DNA from: Escherichia coli
Lineage (GTDB): Bacteria; Pseudomonadota; Gammaproteobacteria; Enterobacterales; Enterobacteriaceae
Assembly: GCF_044324785.1 (NCBI RefSeq)
Contig: NZ_CP172127.1
Length of the DNA: 64,000 nt
Strand: one strand, 5' to 3'
Shown: in pieces, positions 1-64,000 of the stretch
How the letters are laid out: the number at the start of each line of letters is the position of its first letter
How positions within the stretch are numbered: the first letter of the stretch is position 1
Program-made: the position numbers and the translations under genes
Notes under the pieces: generated by a model
The model's input: only the letters and a program-made list of their open reading frames with translations
Told to the model about the DNA's origin: nothing
The model's database searches: none

Positions 1-2
1 AA

Positions 3-785
3 TATTCCTTAGGGCAAAAGTATACCGAGGATAAAAGCCGTCATAAAGATAATGGGCAAGCCATCTTTTGGCTGAAAAAAGCTGCCCTACAAGGCCATAC
101 TTTCGCTTCCAACGCCCTTGGCTGGATACTGGATCGTGGAGAAGACCCCAACTATAAAGAAGCGGTTGCCTGGTATCAGATAGCCGCGGAGAGCGGAATG
201 TCTTATGCGCATAATAATCTTGGGTGGATGTACAGAAATGGCAACGGAGTCGCACAAGACTATACGCTGGCATTTTTCTGGTACAAACAAGCTGCATTAC
301 AAGGCCATAGTGACGCGCAAAACAATCTGGCCGATCTTTATGAAGACGGAAAAGGCGTTGCTCAAAACGAGACACTCGCCGCATTCTGGTATTTGAAAAG
401 CGCACAGCAGGGTAATCGGCATGCCCAGTTTCAAATTGCATGGGATTATAACGCTGGCGAAGGGGTGGACCAGGACTATAAGCAAGCCATGTACTGGTAT
501 CTGAAGGCTGCCGCTCAGGAAAGCGTCGGCGCTTACGTCAACATCGGTTATATGTATAAACATGGACAAGGCGTTGAGAAAGATTATCAGACCGCCTTTG
601 AATGGTTTATGAAAGCCGCTGAATGCAATGACGCCACTGCCTGGTATAACCTGGCCATTATGTATCACTACGGAGAAGGAAGACCTGTCGATCTCCGACA
701 GGCTCTCGACCTGTATCGTAAAGTTCAGGCATCCGGTACCAGGGATGTCAGTCAAGAAATCCGTGAGATTGAAGATTTACTGTAA
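3..785 (+). CDS. ybeQ: Sel1-repeat (TPR-like) protein, 5'-truncated by the window edge
   Basis: ORF track 198..785; by hand the frame stays open back to position 3 with no stop; repeated Sel1-type motifs (A..G..AQ..LG..Y..G.GV..D...A..WY.KAA). Confidence 0.85.
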   Translation, partial: YSLGQKYTEDKSRHKDNGQAIFWLKKAALQGHTFASNALGWILDRGEDPNYKEAVAWYQIAAESGMSYAHNNLGWMYRNGNGVAQDYTLAFFWYKQAALQGHSDAQNNLADLYEDGKGVAQNETLAAFWYLKSAQQGNRHAQFQIAWDYNAGEGVDQDYKQAMYWYLKAAAQESVGAYVNIGYMYKHGQGVEKDYQTAFEWFMKAAECNDATAWYNLAIMYHYGEGRPVDLRQALDLYRKVQASGTRDVSQEIREIEDLL

Positions 786-798
786 GAGATAAAAACAA

Positions 799-830
799 GG
801 GCCGGGGAATTTTATTCGGCCCATATTCTC
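799..830. terminator. Hairpin between convergent ybeQ and ybeL
   Basis: GGGCCG-gggaattttatt-CGGCCC. Confidence 0.45.
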
Positions 831-855
831 TTTATTGCTGTGCGAAATCAAACCA

Positions 856-1338
856 TTAAGGCTCGAACGGGCGTCTCTGGAACTGGTCATGACCACATTT
901 CGGGCATAGCGTCAGCACTTCCGGTGTATAGATCGGGAGATGGAAATGACATTTCTCGCAGACCAGATTACCCAGCCCGACCACTTCTCCGCTGTGATAA
1001 ACCCCGTGATGATTGAGGTCCTGGAAAACTTCGCGCCATTCAAGCTGCGTTTTATCGGTGATGTCTGCCAGTTCCTGCCACAAGCTTTCTTTAATCACCC
1101 GCATAAAGACGCTGTCAGACTCTTCTTTCAGGCTCTCTTCATAGCTCATGGCGAACTCTTCCAGGTCACGTCTGACAGCTCGCGTCAGCTCATCGACCTC
1201 GGTTCGCGTTAACTCCCCTGTTTTTATTACGCGCTCGCGCGCCTGCTCCACCAGTGCGTCGATATCACGTTCGCCATTGCGCAGACGTTCGCTCAGTGAC
1301 GCGACCAGTTCACGGTAATATTGAGCAACCTTGTTCAT
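856..1338 (-). CDS. ybeL: DUF1451 family protein YbeL with C-terminal zinc-ribbon-like Cys pairs
   Basis: ORF track 160 aa; CEKCH...CPKCG motif; convergent with ybeQ. Confidence 0.85.
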   Translation of the reverse strand: MNKVAQYYRELVASLSERLRNGERDIDALVEQARERVIKTGELTRTEVDELTRAVRRDLEEFAMSYEESLKEESDSVFMRVIKESLWQELADITDKTQLEWREVFQDLNHHGVYHSGEVVGLGNLVCEKCHFHLPIYTPEVLTLCPKCGHDQFQRRPFEP

Positions 1339-1572
1339 CGTTTCATCTCCCGGGTCGTTAACTGACTATAATAATAGACGTTCTTTGTTCCTTGCTTTGC
1401 TAATACGCCCACAAACTCTGTAAATTAATGTATGAATAATCCGGGCATCATTTCAACGTCGAGTGCGCGAAAGGCTGTTTTGACGCGGACGTTTGGGCTA
1501 TGCTATGCGGATCTGAAAAACCACCTCAACGCTACATTTGTAGCCGTATTGAAAACAGGACCACTGGCTGCC

Positions 1573-4155
1573 ATGCAAGAGCAATACCGCCCGGAAGAGA
1601 TAGAATCCAAAGTACAGCTTCATTGGGATGAGAAGCGCACATTTGAAGTAACCGAAGACGAGAGCAAAGAGAAGTATTACTGCCTGTCTATGCTTCCCTA
1701 TCCTTCTGGTCGACTACACATGGGCCACGTACGTAACTACACCATTGGTGACGTGATCGCCCGCTACCAGCGTATGCTGGGCAAAAACGTCCTGCAGCCG
1801 ATCGGCTGGGACGCGTTTGGTCTGCCTGCGGAAGGCGCGGCGGTGAAAAACAACACCGCACCGGCACCGTGGACGTACGACAACATCGCGTACATGAAAA
1901 ACCAGCTCAAAATGCTGGGCTTTGGTTATGACTGGAGCCGCGAGCTGGCAACCTGTACACCGGAATACTACCGTTGGGAACAGAAATTCTTCACCGAGCT
2001 GTATAAAAAAGGCCTGGTATATAAGAAGACTTCTGCAGTCAACTGGTGCCCGAACGACCAGACCGTACTGGCGAACGAACAAGTTATCGACGGCTGCTGC
2101 TGGCGCTGCGATACCAAAGTTGAGCGTAAAGAGATCCCGCAATGGTTTATCAAAATCACTGCTTACGCTGACGAGCTGCTCAACGATCTGGATAAACTGG
2201 ATCACTGGCCAGACACCGTTAAAACCATGCAGCGTAACTGGATCGGTCGTTCCGAAGGCGTGGAAATCACCTTCAACGTTAACGACTATGACAACACGCT
2301 GACCGTTTACACTACCCGTCCGGACACCTTTATGGGTTGTACCTACCTGGCGGTAGCGGCGGGTCATCCGCTGGCGCAGAAAGCGGCGGAAAATAATCCT
2401 GAACTGGCGGCCTTTATTGACGAATGCCGTAACACCAAAGTTGCCGAAGCTGAAATGGCAACGATGGAGAAAAAAGGCGTCGATACTGGCTTTAAAGCGG
2501 TTCACCCATTAACGGGCGAAGAAATTCCCGTTTGGGCAGCAAACTTCGTATTGATGGAGTACGGCACGGGCGCAGTTATGGCGGTTCCGGGTCACGACCA
2601 GCGCGACTACGAGTTTGCCTCTAAATACGGCCTGAACATCAAACCGGTTATCCTGGCAGCTGACGGCTCTGAGCCAGATCTTTCTCAGCAAGCCCTGACT
2701 GAAAAAGGCGTTCTGTTCAACTCTGGCGAGTTCAACGGTCTTGACCATGAAGCGGCCTTCAACGCTATCGCCGATAAACTGACTGCGATGGGCGTTGGCG
2801 AGCGTAAAGTGAACTACCGCCTGCGCGACTGGGGTGTTTCCCGTCAACGTTACTGGGGCGCGCCGATTCCGATGGTGACGCTGGAAGACGGTACCGTAAT
2901 GCCGACCCCGGACGACCAGCTGCCGGTGATCCTGCCGGAAGATGTGGTGATGGACGGCATTACCAGCCCGATTAAAGCAGATCCGGAGTGGGCAAAAACT
3001 ACCGTTAACGGTATGCCAGCGCTGCGTGAAACCGACACTTTCGACACCTTTATGGAGTCCTCCTGGTACTATGCGCGCTACACTTGCCCGGAGTACAAAG
3101 AAGGTATGCTGGATTCCAAAGCGGCTAACTACTGGCTGCCGGTGGATATCTACATTGGTGGTATCGAACACGCCATTATGCACCTGCTCTACTTCCGCTT
3201 CTTCCACAAACTGATGCGTGATGCAGGCATGGTGAACTCTGACGAACCAGCGAAACAATTGCTGTGTCAGGGTATGGTGCTGGCAGATGCCTTCTACTAT
3301 GTTGGCGAAAACGGCGAACGTAACTGGGTTTCCCCGGTTGATGCTATCGTTGAACGTGACGAGAAAGGCCGTATCGTGAAAGCGAAAGATGCGGCAGGCC
3401 ATGAACTGGTTTATACCGGCATGAGCAAAATGTCCAAGTCGAAGAACAACGGTATCGACCCGCAGGTGATGGTTGAACGTTACGGCGCGGACACCGTTCG
3501 TCTGTTTATGATGTTTGCTTCTCCGGCTGATATGACTCTCGAATGGCAGGAATCCGGCGTGGAAGGGGCTAACCGCTTCCTGAAACGTGTCTGGAAACTG
3601 GTTTACGAGCACACAGCGAAAGGTGGTGTTGCGGCACTGAACGTCGATGCACTGACTGAAGATCAGAAAGCGCTGCGTCGCGATGTGCATAAAACGATCG
3701 CTAAAGTGACCGATGATATCGGCCGTCGTCAGACCTTCAACACCGCAATTGCAGCGATTATGGAGCTGATGAACAAACTGGCGAAAGCAACGACCGATGG
3801 CGAGCAGGATCGCGCCCTGATGCAGGAAGCGCTGCTGGCGGTAGTCCGTATGCTTAACCCGTTCACCCCGCACATCTGCTTCACGCTGTGGCAGGAACTG
3901 AAAGGCGAAGGCGATATCGACAACGCGCCGTGGCCGGTTGCTGACGAAAAAGCGATGGTGGAAGACTCCACGCTGGTCGTGGTGCAGGTTAACGGTAAAG
4001 TCCGTGCCAAAATCACCGTTCCGGTGGACGCAACGGAAGAACAGGTTCGCGAACGTGCTGGCCAGGAACATCTGGTAGCAAAATATCTTGATGGCGTTAC
4101 TGTACGTAAAGTGATTTACGTACCCGGTAAACTCCTCAATCTGGTCGTTGGCTAA
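1573..4155 (+). CDS. leuS: Leucine--tRNA ligase
   Basis: ORF track 1432..4155 (907 aa) trimmed to the internal ATG giving MQEQYRPEE and 860 aa; class I aaRS motifs HMGH and KMSKS present. Confidence 0.95.
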
Positions 4156-4169
4156 GCGCGGGAGGAAGC

Positions 4170-4751
4170 GTGCGATATCTGGCAACATTGTTGTTATCTC
4201 TGGCGGTGTTAATCACCGCCGGGTGTGGCTGGCATCTGCGTGATACCACGCAGGTTCCTTCCACTATGAAGGTCATGATCCTGGACTCAGGCGATCCGAA
4301 CGGGCCATTAAGCCGTGCGGTGCGTAACCAGTTACGTCTGAATGGTGTCGAGTTGCTTGATAAAGAAACCACGCGTAAGGACGTTCCATCCCTGCGTTTG
4401 GGTAAAGTGAGCATCGCGAAAGATACCGCATCGGTATTCCGTAACGGTCAAACAGCAGAGTATCAGATGATCATGACGGTCAATGCGACCGTGTTGATCC
4501 CCGGCCGTGACATCTACCCGATTAGCGCCAAAGTCTTCCGTTCGTTCTTCGATAACCCGCAAATGGCGTTAGCGAAAGATAACGAACAAGACATGATCGT
4601 AAAAGAGATGTACGACCGTGCTGCCGAACAGCTGATTCGTAAGCTGCCAAGCATCCGTGCTGCGGATATTCGTTCCGACGAAGAACAGACGTCGACCACA
4701 ACGGATACTCCGGCAACGCCTGCACGCGTCTCTACCACGCTGGGTAACTGA
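4170..4751 (+). CDS. lptE: LPS assembly lipoprotein LptE (RlpB)
   Basis: 193 aa; lipobox LITAGC near the N-terminus; GTG start; immediately downstream of leuS. Confidence 0.92.
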
Positions 4752-5782
4752 TGATTCGGTTGTACCCGGAACAACTTCGCGCGCAGCTCAATGAAGGGCT
4801 GCGCGCGGCGTATCTTTTACTTGGTAACGATCCTCTGTTATTGCAGGAAAGCCAGGACGCTATTCGTCAGGTAGCTGCGGTACAAGGATTCGAAGAACAC
4901 CACACTTTTTCCATTGATCCCAACACTGACTGGAATGCGATCTTTTCGTTATGCCAGGCCATGAGTCTGTTTGCCAGTCGACAAACGCTATTGCTGTTGT
5001 TACCAGAAAACGGACCGAATGCGGCGATCAATGAACAACTTCTCACACTCACCGGACTTCTGCATGACGACCTGCTGTTGATCGTCCGCGGTAATAAATT
5101 AAGCAAAGCGCAAGAAAATGCTGCCTGGTTTACTGCTCTTGCGAATCGCAGCGTGCAGGTGACCTGTCAGACGCCGGAGCAGGCTCAGCTTCCCCGCTGG
5201 GTTGCTGCGCGTGCAAAACAGCTCAACTTAGAACTGGATGACGCGGCAAACCAAGTGCTCTGCTACTGTTATGAAGGTAACCTGCTGGCGCTGGCCCAGG
5301 CACTGGAGCGTTTATCGCTACTCTGGCCAGACGGCAAACTGACATTACCTCGCGTTGAACAGGCGGTGAATGATGCCGCGCATTTCACCCCTTTTCATTG
5401 GGTTGATGCTTTGTTGATGGGAAAAAGTAAGCGCGCGTTGCATATTCTTCAGCAACTGCGTCTGGAAGGCAGCGAACCGGTTATTTTGTTGCGCACATTA
5501 CAACGTGAACTGTTGTTACTGGTTAACCTGAAACGCCAGTCTGCCCATACGCCACTGCGTGCGTTGTTTGATAAGCATCGGGTATGGCAGAACCGCCGGG
5601 GCATGATGGGCGAGGCGTTAAATCGCTTAAGCCAGCCGCAGTTACGTCAGGCCGTGCAACTCCTGACACGAACGGAACTCACCCTCAAACAAGATTACGG
5701 TCAGTCAGTGTGGGCAGAGCTGGAAGGGTTATCTCTTCTGTTGTGCCATAAACCCCTGGCGGACGTATTTATCGACGGTTGA
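4751..5782 (+). CDS. holA: DNA polymerase III delta subunit
   Basis: 343 aa; start overlaps lptE stop by 1 nt (TGATG); conserved leuS-lptE-holA order. Confidence 0.92.
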
Positions 5783-5783
5783 T

Positions 5784-6425
5784 ATGAAATCTTTACAGGC
5801 TCTGTTTGGTGGCACCTTTGATCCGGTGCACTATGGTCATCTTAAACCTGTGGAAACGCTGGCGAATTTGATTGGTCTGACGCGGGTCACAATCATCCCT
5901 AATAATGTTCCTCCGCATCGTCCCCAGCCGGAAGCGAACAGCGTACAGCGTAAACACATGCTTGAACTGGCGATTGCCGACAAGCCATTATTTACTCTTG
6001 ATGAACGCGAGCTAAAGCGCAATGCCCCCTCTTACACTGCGCAAACACTGAAAGAGTGGCGGCAGGAACAAGGGTCGGACGTGCCGCTGGCGTTTATTAT
6101 TGGTCAGGATTCACTGCTGACCTTTCCGACCTGGTACGAATACGAAACGATACTCGACAATGCACATTTGATCGTCTGTCGGCGTCCAGGTTACCCACTT
6201 GAAATGGCGCAACCGCAATACCAGCAATGGCTGGAAGATCATTTGACACATAACCCAGAAGATCTTCACCTTCAGCCTGCCGGTAAAATTTATCTGGCTG
6301 AAACGCCGTGGTTTAACATCTCGGCGACCATCATCCGCGAACGTTTGCAAAACGGTGAATCGTGTGAGGATTTATTGCCGGAACCGGTACTGACTTACAT
6401 TAACCAACAAGGCTTGTATCGCTGA
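5784..6425 (+). CDS. nadD: Nicotinate-nucleotide adenylyltransferase
   Basis: 213 aa; nucleotidyltransferase motif [11 protein letters not shown]. Confidence 0.93.
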
Positions 6426-6448
6426 TACCTGTCGTTACGGAGGGCATG

Positions 6449-7060
6449 ATGCGACTGTGGTTAATTCGTCATGGTGAAACGCTAGCGAATATCGATGGTC
6501 TGTACAGCGGTCATGCTCCCACACCCCTGACTGCGCGCGGTATTGAGCAAGCGCAAAATCTGCATACGCTGCTACATGGTGTTTCCTTTGACCTGGTTTT
6601 ATGCAGTGAACTGGAACGGGCACAGCATACCGCGCGACTGGTTCTCAGTGATCGCCAGCTCCCCGTGCAAATAATCCCTGAACTCAACGAAATGTTTTTT
6701 GGCGACTGGGAGATGCGACATCATCGCGACCTCATGCAAGAAGATGCCGAAAACTATAGCGCGTGGTGCAATGACTGGCAGCATGCAATCCCCACGAACG
6801 GTGAAGGATTTCAGGCATTTTCGCAACGTGTGGAACGCTTTATCGCAAGGCTTAGTGAATTTCAGCACTATCAGAATATTTTAGTCGTCAGCCATCAGGG
6901 TGTACTGAGTCTGTTAATCGCCCGTTTAATTGGCATGCCTGCCGAGGCTATGTGGCATTTTCGCGTTGACCAGGGGTGTTGGAGCGCCATTGATATCAAC
7001 CAAAAATTCGCGACGCTACGCGTCCTCAATAGCCGTGCCATCGGGGTCGAGAATGCATGA
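6449..7060 (+). CDS. cobC: Alpha-ribazole phosphatase / histidine phosphatase family
   Basis: ORF 6446..7060; RHGET catalytic motif; start trimmed one codon to MRLWLIRHGET (203 aa), either ATG is possible. Confidence 0.88.
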   Translation: MRLWLIRHGETLANIDGLYSGHAPTPLTARGIEQAQNLHTLLHGVSFDLVLCSELERAQHTARLVLSDRQLPVQIIPELNEMFFGDWEMRHHRDLMQEDAENYSAWCNDWQHAIPTNGEGFQAFSQRVERFIARLSEFQHYQNILVVSHQGVLSLLIARLIGMPAEAMWHFRVDQGCWSAIDINQKFATLRVLNSRAIGVENA

Positions 7061-7301
7061 CTTTTCTGTTTTTTTACGGGTAAGCCGCAACGACCATTGA
7101 CAGCCCCGGGCAGGCTGATATTCTCCGCAGCCAGACTTTTTTCGCCAGACACGACTTTGTAGAAATTGTTTTACAAAAATGGCGATGCAATCTGCGGCGC
7201 GGGGTGGGATGATAGCCCACTTTCGAAAGCCGATTCGGCGACAATTGTCCCGAAATCGCCTCTGGTTCAGGTATACTGACAGACCATTTTTATCTATTTG
7301 A

Positions 7302-7637
<336 letters not shown>

Positions 7638-7640
7638 TGC

Positions 7641-8108
7641 GTGAAGCTGCAACTTGTCGCCGTGGGAACGAAAATGCCGGACTGGGTACAAACCGGTTTT
7701 ACCGAGTACCTGCGTCGTTTTCCGAAAGATATGCCCTTCGAGCTGATTGAAATTCCGGCCGGAAAACGCGGCAAGAATGCGGACATCAAGCGCATACTCG
7801 ACAAAGAGGGTGAGCAGATGTTGGCGGCCGCAGGCAAAAACCGCATTGTCACCCTCGATATTCCAGGCAAGCCCTGGGATACGCCGCAGTTAGCCGCTGA
7901 GCTGGAACGCTGGAAGCTGGATGGTCGCGACGTCAGTCTACTGATTGGCGGGCCTGAAGGGTTGTCGCCTGCCTGTAAAGCGGCGGCGGAGCAGAGCTGG
8001 TCGCTGTCGGCGCTTACCCTTCCCCATCCGCTGGTTCGCGTGCTGGTCGCAGAGAGTCTGTACCGGGCGTGGAGCATCACCACCAACCATCCTTATCACC
8101 GTGAGTGA
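7641..8108 (+). CDS. rlmH: 23S rRNA (pseudouridine1915-N3)-methyltransferase RlmH, SPOUT family
   Basis: 155 aa; GTG start 4 nt after rsfS stop. Confidence 0.92.
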
Positions 8109-8138
8109 TAAGGGAGCTTTGAGTAGAAAACGCAGCGG

Positions 8139-10040
8139 ATGAAACTACAGAACTCTTTTCGCGACTATACGGCAGAGTCCGCGCTGTTTGTGCGCCGGGC
8201 GCTGGTCGCCTTTTTGGGGATTTTGCTGCTGACCGGCGTGCTTATCGCCAACCTGTATAATCTGCAAATTGTTCGCTTTACCGATTACCAGACCCGCTCT
8301 AATGAAAACCGCATTAAGCTGGTGCCTATCGCGCCCAGCCGCGGCATTATCTACGACCGTAACGGTATCCCTCTGGCCCTCAACCGCACTATCTACCAGA
8401 TAGAAATGATGCCGGAGAAAGTCGATAACGTGCAGCAAACGCTGGACGCTCTGCGCAGCGTGGTTGATCTGACCGATGACGATATTGCTGCATTCCGAAA
8501 AGAGCGTGCACGCTCACACCGTTTCACCTCCATTCCGGTGAAAACTAACCTGACCGAAGTACAAGTGGCGCGCTTTGCCGTCAATCAGTACCGTTTTCCG
8601 GGTGTCGAAGTTAAAGGCTATAAACGTCGTTACTATCCTTACGGTTCGGCGTTGACCCACGTCATCGGCTATGTGTCGAAAATCAACGATAAAGACGTCG
8701 AACGCCTGAATAATGACGGCAAACTGGCCAACTATGCAGCAACGCATGATATCGGTAAGCTGGGCATTGAGCGTTACTATGAAGATGTGCTGCACGGTCA
8801 GACCGGTTATGAAGAGGTTGAAGTTAACAACCGTGGGCGTGTTATTCGCCAGTTAAAAGAAGTACCACCGCAAGCCGGACACGATATTTACCTGACGCTG
8901 GATCTCAAACTCCAGCAATATATTGAAACGCTGCTGGCGGGTAGCCGCGCAGCGGTGGTAGTCACCGATCCGCGTACAGGTGGGGTGCTGGCGCTGGTTT
9001 CCACGCCTAGTTATGACCCAAACCTGTTTGTTGACGGTATCTCCAGCAAAGATTATTCCGCCTTGCTGAACGACCCGAATACACCGCTGGTGAACCGCGC
9101 CACACAGGGGGTTTATCCTCCCGCGTCTACAGTTAAACCCTATGTGGCGGTTTCGGCATTGAGCGCCGGAGTGATCACGCGCAATACGACGCTGTTTGAC
9201 CCAGGCTGGTGGCAACTGCCAGGTTCGGAAAAACGTTATCGTGACTGGAAAAAATGGGGCCACGGGCGTCTGAATGTCACAAGATCGCTGGAAGAATCTG
9301 CGGATACCTTCTTCTATCAGGTGGCCTACGATATGGGGATCGATCGCCTCTCCGAATGGATGGGTAAATTCGGTTATGGTCATTACACCGGTATCGACCT
9401 GGCGGAAGAACGTTCCGGCAACATGCCTACCCGCGAATGGAAACAGAAACGCTTTAAAAAACCGTGGTATCAGGGTGACACCATTCCGGTTGGTATCGGT
9501 CAGGGTTACTGGACAGCGACCCCAATCCAGATGAGTAAGGCACTGATGATCCTGATTAATGACGGTATCGTGAAGGTTCCGCATTTGCTGATGAGCACCG
9601 CCGAAGACGGCAAACAGGTGCCATGGGTACAGCCGCATGAACCGCCCGTCGGCGATATTCATTCCGGTTACTGGGAGCTGGCGAAAGACGGTATGTACGG
9701 TGTTGCTAACCGCCCTAACGGTACAGCGCATAAATACTTTGCCAGCGCACCGTACAAAATTGCGGCGAAATCTGGTACCGCTCAGGTCTTCGGTCTGAAA
9801 GCGAACGAAACCTATAATGCGCACAAAATTGCCGAGCGTTTACGTGACCACAAACTGATGACTGCCTTTGCGCCATACAACAATCCGCAAGTGGCTGTCG
9901 CCATGATTCTGGAGAACGGTGGCGCGGGTCCAGCGGTTGGTACGCTGATGCGCCAGATCCTCGACCACATTATGCTGGGTGATAACAACACCGATCTGCC
10001 TGCGGAAAATCCAGCGGTTGCCGCAGCGGAGGACCATTAA
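8139..10040 (+). CDS. mrdA: Penicillin-binding protein 2 (elongasome transpeptidase)
   Basis: 633 aa; N-terminal TM segment; transpeptidase motifs STVK and KSGTA. Confidence 0.95.
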
Positions 10041-10042
10041 TC

Positions 10043-11155
10043 ATGACGGATAATCCGAATAAAAAAACATTCTGGGATAAAGTCCATCTCGATCCCACAA
10101 TGCTGCTGATCTTACTGGCATTGCTGGTTTACAGCGCCCTGGTTATCTGGAGCGCCAGCGGTCAGGATATTGGCATGATGGAGCGTAAAATCGGCCAAAT
10201 CGCGATGGGTCTGGTCATCATGGTGGTGATGGCGCAAATTCCTCCACGCGTTTATGAAGGCTGGGCCCCCTATCTCTATATCATCTGTATTATTTTGCTG
10301 GTGGCGGTAGATGCTTTTGGTGCCATCTCTAAAGGCGCTCAACGCTGGCTGGATCTCGGTATCGTTCGTTTTCAGCCGTCGGAAATTGCCAAAATAGCCG
10401 TACCACTGATGGTAGCGCGCTTTATCAACCGCGACGTTTGCCCGCCGTCGTTGAAGAACACAGGCATCGCGCTGGTACTGATATTTATGCCCACGCTGCT
10501 GGTGGCTGCGCAGCCTGACCTGGGGACATCAATCCTCGTTGCGCTTTCCGGTCTGTTTGTACTGTTCCTCTCTGGCCTTAGCTGGCGTCTGATTGGCGTC
10601 GCAGTAGTGCTGGTGGCGGCGTTCATTCCTATTCTGTGGTTCTTCCTGATGCATGATTACCAGCGCCAGCGCGTAATGATGCTCCTGGACCCGGAATCAG
10701 ACCCACTCGGCGCGGGCTATCATATTATTCAGTCTAAAATTGCTATTGGCTCCGGTGGATTACGCGGCAAAGGCTGGCTGCACGGTACTCAGTCACAGCT
10801 TGAATTTCTCCCCGAACGCCATACCGACTTTATCTTCGCGGTACTGGCGGAAGAGCTGGGATTAGTGGGCATTTTGATTCTGCTCGCTCTCTACATTCTG
10901 CTGATCATGCGCGGGCTGTGGATAGCCGCCAGAGCGCAAACCACCTTTGGTCGCGTCATGGCTGGCGGCTTAATGCTGATATTATTCGTTTATGTCTTCG
11001 TAAATATTGGTATGGTAAGCGGTATTCTGCCGGTTGTAGGGGTTCCGCTCCCACTGGTCAGTTATGGAGGATCGGCGCTAATTGTGCTGATGGCTGGGTT
11101 CGGGATTGTAATGTCAATCCACACCCACAGGAAAATGTTGTCGAAAAGCGTGTAA
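10043..11155 (+). CDS. mrdB: Peptidoglycan glycosyltransferase RodA (SEDS family)
   Basis: 370 aa polytopic membrane protein immediately after mrdA. Confidence 0.95.
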
Positions 11156-11165
11156 GAGGTGCGCA

Positions 11166-12254
11166 ATGCGTAAGCAGTGGCTCGGGATCTGCATCGCGGC
11201 AGGAATGCTCGCGGCATGTACAAGCGATGATGGTCAGCAACAGACGGTAAGTGTACCGCAGCCTGCGGTATGTAACGGCCCCATAGTTGAAATTAGCGGG
11301 GCGGACCCGCGTTTCGAACCACTGAACGCGACGGCAAATCAGGATTACCAGCGCGACGGTAAAAGCTACAAAATCGTGCAGGATCCGTCTCGATTTAGCC
11401 AGGCGGGACTGGCGGCAATCTATGATGCCGAACCCGGCAGTAACCTGACGGCCTCTGGCGAAGCATTCGATCCGACACAGCTGACAGCGGCCCATCCAAC
11501 GCTTCCGATCCCCAGCTACGCCAGAATCACTAACCTGGCTAACGGACGAATGATCGTGGTGCGCATTAATGATCGCGGTCCTTACGGCAACGACCGCGTT
11601 ATTTCGCTTTCTCGCGCGGCAGCTGACCGTCTTAACACGTCAAACAACACCAAAGTTCGTATCGATCCGATTATTGTCGCCCAGGATGGTTCGCTTTCTG
11701 GTCCTGGTATGGCCTGTACCACAGTTGCCAAACAGACTTACGCCCTGCCTGCACCTCCCGATTTAAGCGGTGGCGCGGGAACAAGTTCAGTGTCTGGCCC
11801 GCAGGGTGACATTCTTCCGGTCAGTAATTCGACGCTAAAAAGCGAAGATCCGACCGGCGCGCCGGTAACCAGCAGCGGTTTCCTCGGTGCACCAACGACG
11901 TTAGCGCCTGGTGTGCTGGAAGGCAGCGAACCAACACCTGCGCCACAGCCCGTTGTTACAGCCCCCTCGACAACGCCTGCAACCTCGCCTGCAATGGTGA
12001 CACCGCAAGCCGCCTCACAAAGCGCCAGCGGCAACTTTATGGTGCAAGTCGGGGCCGTTAGCGATCAGGCTCGTGCGCAACAGTACCAACAGCAACTGGG
12101 ACAGAAGTTCGGCGTCCCCGGTCGCGTAACTCAAAATGGCGCAGTCTGGCGGATCCAGCTTGGCCCATTCGCCAGCAAAGCCGAAGCCAGTACCTTGCAG
12201 CAACGTTTGCAAACCGAAGCCCAATTACAGTCATTTATTACCACCGCGCAGTAG
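11166..12254 (+). CDS. rlpA: Septal ring lytic transglycosylase RlpA (lipoprotein, SPOR domain)
   Basis: 362 aa; lipobox LAAC; Pro/Thr/Ser-rich linker; C-terminal SPOR-like region. Confidence 0.93.
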   Translation: MRKQWLGICIAAGMLAACTSDDGQQQTVSVPQPAVCNGPIVEISGADPRFEPLNATANQDYQRDGKSYKIVQDPSRFSQAGLAAIYDAEPGSNLTASGEAFDPTQLTAAHPTLPIPSYARITNLANGRMIVVRINDRGPYGNDRVISLSRAAADRLNTSNNTKVRIDPIIVAQDGSLSGPGMACTTVAKQTYALPAPPDLSGGAGTSSVSGPQGDILPVSNSTLKSEDPTGAPVTSSGFLGAPTTLAPGVLEGSEPTPAPQPVVTAPSTTPATSPAMVTPQAASQSASGNFMVQVGAVSDQARAQQYQQQLGQKFGVPGRVTQNGAVWRIQLGPFASKAEASTLQQRLQTEAQLQSFITTAQ

Positions 12255-12393
12255 CGTAAAGCAGGCATCTGATGTGTCAATTTCTGTAAATGACGTTAAC
12301 AAAGTCACGCGGAAAGTCAGATGCCTGCCGGTAGTGCATTTGCTATAGTAGGGCACTTTTTTTAATTCCATCACGGATGTCGTAGTTCAGACC

Positions 12394-13605
12394 ATGAATA
12401 CCATTTTTTCCGCTCGTATCATGAAGCGCCTGGCGCTCACCACGGCTCTTTGCACAGCCTTTATCTCTGCTGCACATGCCGATGACCTGAATATCAAAAC
12501 TATGATCCCGGGTGTACCGCAGATCGATGCGGAGTCCTACATCCTGATTGACTATAACTCCGGCAAAGTGCTCGCCGAACAGAACGCAGATGTCCGCCGC
12601 GATCCTGCCAGCCTGACCAAAATGATGACCAGTTACGTTATCGGCCAGGCAATGAAAGCCGGTAAATTTAAAGAAACTGATTTAGTCACCATCGGCAACG
12701 ACGCATGGGCCACCGGTAATCCGGTATTTAAAGGTTCTTCGCTGATGTTCCTCAAACCGGGCATGCAGGTTCCGGTTTCTCAGCTGATCCGCGGTATTAA
12801 CCTGCAATCGGGTAACGATGCTTGCGTCGCCATGGCCGATTTTGCCGCTGGTAGCCAGGACGCTTTTGTTGGCTTGATGAACAGCTACGTTAACGCCCTG
12901 GGCCTGAAAAATACCCACTTCCAGACGGTACATGGTCTGGATGCTGATGGTCAGTACAGCTCCGCGCGAGATATGGCGCTGATCGGCCAGGCGTTGATCC
13001 GTGACGTACCGAATGAATACTCGATCTATAAAGAAAAAGAATTTACGTTTAACGGTATTCGCCAGCTGAACCGTAACGGTCTGTTATGGGATAACAGCCT
13101 GAATGTCGACGGCATCAAAACCGGACACACTGACAAAGCAGGTTACAACCTTGTTGCTTCTGCGACTGAAGGCCAGATGCGCTTGATCTCTGCGGTGATG
13201 GGCGGACGTACTTTTAAAGGCCGTGAAGCCGAAAGTAAAAAACTGCTGACCTGGGGCTTCCGTTTCTTCGAAACCGTTAACCCACTGAAAGTAGGTAAAG
13301 AGTTCGCCTCTGAACCGGTTTGGTTTGGTGATTCTGATCGCGCTTCGTTAGGTGTTGATAAAGACGTGTATCTGACCATTCCGCGTGGCCGCATGAAAGA
13401 TCTGAAAGCCAGCTATGTGCTGAACAGCAGTGAATTGCATGCGCCGCTGCAAAAGAATCAGGTCGTCGGTACTATCAACTTCCAGCTTGATGGCAAAACG
13501 ATCGAACAACGCCCGCTGGTTGTGCTGCAAGAAATCCCGGAAGGCAACTTCTTCGGCAAAATCATTGATTACATTAAATTAATGTTCCATCACTGGTTTG
13601 GTTAA
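12394..13605 (+). CDS. dacA: D-alanyl-D-alanine carboxypeptidase PBP5
   Basis: 403 aa; signal peptide; SLTK, SGN and KTGHT active-site motifs. Confidence 0.95.
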
Positions 13606-13654
13606 AAATCGAACACTTGAAAGTGTAATTTCCGTCCCCATATACTAAGCATCA

Positions 13655-13695
13655 GTAAAAAACTCCCGCCTTCTGGCGGGAGTTGCTATTTAATT
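13655..13695 (+). terminator. Intrinsic terminator downstream of dacA
   Basis: GC stem ACTCCCGCC/GGCGGGAGT with a 5-nt loop, then a T-rich tail. Confidence 0.6.
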
Positions 13696-13714
13696 ACGTT
13701 ACGCCGGAGCTGAC

Positions 13715-13978
13715 ATGAAAACCAAACTTAACGAACTGCTTGAATTCCCTACTCCTTTTACTTACAAAGTTATGGGGCAGGCGTTACCTGAGCTGGTTGA
13801 TCAGGTGGTTGAAGTGGTACAGCGCCATGCGCCAGGTGACTACACCCCAACGGTAAAACCAAGCAGCAAAGGCAACTACCACTCGGTATCTATCACTATC
13901 AACGCCACTCATATCGAGCAGGTTGAAACACTGTATGAAGAACTGGGTAAAATCGATATTGTCCGCATGGTTCTGTAA
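13715..13978 (+). CDS. ybeD: UPF0250/DUF493 protein YbeD
   Basis: 87 aa; conserved position between dacA and lipB. Confidence 0.9.
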
Positions 13979-14080
13979 CTCGCTTCTCCGTTACCCGGCT
14001 CCTGGTCGGGTAACTCCCCTCTCCTCGCTGTGATATACTTTTCCCCCCCACTTTTACTCATTCTCCACGGAGATGCCGTT

Positions 14081-14722
14081 TTGTATCAGGATAAAATTCT
14101 TGTCCGCCAGCTCGGTCTTCAGCCTTACGAGCCAATTTCCCAGGCTATGCATGAATTCACCGATACCCGCGATGATAGTACCCTTGATGAAATCTGGCTG
14201 GTCGAGCACTATCCGGTATTCACCCAAGGGCAGGCAGGAAAAGCGGAGCACATTTTAATGCCGGGTGATATTCCGGTGATTCAGAGCGATCGCGGTGGGC
14301 AGGTGACTTATCACGGGCCGGGGCAACAGGTGATGTATGTGTTGCTTAACCTGAAACGCCGTAAACTCGGTGTGCGTGAACTGGTGACCTTGCTTGAGCA
14401 AACAGTGGTGAATACCCTGGCTGAACTGGGTATAGAAGCGCATCCTCGGGCTGACGCGCCTGGTGTCTATGTCGGGGAAAAGAAAATTTGCTCACTGGGT
14501 TTACGTATTCGACGCGGTTGTTCATTCCACGGTCTGGCATTAAACGTCAATATGGATCTTTCACCATTTTTACGTATTAATCCTTGTGGGTATGCCGGAA
14601 TGGAAATGGCTAAAATATCACAATGGAAACCCGAAGCGACGACTAATAATATTGCACCACGTTTACTGGAAAATATTTTAGCGCTACTAAACAATCCTGA
14701 CTTCGAATATATTACCGCTTAA
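14081..14722 (+). CDS. lipB: Octanoyltransferase LipB
   Basis: ORF track 14030..14722 trimmed to the in-frame TTG giving [10 protein letters not shown] and 213 aa; start assignment is from memory of the E. coli protein. Confidence 0.88.
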
Positions 14723-14981
14723 TTCCATACATCAATGGCCCAATTTACACTGGGTCATTACTCATAATACCTGCTAATGCTTTACATCTCCTTCGCGTTT
14801 GTATATTTTCTTTATCACTTGCAGAAATGCGATGCTACGCCTTGCTCCGTAACTCACCCCATTGATTAACTTATTGAAATAGTTGATTATGGTGAGCAAA
14901 AGCGTTCCGTTCCAATTAGACATAAGATTATTGTAATTTTTTTAAATATTATTTTTCCATGAATAAAATTGGAGTAAGTGC

Positions 14982-15935
14982 GTGGATAGTAATAATCAAA
15001 TTGAAACCTGTTTAAGCAGAAAGTCGTCAGAAGGTAAACCACAAATATTTACAACCTTACGAAATATTGATCTTAACCTTCTGACTATTTTTGAAGCTGT
15101 ATATGTACATAAAGGGATCGTTAATGCAGCGAAAGTGCTTAATCTGACACCCTCGGCAATCAGTCAGTCTATTCAGAAACTGCGCGTTATATTCCCTGAC
15201 CCATTGTTTATTCGCAAAGGCCAGGGTGTCACTCCTACCGCATTTGCGATGCATCTACATGAGTATATCAGTCAGGGCCTTGAGTCCATTCTTGGCGCGC
15301 TGGATATCGAAGGAAGCTATGATAAGCAACGAACGATAACTATTGCGACCACCCCCTCGGTCGGAGCCCTGGTCCTTCCTGTCATCTATCGGGCGATTAA
15401 AACTCACTATCCGCAGCTTTTACTGCGCAATCCGCCCATCAGCGACGCGGAAAACCAACTCAGTCAGTTTCAAACCGATCTCATCATCGATAACATGTTT
15501 TGCACCAATCGTACGGTGCAACATCATGTTCTGTTCACCGACAATATGGTGTTAATTTGCCGTGAGGGAAATCCACTACTCTCTTTAGAAGATGACAGGG
15601 AGACTATCGACAACGCTGCGCATATACTCCTGTTACCGGAAGGGCAAAATTTCAGCGGTCTGCGGCAGAGAGTTCAAGAGATGTTTCCGGACCGGCAAAT
15701 CAGTTTCACCAGCTACAACATTTTGACAATCGCTGCACTGGTTGCCAACAGTGACATGTTAGCGATTATTCCCAGCCGTTTTTATAACCTGTTTAGCCGT
15801 TGTTGGCCGCTAGAAAAACTGCCTTTTCCGTCCTTAAATGAGGAGCAAATAGATTTCTCTATCCACTACAACAAATTCAGCCTGCGTGATCCCATCCTGC
15901 ACGGGGTAATAGATGTTATCCGTAATGCATTTTGA
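14982..15935 (+). CDS. ybeF: LysR-family transcriptional regulator
   Basis: 317 aa; N-terminal HTH and LysR substrate-binding fold; GTG start with GGAG upstream. Confidence 0.88.
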   Translation: MDSNNQIETCLSRKSSEGKPQIFTTLRNIDLNLLTIFEAVYVHKGIVNAAKVLNLTPSAISQSIQKLRVIFPDPLFIRKGQGVTPTAFAMHLHEYISQGLESILGALDIEGSYDKQRTITIATTPSVGALVLPVIYRAIKTHYPQLLLRNPPISDAENQLSQFQTDLIIDNMFCTNRTVQHHVLFTDNMVLICREGNPLLSLEDDRETIDNAAHILLLPEGQNFSGLRQRVQEMFPDRQISFTSYNILTIAALVANSDMLAIIPSRFYNLFSRCWPLEKLPFPSLNEEQIDFSIHYNKFSLRDPILHGVIDVIRNAF

Positions 15936-16143
15936 AAAAGTATTGTTACAGCCAGATCACAGCGAAGAGCGAAAAAATGGCACAATCCAACAACAATTTT
16001 ACATTTTCGCGACCGCTTTGGCTGCTTTCAGGTCCGTTTCAATGATATACTGCCAGTCGTTAATTCAAAAATAGTTGATAATTACAACAATCTATTGAAT
16101 TGAAACGCTTTCCTTCGTAATTCGCAACTGGAACACGCACGCT

Positions 16144-17109
16144 ATGAGTAAACCCATTGTGATGGAACGCGGTGTTAAATACCGCGATGCCGATAAGATG
16201 GCCCTTATCCCGGTTAAAAACGTGGCAACAGAGCGCGAAGCCCTGCTGCGCAAGCCGGAATGGATGAAAATCAAGCTTCCAGCGGACTCTACACGTATCC
16301 AGGGCATCAAAGCCGCAATGCGCAAAAATGGCCTGCATTCTGTCTGCGAGGAAGCCTCCTGCCCTAACCTGGCGGAATGCTTCAACCACGGCACAGCAAC
16401 GTTTATGATCCTCGGCGCTATTTGTACCCGCCGTTGTCCGTTCTGTGACGTTGCCCACGGTCGCCCGGTAGCTCCGGATGCCAATGAACCAGTGAAACTG
16501 GCGCAGACCATTGCCGATATGGCGTTGCGTTATGTGGTTATCACCTCCGTTGACCGTGATGACCTGCGCGATGGCGGTGCCCAGCACTTTGCGGATTGCA
16601 TTACTGCCATTCGGGAAAAAAGCCCGCAAATCAAAATTGAAACTCTGGTGCCGGATTTCCGCGGTCGTATGGATCGTGCTCTGGATATTCTGACCGCCAC
16701 ACCACCAGATGTGTTCAACCATAACCTGGAAAACGTACCGCGTATTTACCGTCAGGTACGGCCTGGTGCAGATTACAACTGGTCGCTGAAGCTGCTGGAA
16801 CGCTTTAAAGAAGCGCATCCGGAAATCCCGACCAAGTCTGGTCTGATGGTGGGTCTGGGTGAAACCAATGAAGAAATTATTGAGGTAATGCGCGACCTGC
16901 GCCGTCATGGTGTGACGATGCTAACGCTGGGGCAATATTTGCAGCCAAGCCGCCATCACCTGCCGGTTCAACGTTACGTTAGCCCGGATGAGTTCGACGA
17001 AATGAAAGCCGAAGCGCTGGCGATGGGCTTTACCCATGCTGCATGCGGTCCGTTTGTCCGCTCGTCTTACCACGCCGATTTGCAGGCGAAAGGGATGGAA
17101 GTTAAGTAA
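16144..17109 (+). CDS. lipA: Lipoyl synthase (radical SAM)
   Basis: 321 aa; radical-SAM cluster motif CTRRCPFC plus N-terminal auxiliary-cluster Cys motif. Confidence 0.96.
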
Positions 17110-17147
17110 TCCTGTAATAATTACTTACATCTGTCTGATAAAAAACC

Positions 17148-17180
17148 CGCTTTTTGAAGCGGGTTTTTTGTATCGAACAA
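17148..17180. terminator. Bidirectional intrinsic terminator between convergent lipA and tatE
   Basis: AAAAAACCCGC-TTTTTGAA-GCGGGTTTTTT: hairpin flanked by an A-run and a T-run. Confidence 0.8.
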
Positions 17181-17209
17181 GATATTGAGGGAGCGTCCTG
17201 CTCGCCACG

Positions 17210-17413
17210 TCACTCTTTATGAGAGAGCTTTTCAGCCTGAAGATCAACGTCTGCGCCTTTTTTCGCCGCAGCATCGTCATCATTCATCGCCTTCTTGAAC
17301 CCTTTAATGGCCGCTCCAAGGTCTCCGCCCAGCGTACGTAACTTCTTAGTCCCAAACAGCAGAACGACCAGCGCCGCAACTACCAGCAGTTTGGTAATAC
17401 TAATCTCACCCAT
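17210..17413 (-). CDS. tatE: Twin-arginine translocase subunit TatE
   Basis: 67 aa; TatA/E-type N-terminal TM helix and amphipathic helix. Confidence 0.93.
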
Positions 17414-17541
17414 AGATACCTTCTTGACATATAACCGGCAACAGAACGCGCCTTAAAAACCAGAGAATATTAACGGTCATTCGACGCGCGCACACAATAG
17501 CAATCTGTAACAAGGTGAATCAAGCGCCGAGTAAAAAAACA

Positions 17542-18336
17542 TCATAATAATTGCGGCGGCGCAAAGCGACGGTTGTTTAAGACGGGCAGTTGCGCGCGCA
17601 CCTGACGCACACGTTCAGGCGTCACTTCCGCCATAATGAGTGCAGGCATTTCTGACGCTGCCGCAATGGTGACGCCAAAGGGATCTATAATTCGGCTTTG
17701 CCCGATATTTTTGTTCCCGCACTCCCCCGCCGCCACCATATAACAGGTGGTATCCAGCGCACGAGCGGCAAGCAACGTTGACCAGTGATGCTCTTTGAGC
17801 GGCCCACGAACCCAGGCGGCAGGAAGTACCAGGATTTCAGCTCCCTGTAATGCCTGTGCCAGCGCCAGCTCTGGAAAGCGTAAGTCATAACAGGTCATCA
17901 GACCGACCTTCATCCCTTCCACCTCCAGTAACGGAGCTATTTCATTACCAGCATCAACATGGCGTGATTCCTGAATGGCAAATGCATCATAGAGATGCAG
18001 TTTGGCATAACGGGCGACGATGTTTCCTGCCTGTAGCGCCACCAGCATATTCCATGCGCGCCCCGGCGTTGAAGGAACATGAATCGTCAGAATTGTCGTC
18101 ATCATGTTACGTTTACTTTCTCGCCGTAAACGTCCGAGGAATTCGCCTTCCAGCAGCTGTGCTGATTTAACCGATAGATCTGCATCATGATCATCACGCG
18201 CCAACAATGCTTCCGGCAGGACAAACAGCGAAACGTCGTTTTCCGCCGCCTGCGCCATCAACGAGGCACAAATCTCAGCGTTCTTTTCCCACACAGATGT
18301 AACAGCAAACTGTCCTGCGGCAACCAGCATTGCCAC
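17542..18336 (-). CDS. ybeM: C-N hydrolase (nitrilase superfamily) YbeM, intact
   Basis: 264 aa uninterrupted ORF; start may be the second Met. Confidence 0.85.
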
Positions 18337-18425
18337 CTCCTCCTGTCAGAGTCGTAAAATTCGCCAACGGCGATTATTCGGCGTTACACTTATCACTCAT
18401 ACAAATCAAATAGCAGGATTTTGCA

Positions 18426-18809
18426 GTGTTACAACTTCTTTTAGCAGTTTTTATTGGCGGTGGTACGGGAAGCGTGGCGAGATGGCTGTTAAGTATGCGA
18501 TTTAACCCGCTGCATCAAGCGATTCCGCTGGGGACGCTGGCTGCAAACCTGATTGGGGCATTCATCATAGGAATGGGATTCGCCTGGTTTAGCAGGATGA
18601 CGAACATTGATCCAGTGTGGAAAGTATTAATCACCACCGGATTTTGTGGCGGTCTAACAACCTTCTCAACATTTTCGGCAGAAGTGGTGTTTTTGTTACA
18701 AGAGGGCCGCTTTGGCTGGGCGTTACTGAACGTTTTCGTCAACCTTTTGGGGTCTTTTGCCATGACCGCACTGGCTTTCTGGCTGTTTTCCGCCTCAACC
18801 GCACACTAA
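18426..18809 (+). CDS. crcB: Fluoride ion channel CrcB/FluC
   Basis: 127 aa, four TM helices; GTG start. Confidence 0.92.
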
Positions 18810-18813
18810 AGAC

Positions 18814-18845
18814 CAAAAAAACCCGCTGATTAAGCGGGTTTTGAA
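18814..18845. terminator. Bidirectional intrinsic terminator between crcB and cspE
   Basis: AAAAAAACCCGC-TGATTAA-GCGGGTTTTG. Confidence 0.75.
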
Positions 18846-18861
18846 TTCTTGCTGACGTATC

Positions 18862-19071
18862 TTACAGAGCGATTACGTTTGCAGCAGAAGGGCCTTTGGC
18901 ACCGTTAGTGATTTCGAACTCTACGCGCTGACCTTCAGCAAGAGTTTTAAAACCATTAGTCTGGATTGCAGAGAAGTGTACGAACACGTCTTTGCTGCCG
19001 TCTTCCGGAGTAATGAAACCGAATCCTTTGGACTCATTAAACCACTTAACGTTACCTTTAATCTTAGACAT
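18862..19071 (-). CDS. cspE: Cold-shock-domain protein CspE
   Basis: ORF track 18862..19155 trimmed to [12 protein letters not shown] (69 aa); RNP1 motif KGFGFI. Confidence 0.95.
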
Positions 19072-19245
19072 CAAAATTACCTTTACATGAAAAATAGACA
19101 CAAATGCTGTGTCGGTTACCAGTACACCAATTGTGGTACGCTTTGTCCAGTGCAACTTTACTAAAAAGTGATAAAAGTCGCGTTATTTTTGATGTTACTT
19201 ATTTTAGTTATTGATTTTAAAGAAGTTACTAAAACTTCATTTGTC

Positions 19246-19806
19246 TCAAAACTGAAAGCGCATCCAGGCAAAGTACACATTGCCATTGTTGTAGGTACCC
19301 GGAATGTAGGTCATCTGAAAAGTCACTGGACCATAACCCACAGAGGCCAATGGCAGTAGAACCGGGAGAGGGATGTAATTCCAGTTATCGCGTGCCGTTA
19401 CGCCAGCGGTGAATCCCAGACCTAAATGAAAATTTTCATCCGCCAGCGGTCGCCAGGTACTTTCCCATCCGTATCCGGCAATCGGTTCCCATTTGTTCCA
19501 CGAGTCCTTAAATGCCATGGCATACAGGCCATGCCAGTTTCCTTTTTCATCCCAACGCGACAGGCCAAAACCGCCACCCCACGGTCGCTCGTTATAGCGA
19601 TCGGTTTTTTCTTTGTCGTAAGCGAAACGTGCATGCCAGGTGATGGCAGGAATATATAAATCATAATGTTCAGGCTGTTGCCAGGTTTGTGCAATATTTT
19701 CTCTAAACGTTGTCATCCACTCATCTGCGTTAGCAAAAACTTTACCAACGCTGATTAACTGAATAAAAACAAAGGAAAAGATAGCGACATATTTACTCAC
19801 GTTCAT
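19246..19806 (-). CDS. pagP: Lipid A palmitoyltransferase PagP (outer-membrane beta-barrel)
   Basis: ORF track 194 aa trimmed to MNVSKY (186 aa); signal peptide and aromatic-rich barrel. Confidence 0.93.
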
Positions 19807-20291
19807 TTGTGACCATAAAACATTTATCAAAAATCTACTACCAGCATAGCAAAGCTACAATTAACATAACCTTAATAGCCCCAACATAAAGAATAATCTG
19901 AATAGCTGCTCTATTTATTTCCGCTTGTTTAAGTTAAATATTTCCGCGCATCGATTAAAGATGATGCGTCGTTTTCTGCGATGGGAATAGTCAAAAAAGA
20001 AAAACCAAGTCTTTTTTGATGACAAAATGCAATCAAGGAAAAATTATTTTATTTTTTAACGAGATACAACAATCATCTTAACGAAGTATATAATATATAT
20101 CGTCAACCCATGCTCATGATAGATTATTTTATGAGCACGCAACCGCAGCTAACACCATTGCAATTAACAAATTTGCATCAATCCTCCATCAATTTACACA
20201 CATTATTATGTGATAATTGCCAACCGCTAAATATGCGTTTTGTTATCTATGTATAAAAACAGCAACTTCAATGTCTTAATGGCAGTTTTTC

Positions 20292-20305
20292 TTGATTTTA
20301 ATCAG
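20292..20305. promoter_or_regulatory. Candidate FNR half-site pair (TTGAT-N4-ATCAG) upstream of dcuC
   Basis: Matches TTGAT-N4-ATCAA at 9 of 10 positions, about 90 bp upstream of the dcuC ATG; dcuC is anaerobically induced. Confidence 0.35.
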
Positions 20306-20394
20306 CATTCATCGCCAATTTATTGGGCATATTTTTTCCTTAAGCTTTAGGAATTTTTTATTATTTACTTTGGGGCCTGGAGACAGGAAAAATT

Positions 20395-21780
20395 ATGCTG
20401 ACATTCATTGAACTCCTTATTGGGGTTGTGGTTATTGTGGGTGTAGCTCGCTACATCATTAAAGGGTATTCCGCCACTGGCGTGTTATTTGTCGGTGGCC
20501 TGTTATTGCTGATTATCAGTGCCATTATGGGGCACAAAGTGTTACCGTCCAGCCAGGCTTCAACAGGCTACAGCGCCACGGATATCGTTGAATACGTTAA
20601 AATATTGCTAATGAGCCGCGGCGGCGACCTCGGCATGATGATTATGATGCTGTGTGGCTTTGCCGCTTACATGACCCATATCGGCGCGAATGATATGGTG
20701 GTCAAGCTGGCGTCAAAACCATTGCAGTATATTAACTCCCCTTACCTGCTGATGATTGCCGCCTATTTTGTCGCCTGTCTGATGTCTCTGGCCGTCTCTT
20801 CCGCGACCGGTCTGGGTGTTTTGCTGATGGCAACCCTGTTTCCGGTGATGGTAAACGTTGGTATCAGCCGTGGTGCAGCTGCTGCTATTTGTGCCTCCCC
20901 GGCGGCGATTATTCTCGCACCGACTTCAGGGGATGTGGTGCTGGCGGCGCAGGCTTCCGAAATGTCGCTGATTGACTTCGCCTTCAAAACGACGCTGCCT
21001 ATCTCAATTGCTGCAATTATCGGCATGGCGATCGCCCACTTCTTCTGGCAACGTTATCTGGATAAAAAAGAGCACATCTCTCATGAAATGTTAGATGTCA
21101 GTGAAATCACCACCACTGCTCCTGCGTTTTATGCCATTTTGCCGTTCACGCCGATCATCGGAGTGCTGATTTTTGACGGCAAATGGGGTCCGCAATTACA
21201 CATCATCACTATTCTGGTGATTTGTATGCTGATTGCCTCCATTCTGGAGTTCATCCGCAGCTTTAATACCCAGAAAGTTTTCTCTGGTCTGGAAGTGGCT
21301 TATCGCGGGATGGCAGATGCATTTGCAAACGTGGTGATGCTGCTGGTTGCCGCTGGGGTATTCGCTCAGGGGCTTAGCACCATCGGCTTTATTCAAAGTC
21401 TGATTTCTATCGCTACCTCGTTTGGTTCGGCGAGCATCATCCTGATGCTGGTATTGGTGATCCTGACAATGCTGGCGGCAGTCACGACCGGTTCAGGCAA
21501 TGCGCCGTTTTATGCGTTTGTTGAGATGATCCCGAAACTGGCGCACTCTTCCGGCATTAACCCGGCGTATTTGACTATCCCAATGCTGCAGGCGTCAAAC
21601 CTCGGCCGTACCCTGTCACCCGTTTCTGGCGTAGTCGTTGCGGTTGCCGGGATGGCGAAAATCTCACCATTTGAAGTCGTAAAACGCACCTCGGTGCCGG
21701 TGCTTGTTGGGCTGGTGATTGTTATCGTTGCTACAGAGCTGATGGTGCCAGGAACGGCAGCCGCGGTCACAGGCAAGTAA
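20395..21780 (+). CDS. dcuC: Anaerobic C4-dicarboxylate transporter DcuC
   Basis: 461 aa polytopic membrane protein. Confidence 0.95.
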   Translation: MLTFIELLIGVVVIVGVARYIIKGYSATGVLFVGGLLLLIISAIMGHKVLPSSQASTGYSATDIVEYVKILLMSRGGDLGMMIMMLCGFAAYMTHIGANDMVVKLASKPLQYINSPYLLMIAAYFVACLMSLAVSSATGLGVLLMATLFPVMVNVGISRGAAAAICASPAAIILAPTSGDVVLAAQASEMSLIDFAFKTTLPISIAAIIGMAIAHFFWQRYLDKKEHISHEMLDVSEITTTAPAFYAILPFTPIIGVLIFDGKWGPQLHIITILVICMLIASILEFIRSFNTQKVFSGLEVAYRGMADAFANVVMLLVAAGVFAQGLSTIGFIQSLISIATSFGSASIILMLVLVILTMLAAVTTGSGNAPFYAFVEMIPKLAHSSGINPAYLTIPMLQASNLGRTLSPVSGVVVAVAGMAKISPFEVVKRTSVPVLVGLVIVIVATELMVPGTAAAVTGK

Positions 21781-21785
21781 ATAGT

Positions 21786-21816
21786 CATGCCGGAGGCAAG
21801 TTTCCTCCGGCTTTAT
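21786..21816. terminator. Hairpin terminator between convergent dcuC and dpiA
   Basis: GCCGGAGG-caagttt-CCTCCGGC followed by TTTAT. Confidence 0.7.
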
Positions 21817-21820
21817 CATG

Positions 21821-22501
21821 TCACCCACTGTGGTATATGCGTTGCGGTCTGCCAACTTTGCCGTGAACAATTTCAGCAATAATCAGATGGCGGCTGGCGC
21901 AATATTCAAGATAACGTCTGGCAGTGGTGCGGCTGATAGTCAGTGCCTGCGCCACCGTTTCTGCCGTATGTTGCACACCAGGCTCTTTAAACAGTTTTCG
22001 CACTGCGTTTAGCGTCAAGGGGTCAATGCCGGTCGGCAGTTCGTCTTTGGGTTCACCGCGAGCATAGGCATTAAACATCTCATCAATTTGCTTCTGGCTG
22101 GCGCTATCAATACTTTCCAGCATATGTTTACGCTGGCGGAAGCGGGTTAGCGTTTGCCCCAGCCGTTCATAGGCAATTGGCTTAATGAGATAATCAAATA
22201 CACCACAACGTACGGCTTCAGACACCGTTTCCATATCACTGGCTGCAGTGGTAAACACCACGTCGCCGGGATAATGCGCCTGCACCAGTTCATGCAGTAA
22301 ATTAATCCCTCTACCGTCAGGAAGATAGTTATCAAGCAAGATTAGCCCCGGCTTAAAACGCTCGATCATCATTCGGGCCTGCGCCAGGTTTCCCGCCAGT
22401 AATATCTGACTGAATCCGGGAATGTGACGAATATATTCCGCATGCATCTCTGCCAGCGGCGTTTCGTCCTCAACGATCAATAGGGTTAATGGAGCTGTCA
22501 T
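21821..22501 (-). CDS. dpiA: Two-component response regulator DpiA (CitB)
   Basis: 226 aa; receiver domain with conserved Asp plus C-terminal HTH. Confidence 0.93.
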   Translation of the reverse strand: MTAPLTLLIVEDETPLAEMHAEYIRHIPGFSQILLAGNLAQARMMIERFKPGLILLDNYLPDGRGINLLHELVQAHYPGDVVFTTAASDMETVSEAVRCGVFDYLIKPIAYERLGQTLTRFRQRKHMLESIDSASQKQIDEMFNAYARGEPKDELPTGIDPLTLNAVRKLFKEPGVQHTAETVAQALTISRTTARRYLEYCASRHLIIAEIVHGKVGRPQRIYHSG

Positions 22502-24128
22502 TAGGTTTCACTTTCGGAATATAGATTGAAAATAAGGTACCGCAGGGATCATTATCTTCGAGAGTGATAACACCACCGCAGCGCGTTACGTAGCTGGCAA
22601 TCAAGTACAACCCAATGCCATGTTCGCCGGGCTCGTCAGCACGCGTACTGACACCCTGCTCAAATATTTTGTCTCGTAGAGACTCTGGAACGCCGCAGCC
22701 CTGATCGGCGACTTCAATCACCACATCATCGCCTTCATCGCTGAGGAATAATTCAACGATCTTGTTTCCTTCATCGCTACGTAGGCTGGCTTCGAAGGCG
22801 TTATCAAGTAAATTGCCAACAATGGCTGCAAACTCGGTGCTGTCCAGTCCTGGCGGCAGTTGCGAAAGCTGACTTCCGGGGACGATGACCATTTTTAGCC
22901 CCAGTTCGCGGGCGCGCTGCACTTTACCAAAAAGCAGCCCCGCCACCTGGCGATCGGCAAACGCCTCGCGCAGGCTATCAATAAGCTGTTGCTGGGCCTG
23001 AGACTCCCCCTGCACCATCGCCAACACGCGATCATACTCTTTCATCTGCAACAGACCATTGAGCGTCGACATCCAATTGAGATGCTCGTGTCGCAATGTG
23101 CGCAGGCTCTCGACGTATTGTTTAATTTGCGTCAGTTGCGCATTGAGGGTGGATATTTCGTCTTTACTACGAAAGCTGATAATGGCCCCCAGCAAATCAT
23201 CACCTGAACGAATAGCTTCCCGGTTGGCAATAACGCTCAGACCGTTAAAGTTCGCCACCACATCCTGACGTTTTTCATCAATCTGTTCGGTAAAGAAATC
23301 GGCGGGCCTGACCACTTCAGCAATGGGTTTACCCAACCATTGCCGTCCGGGGGAACTCAGACCCAGCATCTTTCTTGCGTTACGATTGATGGCGGTAATG
23401 TAACCATGCGGATCCACCGCAATGAGCCCTTCATAAACCGAACTAAACAGCGCCTCTTGCTGACGGACCACGCGTGCGATTTGCTTTGGCTCCATGCCCA
23501 TCATCTGCCGACGGATATGCGCGGCCAGGAACCACGATAGCAACATCAGAATCCCTAACAGCACGACAAACACGCCAGCCATCGGTAATAAAAACTCAGC
23601 CCGCCAGCTATCAATTTTACTCACCAGGTAGCCAATCGACACCACGCCGATGACTTTTCCATCGTCATCAAAGATTGGCGTTTTGGCACGCATCGCCATG
23701 CCAATTGACCCTTTCCCGGTGATGAAGTAGCTCTCTCCTTTCTCCAGCGCGCCCGGTTTGGTGAACTGCATAGGATAACCAATTTTCTCCGGATTAGGAT
23801 GGTAAAGACGAATCGAGTGCCGATCGCCAATCACCACATAATCAAAATCGGTATCTCTTTGTAATTTGTTAGCGATGGTCGCCAGCCTCTTGTAGTCACG
23901 CGTTTTCACTGCGCTGATGATACTGTCATTAGAAGCAATAATTTTTGCCTGATTCATTGCCATGTCGCGCACATGAAGCGTTAAATAGTCCTCAAAACTG
24001 GCCGTAAAATATTGCGCCAGGGCTGCAATGACAAATATTGAGAACACCAGAATCAGCAAAAAGATACGCAGCGGAAATGCCAGTCTTTGGAAAAATGCAA
24101 ACTGTTTATTCTCGTTAAGCTGCAACAT
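22470..24128 (-). CDS. dpiB: Sensor histidine kinase DpiB (CitA)
   Basis: ORF track 22470..24188 trimmed to the ATG giving MLQLNENKQ (552 aa); two TM segments around a periplasmic domain, HATPase_c; 32-nt overlap with dpiA. Confidence 0.92.
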   Translation of the reverse strand: MLQLNENKQFAFFQRLAFPLRIFLLILVFSIFVIAALAQYFTASFEDYLTLHVRDMAMNQAKIIASNDSIISAVKTRDYKRLATIANKLQRDTDFDYVVIGDRHSIRLYHPNPEKIGYPMQFTKPGALEKGESYFITGKGSIGMAMRAKTPIFDDDGKVIGVVSIGYLVSKIDSWRAEFLLPMAGVFVVLLGILMLLSWFLAAHIRRQMMGMEPKQIARVVRQQEALFSSVYEGLIAVDPHGYITAINRNARKMLGLSSPGRQWLGKPIAEVVRPADFFTEQIDEKRQDVVANFNGLSVIANREAIRSGDDLLGAIISFRSKDEISTLNAQLTQIKQYVESLRTLRHEHLNWMSTLNGLLQMKEYDRVLAMVQGESQAQQQLIDSLREAFADRQVAGLLFGKVQRARELGLKMVIVPGSQLSQLPPGLDSTEFAAIVGNLLDNAFEASLRSDEGNKIVELFLSDEGDDVVIEVADQGCGVPESLRDKIFEQGVSTRADEPGEHGIGLYLIASYVTRCGGVITLEDNDPCGTLFSIYIPKVKPNDSSINPIDR

Positions 24129-24507
24129 TGTTTTCCTTGCGGGTTGTCCCGAGCCTCTTTGACGAATGTAATTAAAATGTTGAATCAAAATACATAGATA
24201 TTAAATATAATCGTGGCAAATTTTATTCATTAAATCAATTAAATCACTTAAACCTGCGGGTCATTTCGTAATTACATTAATTAAAAAACTTAAAACCATT
24301 AAATAAATAAAAAACCACTAACTCTATGTGAAATAAATCAAAATTTCACGCTGCAATACTCCTTAGGATGTATAGCGAAAGGAGAAAAAGATATACCTCG
24401 ATCGCCCCCCTTTCTCCCAAGTGAAAATAAAAGGTTATCAGTTTGCAACATCGAACAACATTCGTTGCAAATCGATAACAACATGCACCTTCAGGATACT
24501 ATTTATT

Positions 24508-25566
24508 ATGTTCGGCAATGATATTTTCACCCGTGTAAAACGTTCAGAAAATAAAAAAATGGCGGAAATCGCCCAATTCCTGCATGAAAATGATTTGAGC
24601 GTTGACACCACAGTCGAAGTATTTATTACCGTAACCCGCGATGAAAAGCTTATCGCGTGCGGTGGAATTGCCGGAAATATTATTAAATGCGTTGCTATCA
24701 GTGAATCCGTTCGCGGTGAAGGACTGGCGCTGACATTAGCCACCGAGCTAATTAACCTCGCCTATGAGCGGCACAGCACGCATCTGTTTATTTATACCAA
24801 AACCGAATACGAGGCGCTGTTCCGCCAGTGCGGTTTTTCCACGCTGACCAGTGTACCCGGCGTGATGGTGCTGATGGAAAACAGCGCCACGCGACTGAAA
24901 CGCTATGCCGAATCGCTGAAAAAATTTCGTCATCCAGGGAACAAGATTGGCTGCATTGTGATGAACGCCAATCCCTTTACGAATGGTCACCGTTATCTGA
25001 TTCAACAGGCTGCAGCACAGTGCGACTGGCTGCATCTGTTTTTAGTTAAAGAAGATTCTTCACGCTTTCCCTATGAAGACCGGCTGGATCTGGTGTTAAA
25101 AGGCACCGCCGATATTCCACGCCTGACTGTGCATCGCGGCTCCGAATACATCATCTCCCGCGCTACGTTCCCTTGCTACTTCATTAAAGAACAGAGCGTC
25201 ATTAACCATTGTTACACCGAAATTGATCTGAAGATTTTCCGTCAGTACCTCGCTCCCGCGCTGGGTGTAACTCACCGCTTTGTCGGTACTGAACCCTTTT
25301 GTCGCGTTACCGCCCAGTACAACCAGGATATGCGCTACTGGCTGGAAACGCCGACTATCTCCGCACCGCCCATCGAACTGGTTGAAATTGAGCGGCTGCG
25401 TTACCAGGAGATGCCGATATCCGCTTCCCGGGTACGTCAACTGCTGGCGAAAAACGATCTCACGGCTATCGCGCCGCTGGTCCCTGCAGTCACGCTGCAT
25501 TATTTGCAGAACCTGCTTGAGCACTCCCGCCAGGACGCGGCAGCTCGTCAAAAGACCCCCGCATGA
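24508..25566 (+). CDS. citC: [Citrate (pro-3S)-lyase] ligase
   Basis: ORF track 24421..25566 trimmed to MFGNDIFTRV (352 aa); divergent from dpiB. Confidence 0.92.
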   Translation: MFGNDIFTRVKRSENKKMAEIAQFLHENDLSVDTTVEVFITVTRDEKLIACGGIAGNIIKCVAISESVRGEGLALTLATELINLAYERHSTHLFIYTKTEYEALFRQCGFSTLTSVPGVMVLMENSATRLKRYAESLKKFRHPGNKIGCIVMNANPFTNGHRYLIQQAAAQCDWLHLFLVKEDSSRFPYEDRLDLVLKGTADIPRLTVHRGSEYIISRATFPCYFIKEQSVINHCYTEIDLKIFRQYLAPALGVTHRFVGTEPFCRVTAQYNQDMRYWLETPTISAPPIELVEIERLRYQEMPISASRVRQLLAKNDLTAIAPLVPAVTLHYLQNLLEHSRQDAAARQKTPA

Positions 25567-25580
25567 GAAACAGGTGAAAA

Positions 25581-25877
25581 ATGAAAATAAACCAGCCCGC
25601 CGTTGCAGGCACCCTTGAGTCTGGGGATGTGATGATACGCATCGCCCCACTCGATACGCAGGATATCGACCTGCAAATCAACAGCAGCGTTGAAAAACAG
25701 TTTGGTGATGCCATTCGCACCACCATTCTGGACGTTCTCGCCCGCTACAACGTGCGCGGCGTACAGCTGAATGTCGATGACAAAGGCGCACTGGACTGCA
25801 TTTTACGTGCACGACTGGAAGCCCTGCTGGCACGCGCCAGCGGTATCCCGGCTCTGCCATGGGAGGATTGCCAATGA
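25581..25877 (+). CDS. citD: Citrate lyase acyl carrier protein (gamma subunit)
   Basis: 98 aa. Confidence 0.93.
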
Positions 25878-26782
25878 TTTCCGCTTCGCTGCAACAACGT
25901 AAAACTCGCACCCGCCGCAGCATGTTGTTTGTGCCTGGTGCCAATGCCGCGATGGTCAGTAACTCATTCATCTACCCGGCTGATGCCCTGATGTTTGACC
26001 TCGAAGACTCCGTGGCATTGCGTGAAAAAGACACAGCCCGCCGCATGGTTTACCACGCGCTGCAACATCCGCTGTATCGCGATATTGAAACCATTGTGCG
26101 TGTCAACGCGCTGGATTCCGAATGGGGTGTCAACGACCTGGAAGCCGTCGTTCGCGGTGGTGCGGACGTTGTGCGTCTGCCGAAAACCGATACCGCTCAG
26201 GATGTTCTGGATATCGAAAAAGAGATCCTGCGTATCGAAAAAGCCTGTGGTCGTGAACCCGGCAGCACCGGCCTGCTGGCGGCGATTGAATCTCCGCTGG
26301 GCATTACCCGCGCAGTGGAAATCGCTCACGCTTCCGAGCGTTTGATCGGTATCGCCCTCGGTGCAGAAGACTATGTGCGCAACCTGCGTACAGAACGCTC
26401 CCCGGAAGGAACTGAACTGCTGTTCGCACGCTGTTCCATTTTGCAGGCCGCGCGCTCTGCGGGTATTCAGGCGTTCGATACCGTCTATTCCGACGCTAAT
26501 AACGAAGCCGGATTCCTGCAAGAAGCCGCCCACATCAAACAGCTGGGCTTTGACGGCAAATCGCTGATCAACCCGCGTCAGATTGATCTGCTGCACAACC
26601 TCTACGCACCGACCCAGAAAGAAGTGGATCACGCCCGCCGCGTCGTAGAAGCCGCTGAAGCCGCCGCTCGCGAAGGCCTCGGCGTGGTTTCCCTGAACGG
26701 CAAGATGGTGGACGGTCCGGTTATCGATCGCGCCCGTCTGGTGCTCTCCCGCGCAGAACTTTCCGGCATCCGCGAAGAATAA
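25874..26782 (+). CDS. citE: Citrate lyase beta subunit (citryl-CoA lyase)
   Basis: ORF track 25859..26782 trimmed to [10 protein letters not shown] (302 aa); ATGA overlap with citD. Confidence 0.93.
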
Positions 26783-26792
26783 GGCAATCAAA

Positions 26793-28325
26793 ATGACGCA
26801 GAAAATTGAACAATCTCAACGACAAGAACGGGTAGCGGCCTGGAATCGTCGCGCTGAATGCGATCTTGCCGCTTTCCAGAACTCGCCAAAGCAAACCTAC
26901 CAGGCTGAAAAAGCGCGCGATCGCAAACTGTGCGCCAACCTGGAAGAAGCGATTCGTCGCTCTGGTTTACAGGACGGCATGACTGTTTCCTTCCACCACG
27001 CTTTCCGTGGCGGTGACCTGACCGTCAATATGGTGATGGACGTCATCGCGAAGATGGGCTTTAAAAACCTGACTCTGGCCTCCAGCTCCCTGAGTGATTG
27101 CCATGCGCCGCTGGTAGAACACATTCGCCAGGGCGTGGTTACCCGCATTTATACCTCTGGCCTGCGCGGTCCACTGGCGGAAGAAATCTCCCGTGGTCTG
27201 CTGGCGGAACCGGTGCAAATCCACTCTCACGGCGGACGTGTGCATCTGGTACAGAGCGGCGAACTGGATATCGACGTGGCTTTCCTCGGCGTCCCGTCCT
27301 GTGATGAATTCGGTAATGCCAACGGCTACACCGGTAAAGCCTGCTGCGGCTCCCTCGGCTATGCAATGGTTGATGCCGACAACGCAAAACAGGTTGTGAT
27401 GCTCACTGAAGAACTGCTGCCTTATCCGCATAATCCGGCAAGCATTGAGCAAGATCAGGTTGATCTGATCGTCAAAGTTGATCGCGTTGGCGATGCCGCG
27501 AAAATCGGCGCTGGCGCGACCCGTATGACCACTAACCCGCGCGAACTGCTTATTGCCCGTAGCGCTGCAGATGTGATTGTCAACTCTGGCTACTTCAAAG
27601 AAGGTTTCTCCATGCAAACCGGCACCGGTGGCGCATCGCTGGCGGTAACCCGTTTCCTGGAAGACAAAATGCGTAGCCGCGATATTCGCGCCGACTTCGC
27701 CCTTGGCGGTATTACCGCAACGATGGTTGACCTGCACGAAAAAGGTCTGATCCGCAAACTGCTGGATGTACAGAGCTTTGACAGCCACGCGGCACAATCG
27801 CTGGCCCGTAACCCCAATCACATCGAAATCAGCGCCAACCAGTACGCTAACTGGGGTTCAAAAGGCGCATCGGTTGATCGTCTCGACGTGGTGGTACTGA
27901 GCGCGCTGGAAATTGACACCCAGTTCAACGTTAACGTGCTGACCGGCTCTGACGGCGTACTGCGTGGTGCTTCCGGTGGTCACTGCGATACCGCGATTGC
28001 CTCTGCACTTTCCATCATCGTCGCACCGCTGGTACGCGGTCGTATTCCGACTCTGGTGGATAACGTGCTGACCTGCATCACCCCGGGCTCCAGTGTCGAT
28101 ATTCTGGTCACAGACCACGGTATCGCAGTTAACCCGGCACGTCCGGAACTGGCAGAACGTCTGCAGGAAGCGGGGATCAAGGTGGTTTCTATTGAGTGGC
28201 TGCGTGAACGTGCGCGTCTGCTGACCGGTGAACCACAGCCGATTGAATTCACCGACCGCGTCGTTGCCGTTGTGCGTTACCGCGATGGCTCGGTGATCGA
28301 TGTTGTGCATCAGGTGAAGGAATAA
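26793..28325 (+). CDS. citF: Citrate lyase alpha subunit (citrate CoA-transferase)
   Basis: 510 aa. Confidence 0.95.
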   Translation: MTQKIEQSQRQERVAAWNRRAECDLAAFQNSPKQTYQAEKARDRKLCANLEEAIRRSGLQDGMTVSFHHAFRGGDLTVNMVMDVIAKMGFKNLTLASSSLSDCHAPLVEHIRQGVVTRIYTSGLRGPLAEEISRGLLAEPVQIHSHGGRVHLVQSGELDIDVAFLGVPSCDEFGNANGYTGKACCGSLGYAMVDADNAKQVVMLTEELLPYPHNPASIEQDQVDLIVKVDRVGDAAKIGAGATRMTTNPRELLIARSAADVIVNSGYFKEGFSMQTGTGGASLAVTRFLEDKMRSRDIRADFALGGITATMVDLHEKGLIRKLLDVQSFDSHAAQSLARNPNHIEISANQYANWGSKGASVDRLDVVVLSALEIDTQFNVNVLTGSDGVLRGASGGHCDTAIASALSIIVAPLVRGRIPTLVDNVLTCITPGSSVDILVTDHGIAVNPARPELAERLQEAGIKVVSIEWLRERARLLTGEPQPIEFTDRVVAVVRYRDGSVIDVVHQVKE

Positions 28326-28328
28326 GCC

Positions 28329-29733
<1,405 letters not shown>

Positions 29734-29783
29734 TTATTTAAGCACTTGATAAATTTGGAAATATTAATTTTCGGAGAACTCGT

Positions 29784-31247
29784 ATGTCTTTAGCAAAAGA
29801 TAATATATGGAAACTATTGGCCCCACTGGTGGTGATGGGTGTCATGTTTCTTATCCCTGTCCCCGACGGTATGCCGCCGCAGGCATGGCATTACTTCGCT
29901 GTGTTTGTGGCAATGATTGTCGGCATGATCCTCGAGCCAATTCCGGCAACAGCGATCAGTTTTATTGCGGTTACTATTTGCGTTATTGGCAGTAATTACC
30001 TGCTCTTTGATGCCAAAGAATTAGCTGCCCCAGCGTTTAATGCGCAAAAACAGGCGCTGAAATGGGGCCTGGCTGGTTTTTCCAGCACCACGGTATGGCT
30101 GGTATTTGGCGCATTTATTTTTGCATTAGGGTATGAAGTTTCCGGGTTAGGTCGTCGCATTGCCCTTTTCCTGGTGAAATTCATGGGCAAACGCACGCTG
30201 ACGTTGGGTTATGCGATTGTCATTATCGACATTCTGCTGGCACCGTTTACACCGTCCAACACCGCGCGTACTGGCGGGACCGTTTTTCCGGTCATTAAAA
30301 ACCTGCCGCCGTTGTTTAAATCATTCCCGAACGATCCGTCCGCGCGTCGTATTGGCGGCTATTTGATGTGGATGATGGTCATTAGTACCAGTCTGAGTTC
30401 GTCCATGTTTGTCACCGGTGCGGCACCAAACGTGCTGGGTCTGGAGTTCGTCAGCAAAATTGCCGGTATCCAGATTAGCTGGTTGCAGTGGTTCCTCTGC
30501 TTCCTGCCGGTTGGCGTTATCTTACTTATCATTGCGCCGTGGCTTTCCTACGTGCTTTACAAACCGGAAATCACACACAGTGAAGAAGTAGCAACCTGGG
30601 CGGGTGATGAACTAAAAACCATGGGTGCGCTGACACGCAGAGAGTGGACGCTGATTGGCCTTGTATTGCTCAGCTTAGGTTTGTGGGTATTTGGCAGTGA
30701 AGTCATTAATGCTACTGCGGTAGGTCTGCTGGCAGTTTCACTAATGCTGGCCCTGCACGTTGTGCCGTGGAAAGACATTACCCGCTATAACAGCGCATGG
30801 AACACGCTGGTCAACCTGGCAACTCTGGTTGTGATGGCTAACGGCCTGACTCGTTCTGGTTTTATTGACTGGTTCGCCGGTACCATGAGTACGCACCTGG
30901 AAGGATTCTCACCAAACGCAACGGTGATTGTACTGGTTCTGGTGTTCTACTTTGCACACTACCTGTTTGCCAGCCTGTCTGCGCACACCGCAACCATGCT
31001 GCCGGTTATTCTGGCCGTCGGTAAAGGTATTCCGGGCGTACCAATGGAACAACTGTGTATCCTGCTGGTGCTGTCTATCGGTATCATGGGCTGTCTGACG
31101 CCGTATGCAACCGGTCCTGGGGTGATTATTTACGGCTGTGGCTATGTGAAATCAAAAGATTACTGGCGTCTTGGCGCAATCTTCGGGGTGATTTACATCT
31201 CTATGTTGCTGTTGGTTGGCTGGCCGATTCTCGCCATGTGGAACTAA
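29784..31247 (+). CDS. citT: Citrate:succinate antiporter (DASS family)
   Basis: 487 aa polytopic transporter at the end of the citrate lyase operon. Confidence 0.94.
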   Translation: MSLAKDNIWKLLAPLVVMGVMFLIPVPDGMPPQAWHYFAVFVAMIVGMILEPIPATAISFIAVTICVIGSNYLLFDAKELAAPAFNAQKQALKWGLAGFSSTTVWLVFGAFIFALGYEVSGLGRRIALFLVKFMGKRTLTLGYAIVIIDILLAPFTPSNTARTGGTVFPVIKNLPPLFKSFPNDPSARRIGGYLMWMMVISTSLSSSMFVTGAAPNVLGLEFVSKIAGIQISWLQWFLCFLPVGVILLIIAPWLSYVLYKPEITHSEEVATWAGDELKTMGALTRREWTLIGLVLLSLGLWVFGSEVINATAVGLLAVSLMLALHVVPWKDITRYNSAWNTLVNLATLVVMANGLTRSGFIDWFAGTMSTHLEGFSPNATVIVLVLVFYFAHYLFASLSAHTATMLPVILAVGKGIPGVPMEQLCILLVLSIGIMGCLTPYATGPGVIIYGCGYVKSKDYWRLGAIFGVIYISMLLLVGWPILAMWN

Positions 31248-31277
31248 TACGTTCGCCAAACGCTGAATAAATCATCA

Positions 31278-31313
31278 CGCCCGCCAGGTAAGCCCACCTG
31301 GCGGGCTTTTTTA
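31278..31313 (+). terminator. Strong intrinsic terminator after citT
   Basis: GCCCGCCAGGT-aagccc-ACCTGGCGGGC followed by TTTTTT. Confidence 0.85.
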
Positions 31314-31360
31314 TGATTTAATAGATAGTATTCAGTGTATGTATGAGTTCCACACCCATT

Positions 31361-32167
31361 ATGAAAGCATTCTGGCGTAACGCCGCGTTGCTCGCGGTTT
31401 CTCTGCTTCCCTTCTCTTCTGCCAACGCCGTAGCGTTGCAGGCAAAACAGTATGGCGATTTTGATCGCTATGTCCTGGCCCTCTCCTGGCAAACCGGATT
31501 TTGCCAGAGTCAACACGATCGAAATCGTAACGAACGAGATGAATGTCGCCTGCAAACCGAAACGACCAACAAAGCTGATTTTCTGACCGTACATGGTCTG
31601 TGGCCAGGATTGCCTAAATCGGTTGCTGCCCGTGGTGTTGATGAACGCCGCTGGATGCGCTTCGGTTGCGCTACTCGCCCAATCCCGAATCTACCAGAAG
31701 CGCGCGCCAGCCGAATGTGTTCATCGCCGGAAACCGGGTTATCGCTGGAAACGGCCGCTAAACTAAGTAAAGTCATGCCAGGAGCTGGCGGACGTTCCTG
31801 CCTGGAACGCTACGAATATGCCAAACACGGTGCCTGCTTTGGTTTTGATCCAGACGCATACTTCGGCACGATGGTACGCCTGAATCAAGAAATTAAAGAG
31901 AGCGAAGCCGGAAAATTCCTTGCGGATAACTACGGTAAGACAGTGAGCCGCCGTGACTTTGACGCCGCCTTTGCCAAAAGCTGGGGAAAAGAGAACGTGA
32001 AAGCAGTTAAGCTAACGTGTCAGGGTAACCCTGCGTATTTGACTGAAATTCAGATCTCGATCAAAGCTGACGCCATCAACGCTCCGCTTTCTGCAAACTC
32101 ATTCTTGCCACAACCACACCCAGGCAACTGTGGCAAAACCTTTGTGATTGATAAAGCAGGTTATTAA
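31361..32167 (+). CDS. rna: Ribonuclease I (RNase T2 family, periplasmic)
   Basis: ORF track 31343..32167 trimmed to MKAFWRNAALLA (268 aa); signal peptide; HGLWP catalytic motif. Confidence 0.93.
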   Translation: MKAFWRNAALLAVSLLPFSSANAVALQAKQYGDFDRYVLALSWQTGFCQSQHDRNRNERDECRLQTETTNKADFLTVHGLWPGLPKSVAARGVDERRWMRFGCATRPIPNLPEARASRMCSSPETGLSLETAAKLSKVMPGAGGRSCLERYEYAKHGACFGFDPDAYFGTMVRLNQEIKESEAGKFLADNYGKTVSRRDFDAAFAKSWGKENVKAVKLTCQGNPAYLTEIQISIKADAINAPLSANSFLPQPHPGNCGKTFVIDKAGY

Positions 32168-32259
32168 TCCTCTGATTTACAAAAGACGCTAATTCGTCTT
32201 CCATAAACCATGACGATTAAGATTTATACATAATGCGCTGCATTGAGGAATTCCCTGAA

Positions 32260-32275
32260 TGTGACGCAAATCACT
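32260..32275 (+). promoter_or_regulatory. CRP-like site TGTGA-N6-TCACT with a downstream -10-like hexamer
   Basis: 9 of 10 match to TGTGA-N6-TCACA; TATCAT-like hexamer about 25-30 bp downstream. Confidence 0.35.
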
Positions 32276-32316
32276 TCAAAGAGTGAGCAACAGTCAGTAT
32301 CATCATGTGAGTTAAA

Positions 32317-32348
32317 CCCTCGCCGCCTGACGGTGAGGGTTTTCTTTT
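32317..32348 (+). terminator. Strong hairpin plus U-tract between rna and rnk
   Basis: CCCTCGCCG-cctga-CGGTGAGGG (9-bp stem with one G-U pair) followed by TTTTCTTTT; lies about 50 nt upstream of the rnk ATG. Confidence 0.6.
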
Positions 32349-32396
32349 GGGTATGTTTATCTGCGACACTCGCAGTACCGACGACATGGAGTAAAA

Positions 32397-32807
32397 ATGT
32401 CCAGACCAACTATCATCATTAACGACCTGGATGCCGAACGCATCGATATTCTGCTGGAGCAACCCGCCTATGCTGGTTTGCCAATCGCCGACGCGTTAAA
32501 CGCAGAGTTGGATCGCGCCCAAATGTGTTCGCCAGAACAGATGCCACACGACGTGGTGACAATGAACAGCCGGGTTAAATTCCGCAATCTTAGCGATGGC
32601 GAAGTGCGTGTGCGCACGCTGGTGTATCCGGCAAAAATGACCGATAGCAATACTCAGCTTTCCGTTATGGCTCCGGTAGGTGCCGCACTGCTGGGACTGC
32701 GCGTTGGCGATTCCATTCACTGGGAACTTCCGGGCGGCGTTGCAACCCACCTTGAAGTGCTGGAACTCGAATACCAGCCAGAAGCTGCTGGCGACTACCT
32801 GCTTTAA
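32397..32807 (+). CDS. rnk: Regulator of nucleoside diphosphate kinase Rnk (GreA/GreB-like)
   Basis: 136 aa; GGAG-type ribosome-binding site upstream. Confidence 0.92.
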
Positions 32808-32840
32808 TCCCATCTGCACAAGCGATAACTCGCTTTGCCC

Positions 32841-32866
32841 AGAGGATGCACTCGCATCCTCTTTCC
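32841..32866 (+). terminator. Hairpin terminator after rnk
   Basis: AGAGGATGC-actc-GCATCCTCT followed by a T-rich tail. Confidence 0.55.
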
Positions 32867-32949
32867 GCTCAAATATCAACCAGATTTATCATTTTGCTCT
32901 TAAGCGCAGCATTCTAATCTGAACTGGTTATTCATCTGCGGAACCTCAT

Positions 32950-33039
32950 ATGAGCGAAGCTCTCGGTATCACTGCATTTTATATATTCATAGCCGCAATT
33001 ATTGTTGCTGCAGTGCTATACCTTGAACAACGCTGGTAG
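32950..33039 (+). CDS. Hypothetical 29-aa single-TM small protein (MSEALGITAFYIFIAAIIVAAVLYLEQRW)
   Basis: Read by hand; below the ORF-track length cutoff; ATG to TAG; strongly hydrophobic core; weak ribosome-binding site. Confidence 0.25.
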   Translation: MSEALGITAFYIFIAAIIVAAVLYLEQRW

Positions 33040-33162
33040 CGCCTGGTTTTATTTATTTTCCAGCTCAATAGCAAATTCAGATCAAATCAGCCTCGCAAAT
33101 CATAGATTCATAACCAATAATGTGCTGTTATGTATACATGCAAAAACAAGGAGAGAATGCTT

Positions 33163-33591
33163 ATGTACAAAACAATCATCATGCCAGTGGATGTTTTCGA
33201 AATGGAATTGAGCGACAAAGCGGTTCGCCACGCTGAATTCCTCGCCCAGGATGACGGAGTTATTCATCTACTTCACGTACTACCGGGGTCAGCCAGCCTG
33301 AGCCTGCACCGTTTTGCCGCTGATGTGCGTCGTTTTGAAGAGCATCTGCAACATGAAGCAGAAGAACGTCTGCAAACGATGGTCAGCCACTTCACCATCG
33401 ATCCTTCCCGCATTAAGCAACATGTCCGTTTTGGTAGTGTGCGGGATGAAGTTAACGAGTTAGCGAAAGAACTTGATGCAGATGTAGTAGTGATTGGTTC
33501 GCGTAACCCATCAATTTCAACTCATCTGTTGGGTTCTAACGCCTCGAGCGTAATCCGCCACGCCAATTTGCCGGTGCTGGTTGTGCGTTAA
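33163..33591 (+). CDS. uspG: Universal stress protein UspG
   Basis: ORF track 33130..33591 trimmed to [10 protein letters not shown] (142 aa); AAGGAGA ribosome-binding site 8 nt upstream. Confidence 0.93.
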
Positions 33592-33605
33592 TTGCCAGAA
33601 TAAGT

Positions 33606-33645
33606 CTCCCGCCCTGCCCGGAGCCATCCCGGCGGGGCTTTTTAT
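33606..33645 (+). terminator. Terminator after uspG
   Basis: CCCGCC...GGCGGG stem followed by CTTTTTATT. Confidence 0.55.
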
Positions 33646-33651
33646 TGCCAT

Positions 33652-33690
33652 AAAAAAGCCGCCAGGTTTGACCCCGGCGGCTAAGCAATT
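33652..33690 (-). terminator. Terminator after ahpF (minus strand)
   Basis: GCCGCCAGG...CCGGCGGC stem with an A-run on the plus strand, i.e. a U-run on the minus-strand transcript. Confidence 0.55.
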
Positions 33691-33711
33691 GCAGGTGAAT
33701 CTTACTTCTTC

Positions 33712-35277
33712 TTATGCTGTTTTGGTGCGAATCAGGTAGTCAAAAGCACTCAGAGAGGCTTTGGCACCTTCGCCAGTGGCGATGATGATCTGCTTGTACG
33801 GAACCGTTGTACAGTCACCCGCTGCGAACACGCCTTTGACGTTGGTTTCGCATTTCGCATCAATGATAATCTCGCCCATGCGGTTACGTTCGACTGCGCC
33901 TTCGAGCCAGTTGGTGTTCGGCAGCAGACCAATCTGCACGAAAATACCGGCCAGTTCGATGTTGTGAATATCGCCGCTGACACGATCGCGATATTCCAGA
34001 CCAACGACTTTGCTGCCGTCGCCTTTCACTTCCGTAGTTTGCGCATTCAGAATAATGTCGACGTTTTTCAGGCTACGTAGTTTGTCCTGTAGAACCTGGT
34101 CGGCTTTCATTTCTGGCGCAAATTCCAGCAGAGTTACGTGCTCAACGATACCCGCCAGGTCGATTGCTGCTTCCACGCCGGAGTTACCGCCGCCGATAAC
34201 CGCTACGCGTTTGCCTTTAAACAGCGGGCCGTCGCAGTGCGGGCAGTAGGTCACGCCTTTGGTGCGATACTGATCTTCGCCCGGAACGTTCATGTTGCGC
34301 CATTTTGCACCGGTCGCCACGATAATGCTGCGTGCTTTCAGTACCGCGCCAGAAGCTGTTTCAATCTGATGCAGGCCACCTTCAACCGCTGCCGGGATCA
34401 GTTTGCTGGCGCTCTGGCTGTCGATCACATCAACGTCGTATTCATCAACGTGAACTTTCAGCGCACCTGCCAGTTTCTGGCCTTCGGTCTTCGGTACAGA
34501 AATGTAGTTTTCGATATCAACAGTATCGAGGATCTGACCACCAAAACGTTCGCCCATCAGACCGGTACGGATGCCTTTACGTGCGGAGTAAATTGCTGCC
34601 GCTGCACCCGCCGGGCCGGAACCAACGATTAATACGTCATAAGCATCACGCTTGTTCAGCTCTTCTGCCGCACGTTTTTCCGCGCCAGTATCAATTTTGG
34701 CGACGATTTCAGTCAACGTCATGCGACCCTGACCAAACTCTTTCCCGTTTACGAACACTGCCGGAACGCCCATCACGTTGCGATCGGTGATTTCGTTCTG
34801 GAAGGTGCCGCCGTCAATTGCAGTGTGCTTGATGCGCGGGTTCAGTACGCTCATCAGGTTCAGCGCCTGCACCACGTCCGGGCAGTTGTGGCAAGAGAGC
34901 GAGTAATAGGTTTCGAATTCAAAATCACCGTCAATATGGCGAATCTGCTCCAGCAGAGACTGCGCTTCTTTCGACGGATGACCACCGGTCCACAACAACG
35001 CCAGTACCAGCGAGGTAAACTCGTGGCCCAGCGGGGAACCTGCAAAACGTGGCCCCTGGTTAGAACCTGGGTTAGTGATCAGGAAAGACGGCTTACGCAC
35101 CGGCAAGCTGTTATCTTCTTTAAAGGTGACTTTGTCTGACAGTTCTGCGATTTCAGCCAACAGTTCCTTGATTTCTGCCGATTTAGCGCTGTCATCCAGC
35201 GTGGCAATTAACTCAACAGGCTTGGTCAATTTCTCAAGGTAAGCCTTGAGTTGAGTTTTCATATTTGTGTCGAGCAT
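33712..35277 (-). CDS. ahpF: Alkyl hydroperoxide reductase subunit F
   Basis: ORF track 33712..35307 trimmed to [10 protein letters not shown] (521 aa); redox Cys pairs CHNC and CPHCDG; FAD/NAD-binding GxGxxG motifs. Confidence 0.95.
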
Positions 35278-35447
35278 GTTTATCTCCTGGGCTTTAAACA
35301 TCATCATGCAAGCGGCCTCTGCGGCTACCTGGATGCAGCTTGCATCATGGTGCGGGGAAGAAAATCGGGTGCCGCAGCACCCGAAGAATTAGGTGAATTT
35401 CCGAAGTATTTCGCGCCGGAGTTGGTAGCGCGAAAGACGAAGGAAAT

Positions 35448-36011
35448 TTAGATTTTACCAACCAGGTCCAGAGACGGAGCCAGAGTTGCTTCACCTTCTT
35501 TCCATTTAGCCGGGCAAACTTCACCTGGGTGAGAAGCTACGTACTGTGCTGCTTTGATTTTACGCAGCAGGTCAGACGCGTCACGGCCAATGCCTTCAGC
35601 GGTAACTTCGATTGCCTGGATGATACCCTGCGGGTCAACAACGAAGGTCGCACGGTCAGCCAGACCTTCATCTTCACGCATGTTGTCGAAGTTACGGGTC
35701 AGGGCGCCAGTCGGGTCGCCGATCATCGCATATTTGATTTTAGCGATGGTTTCAGAGCTGCTGTGCCATGCTTTGTGGGTGAAGTGAGTATCAGTAGATA
35801 CTGCGTATACGTCTACACCCAGTTTCTGCAGTTCTTCGTAGTGGTCAGCAACGTCACCCAGTTCGGTCGGGCATACGAAAGTAAAGTCAGCCGGGTAGAA
35901 GAAGAAGACGCTCCAGCGGCCTTCGGTATCTTTTTCGGTGATTTCGATGAATTCGCCGTTTTTGAATGCCTGGTTTTTAAAAGGTTTAATTTTGGTGTTA
36001 ATCAAGGACAT
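35448..36011 (-). CDS. ahpC: Alkyl hydroperoxide reductase subunit C (2-Cys peroxiredoxin)
   Basis: 187 aa; peroxidatic Cys in FTFVCPTE. Confidence 0.96.
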
Positions 36012-36382
36012 CTATACTTCCTCCGTGTTTTCGATGAGATGTAAGGTAACCAATTTTTGCCGATTCGGCTAATGCGTTTCCATTATCAAATCGATAAGTT
36101 TTACCTTACAACCTTCGTAAGACAACTTTGTGAACTTTGCACCGCCAGCGGCGATAAAAAGTAAAATGGCCCCCTTTCCAGGTGACCGTGTAATCTGAAC
36201 TACCCTTTGGTATCTTCAGCGCCTGCCTGCAGGCTGAGGTGTTGCCCTTACAAAGGCAACAACGACATGGATTACAACACCCTCATAAACAAAGGGCAAT
36301 CACCTGATCTAAGCTCTTACCTATGACAGTGATAGGTTATGCCTTTTACCCGACTTTTGCACTGACTGAAAAGGACAAATTA
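36012..36382. promoter_or_regulatory. Divergent ahpC / dsbG control region; OxyR site expected but not pinpointed
   Basis: 371-bp spacer between divergent genes; ahpCF and dsbG are OxyR-regulated in E. coli; I cannot place the operator by eye. Confidence 0.4.
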
Positions 36383-37129
36383 ATGTTAAAAAAGATACTT
36401 TTACTGGCTCTGCTTCCTGCAATCGCCTTCGCAGAGGAACTTCCTGCTCCAGTAAAAGCGATTGAAAAACAGGGCATTACAATCATCAAAACGTTCGATG
36501 CCCCCGGAGGAATGAAAGGTTATCTCGGAAAGTATCAGGATATGGGCGTCACCATCTACCTGACTCCAGATGGTAAGCACGCTATCTCTGGTTACATGTA
36601 CAACGAGAAAGGTGAAAACCTGAGTAACACACTTATCGAAAAAGAAATTTACGCACCAGCCGGACGCGAAATGTGGCAACGGATGGAACAATCCCACTGG
36701 CTCCTCGACGGTAAAAAAGATGCGCCGGTCATTGTCTACGTTTTCGCCGATCCGTTCTGCCCATATTGTAAACAGTTCTGGCAGCAGGCGCGCCCGTGGG
36801 TAGATTCTGGCAAAGTGCAATTAAGAACATTGTTGGTTGGCGTTATCAAGCCAGAAAGCCCGGCGACAGCAGCGGCAATTCTTGCCTCCAAAGATCCCGC
36901 AAAAACCTGGCAAGAATATGAAGCCTCTGGTGGCAAGCTTAAGCTAAACGTGCCTGCAAACGTAAGTACAGAGCAAATGAAAGTGTTAAGCGACAACGAA
37001 AAACTCATGGACGATCTGGGGGCAAATGTCACACCAGCTATCTATTACATGAGTAAGGAAAATACACTGCAACAGGCCGTGGGGTTGCCCGATCAGAAAA
37101 CGCTTAATATCATTATGGGGAATAAATAA
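36383..37129 (+). CDS. dsbG: Periplasmic thiol:disulfide oxidoreductase DsbG
   Basis: ORF track 36323..37129 trimmed to [10 protein letters not shown] (248 aa); signal peptide; CPYC active site. Confidence 0.93.
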
Positions 37130-37336
37130 AAGATAATTCATGGATGGTTGAAATATATCCCTATTTTTCAACCATCCTAAAAAAGCATGAATTGCTCGCT
37201 CTGCCCTAAGTGGCTGTGCTATTTTAGAAAAACTTAATTCTGAATTAAGCAAAAAAACATAATACAAATAAATACAACAGCAACATTATTGATCAAGTGA
37301 ATGATTTATAGAAGAGATAATATAACGGAGTATGTT

Positions 37337-38239
37337 ATGGCGAATCTTTATGACCTAAAAAAATTTGATCTGAATTTACTGGTCATATTTGAGTGTATTT
37401 ATCAACATCTCAGCATTAGTAAAGCGGCAGAATCATTATATATAACGCCCTCTGCTGTTAGTCAGTCGTTACAACGTTTACGTGCGCAATTTAATGACCC
37501 GTTATTCATTCGCTCAGGGAAAGGTATCGCGCCGACTACGACAGGGTTAAATCTGCATCATCATCTTGAGAAAAATCTCAGAGGCATTGAACAAACGATC
37601 AATATTGTTAATAAGTCTGAGCTAAAGAAAAATTTTATTATCTACGGTCCTCAGCTTATTTCTTGTACTAATAACAACATGCTAATCCGCTGTCTTAGAC
37701 AAGATACTTCAATCGATATAGAATGCCATGACATACTGCTTTCAGCTGAAAATGCCGAAGAACTGTTGGTTCAACGCAAAACTGACCTGGCAATTACACT
37801 ACAACCAGTAATTAGCCGCTCTGTCATCTGCATGCCGTTACATACTATTCGCAATTCTCTTATATGTAGCAACAAACATCCTCGTATTACCGATACCAGT
37901 AACTATGAACAAATTATCGCCGAAGAATTCACCTTGTTGATATCTAAATCAGCAGGGATTGACGAAATTCAAATGGACATAGATGAACGTTTTATGAACC
38001 GTAAAGTTTCATTTCGCAGTTCTTCTTTGTTGACGATAATTAATAGTATTTCTGTTACTGACTTATTGGGCATTGTGCCCACCGAACTGTACGATTTACA
38101 TCGTGATTTTTTGAAGTTACAAGAGATAAAACTGGAACGACCACTTCCTGCGGTTAAACTTTATATTTCCTATAACAAGGCTTCGTTGAACAACCTTGTC
38201 TTCTCACGATTCATAGATCGTTTAAATGATAGCTTCTGA
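37337..38239 (+). CDS. ybdO: LysR-family transcriptional regulator YbdO
   Basis: ORF track 37301..38239 trimmed to MANLYDLKKFD (300 aa); HTH; AT-rich, low-GC coding sequence. Confidence 0.88.
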   Translation: MANLYDLKKFDLNLLVIFECIYQHLSISKAAESLYITPSAVSQSLQRLRAQFNDPLFIRSGKGIAPTTTGLNLHHHLEKNLRGIEQTINIVNKSELKKNFIIYGPQLISCTNNNMLIRCLRQDTSIDIECHDILLSAENAEELLVQRKTDLAITLQPVISRSVICMPLHTIRNSLICSNKHPRITDTSNYEQIIAEEFTLLISKSAGIDEIQMDIDERFMNRKVSFRSSSLLTIINSISVTDLLGIVPTELYDLHRDFLKLQEIKLERPLPAVKLYISYNKASLNNLVFSRFIDRLNDSF

Positions 38240-38385
38240 TTTATTACCACGGATAAATGTTATATTACGCATCAATTGATTCATTGTGTGAATATAAAAT
38301 AATGTGCTCTATCTTGCTTCGTTTACCCTATAATTAGCGGATTCATCTCACGAGTCGCCCCGTAACGTTCAGAGAGCGTTTTCAG

Positions 38386-39606
38386 ATGTCTATTTATAAA
38401 ATCCCGCTTCCACTGAATATTCTGGAAGCTGCAAAAGAACGTATTACCTGGACACTTAACACCCTACCCCGCGTCTGCGTTTCTTTTTCGGGTGGTAAAG
38501 ATTCCGGATTAATGCTGCATCTGACCGCCGAACTTGCCCGACAAATGGGCAAAAAAATTTGTGTTTTATTTATCGACTGGGAAGCTCAGTTCTCTTGCAC
38601 CATTAACTATGTTCAGTCCCTGCGCGAGTTGTACACCGATGTCATCGAAGAGTTTTACTGGGTTGCGCTCCCGCTTACAACGCAAAATTCCCTATCACAA
38701 TACCAACCCGAATGGCAGTGCTGGGAACCTGATGTCGAATGGGTACGTCAGCCCCCGCAAGATGCGATAACCGATCCTGACTTTTTCTCCTTTTACCAGC
38801 CTGGCATGACCTTCGAACAATTTGTGCGTGAGTTTGCCGAATGGTTTTCGCAAAAACGTCCGGCGGCGATGATGATCGGCATCCGTGCGGATGAGTCCTA
38901 CAACCGTTTTGTCGCCATCGCCAGTTTAAATAAACAACGTTTTGCCGATGATAAGCCCTGGACTACTGCCGCACCAGGCGGTCATAGCTGGTACATTTAC
39001 CCCATCTACGACTGGAAAGTCGCTGATATCTGGACCTGGTATGCTAACAATCAACAGCTCTGTAACCCACTGTATAATATAATGTATCAGGCAGGCGTCC
39101 CTCTGCGCCATATGCGAATTTGCGAACCTTTTGGCCCGGAGCAACGACAAGGATTATGGCTCTATCACGTTATCGAACCGGATCGCTGGGCTGCTATGTG
39201 CGCACGAGTCAGCGGGGTAAAAAGTGGCGGCATTTACGCCGGACATGACAACCATTTTTATGGTCATCGGAAAATCCTCAAGCCCGAACATTTAGACTGG
39301 CAGGAGTATGCATTATTGCTACTCAACAGCATGCCGGAGAAAACAGCTGAGCATTATCGCAATAAAATCGCCATTTATTTGCACTGGTATCAGAAAAAAG
39401 GCATCGAGGTTCCACAAACCCAGCAAGGGGACATTGGCGCGAAAGATATCCCCTCCTGGCGGCGAATATGCAAAGTTTTACTCAATAACGATTACTGGTG
39501 TCGGGCATTATCATTTAGCCCGACCAAAGCGAAGAACTATCAGCGTTATAACGAACGAATAAAAGGAAAACGTCAGGAATGGGGGATACTATGCAACAAC
39601 GATTAA
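38386..39606 (+). CDS. ybdN: PAPS-reductase-like PP-loop ATP pyrophosphatase fused to a DUF3440-type C-terminal domain (IbrA-like)
   Basis: 406 aa; PP-loop motif SFSGGKDS near the N-terminus. Confidence 0.9.
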   Translation: MSIYKIPLPLNILEAAKERITWTLNTLPRVCVSFSGGKDSGLMLHLTAELARQMGKKICVLFIDWEAQFSCTINYVQSLRELYTDVIEEFYWVALPLTTQNSLSQYQPEWQCWEPDVEWVRQPPQDAITDPDFFSFYQPGMTFEQFVREFAEWFSQKRPAAMMIGIRADESYNRFVAIASLNKQRFADDKPWTTAAPGGHSWYIYPIYDWKVADIWTWYANNQQLCNPLYNIMYQAGVPLRHMRICEPFGPEQRQGLWLYHVIEPDRWAAMCARVSGVKSGGIYAGHDNHFYGHRKILKPEHLDWQEYALLLLNSMPEKTAEHYRNKIAIYLHWYQKKGIEVPQTQQGDIGAKDIPSWRRICKVLLNNDYWCRALSFSPTKAKNYQRYNERIKGKRQEWGILCNND

Positions 39607-40208
39607 CGCAGGATTTAACCCAATTTCTCGCCAGCTTGCCGGAAGACGATCGCATCAAAGCGATTAATGAAATCCGCATGGCGATCCATAAGGTCAGTCC
39701 TTTTCGTGAAGAGCCGGTGGATTGTGTTTTGTGGGTGAAAAATAGCCAGCTCGTGCCGAATGATTACAATCCCAATAATGTGGCACCACCAGAGAAGAAA
39801 CTGCTGCAAAAATCCATTGAAATAGATGGCTTTACGCAACCCATTGTGGTCACGCATACAGATAAAAATGCCCTGGAAATTGTTGATGGTTTTCACCGCC
39901 ATGAAATAGGTAAAGGCTTATCATCGTTAAAATTACGCTTAAAAGGTTATTTGCCAGTAACCTGTCTGGAAGGTACACGTAATCAACGCATCGCCGCGAC
40001 TATTCGTCATAACCGCGCCCGTGGTCGCCATCAAATCACTGCCATGTCCGAAATTGTTCGTGAACTCAGCCAGTTGGGATGGGACGATCATAAAATCGGC
40101 AAAGAGCTGGGAATGGACAGCGACGAGGTGCTGCGCTTGAAACAAATTAACGGCCTGCAAGAACTGTTTGCCGACCGTCAATATTCCCGCGCCTGGACGG
40201 TTAAATAA
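39579..40208 (+). CDS. ybdM: ParB/sulfiredoxin-like nuclease-domain protein (IbrB-like)
   Basis: 209 aa; 28-nt overlap with ybdN suggests translational coupling. Confidence 0.88.
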   Translation: MGDTMQQRLTQDLTQFLASLPEDDRIKAINEIRMAIHKVSPFREEPVDCVLWVKNSQLVPNDYNPNNVAPPEKKLLQKSIEIDGFTQPIVVTHTDKNALEIVDGFHRHEIGKGLSSLKLRLKGYLPVTCLEGTRNQRIAATIRHNRARGRHQITAMSEIVRELSQLGWDDHKIGKELGMDSDEVLRLKQINGLQELFADRQYSRAWTVK

Positions 40209-41369
40209 CTACAGCTGGCGCAGGCGTTCAGCGGCAGCCAGCAACGTCGATTCCTTCTTGGCAAAACAGAGACGAATCAGTTTATGGGGGAAGGGATCGG
40301 CGCAAAACACCGACAGCGGGATCGCCGCTACGCCGTGCTCCCGCGTCAGCCACTGGCAAAACTCAACATCATCCAGCGTAGACACGGCGCTGTAATCCAC
40401 CAGCAAAAAGTATGTACCTTCGCACGGTAAAATCTCCAGCCGGCTTTCATTTAAAGCATTCACCAGAATATCGCGCTTCTGGCGATAAAAGTCCGGTAAC
40501 GCAAGATAATGCTCAGGTTCTGCACGTAGCATATCGGCAAGTGCCAGCTGTGCCGGGGTATTCACCGAAAAGGTCAGATACTGATGTACCTTGCGAATTT
40601 CGGCACTGATGGGCGCTGGCGCAACGCAATAACCCACTTTCCAGCCGGTCATATGATAGGTCTTGCCAAATGAAGAAACTGCCACCGCCCGCTCACGCAG
40701 CTGCGGATGCGCCAGCACGCTGGCATGGCCCTGTTGTGAAAAGTTGATGTGCTCGTAGACTTCATCGCTAATGACAAAAATCTCGTGCCCGCCGATCGCC
40801 TGCCACAGAGCGGAGAAATCAGCCTGCTGCCAGACAGTTGCACTGGGGTTATGCGGGGTGTTGAGGATCACCAGTCGGGTGCGCTCGCTTAACAATGCGG
40901 CAAATTCCTGCCAGTCCACGCGAAAATGCGGTGGTTGCAGTGCCATACGTTTCACTATTCCCCCCGAAAGCGCGATGGCGGGCGCGTAACTGTCATAGCT
41001 GGGATCAAAGCAGATCACTTCATCACCATTGCGCACCAATGCGGTAATCGCTGCATATAACGCTTCCGTCGCCCCTGCCGTTACGGTGATATCGCTATCG
41101 GCATCCGGTTGATAGCCATACAGACGTTCCGTTTTCTGAGCAATCGCCTCGCGCAAGGCCTGCACGCCAGTCATAGGCGCGTATTGGTTTGCCCCTTGGT
41201 CAACATGGTACGCCAGCCGCTCCTGCAAATAGCGCGGACCATCAAAATCAGGAAAGCCTTGCGACAGGTTAATCGCCTGGTGTTGCTGCGCCAGCGCGCT
41301 CATCTGGGTGAAAATAGTGGTGCCAAGTTGTGGAAGTTTGCTTTGTGGAATCAGAGGGTTATTTGTCAT
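40209..41369 (-). CDS. ybdL: PLP-dependent methionine aminotransferase YbdL
   Basis: ORF track 40209..41405 trimmed to MTNNPLIPQS (386 aa); fold-type I aminotransferase with Lys in SFGKTY. Confidence 0.92.
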   Translation of the reverse strand: MTNNPLIPQSKLPQLGTTIFTQMSALAQQHQAINLSQGFPDFDGPRYLQERLAYHVDQGANQYAPMTGVQALREAIAQKTERLYGYQPDADSDITVTAGATEALYAAITALVRNGDEVICFDPSYDSYAPAIALSGGIVKRMALQPPHFRVDWQEFAALLSERTRLVILNTPHNPSATVWQQADFSALWQAIGGHEIFVISDEVYEHINFSQQGHASVLAHPQLRERAVAVSSFGKTYHMTGWKVGYCVAPAPISAEIRKVHQYLTFSVNTPAQLALADMLRAEPEHYLALPDFYRQKRDILVNALNESRLEILPCEGTYFLLVDYSAVSTLDDVEFCQWLTREHGVAAIPLSVFCADPFPHKLIRLCFAKKESTLLAAAERLRQL

Positions 41370-41476
41370 TTTTTGTTGTGCCTGACGAAGTTGTGTTGAA
41401 GGCACTATAACACGATGCTAGTATTTGGCAATCAAGACGTTTAGATGTCTAAATAAAACAATAAGGACAACACAAC

Positions 41477-42565
41477 ATGCCTCACAATCCTATCCGCGTG
41501 GTCGTCGGCCCGGCTAACTACTTTTCACATCCAGGAAGTTTCAATCACCTGCATGATTTTTTCACTGATGAACAACTTTCTCGCGCGGTGTGGGTCTACG
41601 GCGAACGCGCCATTGCTGCGGCGCAAACCAAACTTCCGCCAGCGTTTGAACTGCCAGGGGCAAAGCATATTTTGTTTCGCGGTCATTGCAGCGAAAGCGA
41701 TGTACAGAAACTGGCGGCTGACTCCGGTGACGACCGCAGCGTGGTGATTGGCGTCGGCGGCGGCGCACTGCTCGACACCGCGAAAGCCCTCGCCCGCCGT
41801 CTCGGTCTGCCGTTTGTTGCCGTTCCGACGATCGCCGCTACCTGCGCCGCCTGGACACCGCTCTCTGTCTGGTATAACGATGCCGGACAGGCGCTGCATT
41901 ATGAGATTTTCGACGACGCCAATTTTATGGTGCTGGTGGAACCGGAGATTATCCTCAATGCGCCGCAAGAATATCTGCTGGCGGGGATCGGTGACACGCT
42001 GGCGAAATGGTATGAAGCGGTGGTGCTGGCCCCGCAACCAGAAACGTTGCCGTTAACCGTGCGCCTGGGGATTAATAACGCGCAGGCCATTCGCGACGTC
42101 TTGTTAAACAATAGCGAACAGGCGCTTGCCGATCAGCAAAATCAACAGTTAACGCAATCATTTTGCGATGTGGTGGATGCGATTATCGCCGGAGGTGGAA
42201 TGGTCGGTGGTCTGGGCGATCGTTTTACGCGTGTGGCGGCGGCCCATGCCGTGCATAACGGTCTGACCGTGCTGCCGCAAACCGAGAAGTTTCTTCACGG
42301 TACCAAAGTCGCCTACGGAATTCTGGTGCAAAGCGCCTTGCTGGGTCAGGATGATGTGCTGGCACAATTAACCGGGGCGTATCAGCGTTTTCATCTGCCG
42401 ACTACGCTGGCGGAGCTGGAAGTGGATATCAATAATCAGGCGGAGATCGACAAAGTGATTGCCCACACCTTACGTCCGGTGGAATCCATTCATTACCTGC
42501 CAGTCACGCTGACACCAGATACGTTACGTGCAGCGTTCGAAAAAGTGGAATCGTTTAAAGCCTGA
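41477..42565 (+). CDS. ybdH: Iron-containing alcohol / hydroxycarboxylate dehydrogenase YbdH
   Basis: 362 aa; GVGGGALLDTAKA NAD-binding motif of the Fe-ADH / glycerol dehydrogenase family. Confidence 0.9.
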   Translation: MPHNPIRVVVGPANYFSHPGSFNHLHDFFTDEQLSRAVWVYGERAIAAAQTKLPPAFELPGAKHILFRGHCSESDVQKLAADSGDDRSVVIGVGGGALLDTAKALARRLGLPFVAVPTIAATCAAWTPLSVWYNDAGQALHYEIFDDANFMVLVEPEIILNAPQEYLLAGIGDTLAKWYEAVVLAPQPETLPLTVRLGINNAQAIRDVLLNNSEQALADQQNQQLTQSFCDVVDAIIAGGGMVGGLGDRFTRVAAAHAVHNGLTVLPQTEKFLHGTKVAYGILVQSALLGQDDVLAQLTGAYQRFHLPTTLAELEVDINNQAEIDKVIAHTLRPVESIHYLPVTLTPDTLRAAFEKVESFKA

Positions 42566-42574
42566 CGTACATAT

Positions 42575-42772
42575 TTAGCAGCAGCGCGCGCCGCCTTTTC
42601 CACCGTAGCGCGCGTCCTGCCGCTCACGGAAAAACTCCTCGTAGGTCATCGGCGTTTGATCGGGATGGTTTACCCGCATATGTTCGACATAGTTGTCGTA
42701 ATCAGGCATACCAATCATCAGCTTCGCCGCCTGACCTAAATATTTTCCGGCTTTTGCCAGTGAATCAAACAT
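42575..42772 (-). CDS. ybdD: DUF466 small protein YbdD (CstA partner)
   Basis: ORF track 66 aa; 65 aa from the second Met; C-terminal CC. Confidence 0.85.
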
Positions 42773-42789
42773 CAATACCTCCGGTAAAC

Positions 42790-42935
42790 AGGTTGCTGAT
42801 AGAGTGCATTAATAGCTATCAACGCGCTCGGTCAGTCCCCTCGCCCCACCGGGGAGAGGGTTAGGGTGAGGGGGAACCCTCGGCACCATGCCAACTTTCG
42901 CCAACATTCGCCAACATTCCCCCCTCACTCTGACT
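42790..42935. repeat. Structured GC-rich palindromic element plus tandem direct repeats between ybdD and cstA
   Basis: CCCTCGCCCC-acc-GGGGAGAGGG hairpin, adjacent GGGTGAGGGGGAACCCTC, and tandem TTCGCCAACA repeated about 2.5 times. Confidence 0.5.
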
Positions 42936-45041
42936 TTAGTGCGCGCCTTTCGCCTGCGCCACGATCTCCTCGACATTTTCCGGCATTGGCTCATACGGCG
43001 TTTCTTTCGCCGTTGGCTTCGGCTCTTTCAATGCCGCCAGTGCCGTCTTAATCGAGAACAGTGCCAGAACCACCACGACCACCATAAAGAAGATGGTTAA
43101 CCCGGCATCAAGACGGTTGTTGAACACCAGTTGCGCCAGTTGTGACTCAGTATACTGCGATGGAATATTGCCGCTGTCGATCATTGCCTGGAACTTGTTA
43201 GCAATCGCCAGGAAGCCGACTTTCGCATCCGGGCTAAACGCTTTCTGCCAGCCTGCGGTCAGGGTACAAATCAGCAGCCAGGCCGTTGGTACCAGCGCCA
43301 CCCAGGCGTAACGTTGACGTTTCATTTTGAACAGCACCACAGCACAGAGCATCAGCGCCATCCCTGCCAGCATCTGGTTGGCAATACCAAACAGCGGCCA
43401 CAAGGTGTTAATACCGCCCAGCGGATCGACCACACCCTGATGGAGGAAGTAGCCCCACGCCAGCACGCACAGCGCCGTTGCCAGCAGGTTAGCAGGCAGT
43501 GAATCGGTCCGCTTCAGGCCAGGAGACACCACGCCCAGCAGATCCTGCAACATAAAGCGCGCAGCACGCGTACCCGCATCTACCGCCGTCAGAATAAACA
43601 GAGCTTCAAACAGAATGGCGAAGTGATACCAGAACGCCACATCCATCATGCCGCCCAGCGCGCCGTGCAGAATGTAGGCCATCCCCACCGCCAGCGTCGG
43701 CGCACCGCCCGCACGGGAAATGATCGACTGTTCACCCACTTCGCTGGCAATCTGGTTGAGCGTATCTGGTGTAATGCTAAAGCCCCAGCTACTCACCACC
43801 TGCGCGGCAGAAGCGACTACATCCGCCGTCCCTGCAGGAGCCAGCACCGCCATCGGGCTGTTCATGGCGAAGTACACACCTGGATCGATGATACAGGCGG
43901 AAACCAGCGCCATAATCGCCACGAAGGATTCCATCAACATCCCACCGTAGCCGATAAAGCACGCCTGCCCTTCGTTCGCCAGCATCTTCGGCGTGGTGCC
44001 GGAAGAGATCAGCGCATGGAAGCCAGACACCGCGCCACAGGCGATGGTGATAAACAGGAACGGGAACAGGTTACCGGTCCATACCGGGCCAGTGCCATCG
44101 ACAAATTTAGTTAGCGCAGGCATGGTCAGCGTCGGGCGCATAATCAAAATGCCTACCGCCAGACCGACGATGGTCCCGATTTTCAGGAAGGTTGAGAGGT
44201 AGTCGCGCGGGGCCAGCAACAGCCACACCGGCAGCACCGCCGCCACAAAACCGTAACCCACCAGCATCCAGGTCAGCTGCACGCCGGTAAAGTCAAAGTA
44301 CGGTGCCCAGGTCGGACTTTCTGCCACCCAGCCGCCAGAGATAATGGCGAAAATCAGGAACACCAAACCGATGACCGACACTTCGCCAATACGCCCCGGA
44401 CGCAGATAGCGCAGGTAGATCCCCATAAACAGCGCCAGCGGAATAGTGAACGCAACGGTATACGTTCCCCACGGGCTATGAGTCAGGGCTTTCACCACGA
44501 TCATCGCCAGTACTGCAAGGATAATGACCATGATCATAAAGCAGGCCACCAGCGCTATCACCCCGGCGGTTGGCCCCATCTCTTCTTTGACCAGCTCACC
44601 CAGCGAGCGACCGTCACGGCGCGTAGAAACAAACAGCACCATGAAATCCTGCACCGCACCGGCGAGAACCACCCCGGCGAGCAGCCAGATCATCCCTGGC
44701 AGGTAACCCATTTGCGCCGCCAGTACCGGCCCCACCAGCGGGCCAGCTCCGGCAATGGCCGCAAAATGGTGACCGAACAGCACTTTCTTGTCCGTCGGCA
44801 CATAGTCCAGCCCGTCGTTATGGCGCACCGCGGGCGTCATACGCGTCGGGTCAACCGCCAGCACATTTTTGGCGATATACAGACCATAAAAACGGTAAGC
44901 GATCAGATAGATACAGACCGACGCCACCACAATCCACAGCGCATTGATCTGTTCCCCACGATTTAAAGCAATGTATCCCAGAGCAAATGCTCCCATTACA
45001 GAGAGCACTGTCCAGACGAGGTATTTCCCTGATTTGTTCAT
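42936..45041 (-). CDS. cstA: Carbon starvation protein CstA (peptide / pyruvate transporter family)
   Basis: 701 aa polytopic membrane protein. Confidence 0.95.
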   Translation of the reverse strand: MNKSGKYLVWTVLSVMGAFALGYIALNRGEQINALWIVVASVCIYLIAYRFYGLYIAKNVLAVDPTRMTPAVRHNDGLDYVPTDKKVLFGHHFAAIAGAGPLVGPVLAAQMGYLPGMIWLLAGVVLAGAVQDFMVLFVSTRRDGRSLGELVKEEMGPTAGVIALVACFMIMVIILAVLAMIVVKALTHSPWGTYTVAFTIPLALFMGIYLRYLRPGRIGEVSVIGLVFLIFAIISGGWVAESPTWAPYFDFTGVQLTWMLVGYGFVAAVLPVWLLLAPRDYLSTFLKIGTIVGLAVGILIMRPTLTMPALTKFVDGTGPVWTGNLFPFLFITIACGAVSGFHALISSGTTPKMLANEGQACFIGYGGMLMESFVAIMALVSACIIDPGVYFAMNSPMAVLAPAGTADVVASAAQVVSSWGFSITPDTLNQIASEVGEQSIISRAGGAPTLAVGMAYILHGALGGMMDVAFWYHFAILFEALFILTAVDAGTRAARFMLQDLLGVVSPGLKRTDSLPANLLATALCVLAWGYFLHQGVVDPLGGINTLWPLFGIANQMLAGMALMLCAVVLFKMKRQRYAWVALVPTAWLLICTLTAGWQKAFSPDAKVGFLAIANKFQAMIDSGNIPSQYTESQLAQLVFNNRLDAGLTIFFMVVVVVLALFSIKTALAALKEPKPTAKETPYEPMPENVEEIVAQAKGAH

Positions 45042-45221
45042 AGTTGTTATCCGTGTGCATGTCCATAGAGATGTTACATTTTGTTTCTATAACATCTTTG
45101 TACAATTTAACAACACAGCAACCATGTAAATCGGAGTTGAAACCAATATTTAACTTAACAATGTTAACTCGATCACTCCGTTAACCGAGTTTTCCTGCAA
45201 TCTCATTTAATTCTGTCGGGT

Positions 45222-46383
<1,162 letters not shown>

Positions 46384-46384
<1 letters not shown>

Positions 46385-47241
46385 TATTTCACCTCGCGGG
46401 AGAGTAGCTTCCACCAGGCGTCGATGGTCGGTTTTTTCGCCAGCATGACAAAGTCGATATCGCCATGTACTTTGCGCCAGCGCGCCGCCAGCGCCATCAT
46501 CCGCACCGAATCCAGACCGTAGTCGATCAGGTTGTCGTCATCGAACGGTTCATCGGACTCGTCCAGCAACGGCAGGATCACCTCACGCAACGCCGCTTTG
46601 CTGGCGGGGACAGGTGCTGGCAGCAATTCTTCGGTCATCACCACCCGGCCAGAACGTCCGGCCACATATTTCAGCGACATCAAATGCTCGTCACGGCTGA
46701 AATCGGCCAGCGCATCTGCCACCATAAACGGTTTAATATCGCGCATAAATGCGTCCGTTGCGGTGGTCATACAGCCAATGTGGGCATATACCCCGGTAAT
46801 AATCAGCTGGTTACGTCCACTCTCTTTCAGCATTTGCTCCAGCGGGGAACGATGAAACGCGCTGTAGCGCCACTTCACCAGCACCGTGTCGTCGGCATCT
46901 GGCGTCAGGCTATCCACCACCTTTTGCTGTTCCGGCGAACGGGTCAGGCCAGGCCCCCACATATCATTCAACAGCGCCCGATCTTCATCGCTCTGCTCTT
47001 TCGGCTGGGCAGTGTAATAAACCGGGATATTGTGCTGTTTGCAGTAGTCGCGTAGTGCCGCAATATTCGCGATCACCTGCTCCATCATCGGGCAGTTCTC
47101 GCCCCAGAAGCTGACAAAATAGTCCTGCATATCATGGATTAACAACGCGGCACGTTGCGGTTCAAAGGCCCAGTCGACTTTATTCTTAGGGATATCGTGA
47201 GACTCCGGCAGTGCGTAAGCCTGTAATTTTGGAATAGCCAT
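46384..47241 (-). CDS. entB: Isochorismatase / aryl carrier protein EntB
   Basis: 285 aa; C-terminal carrier domain with phosphopantetheine site in YGLDSV. Confidence 0.95.
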
Positions 47242-47254
47242 CGTGTTCTCTCCT

Positions 47255-48865
47255 TCAGGCTGATGCGCGTGACGCCAGCCACTGACGTAATTGTTTTTTA
47301 TCGACTTTCCCGACCGCCGTCAGCGGAAGTGAATCCACACACTCCACGCGATCCGGTAATTTAAATTCGGCAATACCCTGTTCACGCAGGAAACGACGCA
47401 CCTGCACCGCGCGTAGAGGCTCTTTTACCACCAGATAAGCACAGCTTTTTTCGCCCATCAGCTCATCTTCCATGCTCACCAGTGCGGCGTAGATCACCGC
47501 CGGATGGCGCAGCAGCAGGTTTTCGATCTCTTCGGCAGCGATCTTCTCGCCGCCACGGTTGATCTGATCTTTCTCGCGCCCCTGCACGGTGATGTACCCC
47601 TCTGGATCAATAGAGATCAGATCGCCGGAACAGTAAAAACCGTTGGCATCAAAGGCGCTGGCATTGTGCTGCGGGCTTTTGTAATAGCCGCGGAAGGTGT
47701 ACGGACCGCGCGTCATCAGGCGTCCGACTTCCCCTTGCGGCAGTGGATTTCCTTCGGCATCGGCAACCCACACTTCATCGTCCGGACACATTGGATAGCC
47801 CTGGGTATGGATTATTTTCTCCGCGCTATCATCAAGTCGGGTGTAGTTCACCAGTCCTTCCGCCATGCCGAATACCTGCTGTAACTGGCAGCCAATCTCT
47901 GCGGGAATACGCGCCGCAAGCGTGGCAGAAAGACGTGCACCACCGACCTGTAACAGTTTCAGCGAGGCAAGCTGCGCCCGGCTTTCGCCTTCGGTCAGCG
48001 CCTGTAACCACAGGCTGACTGCGGGTGGCACCAGCGCGGTGACGTTGACCTGATGTTTTTCAATCAATGGGAAGCAGAGCGTGGCGCTGGGGTCGGCAGC
48101 CAGAACGACAGTGCCGCCAGCGAGAAATACGCCCAGCGATCCTGGCGAACTCATGGCGTAGTTATGAGCCGCCGGGATCGCGCACAGGTAGCGTGTCTGT
48201 TGTGTGAACTGACAAATATCGACGCTACGACGCACGCTGTAGTAATAGTCGTTATGAGTGCGCGGGATCAGTTTCGGTGTGCCGGTGGTGCCGCCGGAAA
48301 GCTGGAAATAGGCCACTTCATCAGCAGGTGACGGCGTGGCAGTAAAATCCTCAGCCGGATGGTTAATCGCATCCTGCAAATTATGCTCACCGCTGTCGTT
48401 GTGCAGTTGCACCACGCGAATGGAGGAATGCTCTGCAACAAATGTATTGAGGAAATCATCTCCGCTAAACAGCGCATGCTGGCGATCGGCAATCAGTAAC
48501 GCCGGTTCAATCTGGCTGGCATAGGCGTTCAGTTCACTACGCTGATGGCTGAACAGCGCCAGCACCGGTGCAACGCCCAGCTTCAGCAGCGCGAAAAAGG
48601 TAATATACAATTCAGCGACGTTACCCAGTTGTACCAGCGCGGTTTCACCAGGTTTAATGCCCTGACGGCGCAAACTACAGGCGAGGTTATCCGCCGCCTG
48701 ATTCAGCTCCCGGTAACTCAACTGCCGCTCGCCGTCGATGACCGCGATGCTGTCGCTTGCGGCATGACGGGTCAGAATGTCGGTCAGCGGCAAATCCTGC
48801 CAGTAGCCTTTTTCCCGATAGCGACGGGCAAATTCTTCCGGCCAGCGGGTGAATGGAATGCTCAT
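47255..48865 (-). CDS. entE: 2,3-dihydroxybenzoate-AMP ligase EntE
   Basis: ORF track trimmed to [10 protein letters not shown] (536 aa); adenylation core SGGTTGTPK. Confidence 0.95.
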
Positions 48866-48874
48866 CCTCACTCC

Positions 48875-50050
<1,176 letters not shown>

Positions 50051-50063
50051 ATCATCCTCCACA

Positions 50064-50100
50064 AAATGATAAAGGCTTTAATAATGATTATCATTTATAT
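50064..50100. promoter_or_regulatory. Fur box(es) in the divergent entC / fepB promoter
   Basis: AATGATAAA and ATAATGATTATCATTTA, close to the GATAATGATAATCATTATC consensus. Confidence 0.8.
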
Positions 50101-50238
50101 TTTCGGTCGCTAACCTAAAAGCAAACGCGCACTATGTCAACTCTTGAGGTAACGCAATCTGCAACTCGGGGTTGCATCTGGTTGTGGTTACAATGAAAAT
50201 GAGAAGCATTAACTTCATTAATAACAGGAAGCTGATTT

Positions 50239-51195
50239 GTGAGACTCGCCCCGCTCTACCGCAACGCCCTTCTATTAACAGGACTTTTGCTTTCAGGAAT
50301 AGCCGCAGTTCAGGCCGCCGACTGGCCGCGTCAGATTACTGACAGCCGTGGCACTCATACCCTGGAAAGCCAGCCGCAGCGTATTGTTTCCACCAGCGTC
50401 ACCCTGACCGGCTCACTGCTGGCGATTGATGCTCCGGTGATCGCCAGCGGCGCGACCACGCCAAATAACCGCGTAGCGGATGACCAGGGCTTTTTACGCC
50501 AGTGGAGCAAGGTGGCGAAAGAACGCAAACTGCAACGGCTCTATATCGGCGAACCGAGTGCAGAAGCCGTTGCCGCGCAAATGCCGGATCTGATTTTAAT
50601 TAGCGCAACCGGCGGGGATTCGGCGCTGGCGCTGTACGATCAGCTTTCCACCATCGCCCCAACATTAATCATCAATTACGACGACAAAAGCTGGCAGTCG
50701 CTGTTAACGCAGCTTGGCGAAATTACCGGGCATGAGAAACAAGCGGCAGAGCGGATTGCACAGTTTGATAAGCAACTGGCAGCGGCGAAAGAGCAAATCA
50801 AATTACCGCCGCAGCCGGTCACTGCCATTGTCTATACCGCCGCTGCACACAGTGCCAATCTCTGGACGCCGGAATCAGCACAAGGGCAGATGCTGGAACA
50901 ACTCGGCTTTACGCTGGCAAAGTTGCCCGCAGGGTTAAACGCCAGCCAAAGCCAGGGCAAACGCCATGACATCATTCAGCTTGGTGGAGAAAATCTGGCT
51001 GCAGGGTTAAACGGTGAATCGCTATTCCTGTTCGCCGGTGATCAGAAAGATACCGATGCGATTTATGCTAATCCGCTGCTCGCGCACCTGCCTGCAGTAC
51101 AAAACAAGCAGGTTTATGCGCTGGGAACCGAGACGTTCCGTCTGGATTACTACAGCGCCATGCAAGTGCTGGAACGGCTTAAGGCGCTGTTTTAA
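50239..51195 (+). CDS. fepB: Ferric enterobactin periplasmic binding protein
   Basis: 318 aa; signal peptide ending AVQA; GTG start. Confidence 0.94.
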
Positions 51196-51198
51196 GCA

Positions 51199-52449
51199 TT
51201 AACTGTCGGACGCTGTCACCTGCGGCGGCGTCTGGCGAAAACGCCGCAACTCCACCAGCACCAGCAATAACAACACGCCGATAATCAACAAACCAAAACC
51301 GCTCGCGCTTGCGGAAGCAACCGGTGTCATCATCGCGCCCAAACCGCCCAGCAGCGCCGCGCCTATGGCATCGCCCGTCACGTTTTGTGCCGTCCACAAA
51401 CCGTTAATCCGCCCTAACATCGCTTCCGGGGTTTGCGTTTGCAGCATTGTGTATTGCAGCAACGAACTAACCGCGCTCAGCCAGCCGAACAGCGCCAGAC
51501 AAACCACGCCTAAAATCCACATCGGCATCAAGCCAAACAGCCCAATGGCGAGGAACGATCCCAGCGTGGAGAGCAGCATCAATAACCCTGGTCGCGCGCT
51601 ATGTGCCAGCTTCCCGCTGGTTAACGCGCCAATAGCCGCACCGAGCGGGATCGCCGCATAGAGAAAACCAATCTGTGCCGCCGACATCTGCCAGTTGTCA
51701 GCCAGCGCCGGATACAGTACCCGCACCGCGCTCGCCATCGTCAATAAACCACCCAACAGCGCAATCCCTCCTACCAGCGGGCTGGCGAGCAGAAAACGAA
51801 ATCCTGCCAGTAATGATTTCAACGGATGCTCACGCGGCTGCGGTGGTGGTGGTAACGCCGGAAGGCTTAACAACGGTAGCAAGGTAATAAACGTGCCCGC
51901 CGCCGCCAGTCCGTAGTTCCAGGCTACGCCTCCGGTCGCCAGCAATAAACCGCCAATCATGGGCGAAATCACCGATCCCAGACGCACGGTCAACATGGTG
52001 ATCGCCCCGGCCTGCATTAAGTTTTCACGCCCTACCAGTGCTGGTGTCGCCGCCAGTAGCGCCGTAACGCCAAGTGATGCGAAAAAACCATCCCATAAAC
52101 CGAGTAAATAGATTGCCAGCAAAGATGGCTCCGGCAGCAACGCGTTCAGGCACAGTCCAATGAAGCCAATGCCACAGGTGCCGCGCGCCAGCAAAATCAC
52201 TTTTTTGCGCTCATAGCGATCCGCCAGCACACCGCCGACCATCAGGCCAACAAACATCGCGCCGCCGGTCAGCGTCACCGAAAGCCCCACCTGCCAGGTA
52301 GAATGCGTCATCATCTGGATCTGCACCGGTACCGCGACACCGAGCAAACCCAGAGACACAATTGAGATAAAACGAGCGAGGAATACTGCGCGAAACGCCG
52401 GGTGCGTTTTCAACAGGCTGAGGTTAAGCAGCCAGGATTGTTTATTCAT
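51199..52449 (-). CDS. entS: Enterobactin exporter EntS (MFS)
   Basis: 416 aa, 12-TM MFS transporter. Confidence 0.94.
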
Positions 52450-52522
52450 TACAATGCCTTGCCATCAAATATTTTAAATACCTATTCTTAGGCTGCACAT
52501 GCTAACATATCCAAATAAGATC

Positions 52523-52547
52523 GATAACGATAATTAATTTCATTATC
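52523..52547. promoter_or_regulatory. Fur box in the divergent entS / fepD promoter
   Basis: GATAACGATAATTAATTTCATTATC. Confidence 0.8.
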
Positions 52548-52559
52548 ATGGAAGTTCGT

Positions 52560-53564
52560 ATGTCTGGTTCTGTTGCCGTGACACGCGCCATTGCCGTGCC
52601 CGGATTGCTGTTATTACTGATTATCGCGACGGCATTAAGCCTGCTCATTGGGGCAAAATCACTCCCCGCTTCCGTAGTGCTGGAGGCCCTCTCCGGCACC
52701 TGCCAGAGCGCCGACTGCACCATCGTGCTCGACGCGCGACTGCCGCGCACCCTTGCCGGTTTACTGGCAGGCGGCGCGCTTGGGCTTGCCGGGGCGCTGA
52801 TGCAAACCCTCACCCGAAACCCACTTGCCGACCCCGGCTTGCTTGGTGTGAACGCCGGAGCCAGCTTTGCCATTGTGCTGGGTGCGGCGCTGTTTGGTTA
52901 CTCATCCGCGCAGGAACAACTGGCGATGGCCTTCGCCGGGGCGCTGGTGGCCTCATTGATTGTTGCCTTTACCGGCAGTCAGGGCGGAGGGCAGTTAAGT
53001 CCGGTGCGTTTAACCCTGGCGGGCGTGGCGCTGGCGGCGGTGCTGGAAGGGCTGACCAGCGGCATCGCCCTGCTTAATCCTGACGTCTACGATCAACTGC
53101 GTTTCTGGCAAGCCGGTTCGCTGGATATTCGTAATTTACACACCTTAAAAGTAGTGCTGATCCCGGTGCTGATCGCCGGAGTAACCGCGCTATTACTGAG
53201 CCGCGCACTGAACAGTTTAAGCCTTGGCAGTGACACCGCGACGGCGCTGGGCAGTCGCGTGGCGCGCACACAGTTGATTGGTCTGCTGGCGATTACCGTG
53301 CTTTGTGGTAGTGCGACGGCGGTAGTTGGCCCGATTGCCTTTATTGGCCTGATGATGCCGCACATGGCGCGCTGGCTGGTAGGTGCCGATCATCGCTGGT
53401 CGCTGCCCGTCACGCTACTTGCCACCCCTGCCCTGCTGCTGTTTGCCGATATCATCGGGCGGGTGATTGTGCCCGGCGAACTGCGCGTTTCTGTAGTCAG
53501 TGCCTTTATTGGCGCACCGGTGCTGATCTTCCTCGTGCGACGTAAAACGCGAGGTGGCGCATGA
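52560..53564 (+). CDS. fepD: Ferric enterobactin ABC permease FepD
   Basis: ORF track 52548..53564; I prefer the ATG at 52560 (334 aa) because the upstream ATG sits inside the Fur box; either start is possible. Confidence 0.92.
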   Translation: MSGSVAVTRAIAVPGLLLLLIIATALSLLIGAKSLPASVVLEALSGTCQSADCTIVLDARLPRTLAGLLAGGALGLAGALMQTLTRNPLADPGLLGVNAGASFAIVLGAALFGYSSAQEQLAMAFAGALVASLIVAFTGSQGGGQLSPVRLTLAGVALAAVLEGLTSGIALLNPDVYDQLRFWQAGSLDIRNLHTLKVVLIPVLIAGVTALLLSRALNSLSLGSDTATALGSRVARTQLIGLLAITVLCGSATAVVGPIAFIGLMMPHMARWLVGADHRWSLPVTLLATPALLLFADIIGRVIVPGELRVSVVSAFIGAPVLIFLVRRKTRGGA

Positions 53565-54553
53565 TTTACGTCTCTCGCCGATTAATTATCACCTGTTTGC
53601 TGCTAATTACCGCCTGTGTGGTTGCAGGTATCTGGGGATTACGCAGCGGTGCCGTCACGCTGGAAACCTCGCAGGTATTCGCCGCGCTGATGGGCGATGC
53701 GCCGCGCAGTATGACGATGGTGGTCACCGAATGGCGTTTACCACGCGTGCTGATGGCGCTGTTAATTGGCGCGGCACTGGGCGTCAGCGGCGCGATTTTT
53801 CAGTCGCTGATGCGTAACCCGCTCGGCAGCCCTGACGTAATGGGCTTTAACACCGGGGCGTGGAGCGGCGTGCTGGTGGCGATGGTGCTGTTTGGTCAGG
53901 ACCTGACGGCTATCGCCCTGGCAGCAATGGCGGGCGGCATTGTCACCTCGCTGCTGGTCTGGCTGCTCGCATGGCGTAACGGCATCGACACCTTTCGGTT
54001 GATTATTATTGGTATCGGCGTTCGCGCCATGCTGGTGGCCTTTAATACCTGGCTGTTGCTGAAAGCGTCTTTAGAAACGGCGCTAACAGCGGGTTTGTGG
54101 AATGCCGGATCGCTCAACGGCCTGACGTGGGCAAAAACCTCGCCTTCCGCACCCATCATTATATTGATGCTCATTGCCGCCGCCTTGCTGGTGCGGCGGA
54201 TGCGATTGCTGGAGATGGGTGATGATACCGCATGTGCGCTGGGCGTCAGCGTCGAACGTTCGCGGCTGTTAATGATGCTGGTCGCCGTAGTACTTACCGC
54301 AGCTGCCACTGCCCTGGCGGGGCCGATTTCCTTTATTGCTTTAGTCGCGCCGCACATTGCCCGACGCATTAGCGGCACCGCTCGCTGGGGGCTGGCCCAG
54401 GCGGCGCTGTGCGGAGCGTTGTTACTGCTGGCGGCCGATCTCTGTGCTCAACAACTGTTTATGCCGTATCAACTTCCGGTTGGCGTCGTTACCGTCAGCC
54501 TCGGCGGTATTTACCTTATCGTCTTGTTAATTCAGGAGTCTCGCAAAAAATGA
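53561..54553 (+). CDS. fepG: Ferric enterobactin ABC permease FepG
   Basis: 330 aa; 4-nt overlap with fepD. Confidence 0.94.
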   Translation: MIYVSRRLIITCLLLITACVVAGIWGLRSGAVTLETSQVFAALMGDAPRSMTMVVTEWRLPRVLMALLIGAALGVSGAIFQSLMRNPLGSPDVMGFNTGAWSGVLVAMVLFGQDLTAIALAAMAGGIVTSLLVWLLAWRNGIDTFRLIIIGIGVRAMLVAFNTWLLLKASLETALTAGLWNAGSLNGLTWAKTSPSAPIIILMLIAAALLVRRMRLLEMGDDTACALGVSVERSRLLMMLVAVVLTAAATALAGPISFIALVAPHIARRISGTARWGLAQAALCGALLLLAADLCAQQLFMPYQLPVGVVTVSLGGIYLIVLLIQESRKK

Positions 54554-55365
54554 CCGAATCAGTAGCCCGTTTGCGTGGCGAACAGTTAACCCTCGGATAT
54601 GGCAAATATACCGTTGCGGAAAATCTGACTGTAGAAATACCTGATGGTCACTTCACGGCAATTATCGGGCCAAATGGCTGCGGTAAATCCACGTTACTGC
54701 GGACCTTAAGCCGCCTGATGACGCCTGCTCACGGGCATGTCTGGCTGGATGGCGAGCACATTCAACATTACGCCAGTAAAGAGGTTGCACGCCGGATTGG
54801 TCTGTTGGCGCAGAATGCTACCACGCCGGGCGATATCACCGTGCAGGAGCTGGTGGCGCGTGGGCGTTACCCGCATCAACCGCTGTTTACCCGTTGGCGC
54901 AAAGAGGATGAAGAAGCGGTAACGAAAGCGATGCAGGCCACGGGAATAACTCATCTGGCAGATCAAAGCGTGGATACCCTTTCTGGCGGGCAACGCCAGC
55001 GAGCGTGGATCGCGATGGTGCTAGCCCAGGAAACGGCAATTATGCTGCTCGATGAACCCACGACCTGGCTGGATATCAGTCATCAGATTGATCTACTGGA
55101 ACTGTTAAGCGAACTGAACCGCGAGAAAGGCTATACCCTGGCGGCGGTGCTGCACGATCTTAATCAGGCCTGTCGTTACGCCAGCCATTTGATTGCATTG
55201 CGGGAAGGGAAAATTGTTGCTCAGGGAGCGCCGAAGGAGATTGTCACTGCTGAATTGATCGAGCGCATTTATGGTCTGCGCTGCATGATTATTGACGATC
55301 CGGTAGCCGGAACTCCGCTTGTGGTGCCGCTCGGACGAACGGCACCTTCAACCGCAAATAGTTAA
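54550..55365 (+). CDS. fepC: Ferric enterobactin ABC ATPase FepC
   Basis: ORF track 54409..55365 trimmed to MTESVARLRG (271 aa); Walker A GPNGCGKST and signature LSGGQRQR. Confidence 0.94.
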   Translation: MTESVARLRGEQLTLGYGKYTVAENLTVEIPDGHFTAIIGPNGCGKSTLLRTLSRLMTPAHGHVWLDGEHIQHYASKEVARRIGLLAQNATTPGDITVQELVARGRYPHQPLFTRWRKEDEEAVTKAMQATGITHLADQSVDTLSGGQRQRAWIAMVLAQETAIMLLDEPTTWLDISHQIDLLELLSELNREKGYTLAAVLHDLNQACRYASHLIALREGKIVAQGAPKEIVTAELIERIYGLRCMIIDDPVAGTPLVVPLGRTAPSTANS

Positions 55366-56495
55366 ACTAAGTGGTCTGCTATCATGGCATCCTGTTTTCT
55401 GGATGCCATCGCATAGCGCAACAGCACGCCACCACAAGCCACCATCCCGCCGATCATCGCAGAAAGGATCACAATAATCGCCTTACCCGGACCGTCTTTT
55501 TTCACTGGCAATGACGGGCTTAACTGATATTTAAACGGCGTAAAATTCACATCGTTGATATTTGCTTTTGTTAACTGCTCAACAAGATACTGACGATTAC
55601 GTAATTCACCGTTCAGTTCCGCAACGTCAGTAACCGCTTTTTCAATTTCCAGTTTGCGTTCAATACCGTCTGCGCCGAGAGAAATAGAGAAATCGGGGTC
55701 ATCTTTAACGGCCTGACCATTACTGTATACGGGCTTTTTAATTCCTGCCGCGTTGGCAATGTCGAGTGAATAATTGAGGCGCTGAATGTTTGCATCAAGT
55801 TGATTTTTCGTTTTAATGCGATCCTGAGCCAGTTTTTCTTTTTCAAACTGGGTTTTGATCTCCAGTTTATTACGGACGTTTTCTATCGACTCTTTCACCA
55901 CCAACGCAGAGATATAATCGATATACCCGCTCAAAACGGTCTGCGCCTCTTCACTGGTTGGCGCGGTAAAACTGAGCGTCCAGGAGGTATACAGTGACGG
56001 TTCATCTTTTTTCTTACTGGCATTGTCATCAACCGCTTTCATTTTTTCGCTCAATGCGACGATAGCTCGATGCAAATCCAGTTCGTCGATTTTCGCCTCT
56101 TTTAATTGGTCCATCACATAAGGTGATGAGCGCAGGTACTCTTCTAGTAAGCTAACAGACTGAAACTTCTTGATAAACAGGTTAAATGCACCGCCACGGT
56201 CGATATTAACATCGAGATCAAGAACGCGGAGTTTGGTAAAGGTTTTCTCCAGGTCCTGCCACTGAATGGCTTCGGCGGGAGTAATGACGGCTGAGCTGGT
56301 CCATTTTTGCGGCAGGATGAAAGAGATCAGCAATCCTGTGCAGGCAAACGCAAAAATGACCGCCATGACCGTTTTTTTGGCCCGCCATAAAACTTCGATT
56401 AGATTAAGTAAATCAATTTCATTATTACTGGGCGACGCCAGAGGATACTCGGGAAAATGAGCGTCACTTCCCTGTTTAATATTCATTGATGACAT
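55362..56495 (-). CDS. fepE: Polysaccharide co-polymerase (Wzz-like) FepE
   Basis: 377 aa; two TM segments flanking a periplasmic coiled-coil region. Confidence 0.92.
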   Translation of the reverse strand: MSSMNIKQGSDAHFPEYPLASPSNNEIDLLNLIEVLWRAKKTVMAVIFAFACTGLLISFILPQKWTSSAVITPAEAIQWQDLEKTFTKLRVLDLDVNIDRGGAFNLFIKKFQSVSLLEEYLRSSPYVMDQLKEAKIDELDLHRAIVALSEKMKAVDDNASKKKDEPSLYTSWTLSFTAPTSEEAQTVLSGYIDYISALVVKESIENVRNKLEIKTQFEKEKLAQDRIKTKNQLDANIQRLNYSLDIANAAGIKKPVYSNGQAVKDDPDFSISLGADGIERKLEIEKAVTDVAELNGELRNRQYLVEQLTKANINDVNFTPFKYQLSPSLPVKKDGPGKAIIVILSAMIGGMVACGGVLLRYAMASRKQDAMIADHLV

Positions 56496-56666
56496 GGGGT
56501 ATAACCTGAAAATGAGTCCAATAGGGGGAAATCTCCACGGCGCTCACTTTACCAGTTGGTGAGAATTATCCGAAGCTGAAGTTTGTAAATTACTCCCACT
56601 GAATGCAACATTCACTCTATTTCAGAGAAATACCTACCAAATTTATAAATTAAACAAATGATAAAC

Positions 56667-56699
56667 CCATAATTATTTTCTGTAATTATGGGTTTATAG
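56667..56699. terminator. AT-rich hairpin between fepE start and entF end
   Basis: AACCCATAATTAT-tttctgt-AATTATGGGTT. Confidence 0.5.
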
Positions 56700-56710
56700 A
56701 TAATATAAAT

Positions 56711-59700
56711 TTACTTATTTAGCGTCGCCCGAATAATCGGCCCAATTTTTTCAAACGCCACCGGAGAGATAATATCCACATGCGCACAATCCTGACGATA
56801 GATATCCAGCTCATCAATCCACGGTGCCCAGGCCTGTTCAGGACTCATACCTTCCTGAAGCGTGCGTTCGGCAACAAATAGCGTCGCTTTACCATCAAAC
56901 GGTACGCTATGAGCTGTCGTCAGCAGGCGCACAGCATCAGCGTAGTTGCCTTCAATGGTGGAAAACAATTCCGTGGAAGTACTTCCCTGCTGTGCCGCCA
57001 GGAAGGCTTCGCGCTCGCGGTTAATCTCCGCCAGCACTTCCGGGTCCAGACCATTAGCCTCTTTTTCCTGCCAGTTTTGCGTTTCTGGCGGCCAGGTATC
57101 CAGCAAGCCAAGAAATGCCACCTGTTCGCCACGGGCACGCAGTCGCGCCGCAATGCCCTGCGCCAGCGTACCGCCAAGTGAATAACCCAGCAGGTAATAA
57201 GGACCGTGCGGTTGTTGTTCAAGTAACGTTGCCAGATGCGCTTCGCAGACTTCATCCAGGTTTGCCGCCGTCTGCATGGGGCCATGAGGGCGCGGCGACT
57301 GAATGCCGATAATCGACCATTGTGGATCGAGATAACGCGAAAGCACGCTAAACTGCCAGGCAAAACCGGATGCCGGATGGAAACAAAACAGCGTCGGGCC
57401 ATTACCTTCACGCAACGTCAGAATGGTTTCGAATCCCATGCGCTGGGTGCTGTCTTCTTCACCATCAATAATCGTTGCCAGTTTGGCGACAGTTGACGCG
57501 ACCATCACCTGCCCCGGCGTCACCTGACGAGCAAACTGTCGACTTAACTGCGCTGCCAGTTTCATTGCCAGTAGCGAATGACCACCAAGCGCGAAGAAGT
57601 CAGCATCGGCATCCTGCACGTCACAACCCAGCAACGACGCGAATGCCGCAGCGATAATCGTTTCACTGCCCGCTTTCGGCGCACACCCCGGCGCTTGTGC
57701 TTTCAGTTCAGGCAACGGTAAGGCTTTGCGATCCAGCTTGCCGTTGGCGCTAAGAGGTAACTGTGGAAGTTGCAGCAGAACCACTGGCACCATATGTGGT
57801 GGCAATGTTTCGCGAAGCTGCGCCTGTAATGCGCTGGTATCCAACGGCAGGCCCGATTGCGACACCAGATAGCCCACCAACTGACGCGCATCACCACCAG
57901 TGGCTGCCGCCTGGTTAATCACACAGGCGTGGGTAACGGCTTGTTCGACATCCGGCAGCGCCTGCATCACGCGATCAATTTCGCCTAGTTCGATACGCTG
58001 CCCGCGAATTTTTAGCTGATCGTCACTGCGCCCGAGGTACTCCACTGCGCCGTTATCCAGCCAGCGGGCCACATCGCCGGTACGGTACATCCGTTCACCT
58101 GGGGCAAAAGGATCGGCAATAAAGCGGCTGGCGGTCAGATCGGGTCGTCCAAGATACCCCTGCGCCAGTTGAATACCGGTGAGATAGAGATCTCCCGCCA
58201 CACCCGGCGGCACCGGATGCATCATCGCATCAAGAATACGCAGGCCCGTATTCCACACCGGATAACCAATCGGCACACTGCTGCCGCGCACCTGTGCCAG
58301 TTCCTCGCCAAAAGCCGGATACCAGCTGACATCTACCGCCGCTTCCGTCGGGCCATATAGATTATGCAACGGCGCGCCGGTTAACTGTTGCCATTCGCGG
58401 CATAAATCAGCGGGTAAGGCCTCACCACTACAGAAAACCTGTTTCAACGTCGCGCAATTCTGGCGAGCGGTTTGCGGAGTCAGCGATGCAACAAATGCCG
58501 CCAGCATTGAGGGAACAAAGTGCGTGGTCGTTACACCATATTCGGCAAAGAATTGCTGCATAGCGAGCGGGTCGCGGTGCGCTTCCGGTTCAGCCATCAC
58601 CAGTTTAGCCCCGGCAATAAACGGCCAGAAAAACTCCCACACCGAGACATCAAAACTGCACGGCGTTTTTTGGGCAACGACATCTTCGCCTGTAAGCGGA
58701 TAATGATTTTGCATCCAAAGCAGGCGGTTAACGATAGCCGTCTGCCCGACCATTACCCCTTTCGGCCTGCCGGTGGAGCCAGAGGTAAAGATGATATAGG
58801 CCGTGTGGTGCGGTTGTGAAAGTTTCAGCGGCGCACTGCCCTGTGGGGTAAGCGGGGCGTTATAGCAAAGGCTGGTTAAATCTGGAACATCGGCAAAGCG
58901 CGGCAGTTGATCGTCGGTGGTGATTAACAGCGACGGACGCGCATCTTCCAGCATCATTTTCAGGCGATCGTCCGGATAGCCGGTATCCAGCGGTAACCAG
59001 GCCGCACCAGCCTCAACAATTGCATGTAGCGCCAGAGTCAAAAAGACCGAGCGCGGTAGCGCCACCGCCACGCTGTCGCCTGGTTTAACGCCGCGCTCAC
59101 GCAGCAGATTCGCCAGCGCCACCACCTGCTCGCGCATTTCCCGATAGCTGAACTGGTAACGCGCATCTGCCAGCGCCGGAGCATCCGGTGTTTTTGCCGC
59201 TTGTTCTGCCACCAGCGCGCTAAGCGTGGTTTCTGGAATCTCAACCTGAGTGGCGTTGATATGCGCTAACTGCGCATACTCACCTGGCAGCATAATATCG
59301 ACATCGCCGCACAACAGCGCCGGATCCGCGGCGAACTGGGCAATCAGCATTTTCAGGCGTTCAGCGTGTTGAATTAACGTTGGCTCAGCGTAACGCTGTT
59401 TATTGGCGAGGATCTCAATACTCAAATCACCGTGTTCATCCGGGAACAGGGCCAGTTCAAGGTCATTAACCGGACCGGTTGCCAGGGTATGGGTTTGCGT
59501 CTGAACACCAGGAATATCCAGTTGGTAATCAAATACCTTGATATTGAGTACCGGACCAAACAGCGGTTCATCATCTGCCGCTCGCCCGCTGTCACGGACA
59601 ATTTGTTCGGCATCGTAACGTTGATGACGACGCATTTTTTTCAGTTGTGCTGCCAGTCGGGTTGCCAGTTGCGGCAGCGTTTCTTGCACCGCAATGTGAA

Positions 59701-60592
59701 TCCCCAGCGGCAAAACGTTGAGCACGGGTCCGGTAGCCGTCAGCGCCGCCGAGCCCAGTCGACGCATAAAGATAAATCCGGCGGCGTAGTCCATGCGATT
59801 GCACAATCGCCCCAGCCACAAAGCCGTCAGCGCAAGGGCTAAATCGGTACGCTGCACTCCTGAAAGTTGCATAGCCAGCTGGCGGAATTCCCCGTCGGTA
59901 AACTCCAGTTTCAGGCGCAAAATATCTGCCGAAGCGCTGCGCCCCGGTAAAGGTGCCGGAGAAAGTGACGCGGGCGGTGGCAGTTGACGACGCTGTTCCG
60001 CCCAGAATGCCGCATCACGCTGCCAGGCTTCGCTTTCGCGGTATTGCTGGTACTCTTCCACTACATCAGCGAAAGGCGTAAACGGCGAAGCAGGCGTTGG
60101 TTCGCCACGCAGCAATGCGCAGTAAATATTGGCGATCTGGCGTGTAATGGCCGGGAAACTGAAGCCATCGACCAGCAAATGGTGATAACGCTGATACCAG
60201 TACCAGCGGTTATCCGCCACCTGTATCAGCTGATGAAAGACCAGTGGTTTACCACTATCGACGCGCAAATCTTGTTGCAAATCCGCCTGCATTAATGCCC
60301 GCGCAGTACCGTGCGGATCAATGTTGGTTCGCAGGTCGATAATTTCTGGCAATTCGAACGTCTGCGCATCATCGACCCACTGCCAGACTTCGCCGTTATC
60401 TTCCGTAAAACGCATCCGCAACGTATCTGCTTGCGCTAGTCCGGCAACCACCGCGCGGGCCAGTAATGGCGCATCAACCTCTCCGGTTAACTCAACGTAA
60501 TGCGCCACGCTCCAGGCGGAGGGTAAATCCGACAGTTTTTCTGCCATCCAGATGCCGGGCTGTGCGGCGACCAAAGGTAAATGCTGGCTCAT
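56711..60592 (-). CDS. entF: Enterobactin NRPS EntF (C-A-PCP-TE, serine-activating)
   Basis: 1293 aa; PCP motif LGGHSL; thioesterase GYSLGG. Confidence 0.96.
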   Translation of the reverse strand: MSQHLPLVAAQPGIWMAEKLSDLPSAWSVAHYVELTGEVDAPLLARAVVAGLAQADTLRMRFTEDNGEVWQWVDDAQTFELPEIIDLRTNIDPHGTARALMQADLQQDLRVDSGKPLVFHQLIQVADNRWYWYQRYHHLLVDGFSFPAITRQIANIYCALLRGEPTPASPFTPFADVVEEYQQYRESEAWQRDAAFWAEQRRQLPPPASLSPAPLPGRSASADILRLKLEFTDGEFRQLAMQLSGVQRTDLALALTALWLGRLCNRMDYAAGFIFMRRLGSAALTATGPVLNVLPLGIHIAVQETLPQLATRLAAQLKKMRRHQRYDAEQIVRDSGRAADDEPLFGPVLNIKVFDYQLDIPGVQTQTHTLATGPVNDLELALFPDEHGDLSIEILANKQRYAEPTLIQHAERLKMLIAQFAADPALLCGDVDIMLPGEYAQLAHINATQVEIPETTLSALVAEQAAKTPDAPALADARYQFSYREMREQVVALANLLRERGVKPGDSVAVALPRSVFLTLALHAIVEAGAAWLPLDTGYPDDRLKMMLEDARPSLLITTDDQLPRFADVPDLTSLCYNAPLTPQGSAPLKLSQPHHTAYIIFTSGSTGRPKGVMVGQTAIVNRLLWMQNHYPLTGEDVVAQKTPCSFDVSVWEFFWPFIAGAKLVMAEPEAHRDPLAMQQFFAEYGVTTTHFVPSMLAAFVASLTPQTARQNCATLKQVFCSGEALPADLCREWQQLTGAPLHNLYGPTEAAVDVSWYPAFGEELAQVRGSSVPIGYPVWNTGLRILDAMMHPVPPGVAGDLYLTGIQLAQGYLGRPDLTASRFIADPFAPGERMYRTGDVARWLDNGAVEYLGRSDDQLKIRGQRIELGEIDRVMQALPDVEQAVTHACVINQAAATGGDARQLVGYLVSQSGLPLDTSALQAQLRETLPPHMVPVVLLQLPQLPLSANGKLDRKALPLPELKAQAPGCAPKAGSETIIAAAFASLLGCDVQDADADFFALGGHSLLAMKLAAQLSRQFARQVTPGQVMVASTVAKLATIIDGEEDSTQRMGFETILTLREGNGPTLFCFHPASGFAWQFSVLSRYLDPQWSIIGIQSPRPHGPMQTAANLDEVCEAHLATLLEQQPHGPYYLLGYSLGGTLAQGIAARLRARGEQVAFLGLLDTWPPETQNWQEKEANGLDPEVLAEINREREAFLAAQQGSTSTELFSTIEGNYADAVRLLTTAHSVPFDGKATLFVAERTLQEGMSPEQAWAPWIDELDIYRQDCAHVDIISPVAFEKIGPIIRATLNK

Positions 60593-60807
60593 TGTGCCTC
60601 CTGCAACTGGGTGAAATTCGCCGGTGTCAGAGTACGCCAGTGGGCTTCAAGCCACTGCTGGCAGGACGCCTGTGACTGCGGCTGACACACAACGTCCCAG
60701 CCTGCCGGTAAGGCGCATTGTTGCGGCCACAGACTGAATTGCCCCTGCGCATTGCGCAAAATGTAAAACACGCCCTGCGGATCATCGAAGGGATTACTGA
60801 ATGCCAT
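60589..60807 (-). CDS. ybdZ: MbtH-like protein YbdZ
   Basis: ORF track trimmed to MAFSNPFDDPQG (72 aa); Trp-rich MbtH signature; 4-nt overlap with entF. Confidence 0.92.
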   Translation of the reverse strand: MAFSNPFDDPQGVFYILRNAQGQFSLWPQQCALPAGWDVVCQPQSQASCQQWLEAHWRTLTPANFTQLQEAQ

Positions 60808-60809
60808 AT

Positions 60810-62012
60810 TCAACTCCTGTCATGGAAAAGTGGTTGCCAGAGGTCGATTAGCCCCTGCATCAAGCCACCGCGCCAACAAAGCGCATCATGTCCGCCGTCA
60901 ACCTGACGCCAGAAAATGGATTCTTTTATGGGGTGTAATTGCGCATACAGCGCCTGATTGGCCCGCATGATCATCGGCTCGCGAATACCCGCTTCCAGCA
61001 CAATGCGCAGACCTTCGGCGCTAACTTCACCAGCTTTAAGTTGCTCAAGTAAAACACCTTCTTGCTGCCCGCCCCGATGCGGCCACCAGTACGATCCTGA
61101 CTGGCTTAATACACAGCCAAAGCGTTCAGGCCAGTGCAGTCCGGCATACAGCGCGGAAAGCCCACCAAAACTCTGCCCGGCGACCACGGTGCGATCGGCG
61201 CGATCGCTAAAAGGGGCAATAGCTTTCACCAGGGGTAATAACTCTTGCTGTACTGCCAGCCAGAAATCCGCATTACACGGCAGTTCGTGGGCGCGGTGCG
61301 TGGTGTCGATAGCGTCGATCAACACATACACGGCGGGAGGAAGTTGCCGACGATGGGTCAGCGAAGTCAGCGCAGGCCAGACGGGCATACTCTGCGCCCA
61401 AAATTCGCCATCAAGCAAAACTGCCAGCGGGCGTTCTTCTGCTGTTGCATCGCCGGTGGTAAAAATCCATACACGGCGTGAATTTTTCAGCCGCTCACTT
61501 TTCCAGATAATTTCTTTGGCAGGCGTTTCTGGCGCTTGCGGACAATCCCATCCCGGTTGCAGAGGCGCTTGCGGCATTTCGAGTGCAGAAACAGCGTGCC
61601 CTCGCCCGCCTTTCCAGCTTTGTGGATTCAGCGGATCGGCTATCGCCTGGGGTAATAGTTTTCGCCAGCCTTCGCGTAATTCGAGGCGATCGGGGGATGG
61701 TGCAGAAAAAATGTCATCGCGTTCAGTAGGAATAAAGCAGTAGCTGCCGCGCCAGTTGGCATTGAGTTGTGTCGTCCACTGCCAAACATCGGTTCCTGCA
61801 ATTCGCTGCATCGACTGGGGCTGGCTGTTCTGATGGTGATCGGTCACACCAGTGATGTAGACCCATACCCGCTTTATCGTCGAGTATTCTTCAGAACCTT
61901 GGGGATCACGCCACCAGAAAGTGACCTCAAACATTTCGTCATTCAGACGCTGCCATTCCGGGCCATGTTTCGACTGCCACCAGCTCTCACTTCCTACTTT
62001 TAACGCCGTCAC
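60810..62012 (-). CDS. fes: Enterochelin esterase Fes
   Basis: 400 aa ORF; serine hydrolase motif GQSFGG; the true start may be an internal Met. Confidence 0.93.
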   Translation of the reverse strand: MTALKVGSESWWQSKHGPEWQRLNDEMFEVTFWWRDPQGSEEYSTIKRVWVYITGVTDHHQNSQPQSMQRIAGTDVWQWTTQLNANWRGSYCFIPTERDDIFSAPSPDRLELREGWRKLLPQAIADPLNPQSWKGGRGHAVSALEMPQAPLQPGWDCPQAPETPAKEIIWKSERLKNSRRVWIFTTGDATAEERPLAVLLDGEFWAQSMPVWPALTSLTHRRQLPPAVYVLIDAIDTTHRAHELPCNADFWLAVQQELLPLVKAIAPFSDRADRTVVAGQSFGGLSALYAGLHWPERFGCVLSQSGSYWWPHRGGQQEGVLLEQLKAGEVSAEGLRIVLEAGIREPMIMRANQALYAQLHPIKESIFWRQVDGGHDALCWRGGLMQGLIDLWQPLFHDRS

Positions 62013-62059
62013 ACCATAACCCCATGTTTACTGTGCAATTTTTCATTGATTGCAGAAAT

Positions 62060-62090
62060 ATATTGATAATATTATTGATAACTATTTGCA
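62060..62090. promoter_or_regulatory. Fur box in the divergent fes / fepA promoter
   Basis: TGATAATATTATTGATAACTATTTGC. Confidence 0.8.
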
Positions 62091-62253
62091 TTTGCAATAG
62101 CGTAATGGCGCGCCGTGGGAAGCGCGGACATTAATTAACCAACTGCACTGCGTGTCTTTCAGGATCAAAGGTTTTCGCGGTAGCGGGGTGCGTCGTATTG
62201 ATGACGACCATGCCCGACAGTTGCAATTCGTGGCAAAAATGCAGGAATAAAAC

Positions 62254-64000
62254 AATGAACAAGAAGATTCATTCCCTGGCCTTGTTGGTCAATCTGGGGA
62301 TTTATGGGGTAGCGCAGGCACAAGAGCCGACCGATACTCCTGTTTCACATGACGATACTATTGTCGTTACCGCCGCCGAGCAGAACTTACAGGCGCCTGG
62401 CGTTTCGACCATCACCGCAGATGAAATCCGCAAAAACCCCGTTGCCCGCGATGTGTCGGAGATCATCCGTACCATGCCAGGCGTTAACCTGACCGGTAAC
62501 TCCACCAGTGGTCAGCGTGGTAATAACCGCCAGATTGATATTCGCGGCATGGGTCCGGAAAACACGTTGATTTTGATTGACGGCAAACCGGTCAGCAGCC
62601 GTAACTCGGTACGTCAGGGCTGGCGTGGCGAGCGCGATACCCGTGGTGATACCTCCTGGGTGCCACCTGAAATGATTGAACGTATTGAAGTTCTGCGTGG
62701 TCCGGCAGCTGCGCGTTATGGCAACGGCGCAGCGGGCGGCGTGGTTAACATCATTACCAAAAAAGGCAGCGGCGAGTGGCACGGCTCCTGGGACGCATAT
62801 TTCAATGCGCCAGAACATAAAGAGGAAGGTGCCACCAAACGCACTAACTTTAGCCTGACCGGTCCGCTGGGCGACGAATTCAGCTTCCGCTTGTATGGCA
62901 ACCTCGACAAAACTCAGGCTGACGCGTGGGATATCAACCAGGGCCATCAGTCCGCGCGTGCCGGAACGTATGCCACGACGTTACCAGCCGGGCGCGAAGG
63001 GGTGATCAATAAAGATATTAACGGCGTGGTGCGCTGGGACTTCGCACCATTGCAATCGCTGGAACTGGAAGCGGGTTACAGCCGCCAGGGTAACCTGTAT
63101 GCGGGCGATACCCAGAACACCAACTCTGACGCTTACACTCGCTCGAAATATGGCGATGAAACCAACCGCCTGTATCGCCAGAACTACTCGCTGACCTGGA
63201 ACGGTGGCTGGGATAACGGCGTGACCACCAGCAACTGGGTGCAGTACGAACACACCCGTAACTCGCGTATTCCGGAAGGTCTGGCGGGCGGTACCGAAGG
63301 GAAATTTAACGAAAAAGCGACACAGGATTTCGTCGATATCGATCTTGATGACGTGATGCTGCACAGCGAAGTTAACCTGCCGATTGATTTCCTCGTTAAC
63401 CAGACGCTGACGCTGGGTACGGAGTGGAATCAGCAGCGGATGAAGGACTTAAGTTCCAACACCCAGGCACTGACCGGAACGAATACCGGTGGCGCTATTG
63501 ATGGCGTGAGTGCCACCGACCGTAGCCCGTATTCAAAAGCAGAAATTTTCTCGCTGTTTGCCGAAAACAACATGGAGCTGACTGACAGCACCATCGTAAC
63601 GCCGGGGCTGCGTTTCGATCATCACAGTATTGTCGGCAATAACTGGAGCCCGGCGCTGAACATATCGCAAGGTTTAGGCGATGACTTCACGCTGAAAATG
63701 GGCATCGCCCGTGCTTATAAAGCGCCGAGCCTGTACCAGACTAACCCGAACTACATTCTCTACAGTAAAGGTCAGGGCTGCTATGCCAGCGCGGGCGGCT
63801 GCTATCTGCAAGGTAATGATGACCTGAAAGCAGAAACCAGCATCAACAAAGAGATTGGTCTGGAGTTCAAACGCGACGGCTGGCTGGCGGGCGTCACCTG
63901 GTTCCGTAACGATTATCGCAATAAGATTGAAGCGGGCTATGTGGCTGTAGGGCAAAACGCAGTCGGCACCGATCTCTATCAGTGGGATAACGTGCCGAAA
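62254..64000 (+). CDS. fepA: Ferric enterobactin TonB-dependent outer-membrane receptor FepA, 3'-truncated by the window edge
   Basis: Hand translation from the ATG: MNKKIHSLALLVNLGIYGVAQAQEP...; TonB box DTIVVTA; open to the window end, so absent from the ORF track. Confidence 0.93.

Follow-up and report, generated by a model that had tools for sequence, protein, structure and literature searches.

Positions 3-785 of the window (the whole 64,000-nucleotide stretch of Escherichia coli DNA analysed here) hold a single uninterrupted frame on the + strand, which extends for 260 codons and closes with a TAA stop at 783-785; the remaining two forward frames of the same region are interrupted by many stops. 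Because the frame runs off the start of the window, the program-made list of open reading frames shows just the portion from an internal ATG (198-785). Two opposite-strand ORFs inside the region (297-755 and 87-290) gave no match in a Pfam search, and an Rfam scan of positions 1-1600 returned zero RNA families.

The original prediction took this frame for ybeQ, with the C-terminal ~260 residues in view, and comparison with complete genomes bears out both points. Positions 1-1400 were compared by megablast to 5426 complete E. coli genomes, 5424 of which matched; the features annotated under the match are 'ybeQ: Sel1 family TPR-like repeat protein YbeQ' and 'ybeL: zinc ribbon-containing protein'. 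The closest genome, that of strain N3, is 99.7% identical at the nucleotide level over the 785 nt of the ybeQ part; other E. coli are mostly ~97% identical to the fragment, and the overall range is 96-99.7%. In N3, ybeQ is 978 nt long and encodes 325 amino acids, and base 3 of the window is the first base of its codon 66. The visible part thus comprises codons 66-325 and the stop (the 3' 80% of the gene), with codons 1-65 and the promoter lying before the window start. The gene is cut short by the edge of the window, and the truncation has no biological meaning.

Orthology is evident on two counts. The fragment is collinear with annotated ybeQ and close to identical to it: 3866 genomes contain 80% or more of its length, almost all with 95-99% identity. 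The position agrees as well: the gene is convergent with ybeL, after which leuS, lptE, holA and nadD come in the N3 order. E. coli K-12 ybeQ (b0644, NCBI 'Sel1 family TPR-like repeat protein YbeQ') is this same gene; the length register is unchanged, and ybeL and leuS are its neighbours there too. We conclude with high confidence that 3-785 is the 3' part of ybeQ. The product, of which residues 66-325 are encoded here, is an all-alpha Sel1-like-repeat (SLR) solenoid of 325 aa, probably cytoplasmic, and the gene is non-essential.

The allele is close to that of N3, from which it differs at 2 of 783 nt and at one amino acid (Q135H). Codon 135 (210-212) is CAT, specifying His; the residue is Gln in N3, Citrobacter and Salmonella, is invariant in the four full-length orthologues aligned, and forms the canonical 'AQ' start of repeat 4. 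Compared to the K-12 (DH10B) allele, the visible part carries 13 nonsynonymous and 11 synonymous changes, and its stop is TAA rather than TAG. In DH10B the ybeQ/ybeL segment is present twice, and two further matches to this segment fall on plasmid-labelled records. The gene is already annotated, and nothing in the visible sequence is unusual except the single Q135H substitution.

Downstream, on the - strand and convergent with ybeQ, lies ybeL (856-1338), which encodes a DUF1451 zinc-ribbon protein of 160 aa (NF008261, E=4.7e-90) that is itself also uncharacterised. The two genes are separated by a G+C-rich hairpin (799-822), scored as a terminator-like site in a pattern scan, which folds on both strands and has the better T-run on the ybeL side. 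The hairpin may serve as a shared bidirectional terminator of ybeQ and ybeL; with a folding z of just -1.7 to -1.8, this reading is suggestive only. Over positions 1400-14000 the identity to the best-matching E. coli genomes is 99.2%, which marks the source as E. coli or something very near to it. The program's leuS ORF (1432-4155, + strand, 907 aa) is longer by 47 codons at its 5' end than the annotated LeuS of 860 aa, whose start, counted back from the stop that both share, lies near 1573; the extension is an artefact of ORF calling and not a longer protein.

The protein is a repeat solenoid. The HMM search proposed with the original prediction, Pfam Sel1 (PF08238) against the 260-aa product, gave 180.7 bits, well above the cut-off of 30.7 (E=1.8e-54), and resolved six separately significant stretches; the full-length N3 orthologue scored 207.2 bits in seven stretches. 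Matches to NCBIfam models were sub-threshold and at the level of the repeat alone, to the other Sel1 proteins MerG, MotX, ExoR and AlgK. AlphaFold, given a five-sequence alignment, was used to model the N3 protein over its full length; N3 and the window part differ at one residue. The model has a mean pLDDT of 93.8, a pTM of 0.82 and 18 helices: an N-terminal cap helix (13-21), eight helix-turn-helix pairs within residues 25-309, and a C-terminal helix (315-324). Both hallmarks of the SLR family, which Pfam places in the TPR clan, are present, namely several tandem PF08238 matches above the curated cut-off and, on the N3 model, units of 34-37 residues folded as helix-turn-helix pairs and stacked into a superhelix.

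Repeats 2-8 and the C-terminal helix are visible in the window, all on the + strand, with boundaries set by the AlphaFold helices and sequence register. Repeat 2 (3-104) is cut by the window and lacks its first two residues, so that residues 66-99 of 64-99 remain (helices 62-71 and 82-94). Repeat 3 (105-206; residues 100-133, helices 100-110 and 116-128) is a short variant of 34 aa without the G-x-G-V turn. Repeat 4 (207-314; residues 134-169, helices 132-144 and 152-164) bears Q135H and corresponds to the strongest Pfam stretch, residues 67-102 of the fragment, which spans positions 1-36 of the 36-position model. It is followed by repeat 5 (315-422; residues 170-205, helices 168-180 and 188-200, placed also by alignment), repeat 6 (423-530; residues 206-241, helices 204-216 and 224-235), repeat 7 (531-638; residues 242-277, helices 240-252 and 260-271) and repeat 8 (639-746; residues 278-313, helices 276-288 and 296-309). 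The solenoid closes with a capping helix (747-782; residues 314-325, VSQEIREIEDLL, helix 315-324, placed also by alignment), whose V314, I318, E322 and L325 are fully conserved in the orthologues from Citrobacter and Salmonella. The Pfam count falls one short of the structural one, both in the fragment (6 against 7) and in the full protein (7 against 8), probably because repeat 3 is only 34 residues long. The six or seven repeats first proposed correspond to these two counts: six by Pfam, seven by sequence register and the AlphaFold model.

A Foldseek search with the N3 model returned LceB (8sxq) and EsiB (4bwr) at TM 0.83-0.88, in agreement with a phmmer search of the PDB (E=5.7e-72 to 6ok3). 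Over the wider set of solved SLR proteins, comprising EsiB/c5321 (4bwr), LceB (8sxq), two Oxalobacter structures (6ok3 and 6onw), LpnE (6deh) and HcpC (1ouv), the fold is shared at TM 0.69-0.88 and 26-36% identity, a likeness at the level of the repeat and not orthology. EsiB, HcpC and the Legionella SLR proteins are exported proteins or effectors. Sel1 proteins are well established as mediators of protein-protein interaction, and the original prediction mentioned host interaction as one possible role.

These nearest structures (EsiB/c5321, LceB, LpnE and HcpC) lend some colour to the idea that YbeQ is an exported host-interaction factor, mimicking eukaryotic SEL1L and targeting host ERAD after the manner of the secreted SLR proteins of pathogens; an interolog-based in-silico study did predict interactions between YbeQ and human ERAD (PMC5395655), a prediction that is computational alone. 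We consider this highly improbable. The N-terminus of N3 YbeQ (MIFTSSCCDNLSIDEIIERAEKGD) has no hydrophobic signal core, as judged by eye and from the AlphaFold model, and residues 13-21 form the cap helix of the fold. The N-termini of the Citrobacter and Salmonella orthologues likewise have no such core. In all three, then, the N-terminal signal of the exported virulence-type SLR proteins (Hcp, EsiB, LpnE) is missing; YbeQ also lacks the cysteine pairs that form disulfides in Hcp-type proteins. Moreover, ybeQ is kept in laboratory K-12 and in commensals, yet lost or broken in the pathogen genomes examined (ST131, one O157:H7 genome and a Shigella sonnei lineage). Since its N-terminus has no signal core and belongs to the solenoid fold itself, YbeQ is most likely cytoplasmic, and the host-interaction option is not favored.

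The genes upstream of ybeQ lie outside the window and were studied in reference genomes. Along the N3 chromosome they run gltL, rihA, hscC, <djlC, <ybeU, ybeT>, <djlB, <ybeR, ybeQ>, <ybeL, leuS (arrowheads mark direction), which agrees with the prediction that ybeR, djlB and ybeT adjoin ybeQ beyond the window edge. ybeQ stands at the edge of an hscC-djlC-ybeU-ybeT-djlB-ybeR island, divergent from ybeR-djlB. Pfam finds Hsp70 in HscC, DUF1266 in both YbeR and YbeU, a weak J-domain in DjlB and Sel1 in YbeT; G+C content is somewhat lower in the island (0.40-0.50) than in its flanks (0.50-0.57).

The homologue search made with full-length YbeQ was dominated by generic Sel1 proteins at 30-46% identity and missed the orthologues in Citrobacter and Salmonella, which were found by way of the DUF1266 neighbour. 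YbeQ is 59-60% identical in two Citrobacter-type loci and 53% identical in Salmonella enterica subsp. salamae, and is collinear over all eight repeats. In each case the gene has kept its place, with ybeL on one side and, on the other, a DUF1266-DjlB operon transcribed away from it. One further homologue at 59% identity (P0052) proved uninformative: it lies on a contig in which the whole island is broken into small ORFs, which marks either a noisy assembly or a decayed locus. The name ybeQ also appears in a Yersinia paper and in a Rickettsia/coral paper, where it denotes an MFS transporter and an Rhs-like toxin, neither of them related to the present protein.

The island encodes a second Sel1 protein, YbeT (L001, 5949-6503), which has 184 aa and three Pfam-detected repeats. 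Like ybeQ, ybeT is transcribed divergently from a DUF1266-J-protein pair; the two proteins differ in that YbeT begins with a hydrophobic, signal-like stretch of 23 letters, resembling a signal peptide or membrane anchor, which YbeQ does not have. Their identity of 33-37% is at the level of the repeat. On these two grounds YbeT is not a duplicate of YbeQ, and the two are not equivalent modules; they probably reside in different compartments. The Salmonella and Citrobacter loci, which have a ybeQ, have no ybeT.

Within E. coli, possession of ybeQ is variable. Beside the 3866 genomes with at least 80% of the fragment, ~580 of the 5426 carry part of it and 979 give no match; the set of complete genomes is biased to clinical isolates, and these fractions are therefore descriptive only. 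The partial class includes a deletion reaching from inside djlB to window position 448 (in ST131 and others) and IS1-bounded deletions, at least two of them independent, that run from hscC through 5' ybeQ; breakpoints within ybeQ fall at window positions 382, 448 or 655. In genomes of the E. coli CE10 type (L012, 9958-10003) rihA directly abuts ybeL, the seven-gene hscC-djlC-ybeU-ybeT-djlB-ybeR-ybeQ island being cleanly gone. Point inactivation also occurs: ybeQ is full-length and annotated as a pseudogene in O157:H7 strain 3-5-1 (L014, 206-1183), with a premature stop at codon 52, and in BL21 (L015, 208-1185), with a premature stop at codon 171; it is also reported as pseudogenised in a Shigella sonnei lineage (PMC6811581). 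A 360-aa variant of YbeQ (P0001, 67 member sequences; L006, 8001-9083) is 97% identical to YbeQ over just 73% of its length; it reads past the normal stop, overlaps the opposite-strand ybeL, and is probably a frameshifted allele.

Pairwise dN/dS of ybeQ among five alleles ranges from 0.16 to 0.6 and is mostly 0.2-0.3. Constraint on ybeL is far stronger, five E. coli alleles showing no nonsynonymous differences despite a dS of ~0.1. The substitution pattern points to some purifying selection on ybeQ where the gene is intact, yet the gene is dispensable and has been lost repeatedly.

Given this history it could be asked whether ybeQ of the present genome is a non-functional remnant, its lesion hidden, as in many E. 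coli lineages, in the unseen codons 1-65 or in the promoter. A stop at codon 52, as in O157:H7, would indeed fall outside the window; 5' deletions or IS1 junctions are found in the ~580 genomes of the partial class, the gene is missing from nearly a thousand more, and its dN/dS lies clearly above that of ybeL. We regard a hidden lesion as distinctly unlikely. All 260 visible codons are intact, alignment begins at the first base of the window, which sets it apart from the deletion classes found (breaks at 382, 448 and 655), and the nearest allele, that of N3, is an intact gene of 325 codons.

In the literature that could be searched, no experiment on YbeQ itself came to light. The divergent promoter region between ybeQ and ybeR-djlB is listed as H-NS-bound (PMC3946193); N3 has, upstream of ybeQ, the promoter reported for this gene, CTGACG-17-AATAAG. 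A DUF1266 gene of E. coli 042 is derepressed more than 300-fold in an hns mutant (PMC7582179). Overexpression of SlyA raises the ybeT and ybeU-djlC transcripts (PMC5797941), and ybeQ has been named as one of the transcripts that RpoE promoters likely drive (PMC7430671).

The fold family suggests a mode of action. Like other SLR and TPR solenoids, YbeQ would have no catalytic site and would work by binding a partner protein, or several, in the groove of its superhelix. Gene context suggests, tentatively, where a partner may be sought: it may belong to the adjoining specialised Hsp70 island, which comprises HscC, the tail-anchored J-proteins DjlB and DjlC, and the DUF1266 proteins YbeR and YbeU. 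In that event YbeQ could be an adaptor, or a scaffold that presents clients, on the cytoplasmic side of the inner membrane. Within the island, DjlC stimulates HscC, and sensitivity to Cd2+ is shared by hscC mutants and djlB djlC double mutants (reviewed in PMC8215388).

Two observations argue for the link. The divergent arrangement of ybeQ and ybeR-djlB is kept in three genera, and two types of E. coli deletion remove ybeQ along with genes of the island (djlB-ybeR-5'ybeQ in the ST131 type and the whole hscC to ybeQ block in the CE10 type). Against it counts that the synteny behind it is that of one family, the Enterobacteriaceae. These same data bear on the converse possibility, to which we give appreciable if minority weight, that YbeQ is a stand-alone cytoplasmic SLR scaffold with a partner unrelated to the HscC island, its synteny having been inherited with no functional meaning. 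A role in envelope stress is one example, the ground for which is the sigma-E-type promoter that EcoCyc lists for ybeQ. Consistent with independence, ybeQ has its own divergent promoter and stands outside the ybeR-djlB operon, and it has been point-inactivated at codon 52 (O157:H7) and codon 171 (BL21) while the adjoining ybeR is still annotated as intact. Conserved layout and joint loss both speak for the island, and no result of this analysis indicates an alternative partner.

More distant loci bear on both readings. An exhaustive search with YbeR recovered full-length DUF1266 proteins at 33-40% identity, and four such loci were inspected: all encode a DUF1266 protein, a long DjlB-like J-protein and an HscC-like Hsp70, with no Sel1 gene nearby. 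The 812-915-aa J-proteins of these loci were also checked for a Rosetta-stone fusion; they contain no Sel1 repeats and match DnaJ and DUF805 alone. The absence of a Sel1 gene from these triads, which sits well with a stand-alone YbeQ, shows that the conserved core works without a YbeQ; YbeQ is at most a lineage-specific accessory. As to the J-proteins themselves (L016, 2508-4946; L017, 1104-3782; L018, 1054-3606; L019, 8005-10752), they are nearly twice the length of DjlB, and two of the four have a DUF805 membrane domain at the end in place of a simple tail anchor.

TPR co-chaperones of the Hop/CHIP/Tom70 type use a carboxylate clamp to recognise an EEVD-like acidic Hsp70 tail, a tail that HscC does not have, ending as it does in ...RRRASDYLAIEIP; Tom71 is a weak Foldseek match to the YbeQ model (TM 0.41). 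An AlphaFold prediction of a YbeQ-(GGGGS)6-YbeR fusion gave a pTM of 0.53, with the YbeR half below pLDDT 55, from a paired alignment of four sequences, and speaks neither for nor against an interaction.

An anti-phage role was considered for YbeQ and its neighbours and is not supported. A PADLOC-DB comparison gave no match above threshold for YbeQ or its island neighbours: YbeQ and YbeT each had a sub-threshold PtuA match (E=2e-4, no stretch passing), and the remaining five proteins had none at all. A TraDIS study flagged ybeT after phage challenge, a signal that a knockout could not confirm (bioRxiv 10.1101/2025.12.01.691526).

If the partner of YbeQ does lie within the Hsp70 island, the eukaryotic protein SEL1L/Hrd3 offers an analogy for how it might act. 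SEL1L/Hrd3 is an ERAD adaptor that works with Hsp70 and an E3 ligase, and YbeQ resembles it through its Sel1 repeats (E ~1e-40 to SEL1L chains). Each is an SLR scaffold that is encoded next to an Hsp70 system or works alongside one, although for YbeQ the link to HscC is purely one of synteny. It is this pairing of a Sel1 scaffold with an Hsp70 that lies behind the adaptor mechanism proposed here. The two differ in that YbeQ has neither a membrane anchor nor a luminal location, and their global superposition is poor (TM ~0.4). Extended to its most specific form, the proposal is that YbeQ is an Enterobacteriaceae-specific client adaptor for an otherwise orphan HscC-DjlB/DjlC-DUF1266 Hsp70 machine, a cytoplasmic counterpart of SEL1L/Hrd3 that would pick membrane-proximal clients of the H-NS-silenced island. 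In this full form we think it doubtful, and offer it as speculation.

The finding in the window is in itself of little consequence: a known gene, correctly recognised, is cut by the window boundary. The wider interest of ybeQ is modest and comes from its setting. It is an E. coli y-gene at the edge of a dispensable island, parts of which are reported to be H-NS-silenced. Of the three Hsp70 systems of bacteria, the one encoded there, HscC, is understood least. The whole island is missing in ~18% of complete E. coli genomes, and deletions and stops in ybeQ are recurrent: many lineages do not need the gene. Should YbeQ prove to be a true partner of the HscC system, it would provide a handle on what HscC is for.

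What the first reader, a model, noticed from the sequence alone, without database searches (positions are those of the whole stretch)
12255..12393. Long-range 12-bp inverted repeat in the rlpA-dacA spacer
GCAGGCATCTGA at about 12262..12273 is repeated as its reverse complement TCAGATGCCTGC at about 12318..12330 with a spacer of roughly 45 nt, followed by GGGCACTTTTTTT. This could be a large-loop terminator or processing structure at the end of the rsfS-rlpA operon, or an operator in the dacA promoter region.
Basis: seen in the sequence. Interest (0 to 1): 0.25.

Follow-up and report, generated by a model that had tools for sequence, protein, structure and literature searches.

The report
rlpA 3'-end hairpin overlapping dacA promoter
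The inverted repeat is real and forms a conserved RNA stem-loop that marks and probably protects the 3' end of the rlpA transcript while one of its arms doubles as the -35 region of the dacA promoter; this is a tidy but ordinary piece of operon punctuation.

Summary
The 12-bp inverted repeat exists (arms 12261-12272 and 12317-12328, 12/12 complementary, 44 nt apart). It is the outer helix of a ~68-nt stem-loop starting 7 nt after the rlpA stop codon in E. coli (-32.4 kcal/mol, z = -6.8).

The pairing is kept in all 49 Enterobacteriaceae species examined, with compensatory changes and a G-U over A-C bias. That points to a sense-strand RNA structure.

Published K-12 Term-seq places a strong sense-strand RNA 3' end 10-11 nt past the stem (window 12338/12339) and none at the T-run. 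Published TSS mapping places the dacA start at A12355. So 'GGGCACTTTTTTT' is the dacA +1 and early transcribed T-run, not a terminator tail. The 3' arm covers the dacA -35 hexamer ATGCCT, and the loop holds dacA promoter-upstream DNA.

Best reading: a stem-loop that defines and protects the 3' end of rlpA-operon transcripts, interleaved with the dacA promoter. The 3' end is most likely made by processing. It is not a canonical intrinsic terminator and not an operator.

Novelty: a new, unnamed member of a known kind. Interest is modest (about 0.3).

The parts
11166..12254 (+). rlpA coding sequence (stop TAG 12252-12254), last gene of the upstream unit mrdA 8139-10040, mrdB 10043-11155, rlpA
   Evidence: ORF list; RefSeq annotation under the match and in K-12
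12261..12273 (+). 5' arm of the long-range helix (12 Watson-Crick pairs plus a U-G at 12273/12316). It is variable in sequence between species but always complementary to the 3' arm. Position -94 to -82 relative to the dacA TSS.
   Evidence: structure; covariation
12274..12315 (+). Interior of the stem-loop. Inner helices 12281-12287/12309-12315 and 12291-12294/12304-12307. Contains blocks conserved across Enterobacteriaceae (TGTCA, TGTAAA, CATTAACAAA, AAAGTC), which lie at -81 to -40 of the dacA TSS, i.e. promoter-upstream DNA.
   Evidence: fold; conserved columns in alignments A1/A4
12316..12328 (+). 3' arm of the long-range helix, conserved in sequence (GTCRGATGCCTGC). It contains the dacA -35 hexamer ATGCCT (12321-12326). 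Position -39 to -27 relative to the dacA TSS.
   Evidence: arm classes; -35 assignment from PMC9338883
12338..12339 (+). Mapped RNA 3' ends of sense transcripts (...CCGGUAGUGCA / ...GCAU), 10-11 nt past the base of the stem, inside the dacA promoter spacer.
   Evidence: Adams et al. 2021 Term-seq, MG1655 664018(-) score 91306 and 664017(-) score 41794. Coordinates transferred through the K-12/window alignment.
12341..12349 (+). Extended -10 element of the dacA promoter, TGcTATAGT (hexamer 12344-12349). Nearly invariant across 80 Enterobacterales loci.
12355..12355 (+). dacA transcription start site (A of GGGCA).
   Evidence: Kim et al. 2012 supplementary TSS table: 336 reads, 38-nt 5' UTR in K-12 (39 nt here because of T7); upstream sequence ends ...TTTGCTATAGTAGGGCA
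12357..12363 (+). T7 run, +3 to +9 of dacA mRNA (T6 in K-12 and BL21). This is not the tail of a terminator.
   Evidence: no Term-seq 3' end there
12333..12357 (+). Weak second hairpin (AGUGC-A-UUUGC / GUAGG-GCACU) that spans the -10 and TSS. About -8 kcal/mol, not clearly above chance, and its form is not conserved between genera.
   Evidence: z about -1.7 to -2.1; species folds
12355..12393 (+). dacA 5' UTR, with the highly conserved block CACGGATGTCGT (12375-12386) and no canonical Shine-Dalgarno sequence near the ATG.
12394..13605 (+). dacA (PBP5) coding sequence.
12255..12255 (-). Minor antisense RNA 3' end, 6 nt past the same hairpin read on the other strand (...GCCUGCUUUACG).
   Evidence: Adams et al. 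2021, MG1655 664101(+), scores 1166-1788

Best explanation
The inverted repeat is the outer helix of a ~68-nt RNA stem-loop in the 3' untranslated tail of rlpA, the last gene of the mrdA-mrdB-rlpA transcription unit. Transcripts from upstream run into the rlpA-dacA spacer and the stem-loop forms. The mature RNA ends 10-11 nt past its base. I infer this end is made by processing: either 3'-to-5' exonucleases trim back until the stable helix stops them, or RNase E cuts at GCA|UUUG. The helix then protects the upstream RNA. The same DNA carries the dacA promoter. The loop holds promoter-upstream sequence, the 3' arm is the -35 region, and the extended -10 (TGcTATAGT) and start site (A12355) lie just downstream. 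Because promoter function pins the 3' arm, the 5' arm has evolved to stay complementary to it. Shown: the structure, its conservation and covariation, the 3' end position, and the dacA TSS. Inferred: how the 3' end is made, and that the helix stabilises rlpA-operon mRNA.
For: Structure: MFE -32.4 kcal/mol, z = -6.8 on the sense strand; the 126-nt context gives z = -4.0. Conservation without any alignment: in all 49 Enterobacteriaceae spacers the MFE fold pairs the first 40 nt after the stop codon with the -35 region (13-24 long-range pairs; median z = -4.3; 48/49 below -2). Covariation: each species' 5' region pairs better with its own 3' arm than with other species' arms (-24.1 vs -19.4 kcal/mol; 0 of 10,000 permutations; composition-shuffled 5' regions -11.1). 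On the covariance-model alignment of 44 species, 11 of 17 pairs show changes on both sides (57 cells), and the covariation score is 0.228 against 0.134 for shuffles (0/500) and at most 0.090 for slid registers. Examples: GGCACC/GGTGCC, TCCGA/TCGGA, ACTGGCA/TGCCAGT. Strand: G-U 63 vs A-C/C-A 18; sense fold more stable in 37/49 species, p = 0.0014 without phylogenetic correction. Experiment: Term-seq 3' ends at window 12338/12339, scores 91306 and 41794, the same order as the ybeD terminator (73288) and SroC (84415) on that strand; no listed Rho-termination region nearby; no 3' end at the T-run. dacA TSS at A12355. -35 ATGCCT and -10 TATAGT are as published, and the fragment starting just after the -35 hexamer drives GFP. 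Only one TSS is listed between rlpA's own promoter and dacA, so the 3' end most simply belongs to rlpA-operon transcripts. Adams et al. attribute 3' ends that are neither intrinsic nor Rho-dependent to RNA processing.
Against: No experiment seen here shows which enzyme makes the 3' end, or that the helix affects rlpA mRNA stability. A 10-11 nt overhang fits exonuclease stalling only from my general knowledge, not from a test. The Term-seq data are from K-12, not this O157-like strain, although the aligned region is identical except for the T-run. Term-seq scores may not compare between strands or conditions. RNAalifold predicted no pairs on the gappy 44-sequence model alignment, though it did predict the helix on the 16-sequence MAFFT alignment. 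The covariation counts use an alignment fitted to the structure, and neither permutation test corrects for phylogeny. The strong conservation of the loop and 3' arm could reflect an RNA-level function rather than promoter DNA.
Confidence: 0.6

Rival explanations
1. The stem-loop is a genuine but non-canonical transcription terminator. The nascent hairpin stops RNA polymerase about 10 nt downstream, possibly helped by NusA/NusG or a pause. This insulates the dacA promoter from read-through out of the mrdAB-rlpA unit.
For: A strong 3' end lies close to the stem, with no listed Rho-dependent region. A second, weaker 3' end lies 6 nt past the same hairpin on the other strand, as at bidirectional terminators. 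Some more distant genera (Rahnella, Hafnia, Edwardsiella, Erwinia persicina) carry a compact GC-rich short-loop hairpin followed by a T-rich stretch at the same place (sequences and folds), suggesting the position needs a 3'-end signal.
Against: There is no U-tract after the stem (CGGUAGUGCAU). The loop is 44 nt. The 3' end lies 10-11 nt from the stem rather than 7-9 nt inside a U-run. The consensus scan finds no terminator here. It also did not score the distant-genus hairpins as terminators.
Confidence: 0.2
2. The hairpin-capped tail of rlpA is a stable RNA with a job of its own: a 3'-UTR-derived small RNA or a protein-binding decoy. Its conserved 44-nt interior would carry the function.
For: The Term-seq score is of the same order as SroC on the same strand. 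Blocks inside the loop are conserved across Enterobacteriaceae.
Against: No 5' end or separate TSS is known. There is no U-tail for Hfq. rlpA and dacA are absent from the supplement of a RIL-seq-based sRNA prediction study. There is no Rfam match. No paper in the library links rlpA to a 3' UTR small RNA. The loop is replaced by unrelated sequence in Erwiniaceae and Serratia while the helix persists. Loop conservation is equally explained by dacA promoter-upstream DNA.
Confidence: 0.1
3. The repeat works at the DNA level, either as a two-half-site operator for a dimeric regulator of dacA (BolA is reported to bind this promoter region) or as a cruciform that modulates the -35 region.
For: The 3' arm covers the -35 hexamer. 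BolA is reported to bind the dacA promoter region, and its published core GCCAG is one mismatch from GCCTG in the arm, and exact in several genera.
Against: The 5' arm is not conserved in sequence or register, only in complementarity. G-U is tolerated 3.5 times more often than A-C, which is meaningless for DNA or protein recognition. The half-sites are 56 bp centre to centre. A 44-nt loop strongly disfavours cruciform extrusion (general knowledge). The BolA motif has very low information content (P = 6e-3 in the source).
Confidence: 0.04
4. Chance complementarity with no function.
For: About 0.5 such 12-mers are expected per 64 kb, and 30% of simulated windows contain one.
Against: Pairing is conserved with compensatory changes in 49/49 species, and an RNA 3' end is mapped next to the stem.
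Confidence: 0.02

Closest known systems
Protective 3' stem-loops at processed mRNA ends (as described for Rho-terminated transcripts trimmed by 3'-5' exonucleases; Dar & Sorek 2018, PMC6061677, as cited by Adams et al. 2021)
   Same: A stable stem-loop in a 3' UTR without a U-tract. The mapped 3' end lies a short distance past the stem. The end is sharp and strong although no intrinsic terminator is present.
   Different: No Rho-dependent region was listed at this site. The loop is unusually long because it houses the next gene's promoter-upstream DNA. The 3' arm doubles as a -35 region.
Intrinsic (Rho-independent) terminator
   Same: A hairpin at the end of a transcription unit with an RNA 3' end nearby. 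In some distant genera a compact GC hairpin occupies the same place.
   Different: There is no U-tract, the loop is 44 nt, and the 3' end is 10-11 nt from the stem in non-U sequence. The T-run further downstream belongs to the dacA transcript.
REP/BIME extragenic palindromes acting as mRNA stabilisers (e.g. malE-malF; from general knowledge)
   Same: An intergenic palindrome within or at the end of an operon that can block exonucleases.
   Different: Single copy per genome. No REP consensus. Syntenic and covarying rather than a dispersed repeat.
Bidirectional terminators (Ju et al. 2019 SEnd-seq; from general knowledge)
   Same: 3' ends are mapped just past the same hairpin on both strands.
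   Different: The genes here are co-directional, not convergent. The antisense end is 25-80 times weaker. There are no flanking A and U tracts.
Palindromic operator overlapping a -35 element
   Same: One arm overlaps the -35 hexamer of dacA.
   Different: The other arm is 56 bp away, and is conserved only in complementarity, not in sequence.

Membership tests
Intrinsic terminator | GC-rich stem with a short loop (about 3-8 nt) | tested here: not met
   44 nt lie between the arms, partly filled by inner helices. The consensus scan finds no site on the + strand in 11800-12800.
Intrinsic terminator | U-tract immediately 3' of the stem | tested here: not met
   The sequence after the stem is CGGTAGTGCAT. 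The T7 run starts 29 nt after the stem and is +3..+9 of dacA mRNA.
Intrinsic terminator | RNA 3' end inside the U-tract, 7-9 nt from the stem | tested here: not met
   Term-seq ends lie 10-11 nt from the stem at ...GUGCA/U, and none is listed at the T-run.
Intrinsic terminator | Factor-independent release in vitro | not testable with these tools
   Needs in vitro transcription.
Protective 3' stem-loop at a processed end | Thermodynamically stable stem-loop in the 3' UTR | tested here: met
   -32.4 kcal/mol, z = -6.8. The stem starts 7 nt after the rlpA stop codon.
Protective 3' stem-loop at a processed end | Mapped RNA 3' end a few nt downstream of the stem | tested here: met
   Published Term-seq: +10/+11 nt, in two growth conditions.
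Protective 3' stem-loop at a processed end | Pairing maintained by selection (covariation) | tested here: met
Protective 3' stem-loop at a processed end | 3' end depends on exonucleases or RNase E, and the stem prolongs mRNA half-life | not testable with these tools
   Needs RNase mutants and decay measurements.
Protective 3' stem-loop at a processed end | Upstream Rho-dependent termination feeding the trimming | tested here: inconclusive
   No Rho-termination region near 6639xx-6640xx in Adams et al. supplementary file 2. The authors note that Rho sites are under-detected.
Palindromic operator | Both half-sites conserved in sequence | tested here: not met
   The 3' arm is conserved. The 5' arm is variable in sequence and register.
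Palindromic operator | Cognate regulator shown to bind both arms | not tested
   There is only a literature statement that BolA binds the dacA promoter region, plus a low-information motif.
REP/BIME or other dispersed repeat | Many copies per genome | tested here: not met
   Median one place per genome in 5424 E. coli genomes.
Any Rfam RNA family | Match at or above the gathering score | tested here: not met
   The best overlapping match is MIR477 at 16.4 bits against a gathering score of 65, E = 8.1.
3'-UTR-derived small RNA | Discrete short transcript with a defined 5' end | tested here: inconclusive
   A strong 3' end is present. No TSS is listed between the rlpA promoter and the dacA TSS. 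No Northern or 5'-processing data were seen.
3'-UTR-derived small RNA | Association with Hfq or ProQ, or target chimeras | tested here: inconclusive
   rlpA and dacA are absent from the supplement of one RIL-seq-based sRNA prediction study. The primary RIL-seq tables were not available.
Sigma-70 extended -10 promoter (for the TATAGT / GGGCAC-T7 segment) | TGn + -10 hexamer with a mapped TSS 5-8 nt downstream | tested here: met
   TGcTATAGT at 12341-12349; TSS at A12355 with 336 reads; a fragment lacking the -35 hexamer drives GFP.

The most novel reading that the evidence does not exclude
The hairpin-capped rlpA tail is not just a decay-resistant end. It could be an abundant, conserved RNA species with its own role, such as a 3'-UTR-derived regulator or protein decoy using the conserved loop. 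Or the nascent hairpin could couple read-through from the elongasome operon (mrdA-mrdB-rlpA) to activity of the dacA (PBP5) promoter, whose -35 region it is made from.
Probability: 0.1. Interest if true: 0.55.

Novelty: new member of a known kind. Interest (0 to 1): 0.3.

Why it matters
It corrects the local map. The rlpA-operon transcript ends at a conserved stem-loop, and the T-run belongs to dacA mRNA. It explains an 'orphan' Term-seq peak that had been filed as a possible dacA 5'-UTR event. It also gives a clean example of one DNA segment under two constraints: the -35 region of one gene and an RNA helix arm of the previous one, with the free arm evolving to follow the constrained arm. Practically, people who engineer the dacA promoter or insert cassettes between rlpA and dacA (as in PMC9338883) will cut this structure. 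It opens no long-standing question.

Tried and rejected
1. Rfam scan of 11000-14200 at E <= 10: only three chance-level matches.
2. Consensus promoter/terminator scan: nothing in the spacer on the + strand. The promoter is missed because its -35 is poor.
3. Plain MAFFT alignment of 49 spacers: the 5' arm is out of register, so it cannot be used for pair counting. I replaced it with a covariance-model alignment and with alignment-free tests.
4. RNAalifold on the model alignment A4 returned zero pairs. I attribute this to gap columns splitting the 5' arm, since it found the helix on A2, but it remains a negative result from an independent predictor.
5. I repeated it with a tighter E-value cut-off to keep only sense hits.
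6. Supplements looked up without result: PMC8848933, PMC4681348, PMC6061677, PMC5145812, PMC9023263 (none held, or no mention of these genes). The Klebsiella TSS in PMC3415461 was not retrievable.
7. Literature searches linking rlpA or dacA to sRNA, UTR, ProQ, Hfq or CpxR: nothing relevant.
8. CpxR-box resemblance in the loop (GTAAA-N5-TTAAC) and BolA-core resemblance in the arm (GCCTG vs GCCAG): kept as untested leads only.
9. RNase III substrate: rejected because the mapped end lies outside the helix.
10. Roadblock by promoter-bound polymerase: rejected because the end lies at -17/-16, inside the footprint of a promoter complex rather than upstream of it (reasoning only).
11. The terminator scan of Rahnella and Hafnia spacers did not score their compact GC hairpins, so the 'replaced by a canonical terminator' argument rests on sequence inspection only.

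Full report
**What and where.** The window is E. coli: 100% identical to O157:H7 and other strains over 12240-12400, and the segment is present at >=95% identity and single copy in 5424 of 5426 complete genomes. On the + strand lie mrdA (8139-10040), mrdB (10043-11155), rlpA (11166-12254), a 139-nt spacer, dacA (12394-13605), then ybeD and lipB.

**The observation.** The reported repeat is real. Its arms are 12261-12272 (GCAGGCATCTGA) and 12317-12328 (TCAGATGCCTGC), 12/12 complementary with 44 nt between them. GGGCACTTTTTTT lies at 12351-12363, 22 nt after the 3' arm.

**Is it more than chance?**
- A perfect 12-mer inverted repeat with a loop of up to 100 nt is expected about 0.5 times per 64 kb, and 30% of simulated windows contain one. 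The repeat alone proves little.
- The whole element does better. Region 12259-12330 folds into one stem-loop: a 13-pair outer helix plus inner helices of 7 and 4 pairs, at -32.4 kcal/mol. Dinucleotide shuffles give -14.2 +/- 2.7, so z = -6.8.
- The reverse strand folds at -25.7 kcal/mol, z = -4.65.
- A second hairpin at 12333-12357, just before the T-run, is weak: -8.1 kcal/mol, z about -2.

**Conservation.**
- A protein-guided scan with DacA returned 80 loci from different Enterobacterales species, all with rlpA upstream. In Enterobacteriaceae the spacer length is nearly fixed at 135-153 nt.
- Folding each of the 49 Enterobacteriaceae spacers alone always pairs the first 40 nt after the rlpA stop codon with the segment 9-34 nt upstream of the -10 element. 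There are 13-24 long-range pairs per species. Median MFE is -27.3 kcal/mol and median z is -4.3; 48 of 49 are below -2.
- The 3' arm is conserved in sequence (GTCRGATGCCWG). The 5' arm differs in sequence and register but stays complementary.
- In an alignment-free test, each species' 5' region pairs with its own 3' arm at -24.1 kcal/mol on average, against -19.4 for other species' arms. None of 10,000 permutations reached the observed value. Composition-shuffled 5' regions give -11.1.
- I built a covariance model on 16 in-register sequences and used it to align 44 species. On that alignment, 11 of 17 pairs change on both sides (57 cells). The covariation score is 0.228, against 0.134 for shuffles (0/500) and at most 0.090 for slid registers.
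- Examples of compensation: GGCACC/GGTGCC, TCCGA/TCGGA, and ACTGGCA/TGCCAGT in place of GCAGGCA/TGCCTGC.
- Caveats: that alignment is fitted to the structure; RNAalifold on it predicted nothing, although it found the helix on the 16-sequence MAFFT alignment; and none of the tests corrects for phylogeny.
- Beyond Enterobacteriaceae, comparable pairing to the same ATGCC region is present in Serratia, Mixta and part of Erwinia/Pantoea (-18 to -28 kcal/mol). It is weak or absent in Hafnia, Rahnella, Edwardsiella and most Pantoea.
- Several genera that lack it show a compact GC-rich short-loop hairpin followed by a T-rich stretch right after rlpA. The simple terminator scan did not score these hairpins.

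**RNA or DNA, and which strand?** In the helix, G-U pairs outnumber A-C/C-A mismatches 63 to 18. The sense-strand fold is the more stable in 37 of 49 species. Together with a freely varying 5' arm, this points to pairing in the sense transcript. It argues against two protein half-sites and against a DNA cruciform.

**Experimental anchors from the literature.**
- *TSS.* Kim et al. 2012 list one dacA TSS with 336 reads and a 38-nt 5' UTR. Its upstream sequence ends ...TTTGCTATAGTAGGGCA. In the window this is A12355. K-12 has T6 where the window has T7.
- *Promoter.* It has the extended -10 TGcTATAGT (12341-12349) and the poor -35 ATGCCT (12321-12326), as stated in PMC9338883. In that study a fragment beginning just after the -35 hexamer still drove GFP. 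The 3' arm of the repeat therefore covers the -35 region (-39 to -27). The loop is dacA promoter-upstream DNA (-81 to -40). The T-run is +3 to +9 of dacA mRNA.
- *3' ends.* Adams et al. 2021 list Term-seq 3' ends at MG1655 664018(-) (score 91306) and 664017(-) (score 41794), classed 'orphan', 54 nt upstream of the dacA ATG.
- *Coordinate mapping.* Their printed sequences run from -50 to +10 around the end. I checked this against the cspE terminator row and by counting from the dacA ATG in the K-12 sequence. The ends are A12338 and U12339, 10-11 nt past the base of the stem and 16-17 nt upstream of the dacA TSS.
- *What is absent.* The curated lists show no 3' end at the T-run and no Rho-termination region nearby.
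- *Antisense.* A much weaker antisense 3' end (1166-1788) lies 6 nt past the same hairpin on the other strand.
- *Origin of the end.* No TSS other than rlpA's own (142 nt upstream of rlpA) and dacA's is listed. The sense 3' end therefore most simply belongs to transcripts coming from upstream.

**How it most likely works.**
- *Shown:* a conserved sense-strand RNA stem-loop directly after rlpA; an RNA 3' end just beyond it; and the dacA promoter interleaved with it.
- *Inferred:* the end is a processed one. No U-tract follows the stem (CGGUAGUGCAU) and the loop is long, so this is not a canonical intrinsic terminator. Adams et al. attribute ends that are neither intrinsic nor Rho-dependent to RNase processing.
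- Two routes fit. Transcripts that extend further could be trimmed 3'-to-5' until the helix stops the exonuclease; an overhang of about 10 nt is in the range I recall for RNase II and PNPase stalling (general knowledge). Alternatively, RNase E could cut in the single-stranded A|UUUG, and the helix would then protect the upstream product.
- The uneven conservation of the arms follows naturally. Promoter function pins the 3' arm, and the 5' arm tracks it.
- I give this model 0.6.
- *Rivals:* a non-canonical true terminator that insulates the dacA promoter (0.2); a stable RNA with its own function (0.1); a DNA-level operator or cruciform (0.04); chance (0.02).

**Comparison with known elements.**
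- The element works like the protective stem-loops described at processed 3' ends of bacterial mRNAs, and it meets the features of that class that could be tested here.
- It fails the defining features of an intrinsic terminator (short loop, adjacent U-tract, end within the U-tract).
- It also fails those of a REP-type repeat (single copy), a palindromic operator (half-site conservation) and every Rfam family.
- I found no paper that names or discusses this element. Its 3' end appears only as an unannotated row in a Term-seq table.

**Verdict.** The 'terminator with GGGCAC-T7 tail' and the 'operator' readings are not. This is a new, unnamed member of a known kind. Its mildly interesting twist is that one RNA helix arm doubles as the next gene's -35 region. 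Interest 0.3.

Noticed in passing
window 12375-12393: The dacA 5' UTR has no recognisable Shine-Dalgarno sequence near the ATG. It does carry a block, CACGGATGTYGT, that is highly conserved (core GGA invariant) in the 49 aligned Enterobacteriaceae spacers and also visible in the more distant genera printed. The block contains a tiny ORF: ATG TCG TAG in E. coli, ATG TCG TTG TTC TGA in Enterobacter and relatives. It ends 2-9 nt before the dacA start, which suggests coupling or a protein/sRNA site. PMC9338883 doubled PBP5 activity by inserting an SD sequence here.
   Followed up: no
window 12357-12363: The T-run at +3..+9 of dacA mRNA is length-polymorphic within E. coli: T7 in the window and O157, T6 in K-12 and BL21. 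It is interrupted in several genera. A homopolymeric T-run this close to +1 is the kind of sequence where reiterative transcription occurs (general knowledge); this was not examined.
   Followed up: no
L059 2152-2501 (MAG Enterobacterales bin_230): The rlpA-dacA spacer is 348 nt because roughly 210 bp are inserted exactly between TGTTATA and TATAGT of the dacA -10 region, separating the hairpin and -35 from the -10. The insert ends (TATACTCGTCGCACTTCAGG...) resemble ERIC/IRU element termini as I recall them; this was not tested.
   Followed up: no
window 12255, minus strand: Published Term-seq lists a weak antisense RNA 3' end (MG1655 664101(+), score 1166-1788) 6 nt past the same hairpin read on the opposite strand. 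The origin of this antisense transcript is unknown.
   Followed up: partly
window 12285-12299: The loop contains GTAAA-N5-TTAAC, conserved as TGTAAA...CATTAACAAA across Enterobacteriaceae. It resembles a CpxR box (GTAAA-N5-GTAAA, from memory) centred about 63 bp upstream of the dacA TSS. No literature link between CpxR and dacA was found.
   Followed up: partly
window 12321-12328 and the equivalent position in L033-L048: The -35 region reads GCCTG in E. coli and GCCAG in Cedecea, Buttiauxella and related genera. The published BolA ChIP core is GCCAG, and BolA is reported to bind the dacA promoter region. The motif has low information content, so this is a lead only.
   Followed up: partly
window 17140-17169, 37142-37177, 56661-56697: These are the only other perfect inverted repeats of at least 12 bp with loops up to 100 nt in the window. 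The first (AAAAAACCCGCTT...AAGCGGGTTTTTT) looks like a bidirectional intrinsic terminator. The others were not examined.
   Followed up: no
window ~10904 (MG1655 664555 in NC_000913.2 coordinates): Kim et al. list an rlpA-specific TSS 142 nt upstream of rlpA, inside mrdB, with 88 reads. Part of rlpA transcription is therefore independent of the mrdAB promoter.
   Followed up: no

Follow-up and report, generated by a model that had tools for sequence, protein, structure and literature searches.

The 64,000-nt stretch of DNA analysed here (the window) carries, at 17542..18330 on the minus strand, what is very probably an intact chromosomal copy of ybeM from a non-K-12 E. coli, encoding a 262-aa deaminated glutathione (dGSH) amidase orthologous to Nit1 and yeast Nit2. 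The ybeM gene, its function, its pseudogene status in K-12 and the use of the locus as a neutral insertion site (PMC7242477) are already known, and the finding is correct but ordinary and matters little. The analysis makes one modest addition, namely that the frameshift of K-12 occurs naturally, in hundreds of non-laboratory genomes, and predates K-12.

The original prediction described an uninterrupted 264-codon reading frame of the nitrilase superfamily at 17542-18336, and this was borne out. The program-made list of open reading frames gave a minus-strand frame at 17542..18336 without an internal stop, 264 aa long with GTG as its first codon; the 264 codons are thus those of the maximal frame counted from GTG. 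This GTG (18336..18334) falls within a Shine-Dalgarno run, AGGAGGAGG (18344..18336, minus strand; read from the sequence), located 5 nt upstream of an ATG at 18330..18328. The coding strand upstream of ybeM reads ...GACAGGAGGAGGTGGCAATG, with an AGGAGG Shine-Dalgarno of which the GGAGG ends 5 nt before the ATG. In strain GMF054, the identical gene is given by RefSeq as a 789-nt coding sequence starting at the same ATG. Because the GTG lies inside the Shine-Dalgarno run and RefSeq uses the ATG start in GMF054, the biological coding sequence was taken as 17542..18330 (262 codons plus TGA), and the real start of ybeM is almost certainly the ATG at 18330, giving 262 aa. The two extra codons of the maximal frame, GTG GCA (18331..18336, minus strand), are probably untranslated leader. 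The match to the Pfam CN_hydrolase family and the presence of a frame of the same length in other enterobacterial genera argue that this is a real gene and not a chance reading frame.

Downstream of ybeM and on the same strand lies tatE (17210..17413, minus), whose product is 100% identical to K-12 TatE, and upstream lies the divergent gene crcB (fluoride channel; 18426..18809, plus), with a shared crcB-ybeM intergenic region of 95 bp. A simple sigma-70 consensus scan found no convincing ybeM promoter in these 95 bp, and over 17100..18900 the sigma-70 and terminator consensus sites were no more numerous than in shuffled sequence. A weak 5-bp hairpin at 17564..17551 is located within the 3' end of the ybeM coding sequence. 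Neither a fluoride riboswitch nor any other RNA element was detected in the crcB-ybeM intergenic region with Rfam at the gathering threshold; the sole family matched at this threshold was the cspA thermoregulator (RF01766), which covered the leader and coding region of cspE (18814..19256, minus strand; 123.6 bits against a gathering score of 78).

The assignment to the C-N hydrolases was confirmed by a match to Pfam PF00795 (CN_hydrolase) over residues 5-247 and profile positions 2-255 of 256, with 141.4 bits against a cutoff of 23.2 (E = 4.3e-41), and the product is more precisely named deaminated glutathione amidase, the Nit1 orthologue. Under this name, NCBIfam NF033621 matched residues 5-263 over profile positions 2-260 of 260 with 451.5 bits against a cutoff of 355, and it was the sole NCBIfam family above its curated cutoff for the window YbeM. 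The model of the YafV-type omega-amidase, PRK10438 (NF007757), gave a partial match over residues 90-254 that stayed at 61.5 bits against a cutoff of 249. The model of the Yersinia-type dGSH amidase (NF043013) reached 82.7 bits against 500, and that of aguB reached 63.3 against 410. Weak matches to the amidase models aguB, PRK10438 and formamidase had E-values from 1e-12 to 1e-17. The window protein was 100% identical to RefSeq WP_001305561.1 of strain GMF054, 'deaminated glutathione amidase' (EC 3.5.1.128), which occupies the same position between crcB and tatE and shows no protein-level difference from the window. In the nearest complete genome, ybeM differed from the window gene by two substitutions, both synonymous. 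All of the complete E. coli genomes sampled were annotated with a deaminated glutathione amidase between crcB and tatE.

Conservation beyond E. coli was assessed with 17 enterobacterial orthologues from the genera Escherichia, Citrobacter, Salmonella, Leclercia, Enterobacter, Kosakonia and Silvania, with 71-99% identity to the window protein. All were 262 aa long, and their alignment contained 120 invariant columns, including E40, K110, E121 and C147; the window YbeM had the consensus residue at every one of the 120. The gene order crcB / ybeM-tatE / lipA was kept in Salmonella enterica, E. fergusonii and Citrobacter sedlakii, in which ybeM is intact and 789 nt long, and ybeM also lies between crcB and tatE in E. 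coli GMF054 and K-12, indicating that the window gene is a positional orthologue of enterobacterial ybeM. Comparison of the window allele with three other taxa by the Nei-Gojobori method gave a dN/dS of about 0.06-0.12 (estimates of 0.056-0.111), a ratio that is rough because dS was saturated (>1.4). These values indicate that ybeM has evolved under purifying selection.

A Glu-Lys-Cys triad had been proposed as a check against the Nit family enzymes, and it was present in the window YbeM as E40, K110 and C147. These residues aligned to E54, K127 and C169 of C. elegans NitFhit (1EMS), the catalytic triad of that protein in the literature, and all three were invariant in the 17 orthologues. On the minus strand, the codon of Glu40 (general base) lies at 18211..18213, that of Lys110 at 18001..18003 and that of the nucleophile Cys147 at 17890..17892. 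Glu121 (17968..17970, minus), a second active-site glutamate within the motif (L/I)(M/Q)ES, aligned to E143 of 1EMS and was likewise invariant. Cys147 also aligned to the residue mutated in the yeast Nit2 C169S structure 4HGD. In a sequence search of the PDB, the best matches were NitFhit 1EMS (1.7e-29) and yeast Nit2 4H5U (1.1e-26), followed at a lower level by mouse Nit2 2W1V (4.4e-22) and yeast Nit3 1F89 (6.4e-20). An AlphaFold2 model of YbeM had a pLDDT of 79.4 and a pTM of 0.84, with low-confidence loops at 113-122, which includes Glu121, and at 252-262. When this predicted model was used as the query for Foldseek against the PDB, the top 50 matches all belonged to the nitrilase superfamily (TM 0.70-0.85). 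The best were Nit2 of K. lactis and S. cerevisiae (TM about 0.8, E about 1e-22), the top 14 were yeast Nit2 structures, and the matches included the C169S mutant structure 4HGD, to which a peptide-like ligand is bound. The window YbeM is thus predicted to adopt the alpha-beta-beta-alpha sandwich fold of the nitrilase superfamily. Because 1EMS and 4H5U outscored 2W1V and 1F89, and the top 14 Foldseek matches were yeast Nit2, the protein was placed nearer to the Nit1-type than to the Nit2/omega-amidase-type proteins.

By both sequence and fold, the best-matching relatives were therefore Nit1, yeast Nit2 (YJL126W) and the Nit domain of NitFhit, which have the same catalytic residues. The Nit1 group comprises the dGSH amidases of branch 10 of the nitrilase superfamily and, by the HMM name and two publications (PMC5714238, PMC10452834), would carry out the same reaction; in both publications, which cite Peracchi et al. 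2017, Nit1 and yeast Nit2 are described as hydrolysing dGSH to 2-oxoglutarate and Cys-Gly. YbeM nevertheless differs from the eukaryotic Nit1 group in several respects: it is only 27-30% identical, it is 262 aa long compared with about 300, it has no Fhit fusion and, in the alignment, it is without the insertions that the yeast proteins carry around query residue 209. YafV, mammalian Nit2 and yeast Nit3, the 2-oxoglutaramate amidases, share the superfamily, the fold and the catalytic residues with YbeM and also act in metabolite repair (PMC8711792, PMC8788347). They form, however, a different orthologous group, in line with the low PRK10438 score and with Nit2 and Nit3 structures that scored below those of the Nit1 type. 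YbeM has been equated with NIT1/dGSH amidase and YafV with NIT2 (PMC8788347).

The compound dGSH (2-oxoglutaryl-L-cysteinylglycine) arises from mistaken transaminase action on glutathione. Enzymes of the nitrilase superfamily proceed through a thioacyl intermediate on the cysteine, with a glutamate as general base and a lysine and a second glutamate stabilizing the intermediate. By homology with this superfamily, Cys147 of YbeM would attack the amide carbonyl of dGSH, with Glu40 as the general base and with Lys110 and Glu121 stabilizing the tetrahedral intermediate; the thioacyl-enzyme formed would then be hydrolysed, yielding 2-oxoglutarate and Cys-Gly. In this scheme ybeM would have a housekeeping metabolite-repair function, which the one-base deletion at codon 67 in K-12 and some natural isolates would abolish by removing Lys110 and Cys147 from the product. 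Peracchi et al. (2017, PNAS) and the UniProt entry reportedly describe an assay of recombinant YbeM from E. coli. The literature and the name of the curated HMM point to dGSH as the substrate of YbeM, and the enzyme is presumably active and expressed in the window strain, to judge from its sequence. In the uropathogenic strain CFT073, NsrR binds near ybeM, and the ybeM transcript was 0.30-fold under NO (PMC5320621).

The original prediction that ybeM is a frameshifted pseudogene in K-12 MG1655 proved right, since the gene (b4581) is so annotated in NC_000913.3 at 658031..658818, with 788 nt. The pairwise alignment that had been suggested located the indel as one single-base deletion in K-12 at codon Arg67. 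This was the sole indel between the two alleles (GGACGTTT in the window, GGAC-TTT in K-12) and removes one G at CDS position 200. In the window, the base that is absent from K-12 and 859 other complete genomes, as given by the alignment and an 80-mer count, is the coding-strand G at 18131 (minus strand), in the middle of the Arg67 codon CGT (18130..18132). The K-12 product has 66 native residues followed by LYGEKVNVT, with a stop after 75 residues counted from ATG, and it is without Lys110 and Cys147. The K-12 gene otherwise occupies the same locus, has the same orientation relative to its neighbours and shares 98.3% nucleotide identity with the window gene. Thirteen further substitutions were found, of which three were nonsynonymous (V33A, V37A and H124R); Val37 is invariant in the orthologues and lies three positions before the catalytic Glu.

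The distribution of the lesion was determined by exact matching in complete E. coli genomes. The 80-mer carrying the K-12 deletion was found in 860 of 5,424 genomes (~16%), and the 81-mer of the intact site in 3,533. The remaining genomes differ by substitutions, and those sampled, e.g., ATCC 25922, retain the full 81 nt. The intact gene is the majority and ancestral state; the deletion is derived, given the intact, syntenic 789-nt gene in E. fergusonii, Citrobacter sedlakii and Salmonella enterica. At least 15 of the 40 deletion carriers listed were isolates from humans, chicken, dog, bovine mastitis, river water and cucumber/food, with genomes of 4.7-5.0 Mb, and many of the other listed carriers were K-12 derivatives. 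One of the carriers is the chicken isolate ECCHD184, in which ybeM is marked 'frameshifted' by RefSeq. Because the site (ACGT) is not a homopolymer, the shared deletion is most readily explained as identity by descent. The 81-mer that exactly matches K-12 over codons 24-50, including V33A and V37A, was found in only 365 genomes, and all three of the rows sampled were laboratory strains. ECCHD184 retains Val33 and Val37, and the occurrence of the frameshift without V33A and V37A in this natural carrier indicates that the frameshift predates K-12. K-12 acquired V33A and V37A, both through T-to-C changes, later than the frameshift, and V37A alters an invariant residue. The two changes fit drift after inactivation, but two events make a weak case.

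A second kind of lesion was observed in one strain, JNE21-003 (E. coli O166:H15), in which an IS21-family element, ISEc62 (istA, istB), has disrupted ybeM independently by inserting into its 3' end; the truncated 5' part is still named 'deaminated glutathione amidase' by RefSeq. A 2-nt indel at the K-12 site in UTME-9 (NZ_CP157110.1) was considered as a further independent inactivation and rejected as a product of poor assembly: pagP, cspE, crcB, tatE and lipA were all flagged as frameshifted, with every gene from pagP to lipA affected. Low-quality records of this kind raise the number of pseudogenes that any census counts.

Single-base indels are the commonest assembly error, and a record such as UTME-9, frameshifted across the locus, illustrates how the difference between the window and K-12 could in principle be an artefact, caused either by missequencing of the K-12 reference or by a window error through which the frame is restored. 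This explanation is effectively refuted by the presence of the deletion in 860 complete genomes, by the RefSeq flag in the chicken isolate, by the non-homopolymeric ACGT site, and by the exact intact sequence in 3,533 genomes and in the outgroups. A different objection accepts the intact frame but regards the gene as silent, or in the course of being lost from E. coli as a neutral relic. The frequency of the frameshift, ~16% of complete genomes, does indicate that ybeM is dispensable. The persistence of this allele in varied natural isolates, the independent IS21-family insertion, the use of the K-12 locus as a neutral integration site (PMC7242477) and the absence of a clear promoter in the consensus scan would all suit a relic. 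We nevertheless consider a relic very improbable, since the gene shows a dN/dS of 0.06-0.12 in comparisons between genera, its length and synteny are fully preserved, its catalytic residues do not vary among the orthologues, the intact 81-mer is exact in 3,533 genomes, and changes in the ybeM transcript have been measured in CFT073 (PMC5320621).

It is also conceivable that YbeM is an active amidase of the nitrilase superfamily with another substrate, e.g., 2-oxoglutaramate (as an omega-amidase) or some other small amide. Specificity is not readable from sequence tools, the aguB, PRK10438 and formamidase models gave weak matches (1e-12 to 1e-17), and Nit1-type enzymes have a minor omega-amidase side activity. 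Against this, only NF033621 exceeded its curated cutoff, with PRK10438 at 61.5 against 249 and aguB at 63.3 against 410; the closest structures by sequence and fold were of the Nit1 type and not of the Nit2/Nit3 type; and the Nit2 orthologue of E. coli is a separate protein, YafV (PMC8788347, PMC8711792). A different substrate therefore appears very improbable, and an intact dGSH amidase gene remains by far the preferred reading of the window ybeM.

On this preferred reading, the window represents a non-K-12 E. coli with a housekeeping metabolite-repair enzyme still in place, and the K-12 reference is the atypical one at ybeM. Annotation carried over from K-12 would mislabel the window gene as a pseudogene, and studies of dGSH or glutathione damage in K-12 use a strain that is naturally null for ybeM. 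The ybeM frameshift appears to be an older loss-of-function allele in natural circulation, with a share of ~16% of complete genomes, or roughly 9% when the K-12-type genomes are subtracted. On a rather unlikely further reading, its loss would be adaptive or dGSH repair niche-specific; strains with the intact and the frameshifted gene would then provide a natural test of what metabolite repair contributes to fitness, for which nitrosative or oxidative stress would be one candidate niche, given the NsrR binding near ybeM.

The window was colinear with K-12 610749..676352 in reverse orientation, with 93-98.4% identity. The original prediction of a non-K-12 E. coli, together with a ybdR difference from K-12, agreed with the 93.4-98.4% identity and with the absence of ybdR from the window. 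Intact ybeM excludes only a K-12-like lineage and otherwise says little about strain identity; because it is the majority state, the non-K-12 conclusion is carried by the genome-wide divergence and not by ybeM. Among 62 K-12 proteins used as queries, 59 had intact counterparts in the window, either full-length or truncated by the window edge; entD lies beyond the window end, and ybdR and the K-12 yldA had no counterpart. In 24 kb of the window (8000..32000) compared with 5,426 complete RefSeq E. coli genomes, the best match was N3 (99.3%), followed by 042 and an ST70 strain (99.1%). As the best match reached only 99.3%, the source strain is not closely represented among these genomes.

Several other differences from K-12 were observed in the window. 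The interval 32805..33162, which separates the end of rnk (32804) from the start of uspG (33163), contains neither ybdR nor the K-12-type yldA; K-12 has about 1.6 kb (641884..643496) at this junction. Of 5,426 complete E. coli genomes, 1,815 have this ybdR-less junction as contiguous sequence, which makes it a common presence/absence polymorphism. Over the segment 35428..42807, identity to K-12 was only 93.4%, against 97-98% in the flanks, and the alignment had 23 gap openings. The segment contains citR (37337..38236), whose product was only 88% identical to the K-12 protein, compared with 97-100% for the neighbouring proteins, and this block has the appearance of an allele that has diverged or recombined. 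In the fepB-entC intergenic region (50051..50238), the window is cleanly without 186 bp found in K-12 (NC_000913, about 624540..624724). This extra K-12 sequence contains a GC-rich imperfect inverted repeat with 41-nt arms that are 76% complementary, and it resembles a small intergenic repeat element.

Follow-up and report, generated by a model that had tools for sequence, protein, structure and literature searches.

The pagP-dcuC locus

The window considered here is the whole stretch of Escherichia coli DNA that was analysed, 64,000 nucleotides in length, and within it two divergent genes are separated by an AT-rich intergenic gap. Both coding sequences appear in the open reading frame list and in the annotation of K-12 and of E. 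coli N3:

19246-19806, minus strand: pagP (crcA), encoding the lipid A palmitoyltransferase.
20395-21780, plus strand: dcuC, encoding the anaerobic C4-dicarboxylate transporter.

The segment 19700-20500 is 99.8% identical to the corresponding DNA of E. coli N3 and 98.3% identical to that of K-12, relative to which the window is reversed, and it is present in 5,419 of the 5,426 complete E. coli genomes; approximately 44 of those 5,419 are without an intact copy of the region. The gap itself (19807-20394) is 588 bp long, likewise 588 bp in K-12, and the two versions align without indels, so that K-12 coordinates transfer exactly, with position x of U00096.2 corresponding to window position 20395-(x-655,191). 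The sequence anatomy and conservation pattern of the gap are described below together with published FNR, sigma-70 and H-NS occupancy and the published expression effects of hns, slyA, fnr and arcA, mapped onto the window. No feature within the gap is annotated in K-12 RefSeq or by PGAP in strain N3. The PGAP locus tags of N3 skip from RS21410 (pagP) to RS21420 (dcuC), which suggests that a feature in the gap was once called and later withdrawn. In E. coli Eco_23-3571 (L088 3603-4583), an IS5-like ISKpn26 element replaces the whole gap together with the 5' end of dcuC (window ~19807-20480).

Compositionally, the gap is distinctive. It was originally predicted to be an unusually long region of 560 bp, with very low GC content and multiple A/T tracts; the length is indeed unusual locally, the figure itself has to be corrected to 588 bp, and both statements on composition are borne out. 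The syntenic 50 kb of K-12 contains 27 intergenic gaps that measure 30 bp or more; this one is the longest, and the runner-up has 378 bp. Its GC content is 0.316 (31.6%), compared with 0.517 in the surrounding 50 kb, and it forms the lowest-GC stretch of the window, with all 15 of the 15 lowest-GC frames of 588 bp overlapping it. Runs of A or T of at least 4 nt number 18 (30.6 per kb, compared with 9.6 per kb elsewhere), whereas composition-matched shuffles of the gap yielded 10.5 +/- 2.8 such runs and reached 18 or more in 8 of 1000 cases. The gap measures 558-588 bp in Escherichia, 403-465 bp in Citrobacter and Salmonella, and ~290 bp in Klebsiella, and it is AT-rich in all of them.

The neighbourhood on the pagP side includes an Rfam match to RF01766 (cspA thermoregulator; 18814-19256, minus strand, 123.6 bits), which covers the 5' UTR and gene of cspE just downstream of pagP; the sigma-70 ChIP-seq peak at the cspE promoter is ~20 times higher than the pagP peak. 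Beyond it, a ybeM homologue (17542-18336, minus strand) is an intact open reading frame of 264 codons, annotated as a deaminated glutathione amidase in N3 and as a pseudogene in K-12.

The dcuC end: FNR site and promoter

The part of the gap adjoining dcuC contains the following elements:

20151-20291, no strand assigned: block of moderate conservation on the upstream side of the dcuC promoter, including AATTAACAAATTTGCATCAAT (20163-20183).
20292-20305, plus strand: FNR binding site TTGATtttaATCAG (sequence, conservation and published ChIP peaks).
20328-20333, plus strand: dcuC -10 hexamer CATATT (conserved block and sigma-70 peak).
20385-20397, plus strand: dcuC Shine-Dalgarno sequence (AGGA) and ATG start (sequence, conserved in the alignment).

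The site TTGATtttaATCAG, put forward originally as a candidate for FNR binding, fits the FNR consensus TTGAT-N4-ATCAA, an inverted repeat, at 9 of 10 positions. Matches to this consensus with at most one mismatch occur seven times in the whole window, against 2.5 expected by chance, so that the match at 20292-20305 is, taken by itself, weak evidence. Nevertheless, the site is real, since it is invariant across the Enterobacteriaceae and lies under a published in vivo peak. When the gap sequences of Escherichia, Citrobacter, Salmonella, Enterobacter, Lelliottia, Klebsiella and Raoultella are aligned, the FNR core TTGATTT..ATCAG proves essentially invariant across the 14 aligned genera and species, including the full range from Escherichia to Klebsiella. 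Moreover, Myers et al. (2013) reported an FNR PWM site, CTGATTAAAATCAA, at K-12 position 655,281 under both ChIP-seq and ChIP-chip peaks, and this sequence is the reverse complement of exactly window 20292-20305, which confirms the candidate as the very site identified in vivo. In the same study the dcuC FNR peak was also listed in an hns stpA double mutant, and dcuC was assigned to category 1, directly FNR-activated genes, with an aerobic/anaerobic expression ratio of 0.05.

Approximately 22 bp downstream of the FNR core, a GGCA(T/C)ATT block that provides the -10 hexamer is kept in all aligned species, and an anaerobic ChIP-seq peak for sigma-70 at K-12 655,235 (Myers et al. 2013) maps to window ~20351, at the dcuC promoter. 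The position of the -10 hexamer predicts a dcuC transcription start site (TSS) at ~20340 and, with it, an FNR site centred near -41.5, the spacing of class II activation. Myers et al. (2013) marked dcuC as 'TSS not in peak region', the TSS annotated at that time lying outside the FNR peak; this could be a separate start further upstream.

The dcuC -10/start region (20327-20340) is complementary at 13 of 14 positions to 20385-20398, which contains the dcuC Shine-Dalgarno sequence and ATG. This pairing is only partly conserved in other genera, and it could sequester the dcuC ribosome-binding site only in transcripts that start upstream of the FNR promoter.

The block at 20151-20291, which precedes the FNR site, has 5% polymorphic columns in E. 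coli (95% invariant) and 73-74% identity to other Escherichia species, and its ATTAACA...ATCA core is common to Citrobacter, Enterobacter and Lelliottia. CATCAAT occurs twice in the block, at a distance of 11 bp, and the palindrome CACATtattATGTG is found there as well. A simple consensus scan for an ArcA box gave no good match in this block or in the gap as a whole.

The pagP end: a PhoP-box-type promoter

The elements at the opposite end of the gap are read on the strand of pagP, and are listed here together with the hexamer that had previously been tentatively linked to control by PhoP:

19807-19836, minus strand: predicted pagP 5' UTR, ~30 nt, from the position of the -10 hexamer.
19843-19848, minus strand: pagP -10 hexamer TATGCT (alignment and sigma-70 peak).
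19861-19877, minus strand: PhoP-box-type direct repeat TATTAA-ggtta-TGTTAA (conserved register; putative PhoP contact).
19926-19931, plus strand: TGTTTA, a strain-specific hexamer.

The suggestion that TGTTTA near 19925 might relate to PhoP control of pagP is not supported. The hexamer reads TGTTTA in this strain, TGTTCA in K-12 and strain 109, and AGTTCA in ST131 and A13, and its would-be partner half-site, AATATT, matches at 2 of 6 positions; because it varies among strains and is without a second half-site, TGTTTA is not a conserved PhoP element. A conserved promoter of the PhoP-box type is present instead ~50 bp nearer to pagP. When the 130 bp preceding pagP were scanned without bias at 80 Enterobacteriaceae loci, the arrangement (T/C)GTTAA-N5-(T/C)ATTnA-12nt-TAnnnT was recovered in the same register in most of these loci. 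In the window, the corresponding repeat at 19877-19861 has three mismatches to (T/G)GTTTA-N5-(T/G)GTTTA and is located 12 nt upstream of the -10 hexamer, in place of a -35 element. The aligned pagP -10 hexamer in other Enterobacteriaceae is TATAAT, TATTAT, TACAAT or TAAACT, lying 34-36 nt from the pagP ATG.

The -10 hexamer predicts that pagP transcription starts at ~19836 +/- 2. Secondary literature gives the crcA PhoP box three mismatches to the consensus and a distance of 32 bp from the TSS, with which the box at 19861-19877 and the predicted TSS agree. Furthermore, anaerobic sigma-70 ChIP-seq places a peak at K-12 655,742, that is at window ~19844, on the pagP -10 hexamer itself, and this peak is ten times higher anaerobically (Myers et al. 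2013). An overlapping register of the box, TGTTAAttgtaGCTTTG at 19866-19850, is an alternative candidate that in E. coli likewise departs from the consensus at three positions; it is less conserved than 19877-19861.

Inside pagP, at 19732-19748 (minus strand), the sequence matches the sigma-54 motif TTGGTAAAGTTTTTGCT exactly; this match lies ~60-75 nt into the coding sequence, in sense orientation, and corresponds to the published intragenic sigma-54 ChIP-seq site IS06. An RpoN site within the gap itself was considered and rejected, as the gSELEX RpoN/NtrC peak labelled 'dcuC/pagP' probably derives from this intragenic site.

The central spacer

Between the two promoter-containing modules lies the most variable part of the gap:

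19878-20150, no strand assigned: central spacer, A/T-tract-rich and fast-evolving (alignments).

Among six E. coli strains, 21% of the alignment columns of this spacer of ~270 bp are polymorphic, compared with 4-8.5% in the flanking modules of the gap, and its divergence between E. coli phylogroups, at 12-13%, is several-fold above that of the flanking modules. Compared with E. whittamii and Escherichia sp. E1V33, the spacer is 46-47% identical and the flanking modules are 68-79% identical. The middle of the gap is unalignable between Escherichia species, and in Citrobacter, Salmonella and Klebsiella the spacer is largely missing. No conserved element was found in 19878-20150 in the alignments of E. 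coli and of the Enterobacteriaceae. The composition of the spacer, not its sequence, is under constraint, and evolution in the middle of the gap is too rapid for a conserved RNA or protein to be encoded there. The high diversity within E. coli may stem from relaxed constraint, recombination or diversifying selection. An exact 12-nt repeat, AGGAAAAATTAT, at 20036 and 20385 was examined along with other repeats and set aside, since they are not conserved in B2 strains and are compatible with chance in AT-rich DNA.

Occupancy by H-NS and the roles of SlyA and ArcA

The size and composition of the gap had been taken as typical of regulatory DNA bound by nucleoid proteins, and published data agree with this expectation. 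H-NS ChIP-chip regions at K-12 654,590-655,558 and 655,584-656,283 (Myers et al. 2013) map to window 20028-20996 and 19303-20002, respectively, covering the gap, pagP and the 5' part of dcuC, so that the H-NS region at pagP-dcuC extends over ~1.7 kb. The spacer was also flagged as H-NS-bound by gSELEX (Shimada et al. 2014). Deletion of hns raises pagP expression 18-fold, SlyA is required for induction of pagP in biofilm, and this biofilm induction is independent of PhoP (Chalabaev et al. 2014). At the FNR site, Table S6 of Myers et al. (2013) reports no nucleoid-protein enrichment, although the H-NS region list of the same study spans the site.

Simple motif scans contribute little to this picture. 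The high-affinity H-NS motif TCGATAAATT has three matches with two mismatches in the gap, and the window-wide count of 66, against 58.8 +/- 7.4, is at chance level. The SlyA consensus shows no enrichment in a simple scan of the gap, and three SlyA-like sites have been published. As for control shared by the two genes, both pagP and dcuC are up anaerobically (Myers et al. 2013), expression in an arcA mutant falls 4.1-fold for dcuC and 2.8-fold for pagP, and an ArcA PWM site has been reported in the gap, without ChIP signal. The spacer most likely serves as a platform for H-NS and as spacer DNA.

Transcription from within the gap

The original prediction also raised the possibility that the gap conceals a small RNA or a small open reading frame. 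Two back-to-back motifs in the spacer are relevant to transcription from the gap:

20019-20047, plus strand: sigma-70-like ATGACA-17-AATTAT, directed towards dcuC (own scan and motif of Shimada et al.).
20053-20081, minus strand: sigma-70-like TTAAGA-17-TAAAAA, directed towards pagP, back-to-back with the former (motif of Shimada et al.).

Both motifs were proposed by Shimada et al. (2014), who showed by gSELEX that the RpoD holoenzyme binds the spacer in vitro, and one of the two was recovered in our own scan. These motifs, at 20019-20047 (plus strand) and 20081-20053 (minus strand), might act as cryptic sigma-70 promoters that are normally silenced by H-NS and, once de-silenced, drive dcuC or pagP transcripts with long leaders, or else non-coding transcription by which the promoters at the two ends are modulated. 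This is rather unlikely on the present data. H-NS does cover the region, the formerly annotated dcuC TSS outside the FNR peak would accord with an upstream start, and the 13/14 complementarity to the dcuC Shine-Dalgarno sequence and ATG would matter only for a transcript initiated upstream; in addition, IS5 insertions in the gap have repeatedly been selected under kanamycin in the laboratory. However, among the peaks listed in the anaerobic sigma-70 ChIP-seq data there is none at 20019-20047 or 20053-20081, the promoter scan returned fewer promoter-like matches than shuffles (2 against 4.1), and the motifs of the spacer are not conserved in B2 strains. Cryptic promoters of this kind would complement, and not replace, the control of the two genes from the terminal promoters.

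A more specific proposal is that the middle of the gap (~19880-20290) yields a pagP-strand transcript specific to E. coli and Shigella. This transcript, either the predicted sRNA Ssr31 or a long leader of pagP initiated at a cryptic promoter, would normally be repressed by H-NS and, in biofilm or under aminoglycoside stress, would have a part in the expression of pagP that is independent of PhoP and controlled by H-NS and SlyA. Ssr31 is a 295-nt sRNA that a study of Shigella flexneri predicted for the pagP strand of this gap and found positive by RT-PCR. Such a lineage-specific regulatory transcript would bear on the escape of pagP from H-NS in biofilms and under antibiotic stress, but the evidence does not favour it and it is considered highly improbable. 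Cryptic promoters in AT-rich DNA covered by H-NS would account for the binding of RpoD and the RT-PCR signal of Ssr31 no less well than a functional RNA would.

It is extremely unlikely that the middle of the gap encodes Ssr31 as a pagP-strand sRNA in the full sense, with its own promoter, terminator and trans function. Beyond the RT-PCR result, this reading can draw on the sigma-70-like motifs proposed in the spacer by Shimada et al. and on two E. coli-specific hairpins:

19946-19969, plus strand: terminator-like hairpin (consensus scan; not conserved).
19991-20019: perfect 10-bp inverted repeat.

Nevertheless, RT-PCR does not reveal a discrete RNA, and read-through or a pagP leader could explain a pagP-strand signal. 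Strains 109, ST131 and A13 have a broken stem in the hairpin at 19946-69, which other Escherichia species lack altogether, and the inverted repeat at 19991-20019 is likewise disrupted elsewhere in E. coli. Since the changes seen among E. coli strains are non-compensatory, both of these, along with a stem at 20114-20138, were rejected as conserved RNA elements. The only terminator-like hairpins of the gap are on the plus strand, and they are not conserved. Some of the 40 frames of 100 nt that were tested have folding z-scores of -2.4 to -2.95, values that are unremarkable for 40 tests. Consensus folding with alifold gave no covariation support, the covariation terms ranging from about zero (-0.06, -0.20) to positive (0.22-0.94), and the consensus structure collapses once other Escherichia species are added. 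A scan of 18500-21000 against Rfam at permissive E-values found nothing credible in the gap, with no match better than E = 2, and K-12 Term-seq reports no 3' end or Rho region there. The divergence of the spacer, with 21% of columns polymorphic in E. coli and 46% identity to other Escherichia species, also argues against this reading. Among the anaerobic sigma-70 peaks listed, two lie in the gap, one at each end, and none in the middle, so that the evidence comes close to two divergent promoters and nothing further; the suggestion of a hidden sRNA accordingly finds no support in these data.

The longest open reading frame in the gap is the following:

20110-20256, plus strand: open reading frame of 48 codons (open reading frame list; not a conserved gene).

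That this or another small open reading frame in the gap is translated is almost certainly wrong, for although the frame is open in this strain and in K-12, it is without a Shine-Dalgarno sequence, is shifted by a 1-nt deletion in ST131 and A13 (a B2-type frameshift), has ACG in place of ATG in strain 109 and contains a 6-nt gap and many substitutions in other Escherichia species, while no open reading frame in the gap stays intact across strains, K-12 RefSeq, with its curated small proteins, annotates nothing there, and a gene-name search among the rows listed from one ribosome-profiling supplement, a weak check because its coordinates were mismatched, gave no match.

A composite divergent control region

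The gap between pagP and dcuC is very probably a composite divergent control region, in which each end carries one sigma-70 promoter and an AT-rich spacer coated by H-NS lies in between. At the dcuC end, FNR bound to TTGATtttaATCAG (20292-20305), ~41.5 bp above a start at ~20340, would switch on dcuC in a class II configuration when oxygen is lacking. At the pagP end, the PhoP-box-type repeat at 19877-19861 (minus strand) would replace the -35 element, 12 nt above TATGCT, and direct initiation at ~19836. H-NS coats the gap and the adjoining coding DNA and imposes strong silencing on pagP, which SlyA counteracts. The middle of ~270 bp would give rise to no sequence-specific product; we infer that it is kept AT-rich and A-tract-rich as an H-NS-binding spacer, while its sequence drifts fast.

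The region is already known and has already been studied, and it represents ordinary pagP-dcuC control DNA. It is a well-documented case in which a lipid A remodelling gene and an anaerobic transporter gene, unrelated to each other, have an H-NS-coated AT-rich gap in common. The analysis is useful in that it confirms the FNR site at base resolution and relocates the putative PhoP site away from TGTTTA to a deeply conserved box by pagP.

Comparison with known systems

The dcuC end resembles class II FNR promoters in its near-consensus TTGAT-N4-ATCAA site, its in vivo FNR peak and the 20-fold anaerobic induction of dcuC; the predicted position at -41.5 would fit this class. Nothing differs in kind, as this is the same published dcuC locus in another strain, with the TSS placed here by prediction.

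PhoP-box promoters of the PhoP/PhoQ regulon include phoP P1 and mgtA. With promoters of this type, among them the published crcA/pagP promoter, the pagP end shares a direct hexamer repeat of 11-bp periodicity that replaces the -35 element and lies 12 nt above the -10 hexamer. It differs in that the putative E. coli pagP box is degenerate, with three mismatches, and located away from TGTTTA, and in that pagP induction in biofilm is independent of PhoP.

The gap as a whole is similar to the envelope genes silenced by H-NS and counter-silenced by SlyA, as published for pagP itself, hlyE and the K5 capsule cluster. Common to these systems are AT-rich, A-tract-rich DNA and an extended H-NS region; deletion of hns de-represses pagP, and its induction in biofilm depends on SlyA. 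In contrast to a horizontally acquired island, the pagP-dcuC gap is core-genome DNA between conserved genes, and simple consensus scans of it recover neither the H-NS nor the SlyA motif.

IS5 inserts upstream of operons that are silenced by H-NS, such as bgl, flhDC and fucAO. The pagP-dcuC gap is alike in this respect, with repeated IS5 insertion under kanamycin selection and, in a natural isolate, replacement of the gap by an IS5-like element.

Follow-up and report, generated by a model that had tools for sequence, protein, structure and literature searches.

Background

Little is understood of Rnk, a Gre-like protein that acts as a competitor for the RNA polymerase (RNAP) secondary channel. 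Class II CRP promoters, of which galP1 is an example, have CRP centred near -41.5, overlapping the -35 element. A system closer to rnk by gene is its paralogue greA, whose promoters feed a terminator in the leader; according to Potrykus et al. 2010 (PMC2836576), about two thirds of the transcripts terminate there, giving the GraL RNAs of 40-60 nt. The region upstream of rnk itself has been described by Naville & Gautheret 2010 (PMC2965389) as a putative attenuator with 'a clear antiterminator'; these authors also noted the greA parallel and the co-immunoprecipitation of the intergenic region with Hfq. In Rfam it is the family RF01771 (rnk_leader, 'Enterobacteria rnk leader'), whose RNA model, about 109 nt long, comprises a 5' hairpin together with the proposed antiterminator, and an RNA designated '5'rnk' appears in Hfq RIL-seq chimeras with the fepA mRNA. 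In Salmonella, an RNA of about 100 nt, sRNA10, was detected on Northern blots in late stationary phase only, and its 5' end by RACE lay 5 nt away from the start that had been predicted (Sridhar et al. 2010); it is sigmaS-dependent (Levi-Meyrueis 2014), has an SPI2-like expression pattern, stands in the '3'end' column of the location table of Colgan 2016, as read from the row layout, and has a published identity to E. coli of 0.77 (0.771). CRP ChIP-seq in ETEC H10407 yielded a peak assigned to rnk, and Genomic SELEX in K-12 placed rnk among the newly identified CRP targets. Finally, in the Cit+ innovation of Lenski's long-term evolution experiment (LTEE), the promoter that came to lie upstream of citT by duplication was the rnk promoter (Prnk). 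The element is thus largely already known, in pieces, from RF01771, the CRP target lists, sRNA10 and the Prnk of the LTEE. What we add is a reading in which the 5' helix of RF01771 is the CRP operator, a conserved promoter lies within the supposed leader, and a regulated antiterminator is unlikely.

Results and discussion

Gene content of the rnk locus

The window analysed here is a stretch of 64,000 nucleotides of E. coli DNA, and the queried DNA is 100% identical, over the query, to that of E. coli strain PCN033. The genes of interest are all encoded on the plus strand, in the order citT (29784-31247), rna (31343-32167, the stop codon ending at 32167), rnk (coding sequence 32397-32807), a yldA-like small ORF (32951-33041) and uspG (33130-33591). 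Both the ORF and the RefSeq annotation identify rnk as a nucleoside diphosphate kinase regulator, a Gre-family protein of the RNAP secondary channel. ybdR is absent from this strain, as in the window (32810-33130) the yldA-like ORF is directly followed by uspG; in K-12 (L001) this gene of 1.2 kb lies between yldA and uspG. Over positions 32226-32365, K-12 MG1655 is identical to the window, and the features discussed below correspond there to minus-strand positions 644104-644089 (CRP site), 644066-644061 (-10 hexamer) and 644050-644022 (hairpin), with the U-tract ending at 644016. The original prediction for this interval had described a match to the CRP consensus at 9 of 10 positions, a -10 hexamer, a hairpin and a U-tract, and we recovered all four where it had placed them.

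A block of conserved elements is linked to rnk rather than to rna

We collected 80 rnk loci from genomes of the Enterobacteriaceae, covering about 30 genera, and aligned their upstream regions, which together with that of the window gave 76 distinct sequences. Five blocks are invariant in all 76 sequences, namely, GTG, TCACTTC (32271-77), GTAT-AT, CCCT and GGGTTTT. Between them, two stretches vary in sequence and are exact in length (the spacer of the CRP site and the 14 nt between the -35 and -10 elements), and the stretch from the -10 element to the hairpin, about 10 nt, varies in sequence and, by a few nucleotides (7-12), also in length. The conservation pattern is therefore blocky, as in a promoter. 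In most genera the block made up of the CRP site, the -10 element, the hairpin and the U-tract is found 135-138 nt from the rnk start codon, the distance being 125-132 nt in Kosakonia, Phytobacter and Pluralibacter.

The position of rna relative to this block differs among genera. It lies directly upstream of rnk in Escherichia, Salmonella and Kosakonia; it ends 0.85-1.9 kb away in the Citrobacter freundii group, Enterobacter, Lelliottia, Leclercia, Kluyvera, Yokenella and others; and Superficieibacter and Pluralibacter have no rna match at all. At every inspected locus without an adjacent rna, the neighbour of rnk is on the opposite strand; the RefSeq annotation of a Citrobacter-like block carried by an E. 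coli plasmid gives such neighbours as a flavin reductase family protein and an alpha/beta-fold hydrolase. Since the block keeps its fixed distance to rnk even beside a divergent neighbour, it belongs to rnk.

Scanning and folding of the sequence from the rna stop codon to position 32314 revealed no terminator-like structure of rna's own, so that transcription from rna probably continues into the promoter and leader of rnk. The same interval (32168-32313) contains the small inverted repeat AAGACG-CUAAUU-CGUCUU, which lacks a U-tract, and the folding of the interval is no stronger than that of shuffled sequences (z = -1.0). In E. coli and Salmonella, where rna adjoins without a terminator of its own, the rnk hairpin probably also ends the rna transcripts.

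The CRP site upstream of rnk

The CRP-binding site TGTGACGCAAATCACT is located at 32260-32275, with its centre at 32267.5, and matches the consensus TGTGA-N6-TCACA at 9 of 10 positions. A pattern match of this quality is by itself of little weight, as the 64-kb window contains one match against 0.30 expected, and at least one match was found in 24 of 100 shuffled sequences; hence, it is not significant alone. What raises the site above chance is its conservation in 76 distinct orthologous sequences, together with the published binding of CRP to the exact 16-mer. In the alignment, the half-sites GTG (32261-63) and TCAC are invariant, in the arrangement GTG-N8-TCAC, and the 6-nt spacer varies freely. 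The original prediction had named CRP ChIP data as a check, and the ETEC H10407 peak bears it out: the site reported there, AGTGATTTGCGTCACA, is the reverse complement of the 16-mer in the window and was assigned to rnk. On the basis of the published ChIP-seq and SELEX results, the CRP site in the window is genuine, and as far as a consensus-like site bound by CRP is concerned, the region has what a class II CRP promoter would have, the 9-of-10 match being observed here and the binding being taken from the literature.

The promoter associated with the CRP site

A promoter scan of positions 31000-33500 returned TTCAAA-17-TATCAT as the only sigma70-like site. Its -35-like hexamer TTCAAA (32275-32280, plus strand) overlaps the right half-site of the CRP palindrome; in the 76 sequences its TTC never changes, and each A is conserved to at least 90%. 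Kosakonia has TTCACA instead, which is closer to the consensus (10/12 in the scan). The -10 hexamer TATCAT (32298-32303, plus strand), identified by both the scan and conservation, follows 17 bp after TTCAAA and 22 nt after the CRP 16-mer. It is conserved as TATNAT, the fourth base being C, T or G and the other five being invariant, and the whole GTAT-AT (32297-32303) is invariant in the 76 sequences. The distance from the 16-mer to the start of the -10 element is 22 nt in every parsed locus; two loci that scored 25 are TATTATCAT sequences, and their TATTAT also stands at 22. The claim that a -10 element lies downstream of the CRP site thus holds beyond E. coli, since the hexamer recurs at a fixed distance across the related loci. 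Overall, the window and 79 of the 80 related loci have the proximal promoter, the motif being missing from a single locus (L025), and the same promoter and terminator were called independently by the scan in Enterobacter, Kosakonia and Salmonella loci. Another candidate for a general promoter, a -10 element at alignment columns 3-8 (CATATG/CATAAT), was rejected, as the key A and T are present in just 18 of the 76 sequences. The trinucleotide CAG (32295-32297), which adjoins the -10 hexamer on its upstream side, is conserved to at least 90%, and its G at -13 is invariant in the 76 sequences; this CAG does not make an extended -10 element (TGn) and is explained by neither a promoter nor an RNA model.

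Placing the start 6-8 nt downstream of the -10 element predicts transcription from 32309-32311 (G, A, G; plus strand), which would put the CRP centre at -41.5 to -43.5, with the CRP site overlapping TTCAAA. The distance from the CRP centre to the first base of the -10 element is 30.5 bp, which is 1 bp beyond the canonical -41.5 geometry. The likeness to class II CRP promoters consists in a consensus-like CRP site over a weak -35 element, at a fixed distance to a good -10 element, with CRP occupancy in vivo; however, the rnk promoter differs from them in that its spacing is 1 bp longer and in that an intrinsic terminator is located within 5 nt of the predicted start. As judged from these sequence features, the conserved rnk promoter is most likely a class II-type CRP promoter with a predicted +1 near 32310.

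The terminator hairpin and the rest of the 5' UTR

The hairpin AAACCCUCGCCG-CCUGA-CGGUGAGGGUUU (32314-32342, plus strand), supported by the scan, folding and conservation, corresponds to the 3' helix of RF01771 and starts 147 nt past the rna stop codon (32167). It has 12 pairs, with a G+C-rich core of 9 bp at 32317-32339, and is directly followed by the U-tract UUUUCUUUU (32340-32348), the first three U of which double as the last stem pairs; the end of the U-tract at 32348 is 48 nt before the rnk start codon (32397). Over the 76 sequences the hairpin is 99.3% paired, with compensatory changes in three pairs, and the U-tract is nearly invariant, a variant UUUUUCUUU occurring in Kosakonia and Phytobacter. 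A G+C-rich hairpin running directly into a U-tract, with its pairing kept in evolution, has the make-up of an intrinsic terminator. For the predicted 39-nt RNA from 32310 to 32348, the folding energy is -20.1 kcal/mol (z = -4.9). In the curated Term-seq list of Adams 2021 there is neither an rnk entry nor any RNA 3' end in the K-12 interval 6433xx-6451xx, which points to weak expression or to short RNAs having been lost. The Northern band of Salmonella sRNA10 would be compatible with a 3' end at the U-tract.

The remaining rnk 5' UTR (32349-32396, plus strand) includes a second small hairpin, CUGCGACACUCGCAG, at 32356-32370, and a Shine-Dalgarno (SD) sequence GGAG within the conserved ATGGAGTAA. 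The stem of the small hairpin is retained with a variable loop in many genera; in other genera unrelated small hairpins take its place, and it is missing where this UTR is only 27-28 nt long (Kluyvera and some Kosakonia). A two-codon mini-ORF, ATG GAG TAA (32386-32394), overlaps the SD sequence of rnk (GGAG) and ends 2 nt before the rnk start codon, and ATGGAGTA(A/G) is found in 74 of 81 orthologous loci, a degree of conservation that exceeds the need of an SD sequence alone.

The 5' half of RF01771 coincides with the promoter

The window matches RF01771 at 32243-32351 on the plus strand, scoring 124.9 bits (gathering score, 50; E = 2e-25), and the match covers model positions 1-109 of 109. 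It ends 45 nt before the rnk start codon on the same strand, and the position is the same in the 80 orthologous loci; the window element is thus a full-length member of this family, upstream of rnk and with the terminator hairpin and U-tract. The model consists of two helices, of which the 3' one is the terminator, and the 5' one (GAA-UGUGA ... UCAC-UUC) is exactly the CRP palindrome. This 5' helix (G15-C35 ... A22-U29) does not behave as a real RNA helix: in the 76 sequences it shows no compensatory changes, three of its pairs never vary, and its outer and closing pairs are unpaired in 21 and 24 sequences, respectively. No conserved structure competing with the terminator was found, as the RNAalifold consensus consists only of the terminator and three invariant pairs, and the region from the CRP site to the hairpin is variable apart from the -10 element. 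A potential antiterminator in E. coli, GUGAG (32283-87) pairing with CUCGC, was set aside, the stretch not being conserved.

The family is modelled as an RNA of full leader length with a 5' hairpin and a proposed antiterminator, whereas in the window the 5' hairpin is a CRP palindrome without covariation, a promoter lies within the model, and no conserved antiterminator was found. Going by the alignment, the 5' half of RF01771 is conserved as DNA (CRP site, -35 and -10 elements) and only the terminator is conserved as RNA structure. Since a conserved promoter lies inside the 'leader' and the 5' helix is a CRP operator, a regulated antiterminator is unlikely. The consequence for RF01771 would be that its 5' helix is to be reread as a protein-binding DNA palindrome rather than as an RNA stem, and that the real leader would be a switchless hairpin RNA of about 39 nt, comparable to greA/GraL.

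Salmonella sRNA10 and upstream promoters

The Salmonella sRNA10 comes from the same rnk/rna intergenic region and the same strand, and would overlap the same hairpin region, but it differs from the RNA predicted here in its length, in having its 5' end upstream of the CRP site, and in a probable promoter that is degenerate in Escherichia. sRNAscanner, by which it was predicted, requires at least 40 nt between the -10 element and the terminator; therefore, the sRNA10 promoter is not TATCAT, and its 5' end must be upstream of the CRP site. A good TTGAGA-18-TAAAAT site lies 36 nt upstream of the CRP site in the Salmonella arizonae locus L020 (2297-2326), and sites of this type occur in Salmonella and Citrobacter 36-45 nt upstream of it. 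TTGAGA-18-TAAAAT is probably the sRNA10 promoter. When a unit of 100 nt is slid along the locus, the one starting just after TAAAAT has an identity to E. coli of 0.76-0.79, in agreement with the published 0.771. An alternative mapping, with the start at TTGAGG (which is also the Rfam start), fits the box arithmetic of sRNAscanner, 6+18+6+41+29 = 100, and under both mappings the RNA begins upstream of the CRP site.

A longer leader, as the sRNA10 literature documents, exists at least in Salmonella. In the window, alignment with the TAAAAT of Salmonella and Citrobacter points to a degenerate upstream -10 element, TAAGAT (32218-32223, plus strand), which in Escherichia has no matching -35 element and was not called by the promoter scan. 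An upstream sigma70-like site of any kind is present in 27 of the 80 loci, and the TTGAGA/TAAAAT type occurs only in Salmonella, Citrobacter and a few Enterobacter; Escherichia has no upstream promoter of the sRNA10 type, the single Escherichia hit (L002) being unrelated. Upstream of 32255, the genera share no conserved sequence. Some lineages may thus have tandem promoters, as at greA, the conserved one being the proximal promoter, predicted to be linked to CRP.

A proposed CRP-linked promoter firing into a terminator

We regard as moderately likely a model in which a class II-type CRP promoter gives rise to both a terminated RNA of about 39 nt and a read-through rnk mRNA, as described for greA/GraL. 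cAMP-CRP would bind the palindrome at 32260-32275, over the -35 region of the sigma70 promoter (TTCAAA, 17 bp, TATCAT), and transcription would start near 32310, about 4 nt upstream of the stable hairpin and its U-tract. CRP would presumably act as an activator here, although the binding data fit repression too. Most polymerases would stop after about 38-40 nt, leaving a product made up of the hairpin and a U-tail, an Hfq-type 3' end that would make it a candidate for the Hfq-bound species; a fraction, presumably the minority, would read through, giving an rnk mRNA with a 5'-terminal stem-loop. The stop would be leaky, either fixed or factor-tuned, rather than an antiterminator switch, because a transcript from about 32310 has no RNA upstream of the hairpin. 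The greA precedent, the '5'rnk' chimeras in Hfq RIL-seq and the co-immunoprecipitation of the intergenic region with Hfq are in keeping with this model. The earlier interpretation, in which a CRP-dependent promoter feeds an attenuator that controls rnk, is therefore partly supported, by conservation and published CRP binding: the CRP site, the conservation of the promoter and the hairpin's travelling with rnk all favour it, but a regulated attenuator is doubtful, with about 4 nt before the hairpin and no antiterminator conserved. The likeness to greA/GraL consists in a Gre-family gene with promoters firing into a leader terminator, which at greA gives terminated short RNAs and a minority of read-through mRNA; the greA promoters, however, are described as sigma70- and sigmaE-dependent, not CRP-dependent.

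In the main alternative, transcription would begin on the upstream side of the CRP palindrome. The resulting leader or sRNA, 100-120 nt long, would have the TGTGA/TCAC palindrome as its 5' hairpin and would operate as an antiterminator/terminator switch; CRP, if it acts at all, would repress or block. We consider this unlikely as the principal arrangement, although it can coexist with the proximal promoter, in the manner of the tandem greA promoters P1 and P2. The extent of RF01771, which includes the 5' helix, and the antiterminator reported by Naville & Gautheret (PMC2965389) speak for it, as do the length of sRNA10 on the Northern blot, its 5' RACE end and the spacing rule that places its promoter upstream, together with the L020 site and the reproduction of the published identity by the 100-nt unit following TAAAAT. 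Against these stand the broken and never compensated pairs of helix 1, an RNAalifold consensus limited in effect to the terminator, an upstream site in 27 of 80 loci versus a proximal promoter in 79 of 80 and the window, and the loss of cross-genus conservation upstream of 32255; furthermore, an RNA-level rationale is lacking for a TATNAT whose fourth base is free. The reading that the hairpin is merely the rna terminator, with coincidental CRP-like and -10-like matches, was offered along with the original prediction, and it is contradicted as a sole explanation and very improbable. It is true that the hairpin is the first terminator that rna transcripts meet in E. coli, that sRNA10 is tabulated under '3'end' in Colgan 2016 and that by itself the match to the CRP pattern lacks significance in the window, but the block tracks rnk at a fixed distance where rna is 0.85-1.9 kb off and the neighbour is divergent, CRP occupies the site in vivo in the ETEC ChIP-seq data, and the half-sites and the -10 element are invariant over about 30 genera.

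A hairpin at the 5' terminus, close to the 5' triphosphate, protects mRNAs from 5'-end-dependent decay, as does the 5' stem-loop of ompA, and the hairpin here would lie within about 4 nt of the 5' triphosphate, which is such an mRNA-protecting arrangement. Accordingly, the hairpin might mainly stabilise the rnk mRNA, or the main product might be a trans-acting Hfq-dependent sRNA, short or long, or both, with the control of rnk dosage by termination being secondary. The chimeras of '5'rnk' with fepA, the Hfq co-immunoprecipitation of the intergenic region (PMC2965389) and the regulated expression of sRNA10 in Salmonella would fit a trans-acting sRNA; however, a seedless hairpin of 39 nt offers little single-stranded sequence for base pairing and has no validated target, and a pure stabiliser would not need a near-invariant U-tract. 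We therefore consider this explanation improbable, and return to the promoter that fires into a leaky terminator as the preferred one.

A more speculative extension of the preferred model, which we put forward with considerable reserve and think improbable, is that greA and rnk are built alike, each with a stress-responsive promoter whose transcripts run straight into a terminator. Each initiation would end either in an RNA of about 40 nt that binds Hfq or in an mRNA, with the split set by the occupant of the RNAP secondary channel (Rnk, the Gre factors or DksA), which would amount to autoregulation without an RNA switch; the rnk promoter would be CRP-activated, and hence the Prnk placed at citT would be induced by glucose exhaustion and intrinsically attenuated. 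More generally, a CRP-activated and terminator-attenuated Prnk would bear on the timing and the weakness of citT expression in the first Cit+ cells.

Other features of the region

A strong hairpin with a T-run, GCCCGCCAGG...CCTGGCGGGC TTTTTT, is located at 31279-31306, directly 3' of citT and just upstream of the rna start, and is probably the citT terminator. Rfam matches at the same position (STnc310 and the Trp leader) are below threshold, weak and chance-like. The Citrobacter-like block mentioned above is a chromosomal block carried by a 300-kb plasmid of E. coli MSB1_9D (NZ_LR890350.1; L082), with citT, rna, flavin reductase (minus strand), alpha/beta hydrolase (minus strand), rnk and uspG; it includes the rnk leader, with 85% identity. 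Among the 5437 matches in E. coli genomes, 4 are plasmid-borne.

Follow-up and report, generated by a model that had tools for sequence, protein, structure and literature searches.

Two described small proteins of Escherichia coli provide the frame for the locus considered here. The first, YldA of strain K-12, is one of 36 small proteins that could be detected after SPA tags had been placed on the chromosome (VanOrsdel et al. 2018, PMC6001520, Table 1); it was seen in rich medium, expressed from its own locus (PMC6001520). In the papers that name it, yldA appears as a detected protein, as a gene whose expression rises under fluoride stress, and as the partner of ybdR in a predicted convergent overlap; ExcludonFinder names ybdR-yldA as a convergent pair (PMC12288877). 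We found no published function for YldA. The K-12 gene lies 137 nt after rnk, encodes MAEAFYILIGFLIMAAIIVMAVLYLENHS, and converges on ybdR, the stop codons of the two genes being 3 nt apart. The second, YoaI, has 34 residues, resides in the membrane, and both binds and activates EnvZ, a sensor kinase (Vellappan et al., PMC11429745). Glu31, located in the cytoplasmic tail of YoaI, is required for both EnvZ binding and activation (PMC11429745).

We analyzed a 64,000-nucleotide stretch of E. coli DNA (contig NZ_CP172127.1; hereafter, the window). An earlier note, made from the letters of this stretch, had pointed to an unusually compact interval between rnk and uspG from which ybdR appeared to be absent and which held a short hydrophobic open reading frame (ORF). 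The extent of the interval, the end of rnk, the start of uspG, and the position of the ORF were all given exactly in that note. Its readings of the ORF as a deletion scar, a genuine small protein, or a relative of type I toxins fared differently, as set out below.

The rnk-uspG spacer and its 29-codon gene

The gene order around the spacer is citT (29784..31247), rna, rnk, a 355-bp spacer, and uspG, followed by ahpF and ahpC on the opposite strand. The rnk coding sequence (32397..32807, plus strand) specifies a 136-residue nucleoside diphosphate kinase regulator, as given by the ORF list and by the RefSeq annotation of identical DNA, and its nucleotide sequence shows no difference between the window and K-12. 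Upstream of rnk is a full-length match to the Enterobacteria rnk leader (Rfam RF01771; 32243..32351, plus strand; 124.9 bits against a gathering score of 50, model positions 1-109), a known cis-regulatory element whose function is still poorly understood. The spacer spans 32808..33162, between the end of rnk at 32807 and the uspG ATG at 33163. The uspG coding sequence (33163..33591, plus strand) encodes the 142-residue universal stress protein G, based on the RefSeq annotation and on 98% identity to K-12 UspG by tblastn. Farther downstream, just upstream of ahpC, the minus strand carries a match to STnc70, an enterobacterial sRNA (RF02069; 36156..36249; 44.1 bits against a gathering score of 40). 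When positions 20000..44000 were compared with complete RefSeq E. coli genomes, one genome (strain N3) matched at 99% or above (99.1%), and the other matches listed were at 98.5%. Because a single genome matches these 24 kb at that level, the source strain comes from a lineage with few sampled members, although many genomes share its exact rnk-uspG spacer.

Within the spacer, a hairpin follows rnk at 32841..32862 (plus strand), with a 9-bp stem (AGAGGAUGC/GCAUCCUCU, 32841..32849 pairing with 32854..32862), an ACUC loop, and a trailing UUUCC. Its fold energy is -15.5 kcal/mol (z = -4.4), and none of 200 shuffles folded as well. The hairpin falls within the 61 nt common to both E. coli haplotypes described below, where identity to K-12 is 98%. 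The earlier note had called it the rnk terminator. The structure is real, but the terminator scan made no call there owing to the short T-run and the weak U-tract (UUUCC). At the other end of the spacer, a uspG-proximal region (33088..33162, plus strand), defined from a multiple alignment of compact spacers and a table of segment identities, is alignable across genera, with or without ybdR, although it is only 61% identical to K-12. This region presumably holds the uspG promoter and ribosome-binding site (RBS). A sigma-70 consensus scan returned no promoter site on either strand of the spacer (1.5 expected by chance), and Rfam searched at permissive E-values returned only a chance snoRNA match below its gathering score. 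Neither a terminator after the small ORF (fold z = 0.32) nor significant structure in its 5' region (z = -0.57) was found.

The ORF itself occupies 32950..33039 on the plus strand and comprises 29 codons plus TAG. It encodes a predicted small single-helix membrane protein, MSEALGITAFYIFIAAIIVAAVLYLEQRW. The ATG is 142 nt beyond the rnk stop, on the same strand, and a Shine-Dalgarno-like GGAA, read from the sequence, stands 6 nt before it (32940..32943). Upon comparison of the rnk-to-uspG interval with 5426 complete E. coli genomes by megablast, the RefSeq/PGAP name for this ORF was found to be yldA, "small membrane protein YldA." Thus, the ORF was unlisted, as the earlier note had it, in the ORF track available to that reader, but it is annotated in RefSeq. 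The product scores 59 bits on the NCBIfam equivalog model NF041476, for which the cut-off is 45 (E = 3.2e-16; residues 1-29 on profile positions 1-29). On Pfam PF23689 (YldA-like), it falls below the gathering score, at 22.9 bits against 27, whereas K-12 YldA reaches 73.6 bits. The Pfam model appears to be tuned to the K-12 type, and we take the shortfall as a sign of a narrow model, not of a lack of homology. Size alone is not informative, as the window contains 123 ATG-initiated ORFs of 25-35 codons; among them, this ORF ranks first in hydrophobicity by a wide margin (best Kyte-Doolittle mean over 19 residues, 2.67, compared with 1.51 for the next). The model match, hydrophobicity, and conservation together favor the small single-helix membrane protein that the earlier note had described.

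The ORF at 32950..33039 is almost certainly a real yldA gene. The gene is already known, having a name, curated NCBIfam and Pfam models, and a protein product detected in 2018. Given that K-12 carries yldA beside ybdR, the ORF is not a product of ybdR loss. For the allele present in the window, translation, membrane location, and topology are probable, judging by the K-12 allele, YoaI, and conservation. In the form in which the earlier note gave it, the observation matters little, given that the gene is named and that ybdR is absent from a third of complete genomes. Two side results may be of modest use for work on small proteins: the deep split between two haplotypes of yldA and the uspG promoter region, and the relationship of the encoded protein to YoaI.

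Two haplotypes between rnk and uspG

The placement of ybdR between uspG and rnk in K-12, as given in the earlier note, is correct, and tblastn with K-12 YbdR finds no ybdR in the window. Alignment of the spacer to K-12 and other E. coli genomes defined a haplotype-specific block, here termed W type, at 32869..33222, which replaces ~1.7 kb of K-12 sequence. In K-12, this space is taken up by a K-type yldA, by ybdR and the intergenic region between ybdR and uspG, and by ~60 nt at the start of uspG. The W block has a sharp boundary on its left side, whereas on its right side it fades inside the first ~20 codons of uspG. By blastn, similarity of the spacer to K-12 is limited to its first 61-72 nt, and from 32869 to ~33222 the two E. 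coli haplotypes are essentially unalignable. Identity to K-12 is 53% upstream of yldA, 60% within yldA, and 61% in the 75 nt before uspG. Within uspG, it reaches 88% over the first 60 nt and 94% thereafter. A second patch diverged from K-12 is present within uspG at 33417..33555 (78-86% identity in 50-nt windows, with flanks at 96-100%); it looks like a separate small recombination tract, making uspG a mosaic. Between the W and K alleles of yldA, synonymous sites are saturated (pS = 0.80), a value above the 0.57-0.63 that separates the window from W-like Citrobacter genomes. At the protein level, 14 of the 29 YldA residues differ between W and K, nearly all of them in the N-terminal two-thirds.

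Both haplotypes are common. The haplotype-specific 282 nt of the window (32869..33150) were recovered at 95% identity or above from 1816 of 5426 complete E. coli genomes (1816-1818 for the W type, ~33%), and the K-12-specific 1613 nt from 3605 (~66%), so that the W and K types account for all but a handful of the 5426. Beyond E. coli, all three Escherichia genomes sampled (E. albertii and the representatives of two further species) are of the W type, with a spacer of 353-355 bp and with 83-97% identity in every sub-segment, in line with the flanking genes; the W block of E. albertii is 83-92% identical to that of the window. Both arrangements have counterparts in Citrobacter, with R56, NCU1, Awk 4, and S646 being W-like and AUH, HRGM_0066, and C. 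sedlakii being K-like.

The ybdR-less arrangement also occurs in other genera besides Escherichia. In Enterobacter and Lelliottia, ybdR was removed by at least three different, independent clean deletions with differing end points, and in E. asburiae TN152 ~67 nt of the ybdR 3' end remain. Pairs of genomes from Enterobacter, Lelliottia, and K-like Citrobacter display clean deletion junctions, unlike the window. Loss of ybdR is therefore recurrent and constitutes ordinary accessory-gene variation; within Escherichia, the compact form is a separate, old haplotype. We consider it likely that the two statements hold jointly, namely that the ORF is yldA and that the window carries this old W haplotype rather than a recent deletion of the K-12 form. 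Our searches of the literature on ybdR, uspG, and rnk found nothing on this polymorphism.

Two rare sequences combine elements of both types. E. coli HH97 (NZ_CP116409.1; positions 2825..3492 of the locus as retrieved) has a haplotype found in 1 of the 5426 genomes, with a YldA of 46 residues. There, codons 1-27 of a K-12-type yldA are joined to the 3' end of a W-type yldA plus 59 nt (91% identical to window positions 33026..33098), and the fused gene is followed by a degenerate remnant of ybdR codons 1-67 that is 84% identical to K-12 and oddly C-poor. Recombination, a third lineage, and assembly errors are all possibilities for the HH97 haplotype. The second case is a 67-residue ORF (P0001) at positions 2561..2960 of the locus retrieved from metagenome scaffold ERZ28624427, a single 4-kb contig from one sample. 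In it, codons 1-19 of a W-type yldA are joined, at a short AGCAATT microhomology, to the upstream region of a K-type yldA and the whole of that gene, and ybdR follows. P0001 is either a genuine recombinant between W and K or an artifact of assembling two strains that occurred together.

As for how two such haplotypes came to coexist, our tentative view, to which we give slightly less than even credence, is that W is the vertical Escherichia state and that the K block was imported from another enterobacterium. On this view, homologous recombination through rnk and uspG would have brought the K-type yldA, ybdR, and a different uspG promoter into an ancestor of E. coli, and the K block would later have spread to two-thirds of the species. 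Alternatively, both haplotypes would descend from a polymorphism predating the genus. Vertical descent of W is favored by its presence in E. albertii and two other Escherichia species and by a divergence from E. albertii that resembles that of the flanks (rnk, 94%; yldA, 92%; uspG upstream region, 92%). The sharp left breakpoint and a right one that decays inside uspG, as a recombination tract would, agree with this history, as does the occurrence of both haplotype types in Citrobacter. However, the identity of K-12 YbdR to its counterparts in Salmonella and C. sedlakii (92-93%) is close to that of Rnk, which also fits vertical descent of ybdR. Moreover, none of the sampled species is close enough to be the donor of the K block; the best reached 68-75% nucleotide identity (E. 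fergusonii was not in the sample).

A bolder interpretation, and in our estimation an unlikely one, is that the rnk-uspG interval is a long-lived dimorphic locus. The W and K haplotypes of yldA and the uspG promoter region, diverged to saturation at synonymous sites, coexist at ~1:2 in E. coli and have counterparts in Citrobacter, a pattern that would imply balancing selection or repeated exchange between genera. Expression of uspG would then differ between haplotypes owing to the upstream 75 nt being only 61% identical, and the two YldA alleles could tune a two-component system differently between E. coli lineages. The latter suggestion derives from the alleles being so different and from YldA being a YoaI paralog that keeps the kinase-contacting glutamate.

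Selection on yldA and the status of the ORF

To place yldA in its family context, we used a locus sample of 80 species-representative genomes fetched with Rnk as the anchor. The gene is exactly 29 codons long in 37 loci and starts 126-147 nt past the rnk stop in most. These 37 loci derive from Escherichia, Citrobacter, Enterobacter, Lelliottia, Leclercia, Pseudenterobacter, Phytobacter, and Kosakonia (eight named genera), plus four unassigned genomes. Six residues, M1, E3, A21, V22, L25, and E26, are invariant across 34 YldA sequences. Averaged over pairs of sequences, the differences per site are 0.27, 0.20, and 0.49 for codon positions 1, 2, and 3, and dN/dS is ~0.1. Between the window and E. 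albertii, the encoded proteins are identical (pN = 0) despite a pS of 0.34. All 38 yldA loci inspected for a Shine-Dalgarno-like signal have a purine triplet (GGA, GGG, GAG, or AGG) at -17 to -5 relative to the ATG. Taken together, the comparative evidence argues strongly for yldA as a translated gene under selection, and the earlier suggestion of a genuine small protein is upheld on these grounds.

The distribution of yldA is patchy and narrow. No yldA is present in either of the sampled Salmonella subspecies, in the C. freundii complex or Kluyvera, or in several Enterobacter and Leclercia 29361; among these, the two Salmonella subspecies, several Enterobacter, and Leclercia 29361 keep ybdR. 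All four combinations of yldA and ybdR presence were found in the 80-genome sample. Because yldA has been lost in many lineages, its role is dispensable. A profile search of 1.84 billion representative proteins, with the 46-residue fused YldA of strain HH97 as the first alignment row, gave only 49 matches at E <= 1e-3. We retrieved 33 of the 49, including the top 28, and all were YldA/YoaI-like peptides or longer mis-called ORFs containing such peptides. Judged from these matches, the family is a narrow, enterobacterial one. Among 72,556 plasmids, tblastn with the peptide gave no match at E up to 1.

A resemblance to type I toxins had also been proposed, by which the ORF would encode a small, hydrophobic, membrane-damaging peptide held in check by an antisense RNA. 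We regard this as very improbable. YldA does share its small size and one hydrophobic helix with Hok, Ldr, Ibs, TisB, ShoB, DinQ, and Zor, the K-12 arrangement would allow overlapping transcripts from a convergent ybdR that ends 3 nt from yldA, and overexpression of the paralogous YoaI lengthens lag phase (PMC11429745). However, YldA matches no type I toxin in sequence: NCBIfam at E < 0.1 returns only YldA and YoaI, and Pfam does likewise, apart from noise. Among the described RNA families in Rfam, no antisense RNA or sRNA, for which the earlier note had proposed to look, matched the spacer, and the promoter scan came out negative on both strands. Although the W haplotype no longer has a convergent ybdR, YldA is under strong purifying selection. 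The gene is also single-copy, syntenic, and absent from the plasmids searched, being neither multi-copy nor mobile, and K-12 YldA accumulates detectably from its own locus in rich medium without apparent cost (PMC6001520).

Least credible of all is a recent deletion scar of the K-12 arrangement with a chance or decaying ORF, for although ybdR is missing exactly at this locus, true ybdR scars are known from other genera (as in E. asburiae TN152, Enterobacter, and Lelliottia), and the minus strand bears a weak, non-significant blastx similarity to YbdR residues 37-46 (E = 0.68 for E. albertii; 5.2 for the window), the part of the 355-bp spacer that can be aligned to K-12 is just 61-72 nt long, yldA synonymous sites are saturated relative to the K-12 allele, the same 353-355 bp spacer recurs in E. 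albertii and other Escherichia species, and the ORF is under purifying selection. Under a simple deletion, both flanks should align to a clean junction; they do not, and homology resumes only at the uspG RBS. Separately, the minus strand of 33099..33135 was considered as a decayed ybdR remnant, based on the HH97 hybrid and blastx, and was rejected (E >= 0.68); in the alignment, this segment corresponds to the uspG-proximal region, which is conserved whether or not a haplotype has ybdR.

Relationship to YoaI and a candidate role

When YldA was searched against NCBIfam, the sole other model matched was that of YoaI (E = 4e-7). The window YldA scores 30 bits on the YoaI equivalog NF041475, below the cut-off of 45, and is thus a homolog rather than a member. 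In the reverse direction, YoaI-type sequences match the YldA model with E-values as low as 8.8e-10, and there are intermediate sequences that both models recognize. Profile-profile comparison with hhalign gave a probability of 97.6%, aligning YldA 2-29 with YoaI 7-34 over 28 columns. YoaI sequences score 19-41 bits on the YldA HMM, compared with never more than 12.7 bits for 3000 composition-preserving shuffles per sequence and no more than 4.3 bits for 11 unrelated small membrane proteins used as controls. In the alignment, the invariant Ser26, Val27, and Glu31 of YoaI correspond to the invariant Ala21, Val22, and Glu26 of YldA. By these comparisons, YldA is a paralog of YoaI. The case for homology rests on 28 aligned residues of a hydrophobic helix, but the controls argue against a pure composition effect. 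In searchable papers, we found no mention of a YldA-YoaI paralogy with a common glutamate.

The paralogy and the aligned invariant residues lead us to a tentative proposal, which we think somewhat less likely than not, that YldA may act as a single-pass modulator of a larger membrane protein, plausibly a sensor kinase. By analogy with YoaI, YldA would insert in the inner membrane as a single pass, with its N-terminus outside and a short C-terminal tail in the cytoplasm. The invariant juxtamembrane motif A21-V22-x3-E26 would then be its contact with a larger membrane protein, probably a sensor kinase. The common glutamate gives work on YldA a concrete starting point. Because the YldA allele and the uspG promoter region of an E. 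coli strain belong to one of two widely diverged types, findings made in K-12 should not be extended by default to strains with the compact haplotype.

Compared with the K-12 system, the yldA of the window has the same position (~140 nt after rnk), strand, and length of 29 codons, and its product has the same predicted single helix and invariant residues; tblastn aligns 26 of the 29 residues at 58% identity. The window lacks a convergent ybdR, and the 3' antisense overlap proposed for K-12 is consequently impossible here. Compared with YoaI, YldA is alike in its single helix and its short, charged C-terminal tail, in which the glutamate is followed by an arginine or a polar residue. The two differ in locus and in length, with YldA being five residues shorter at the N-terminus, and at the C-terminus, where YldA has a nearly conserved tryptophan and YoaI has Thr-Gly.
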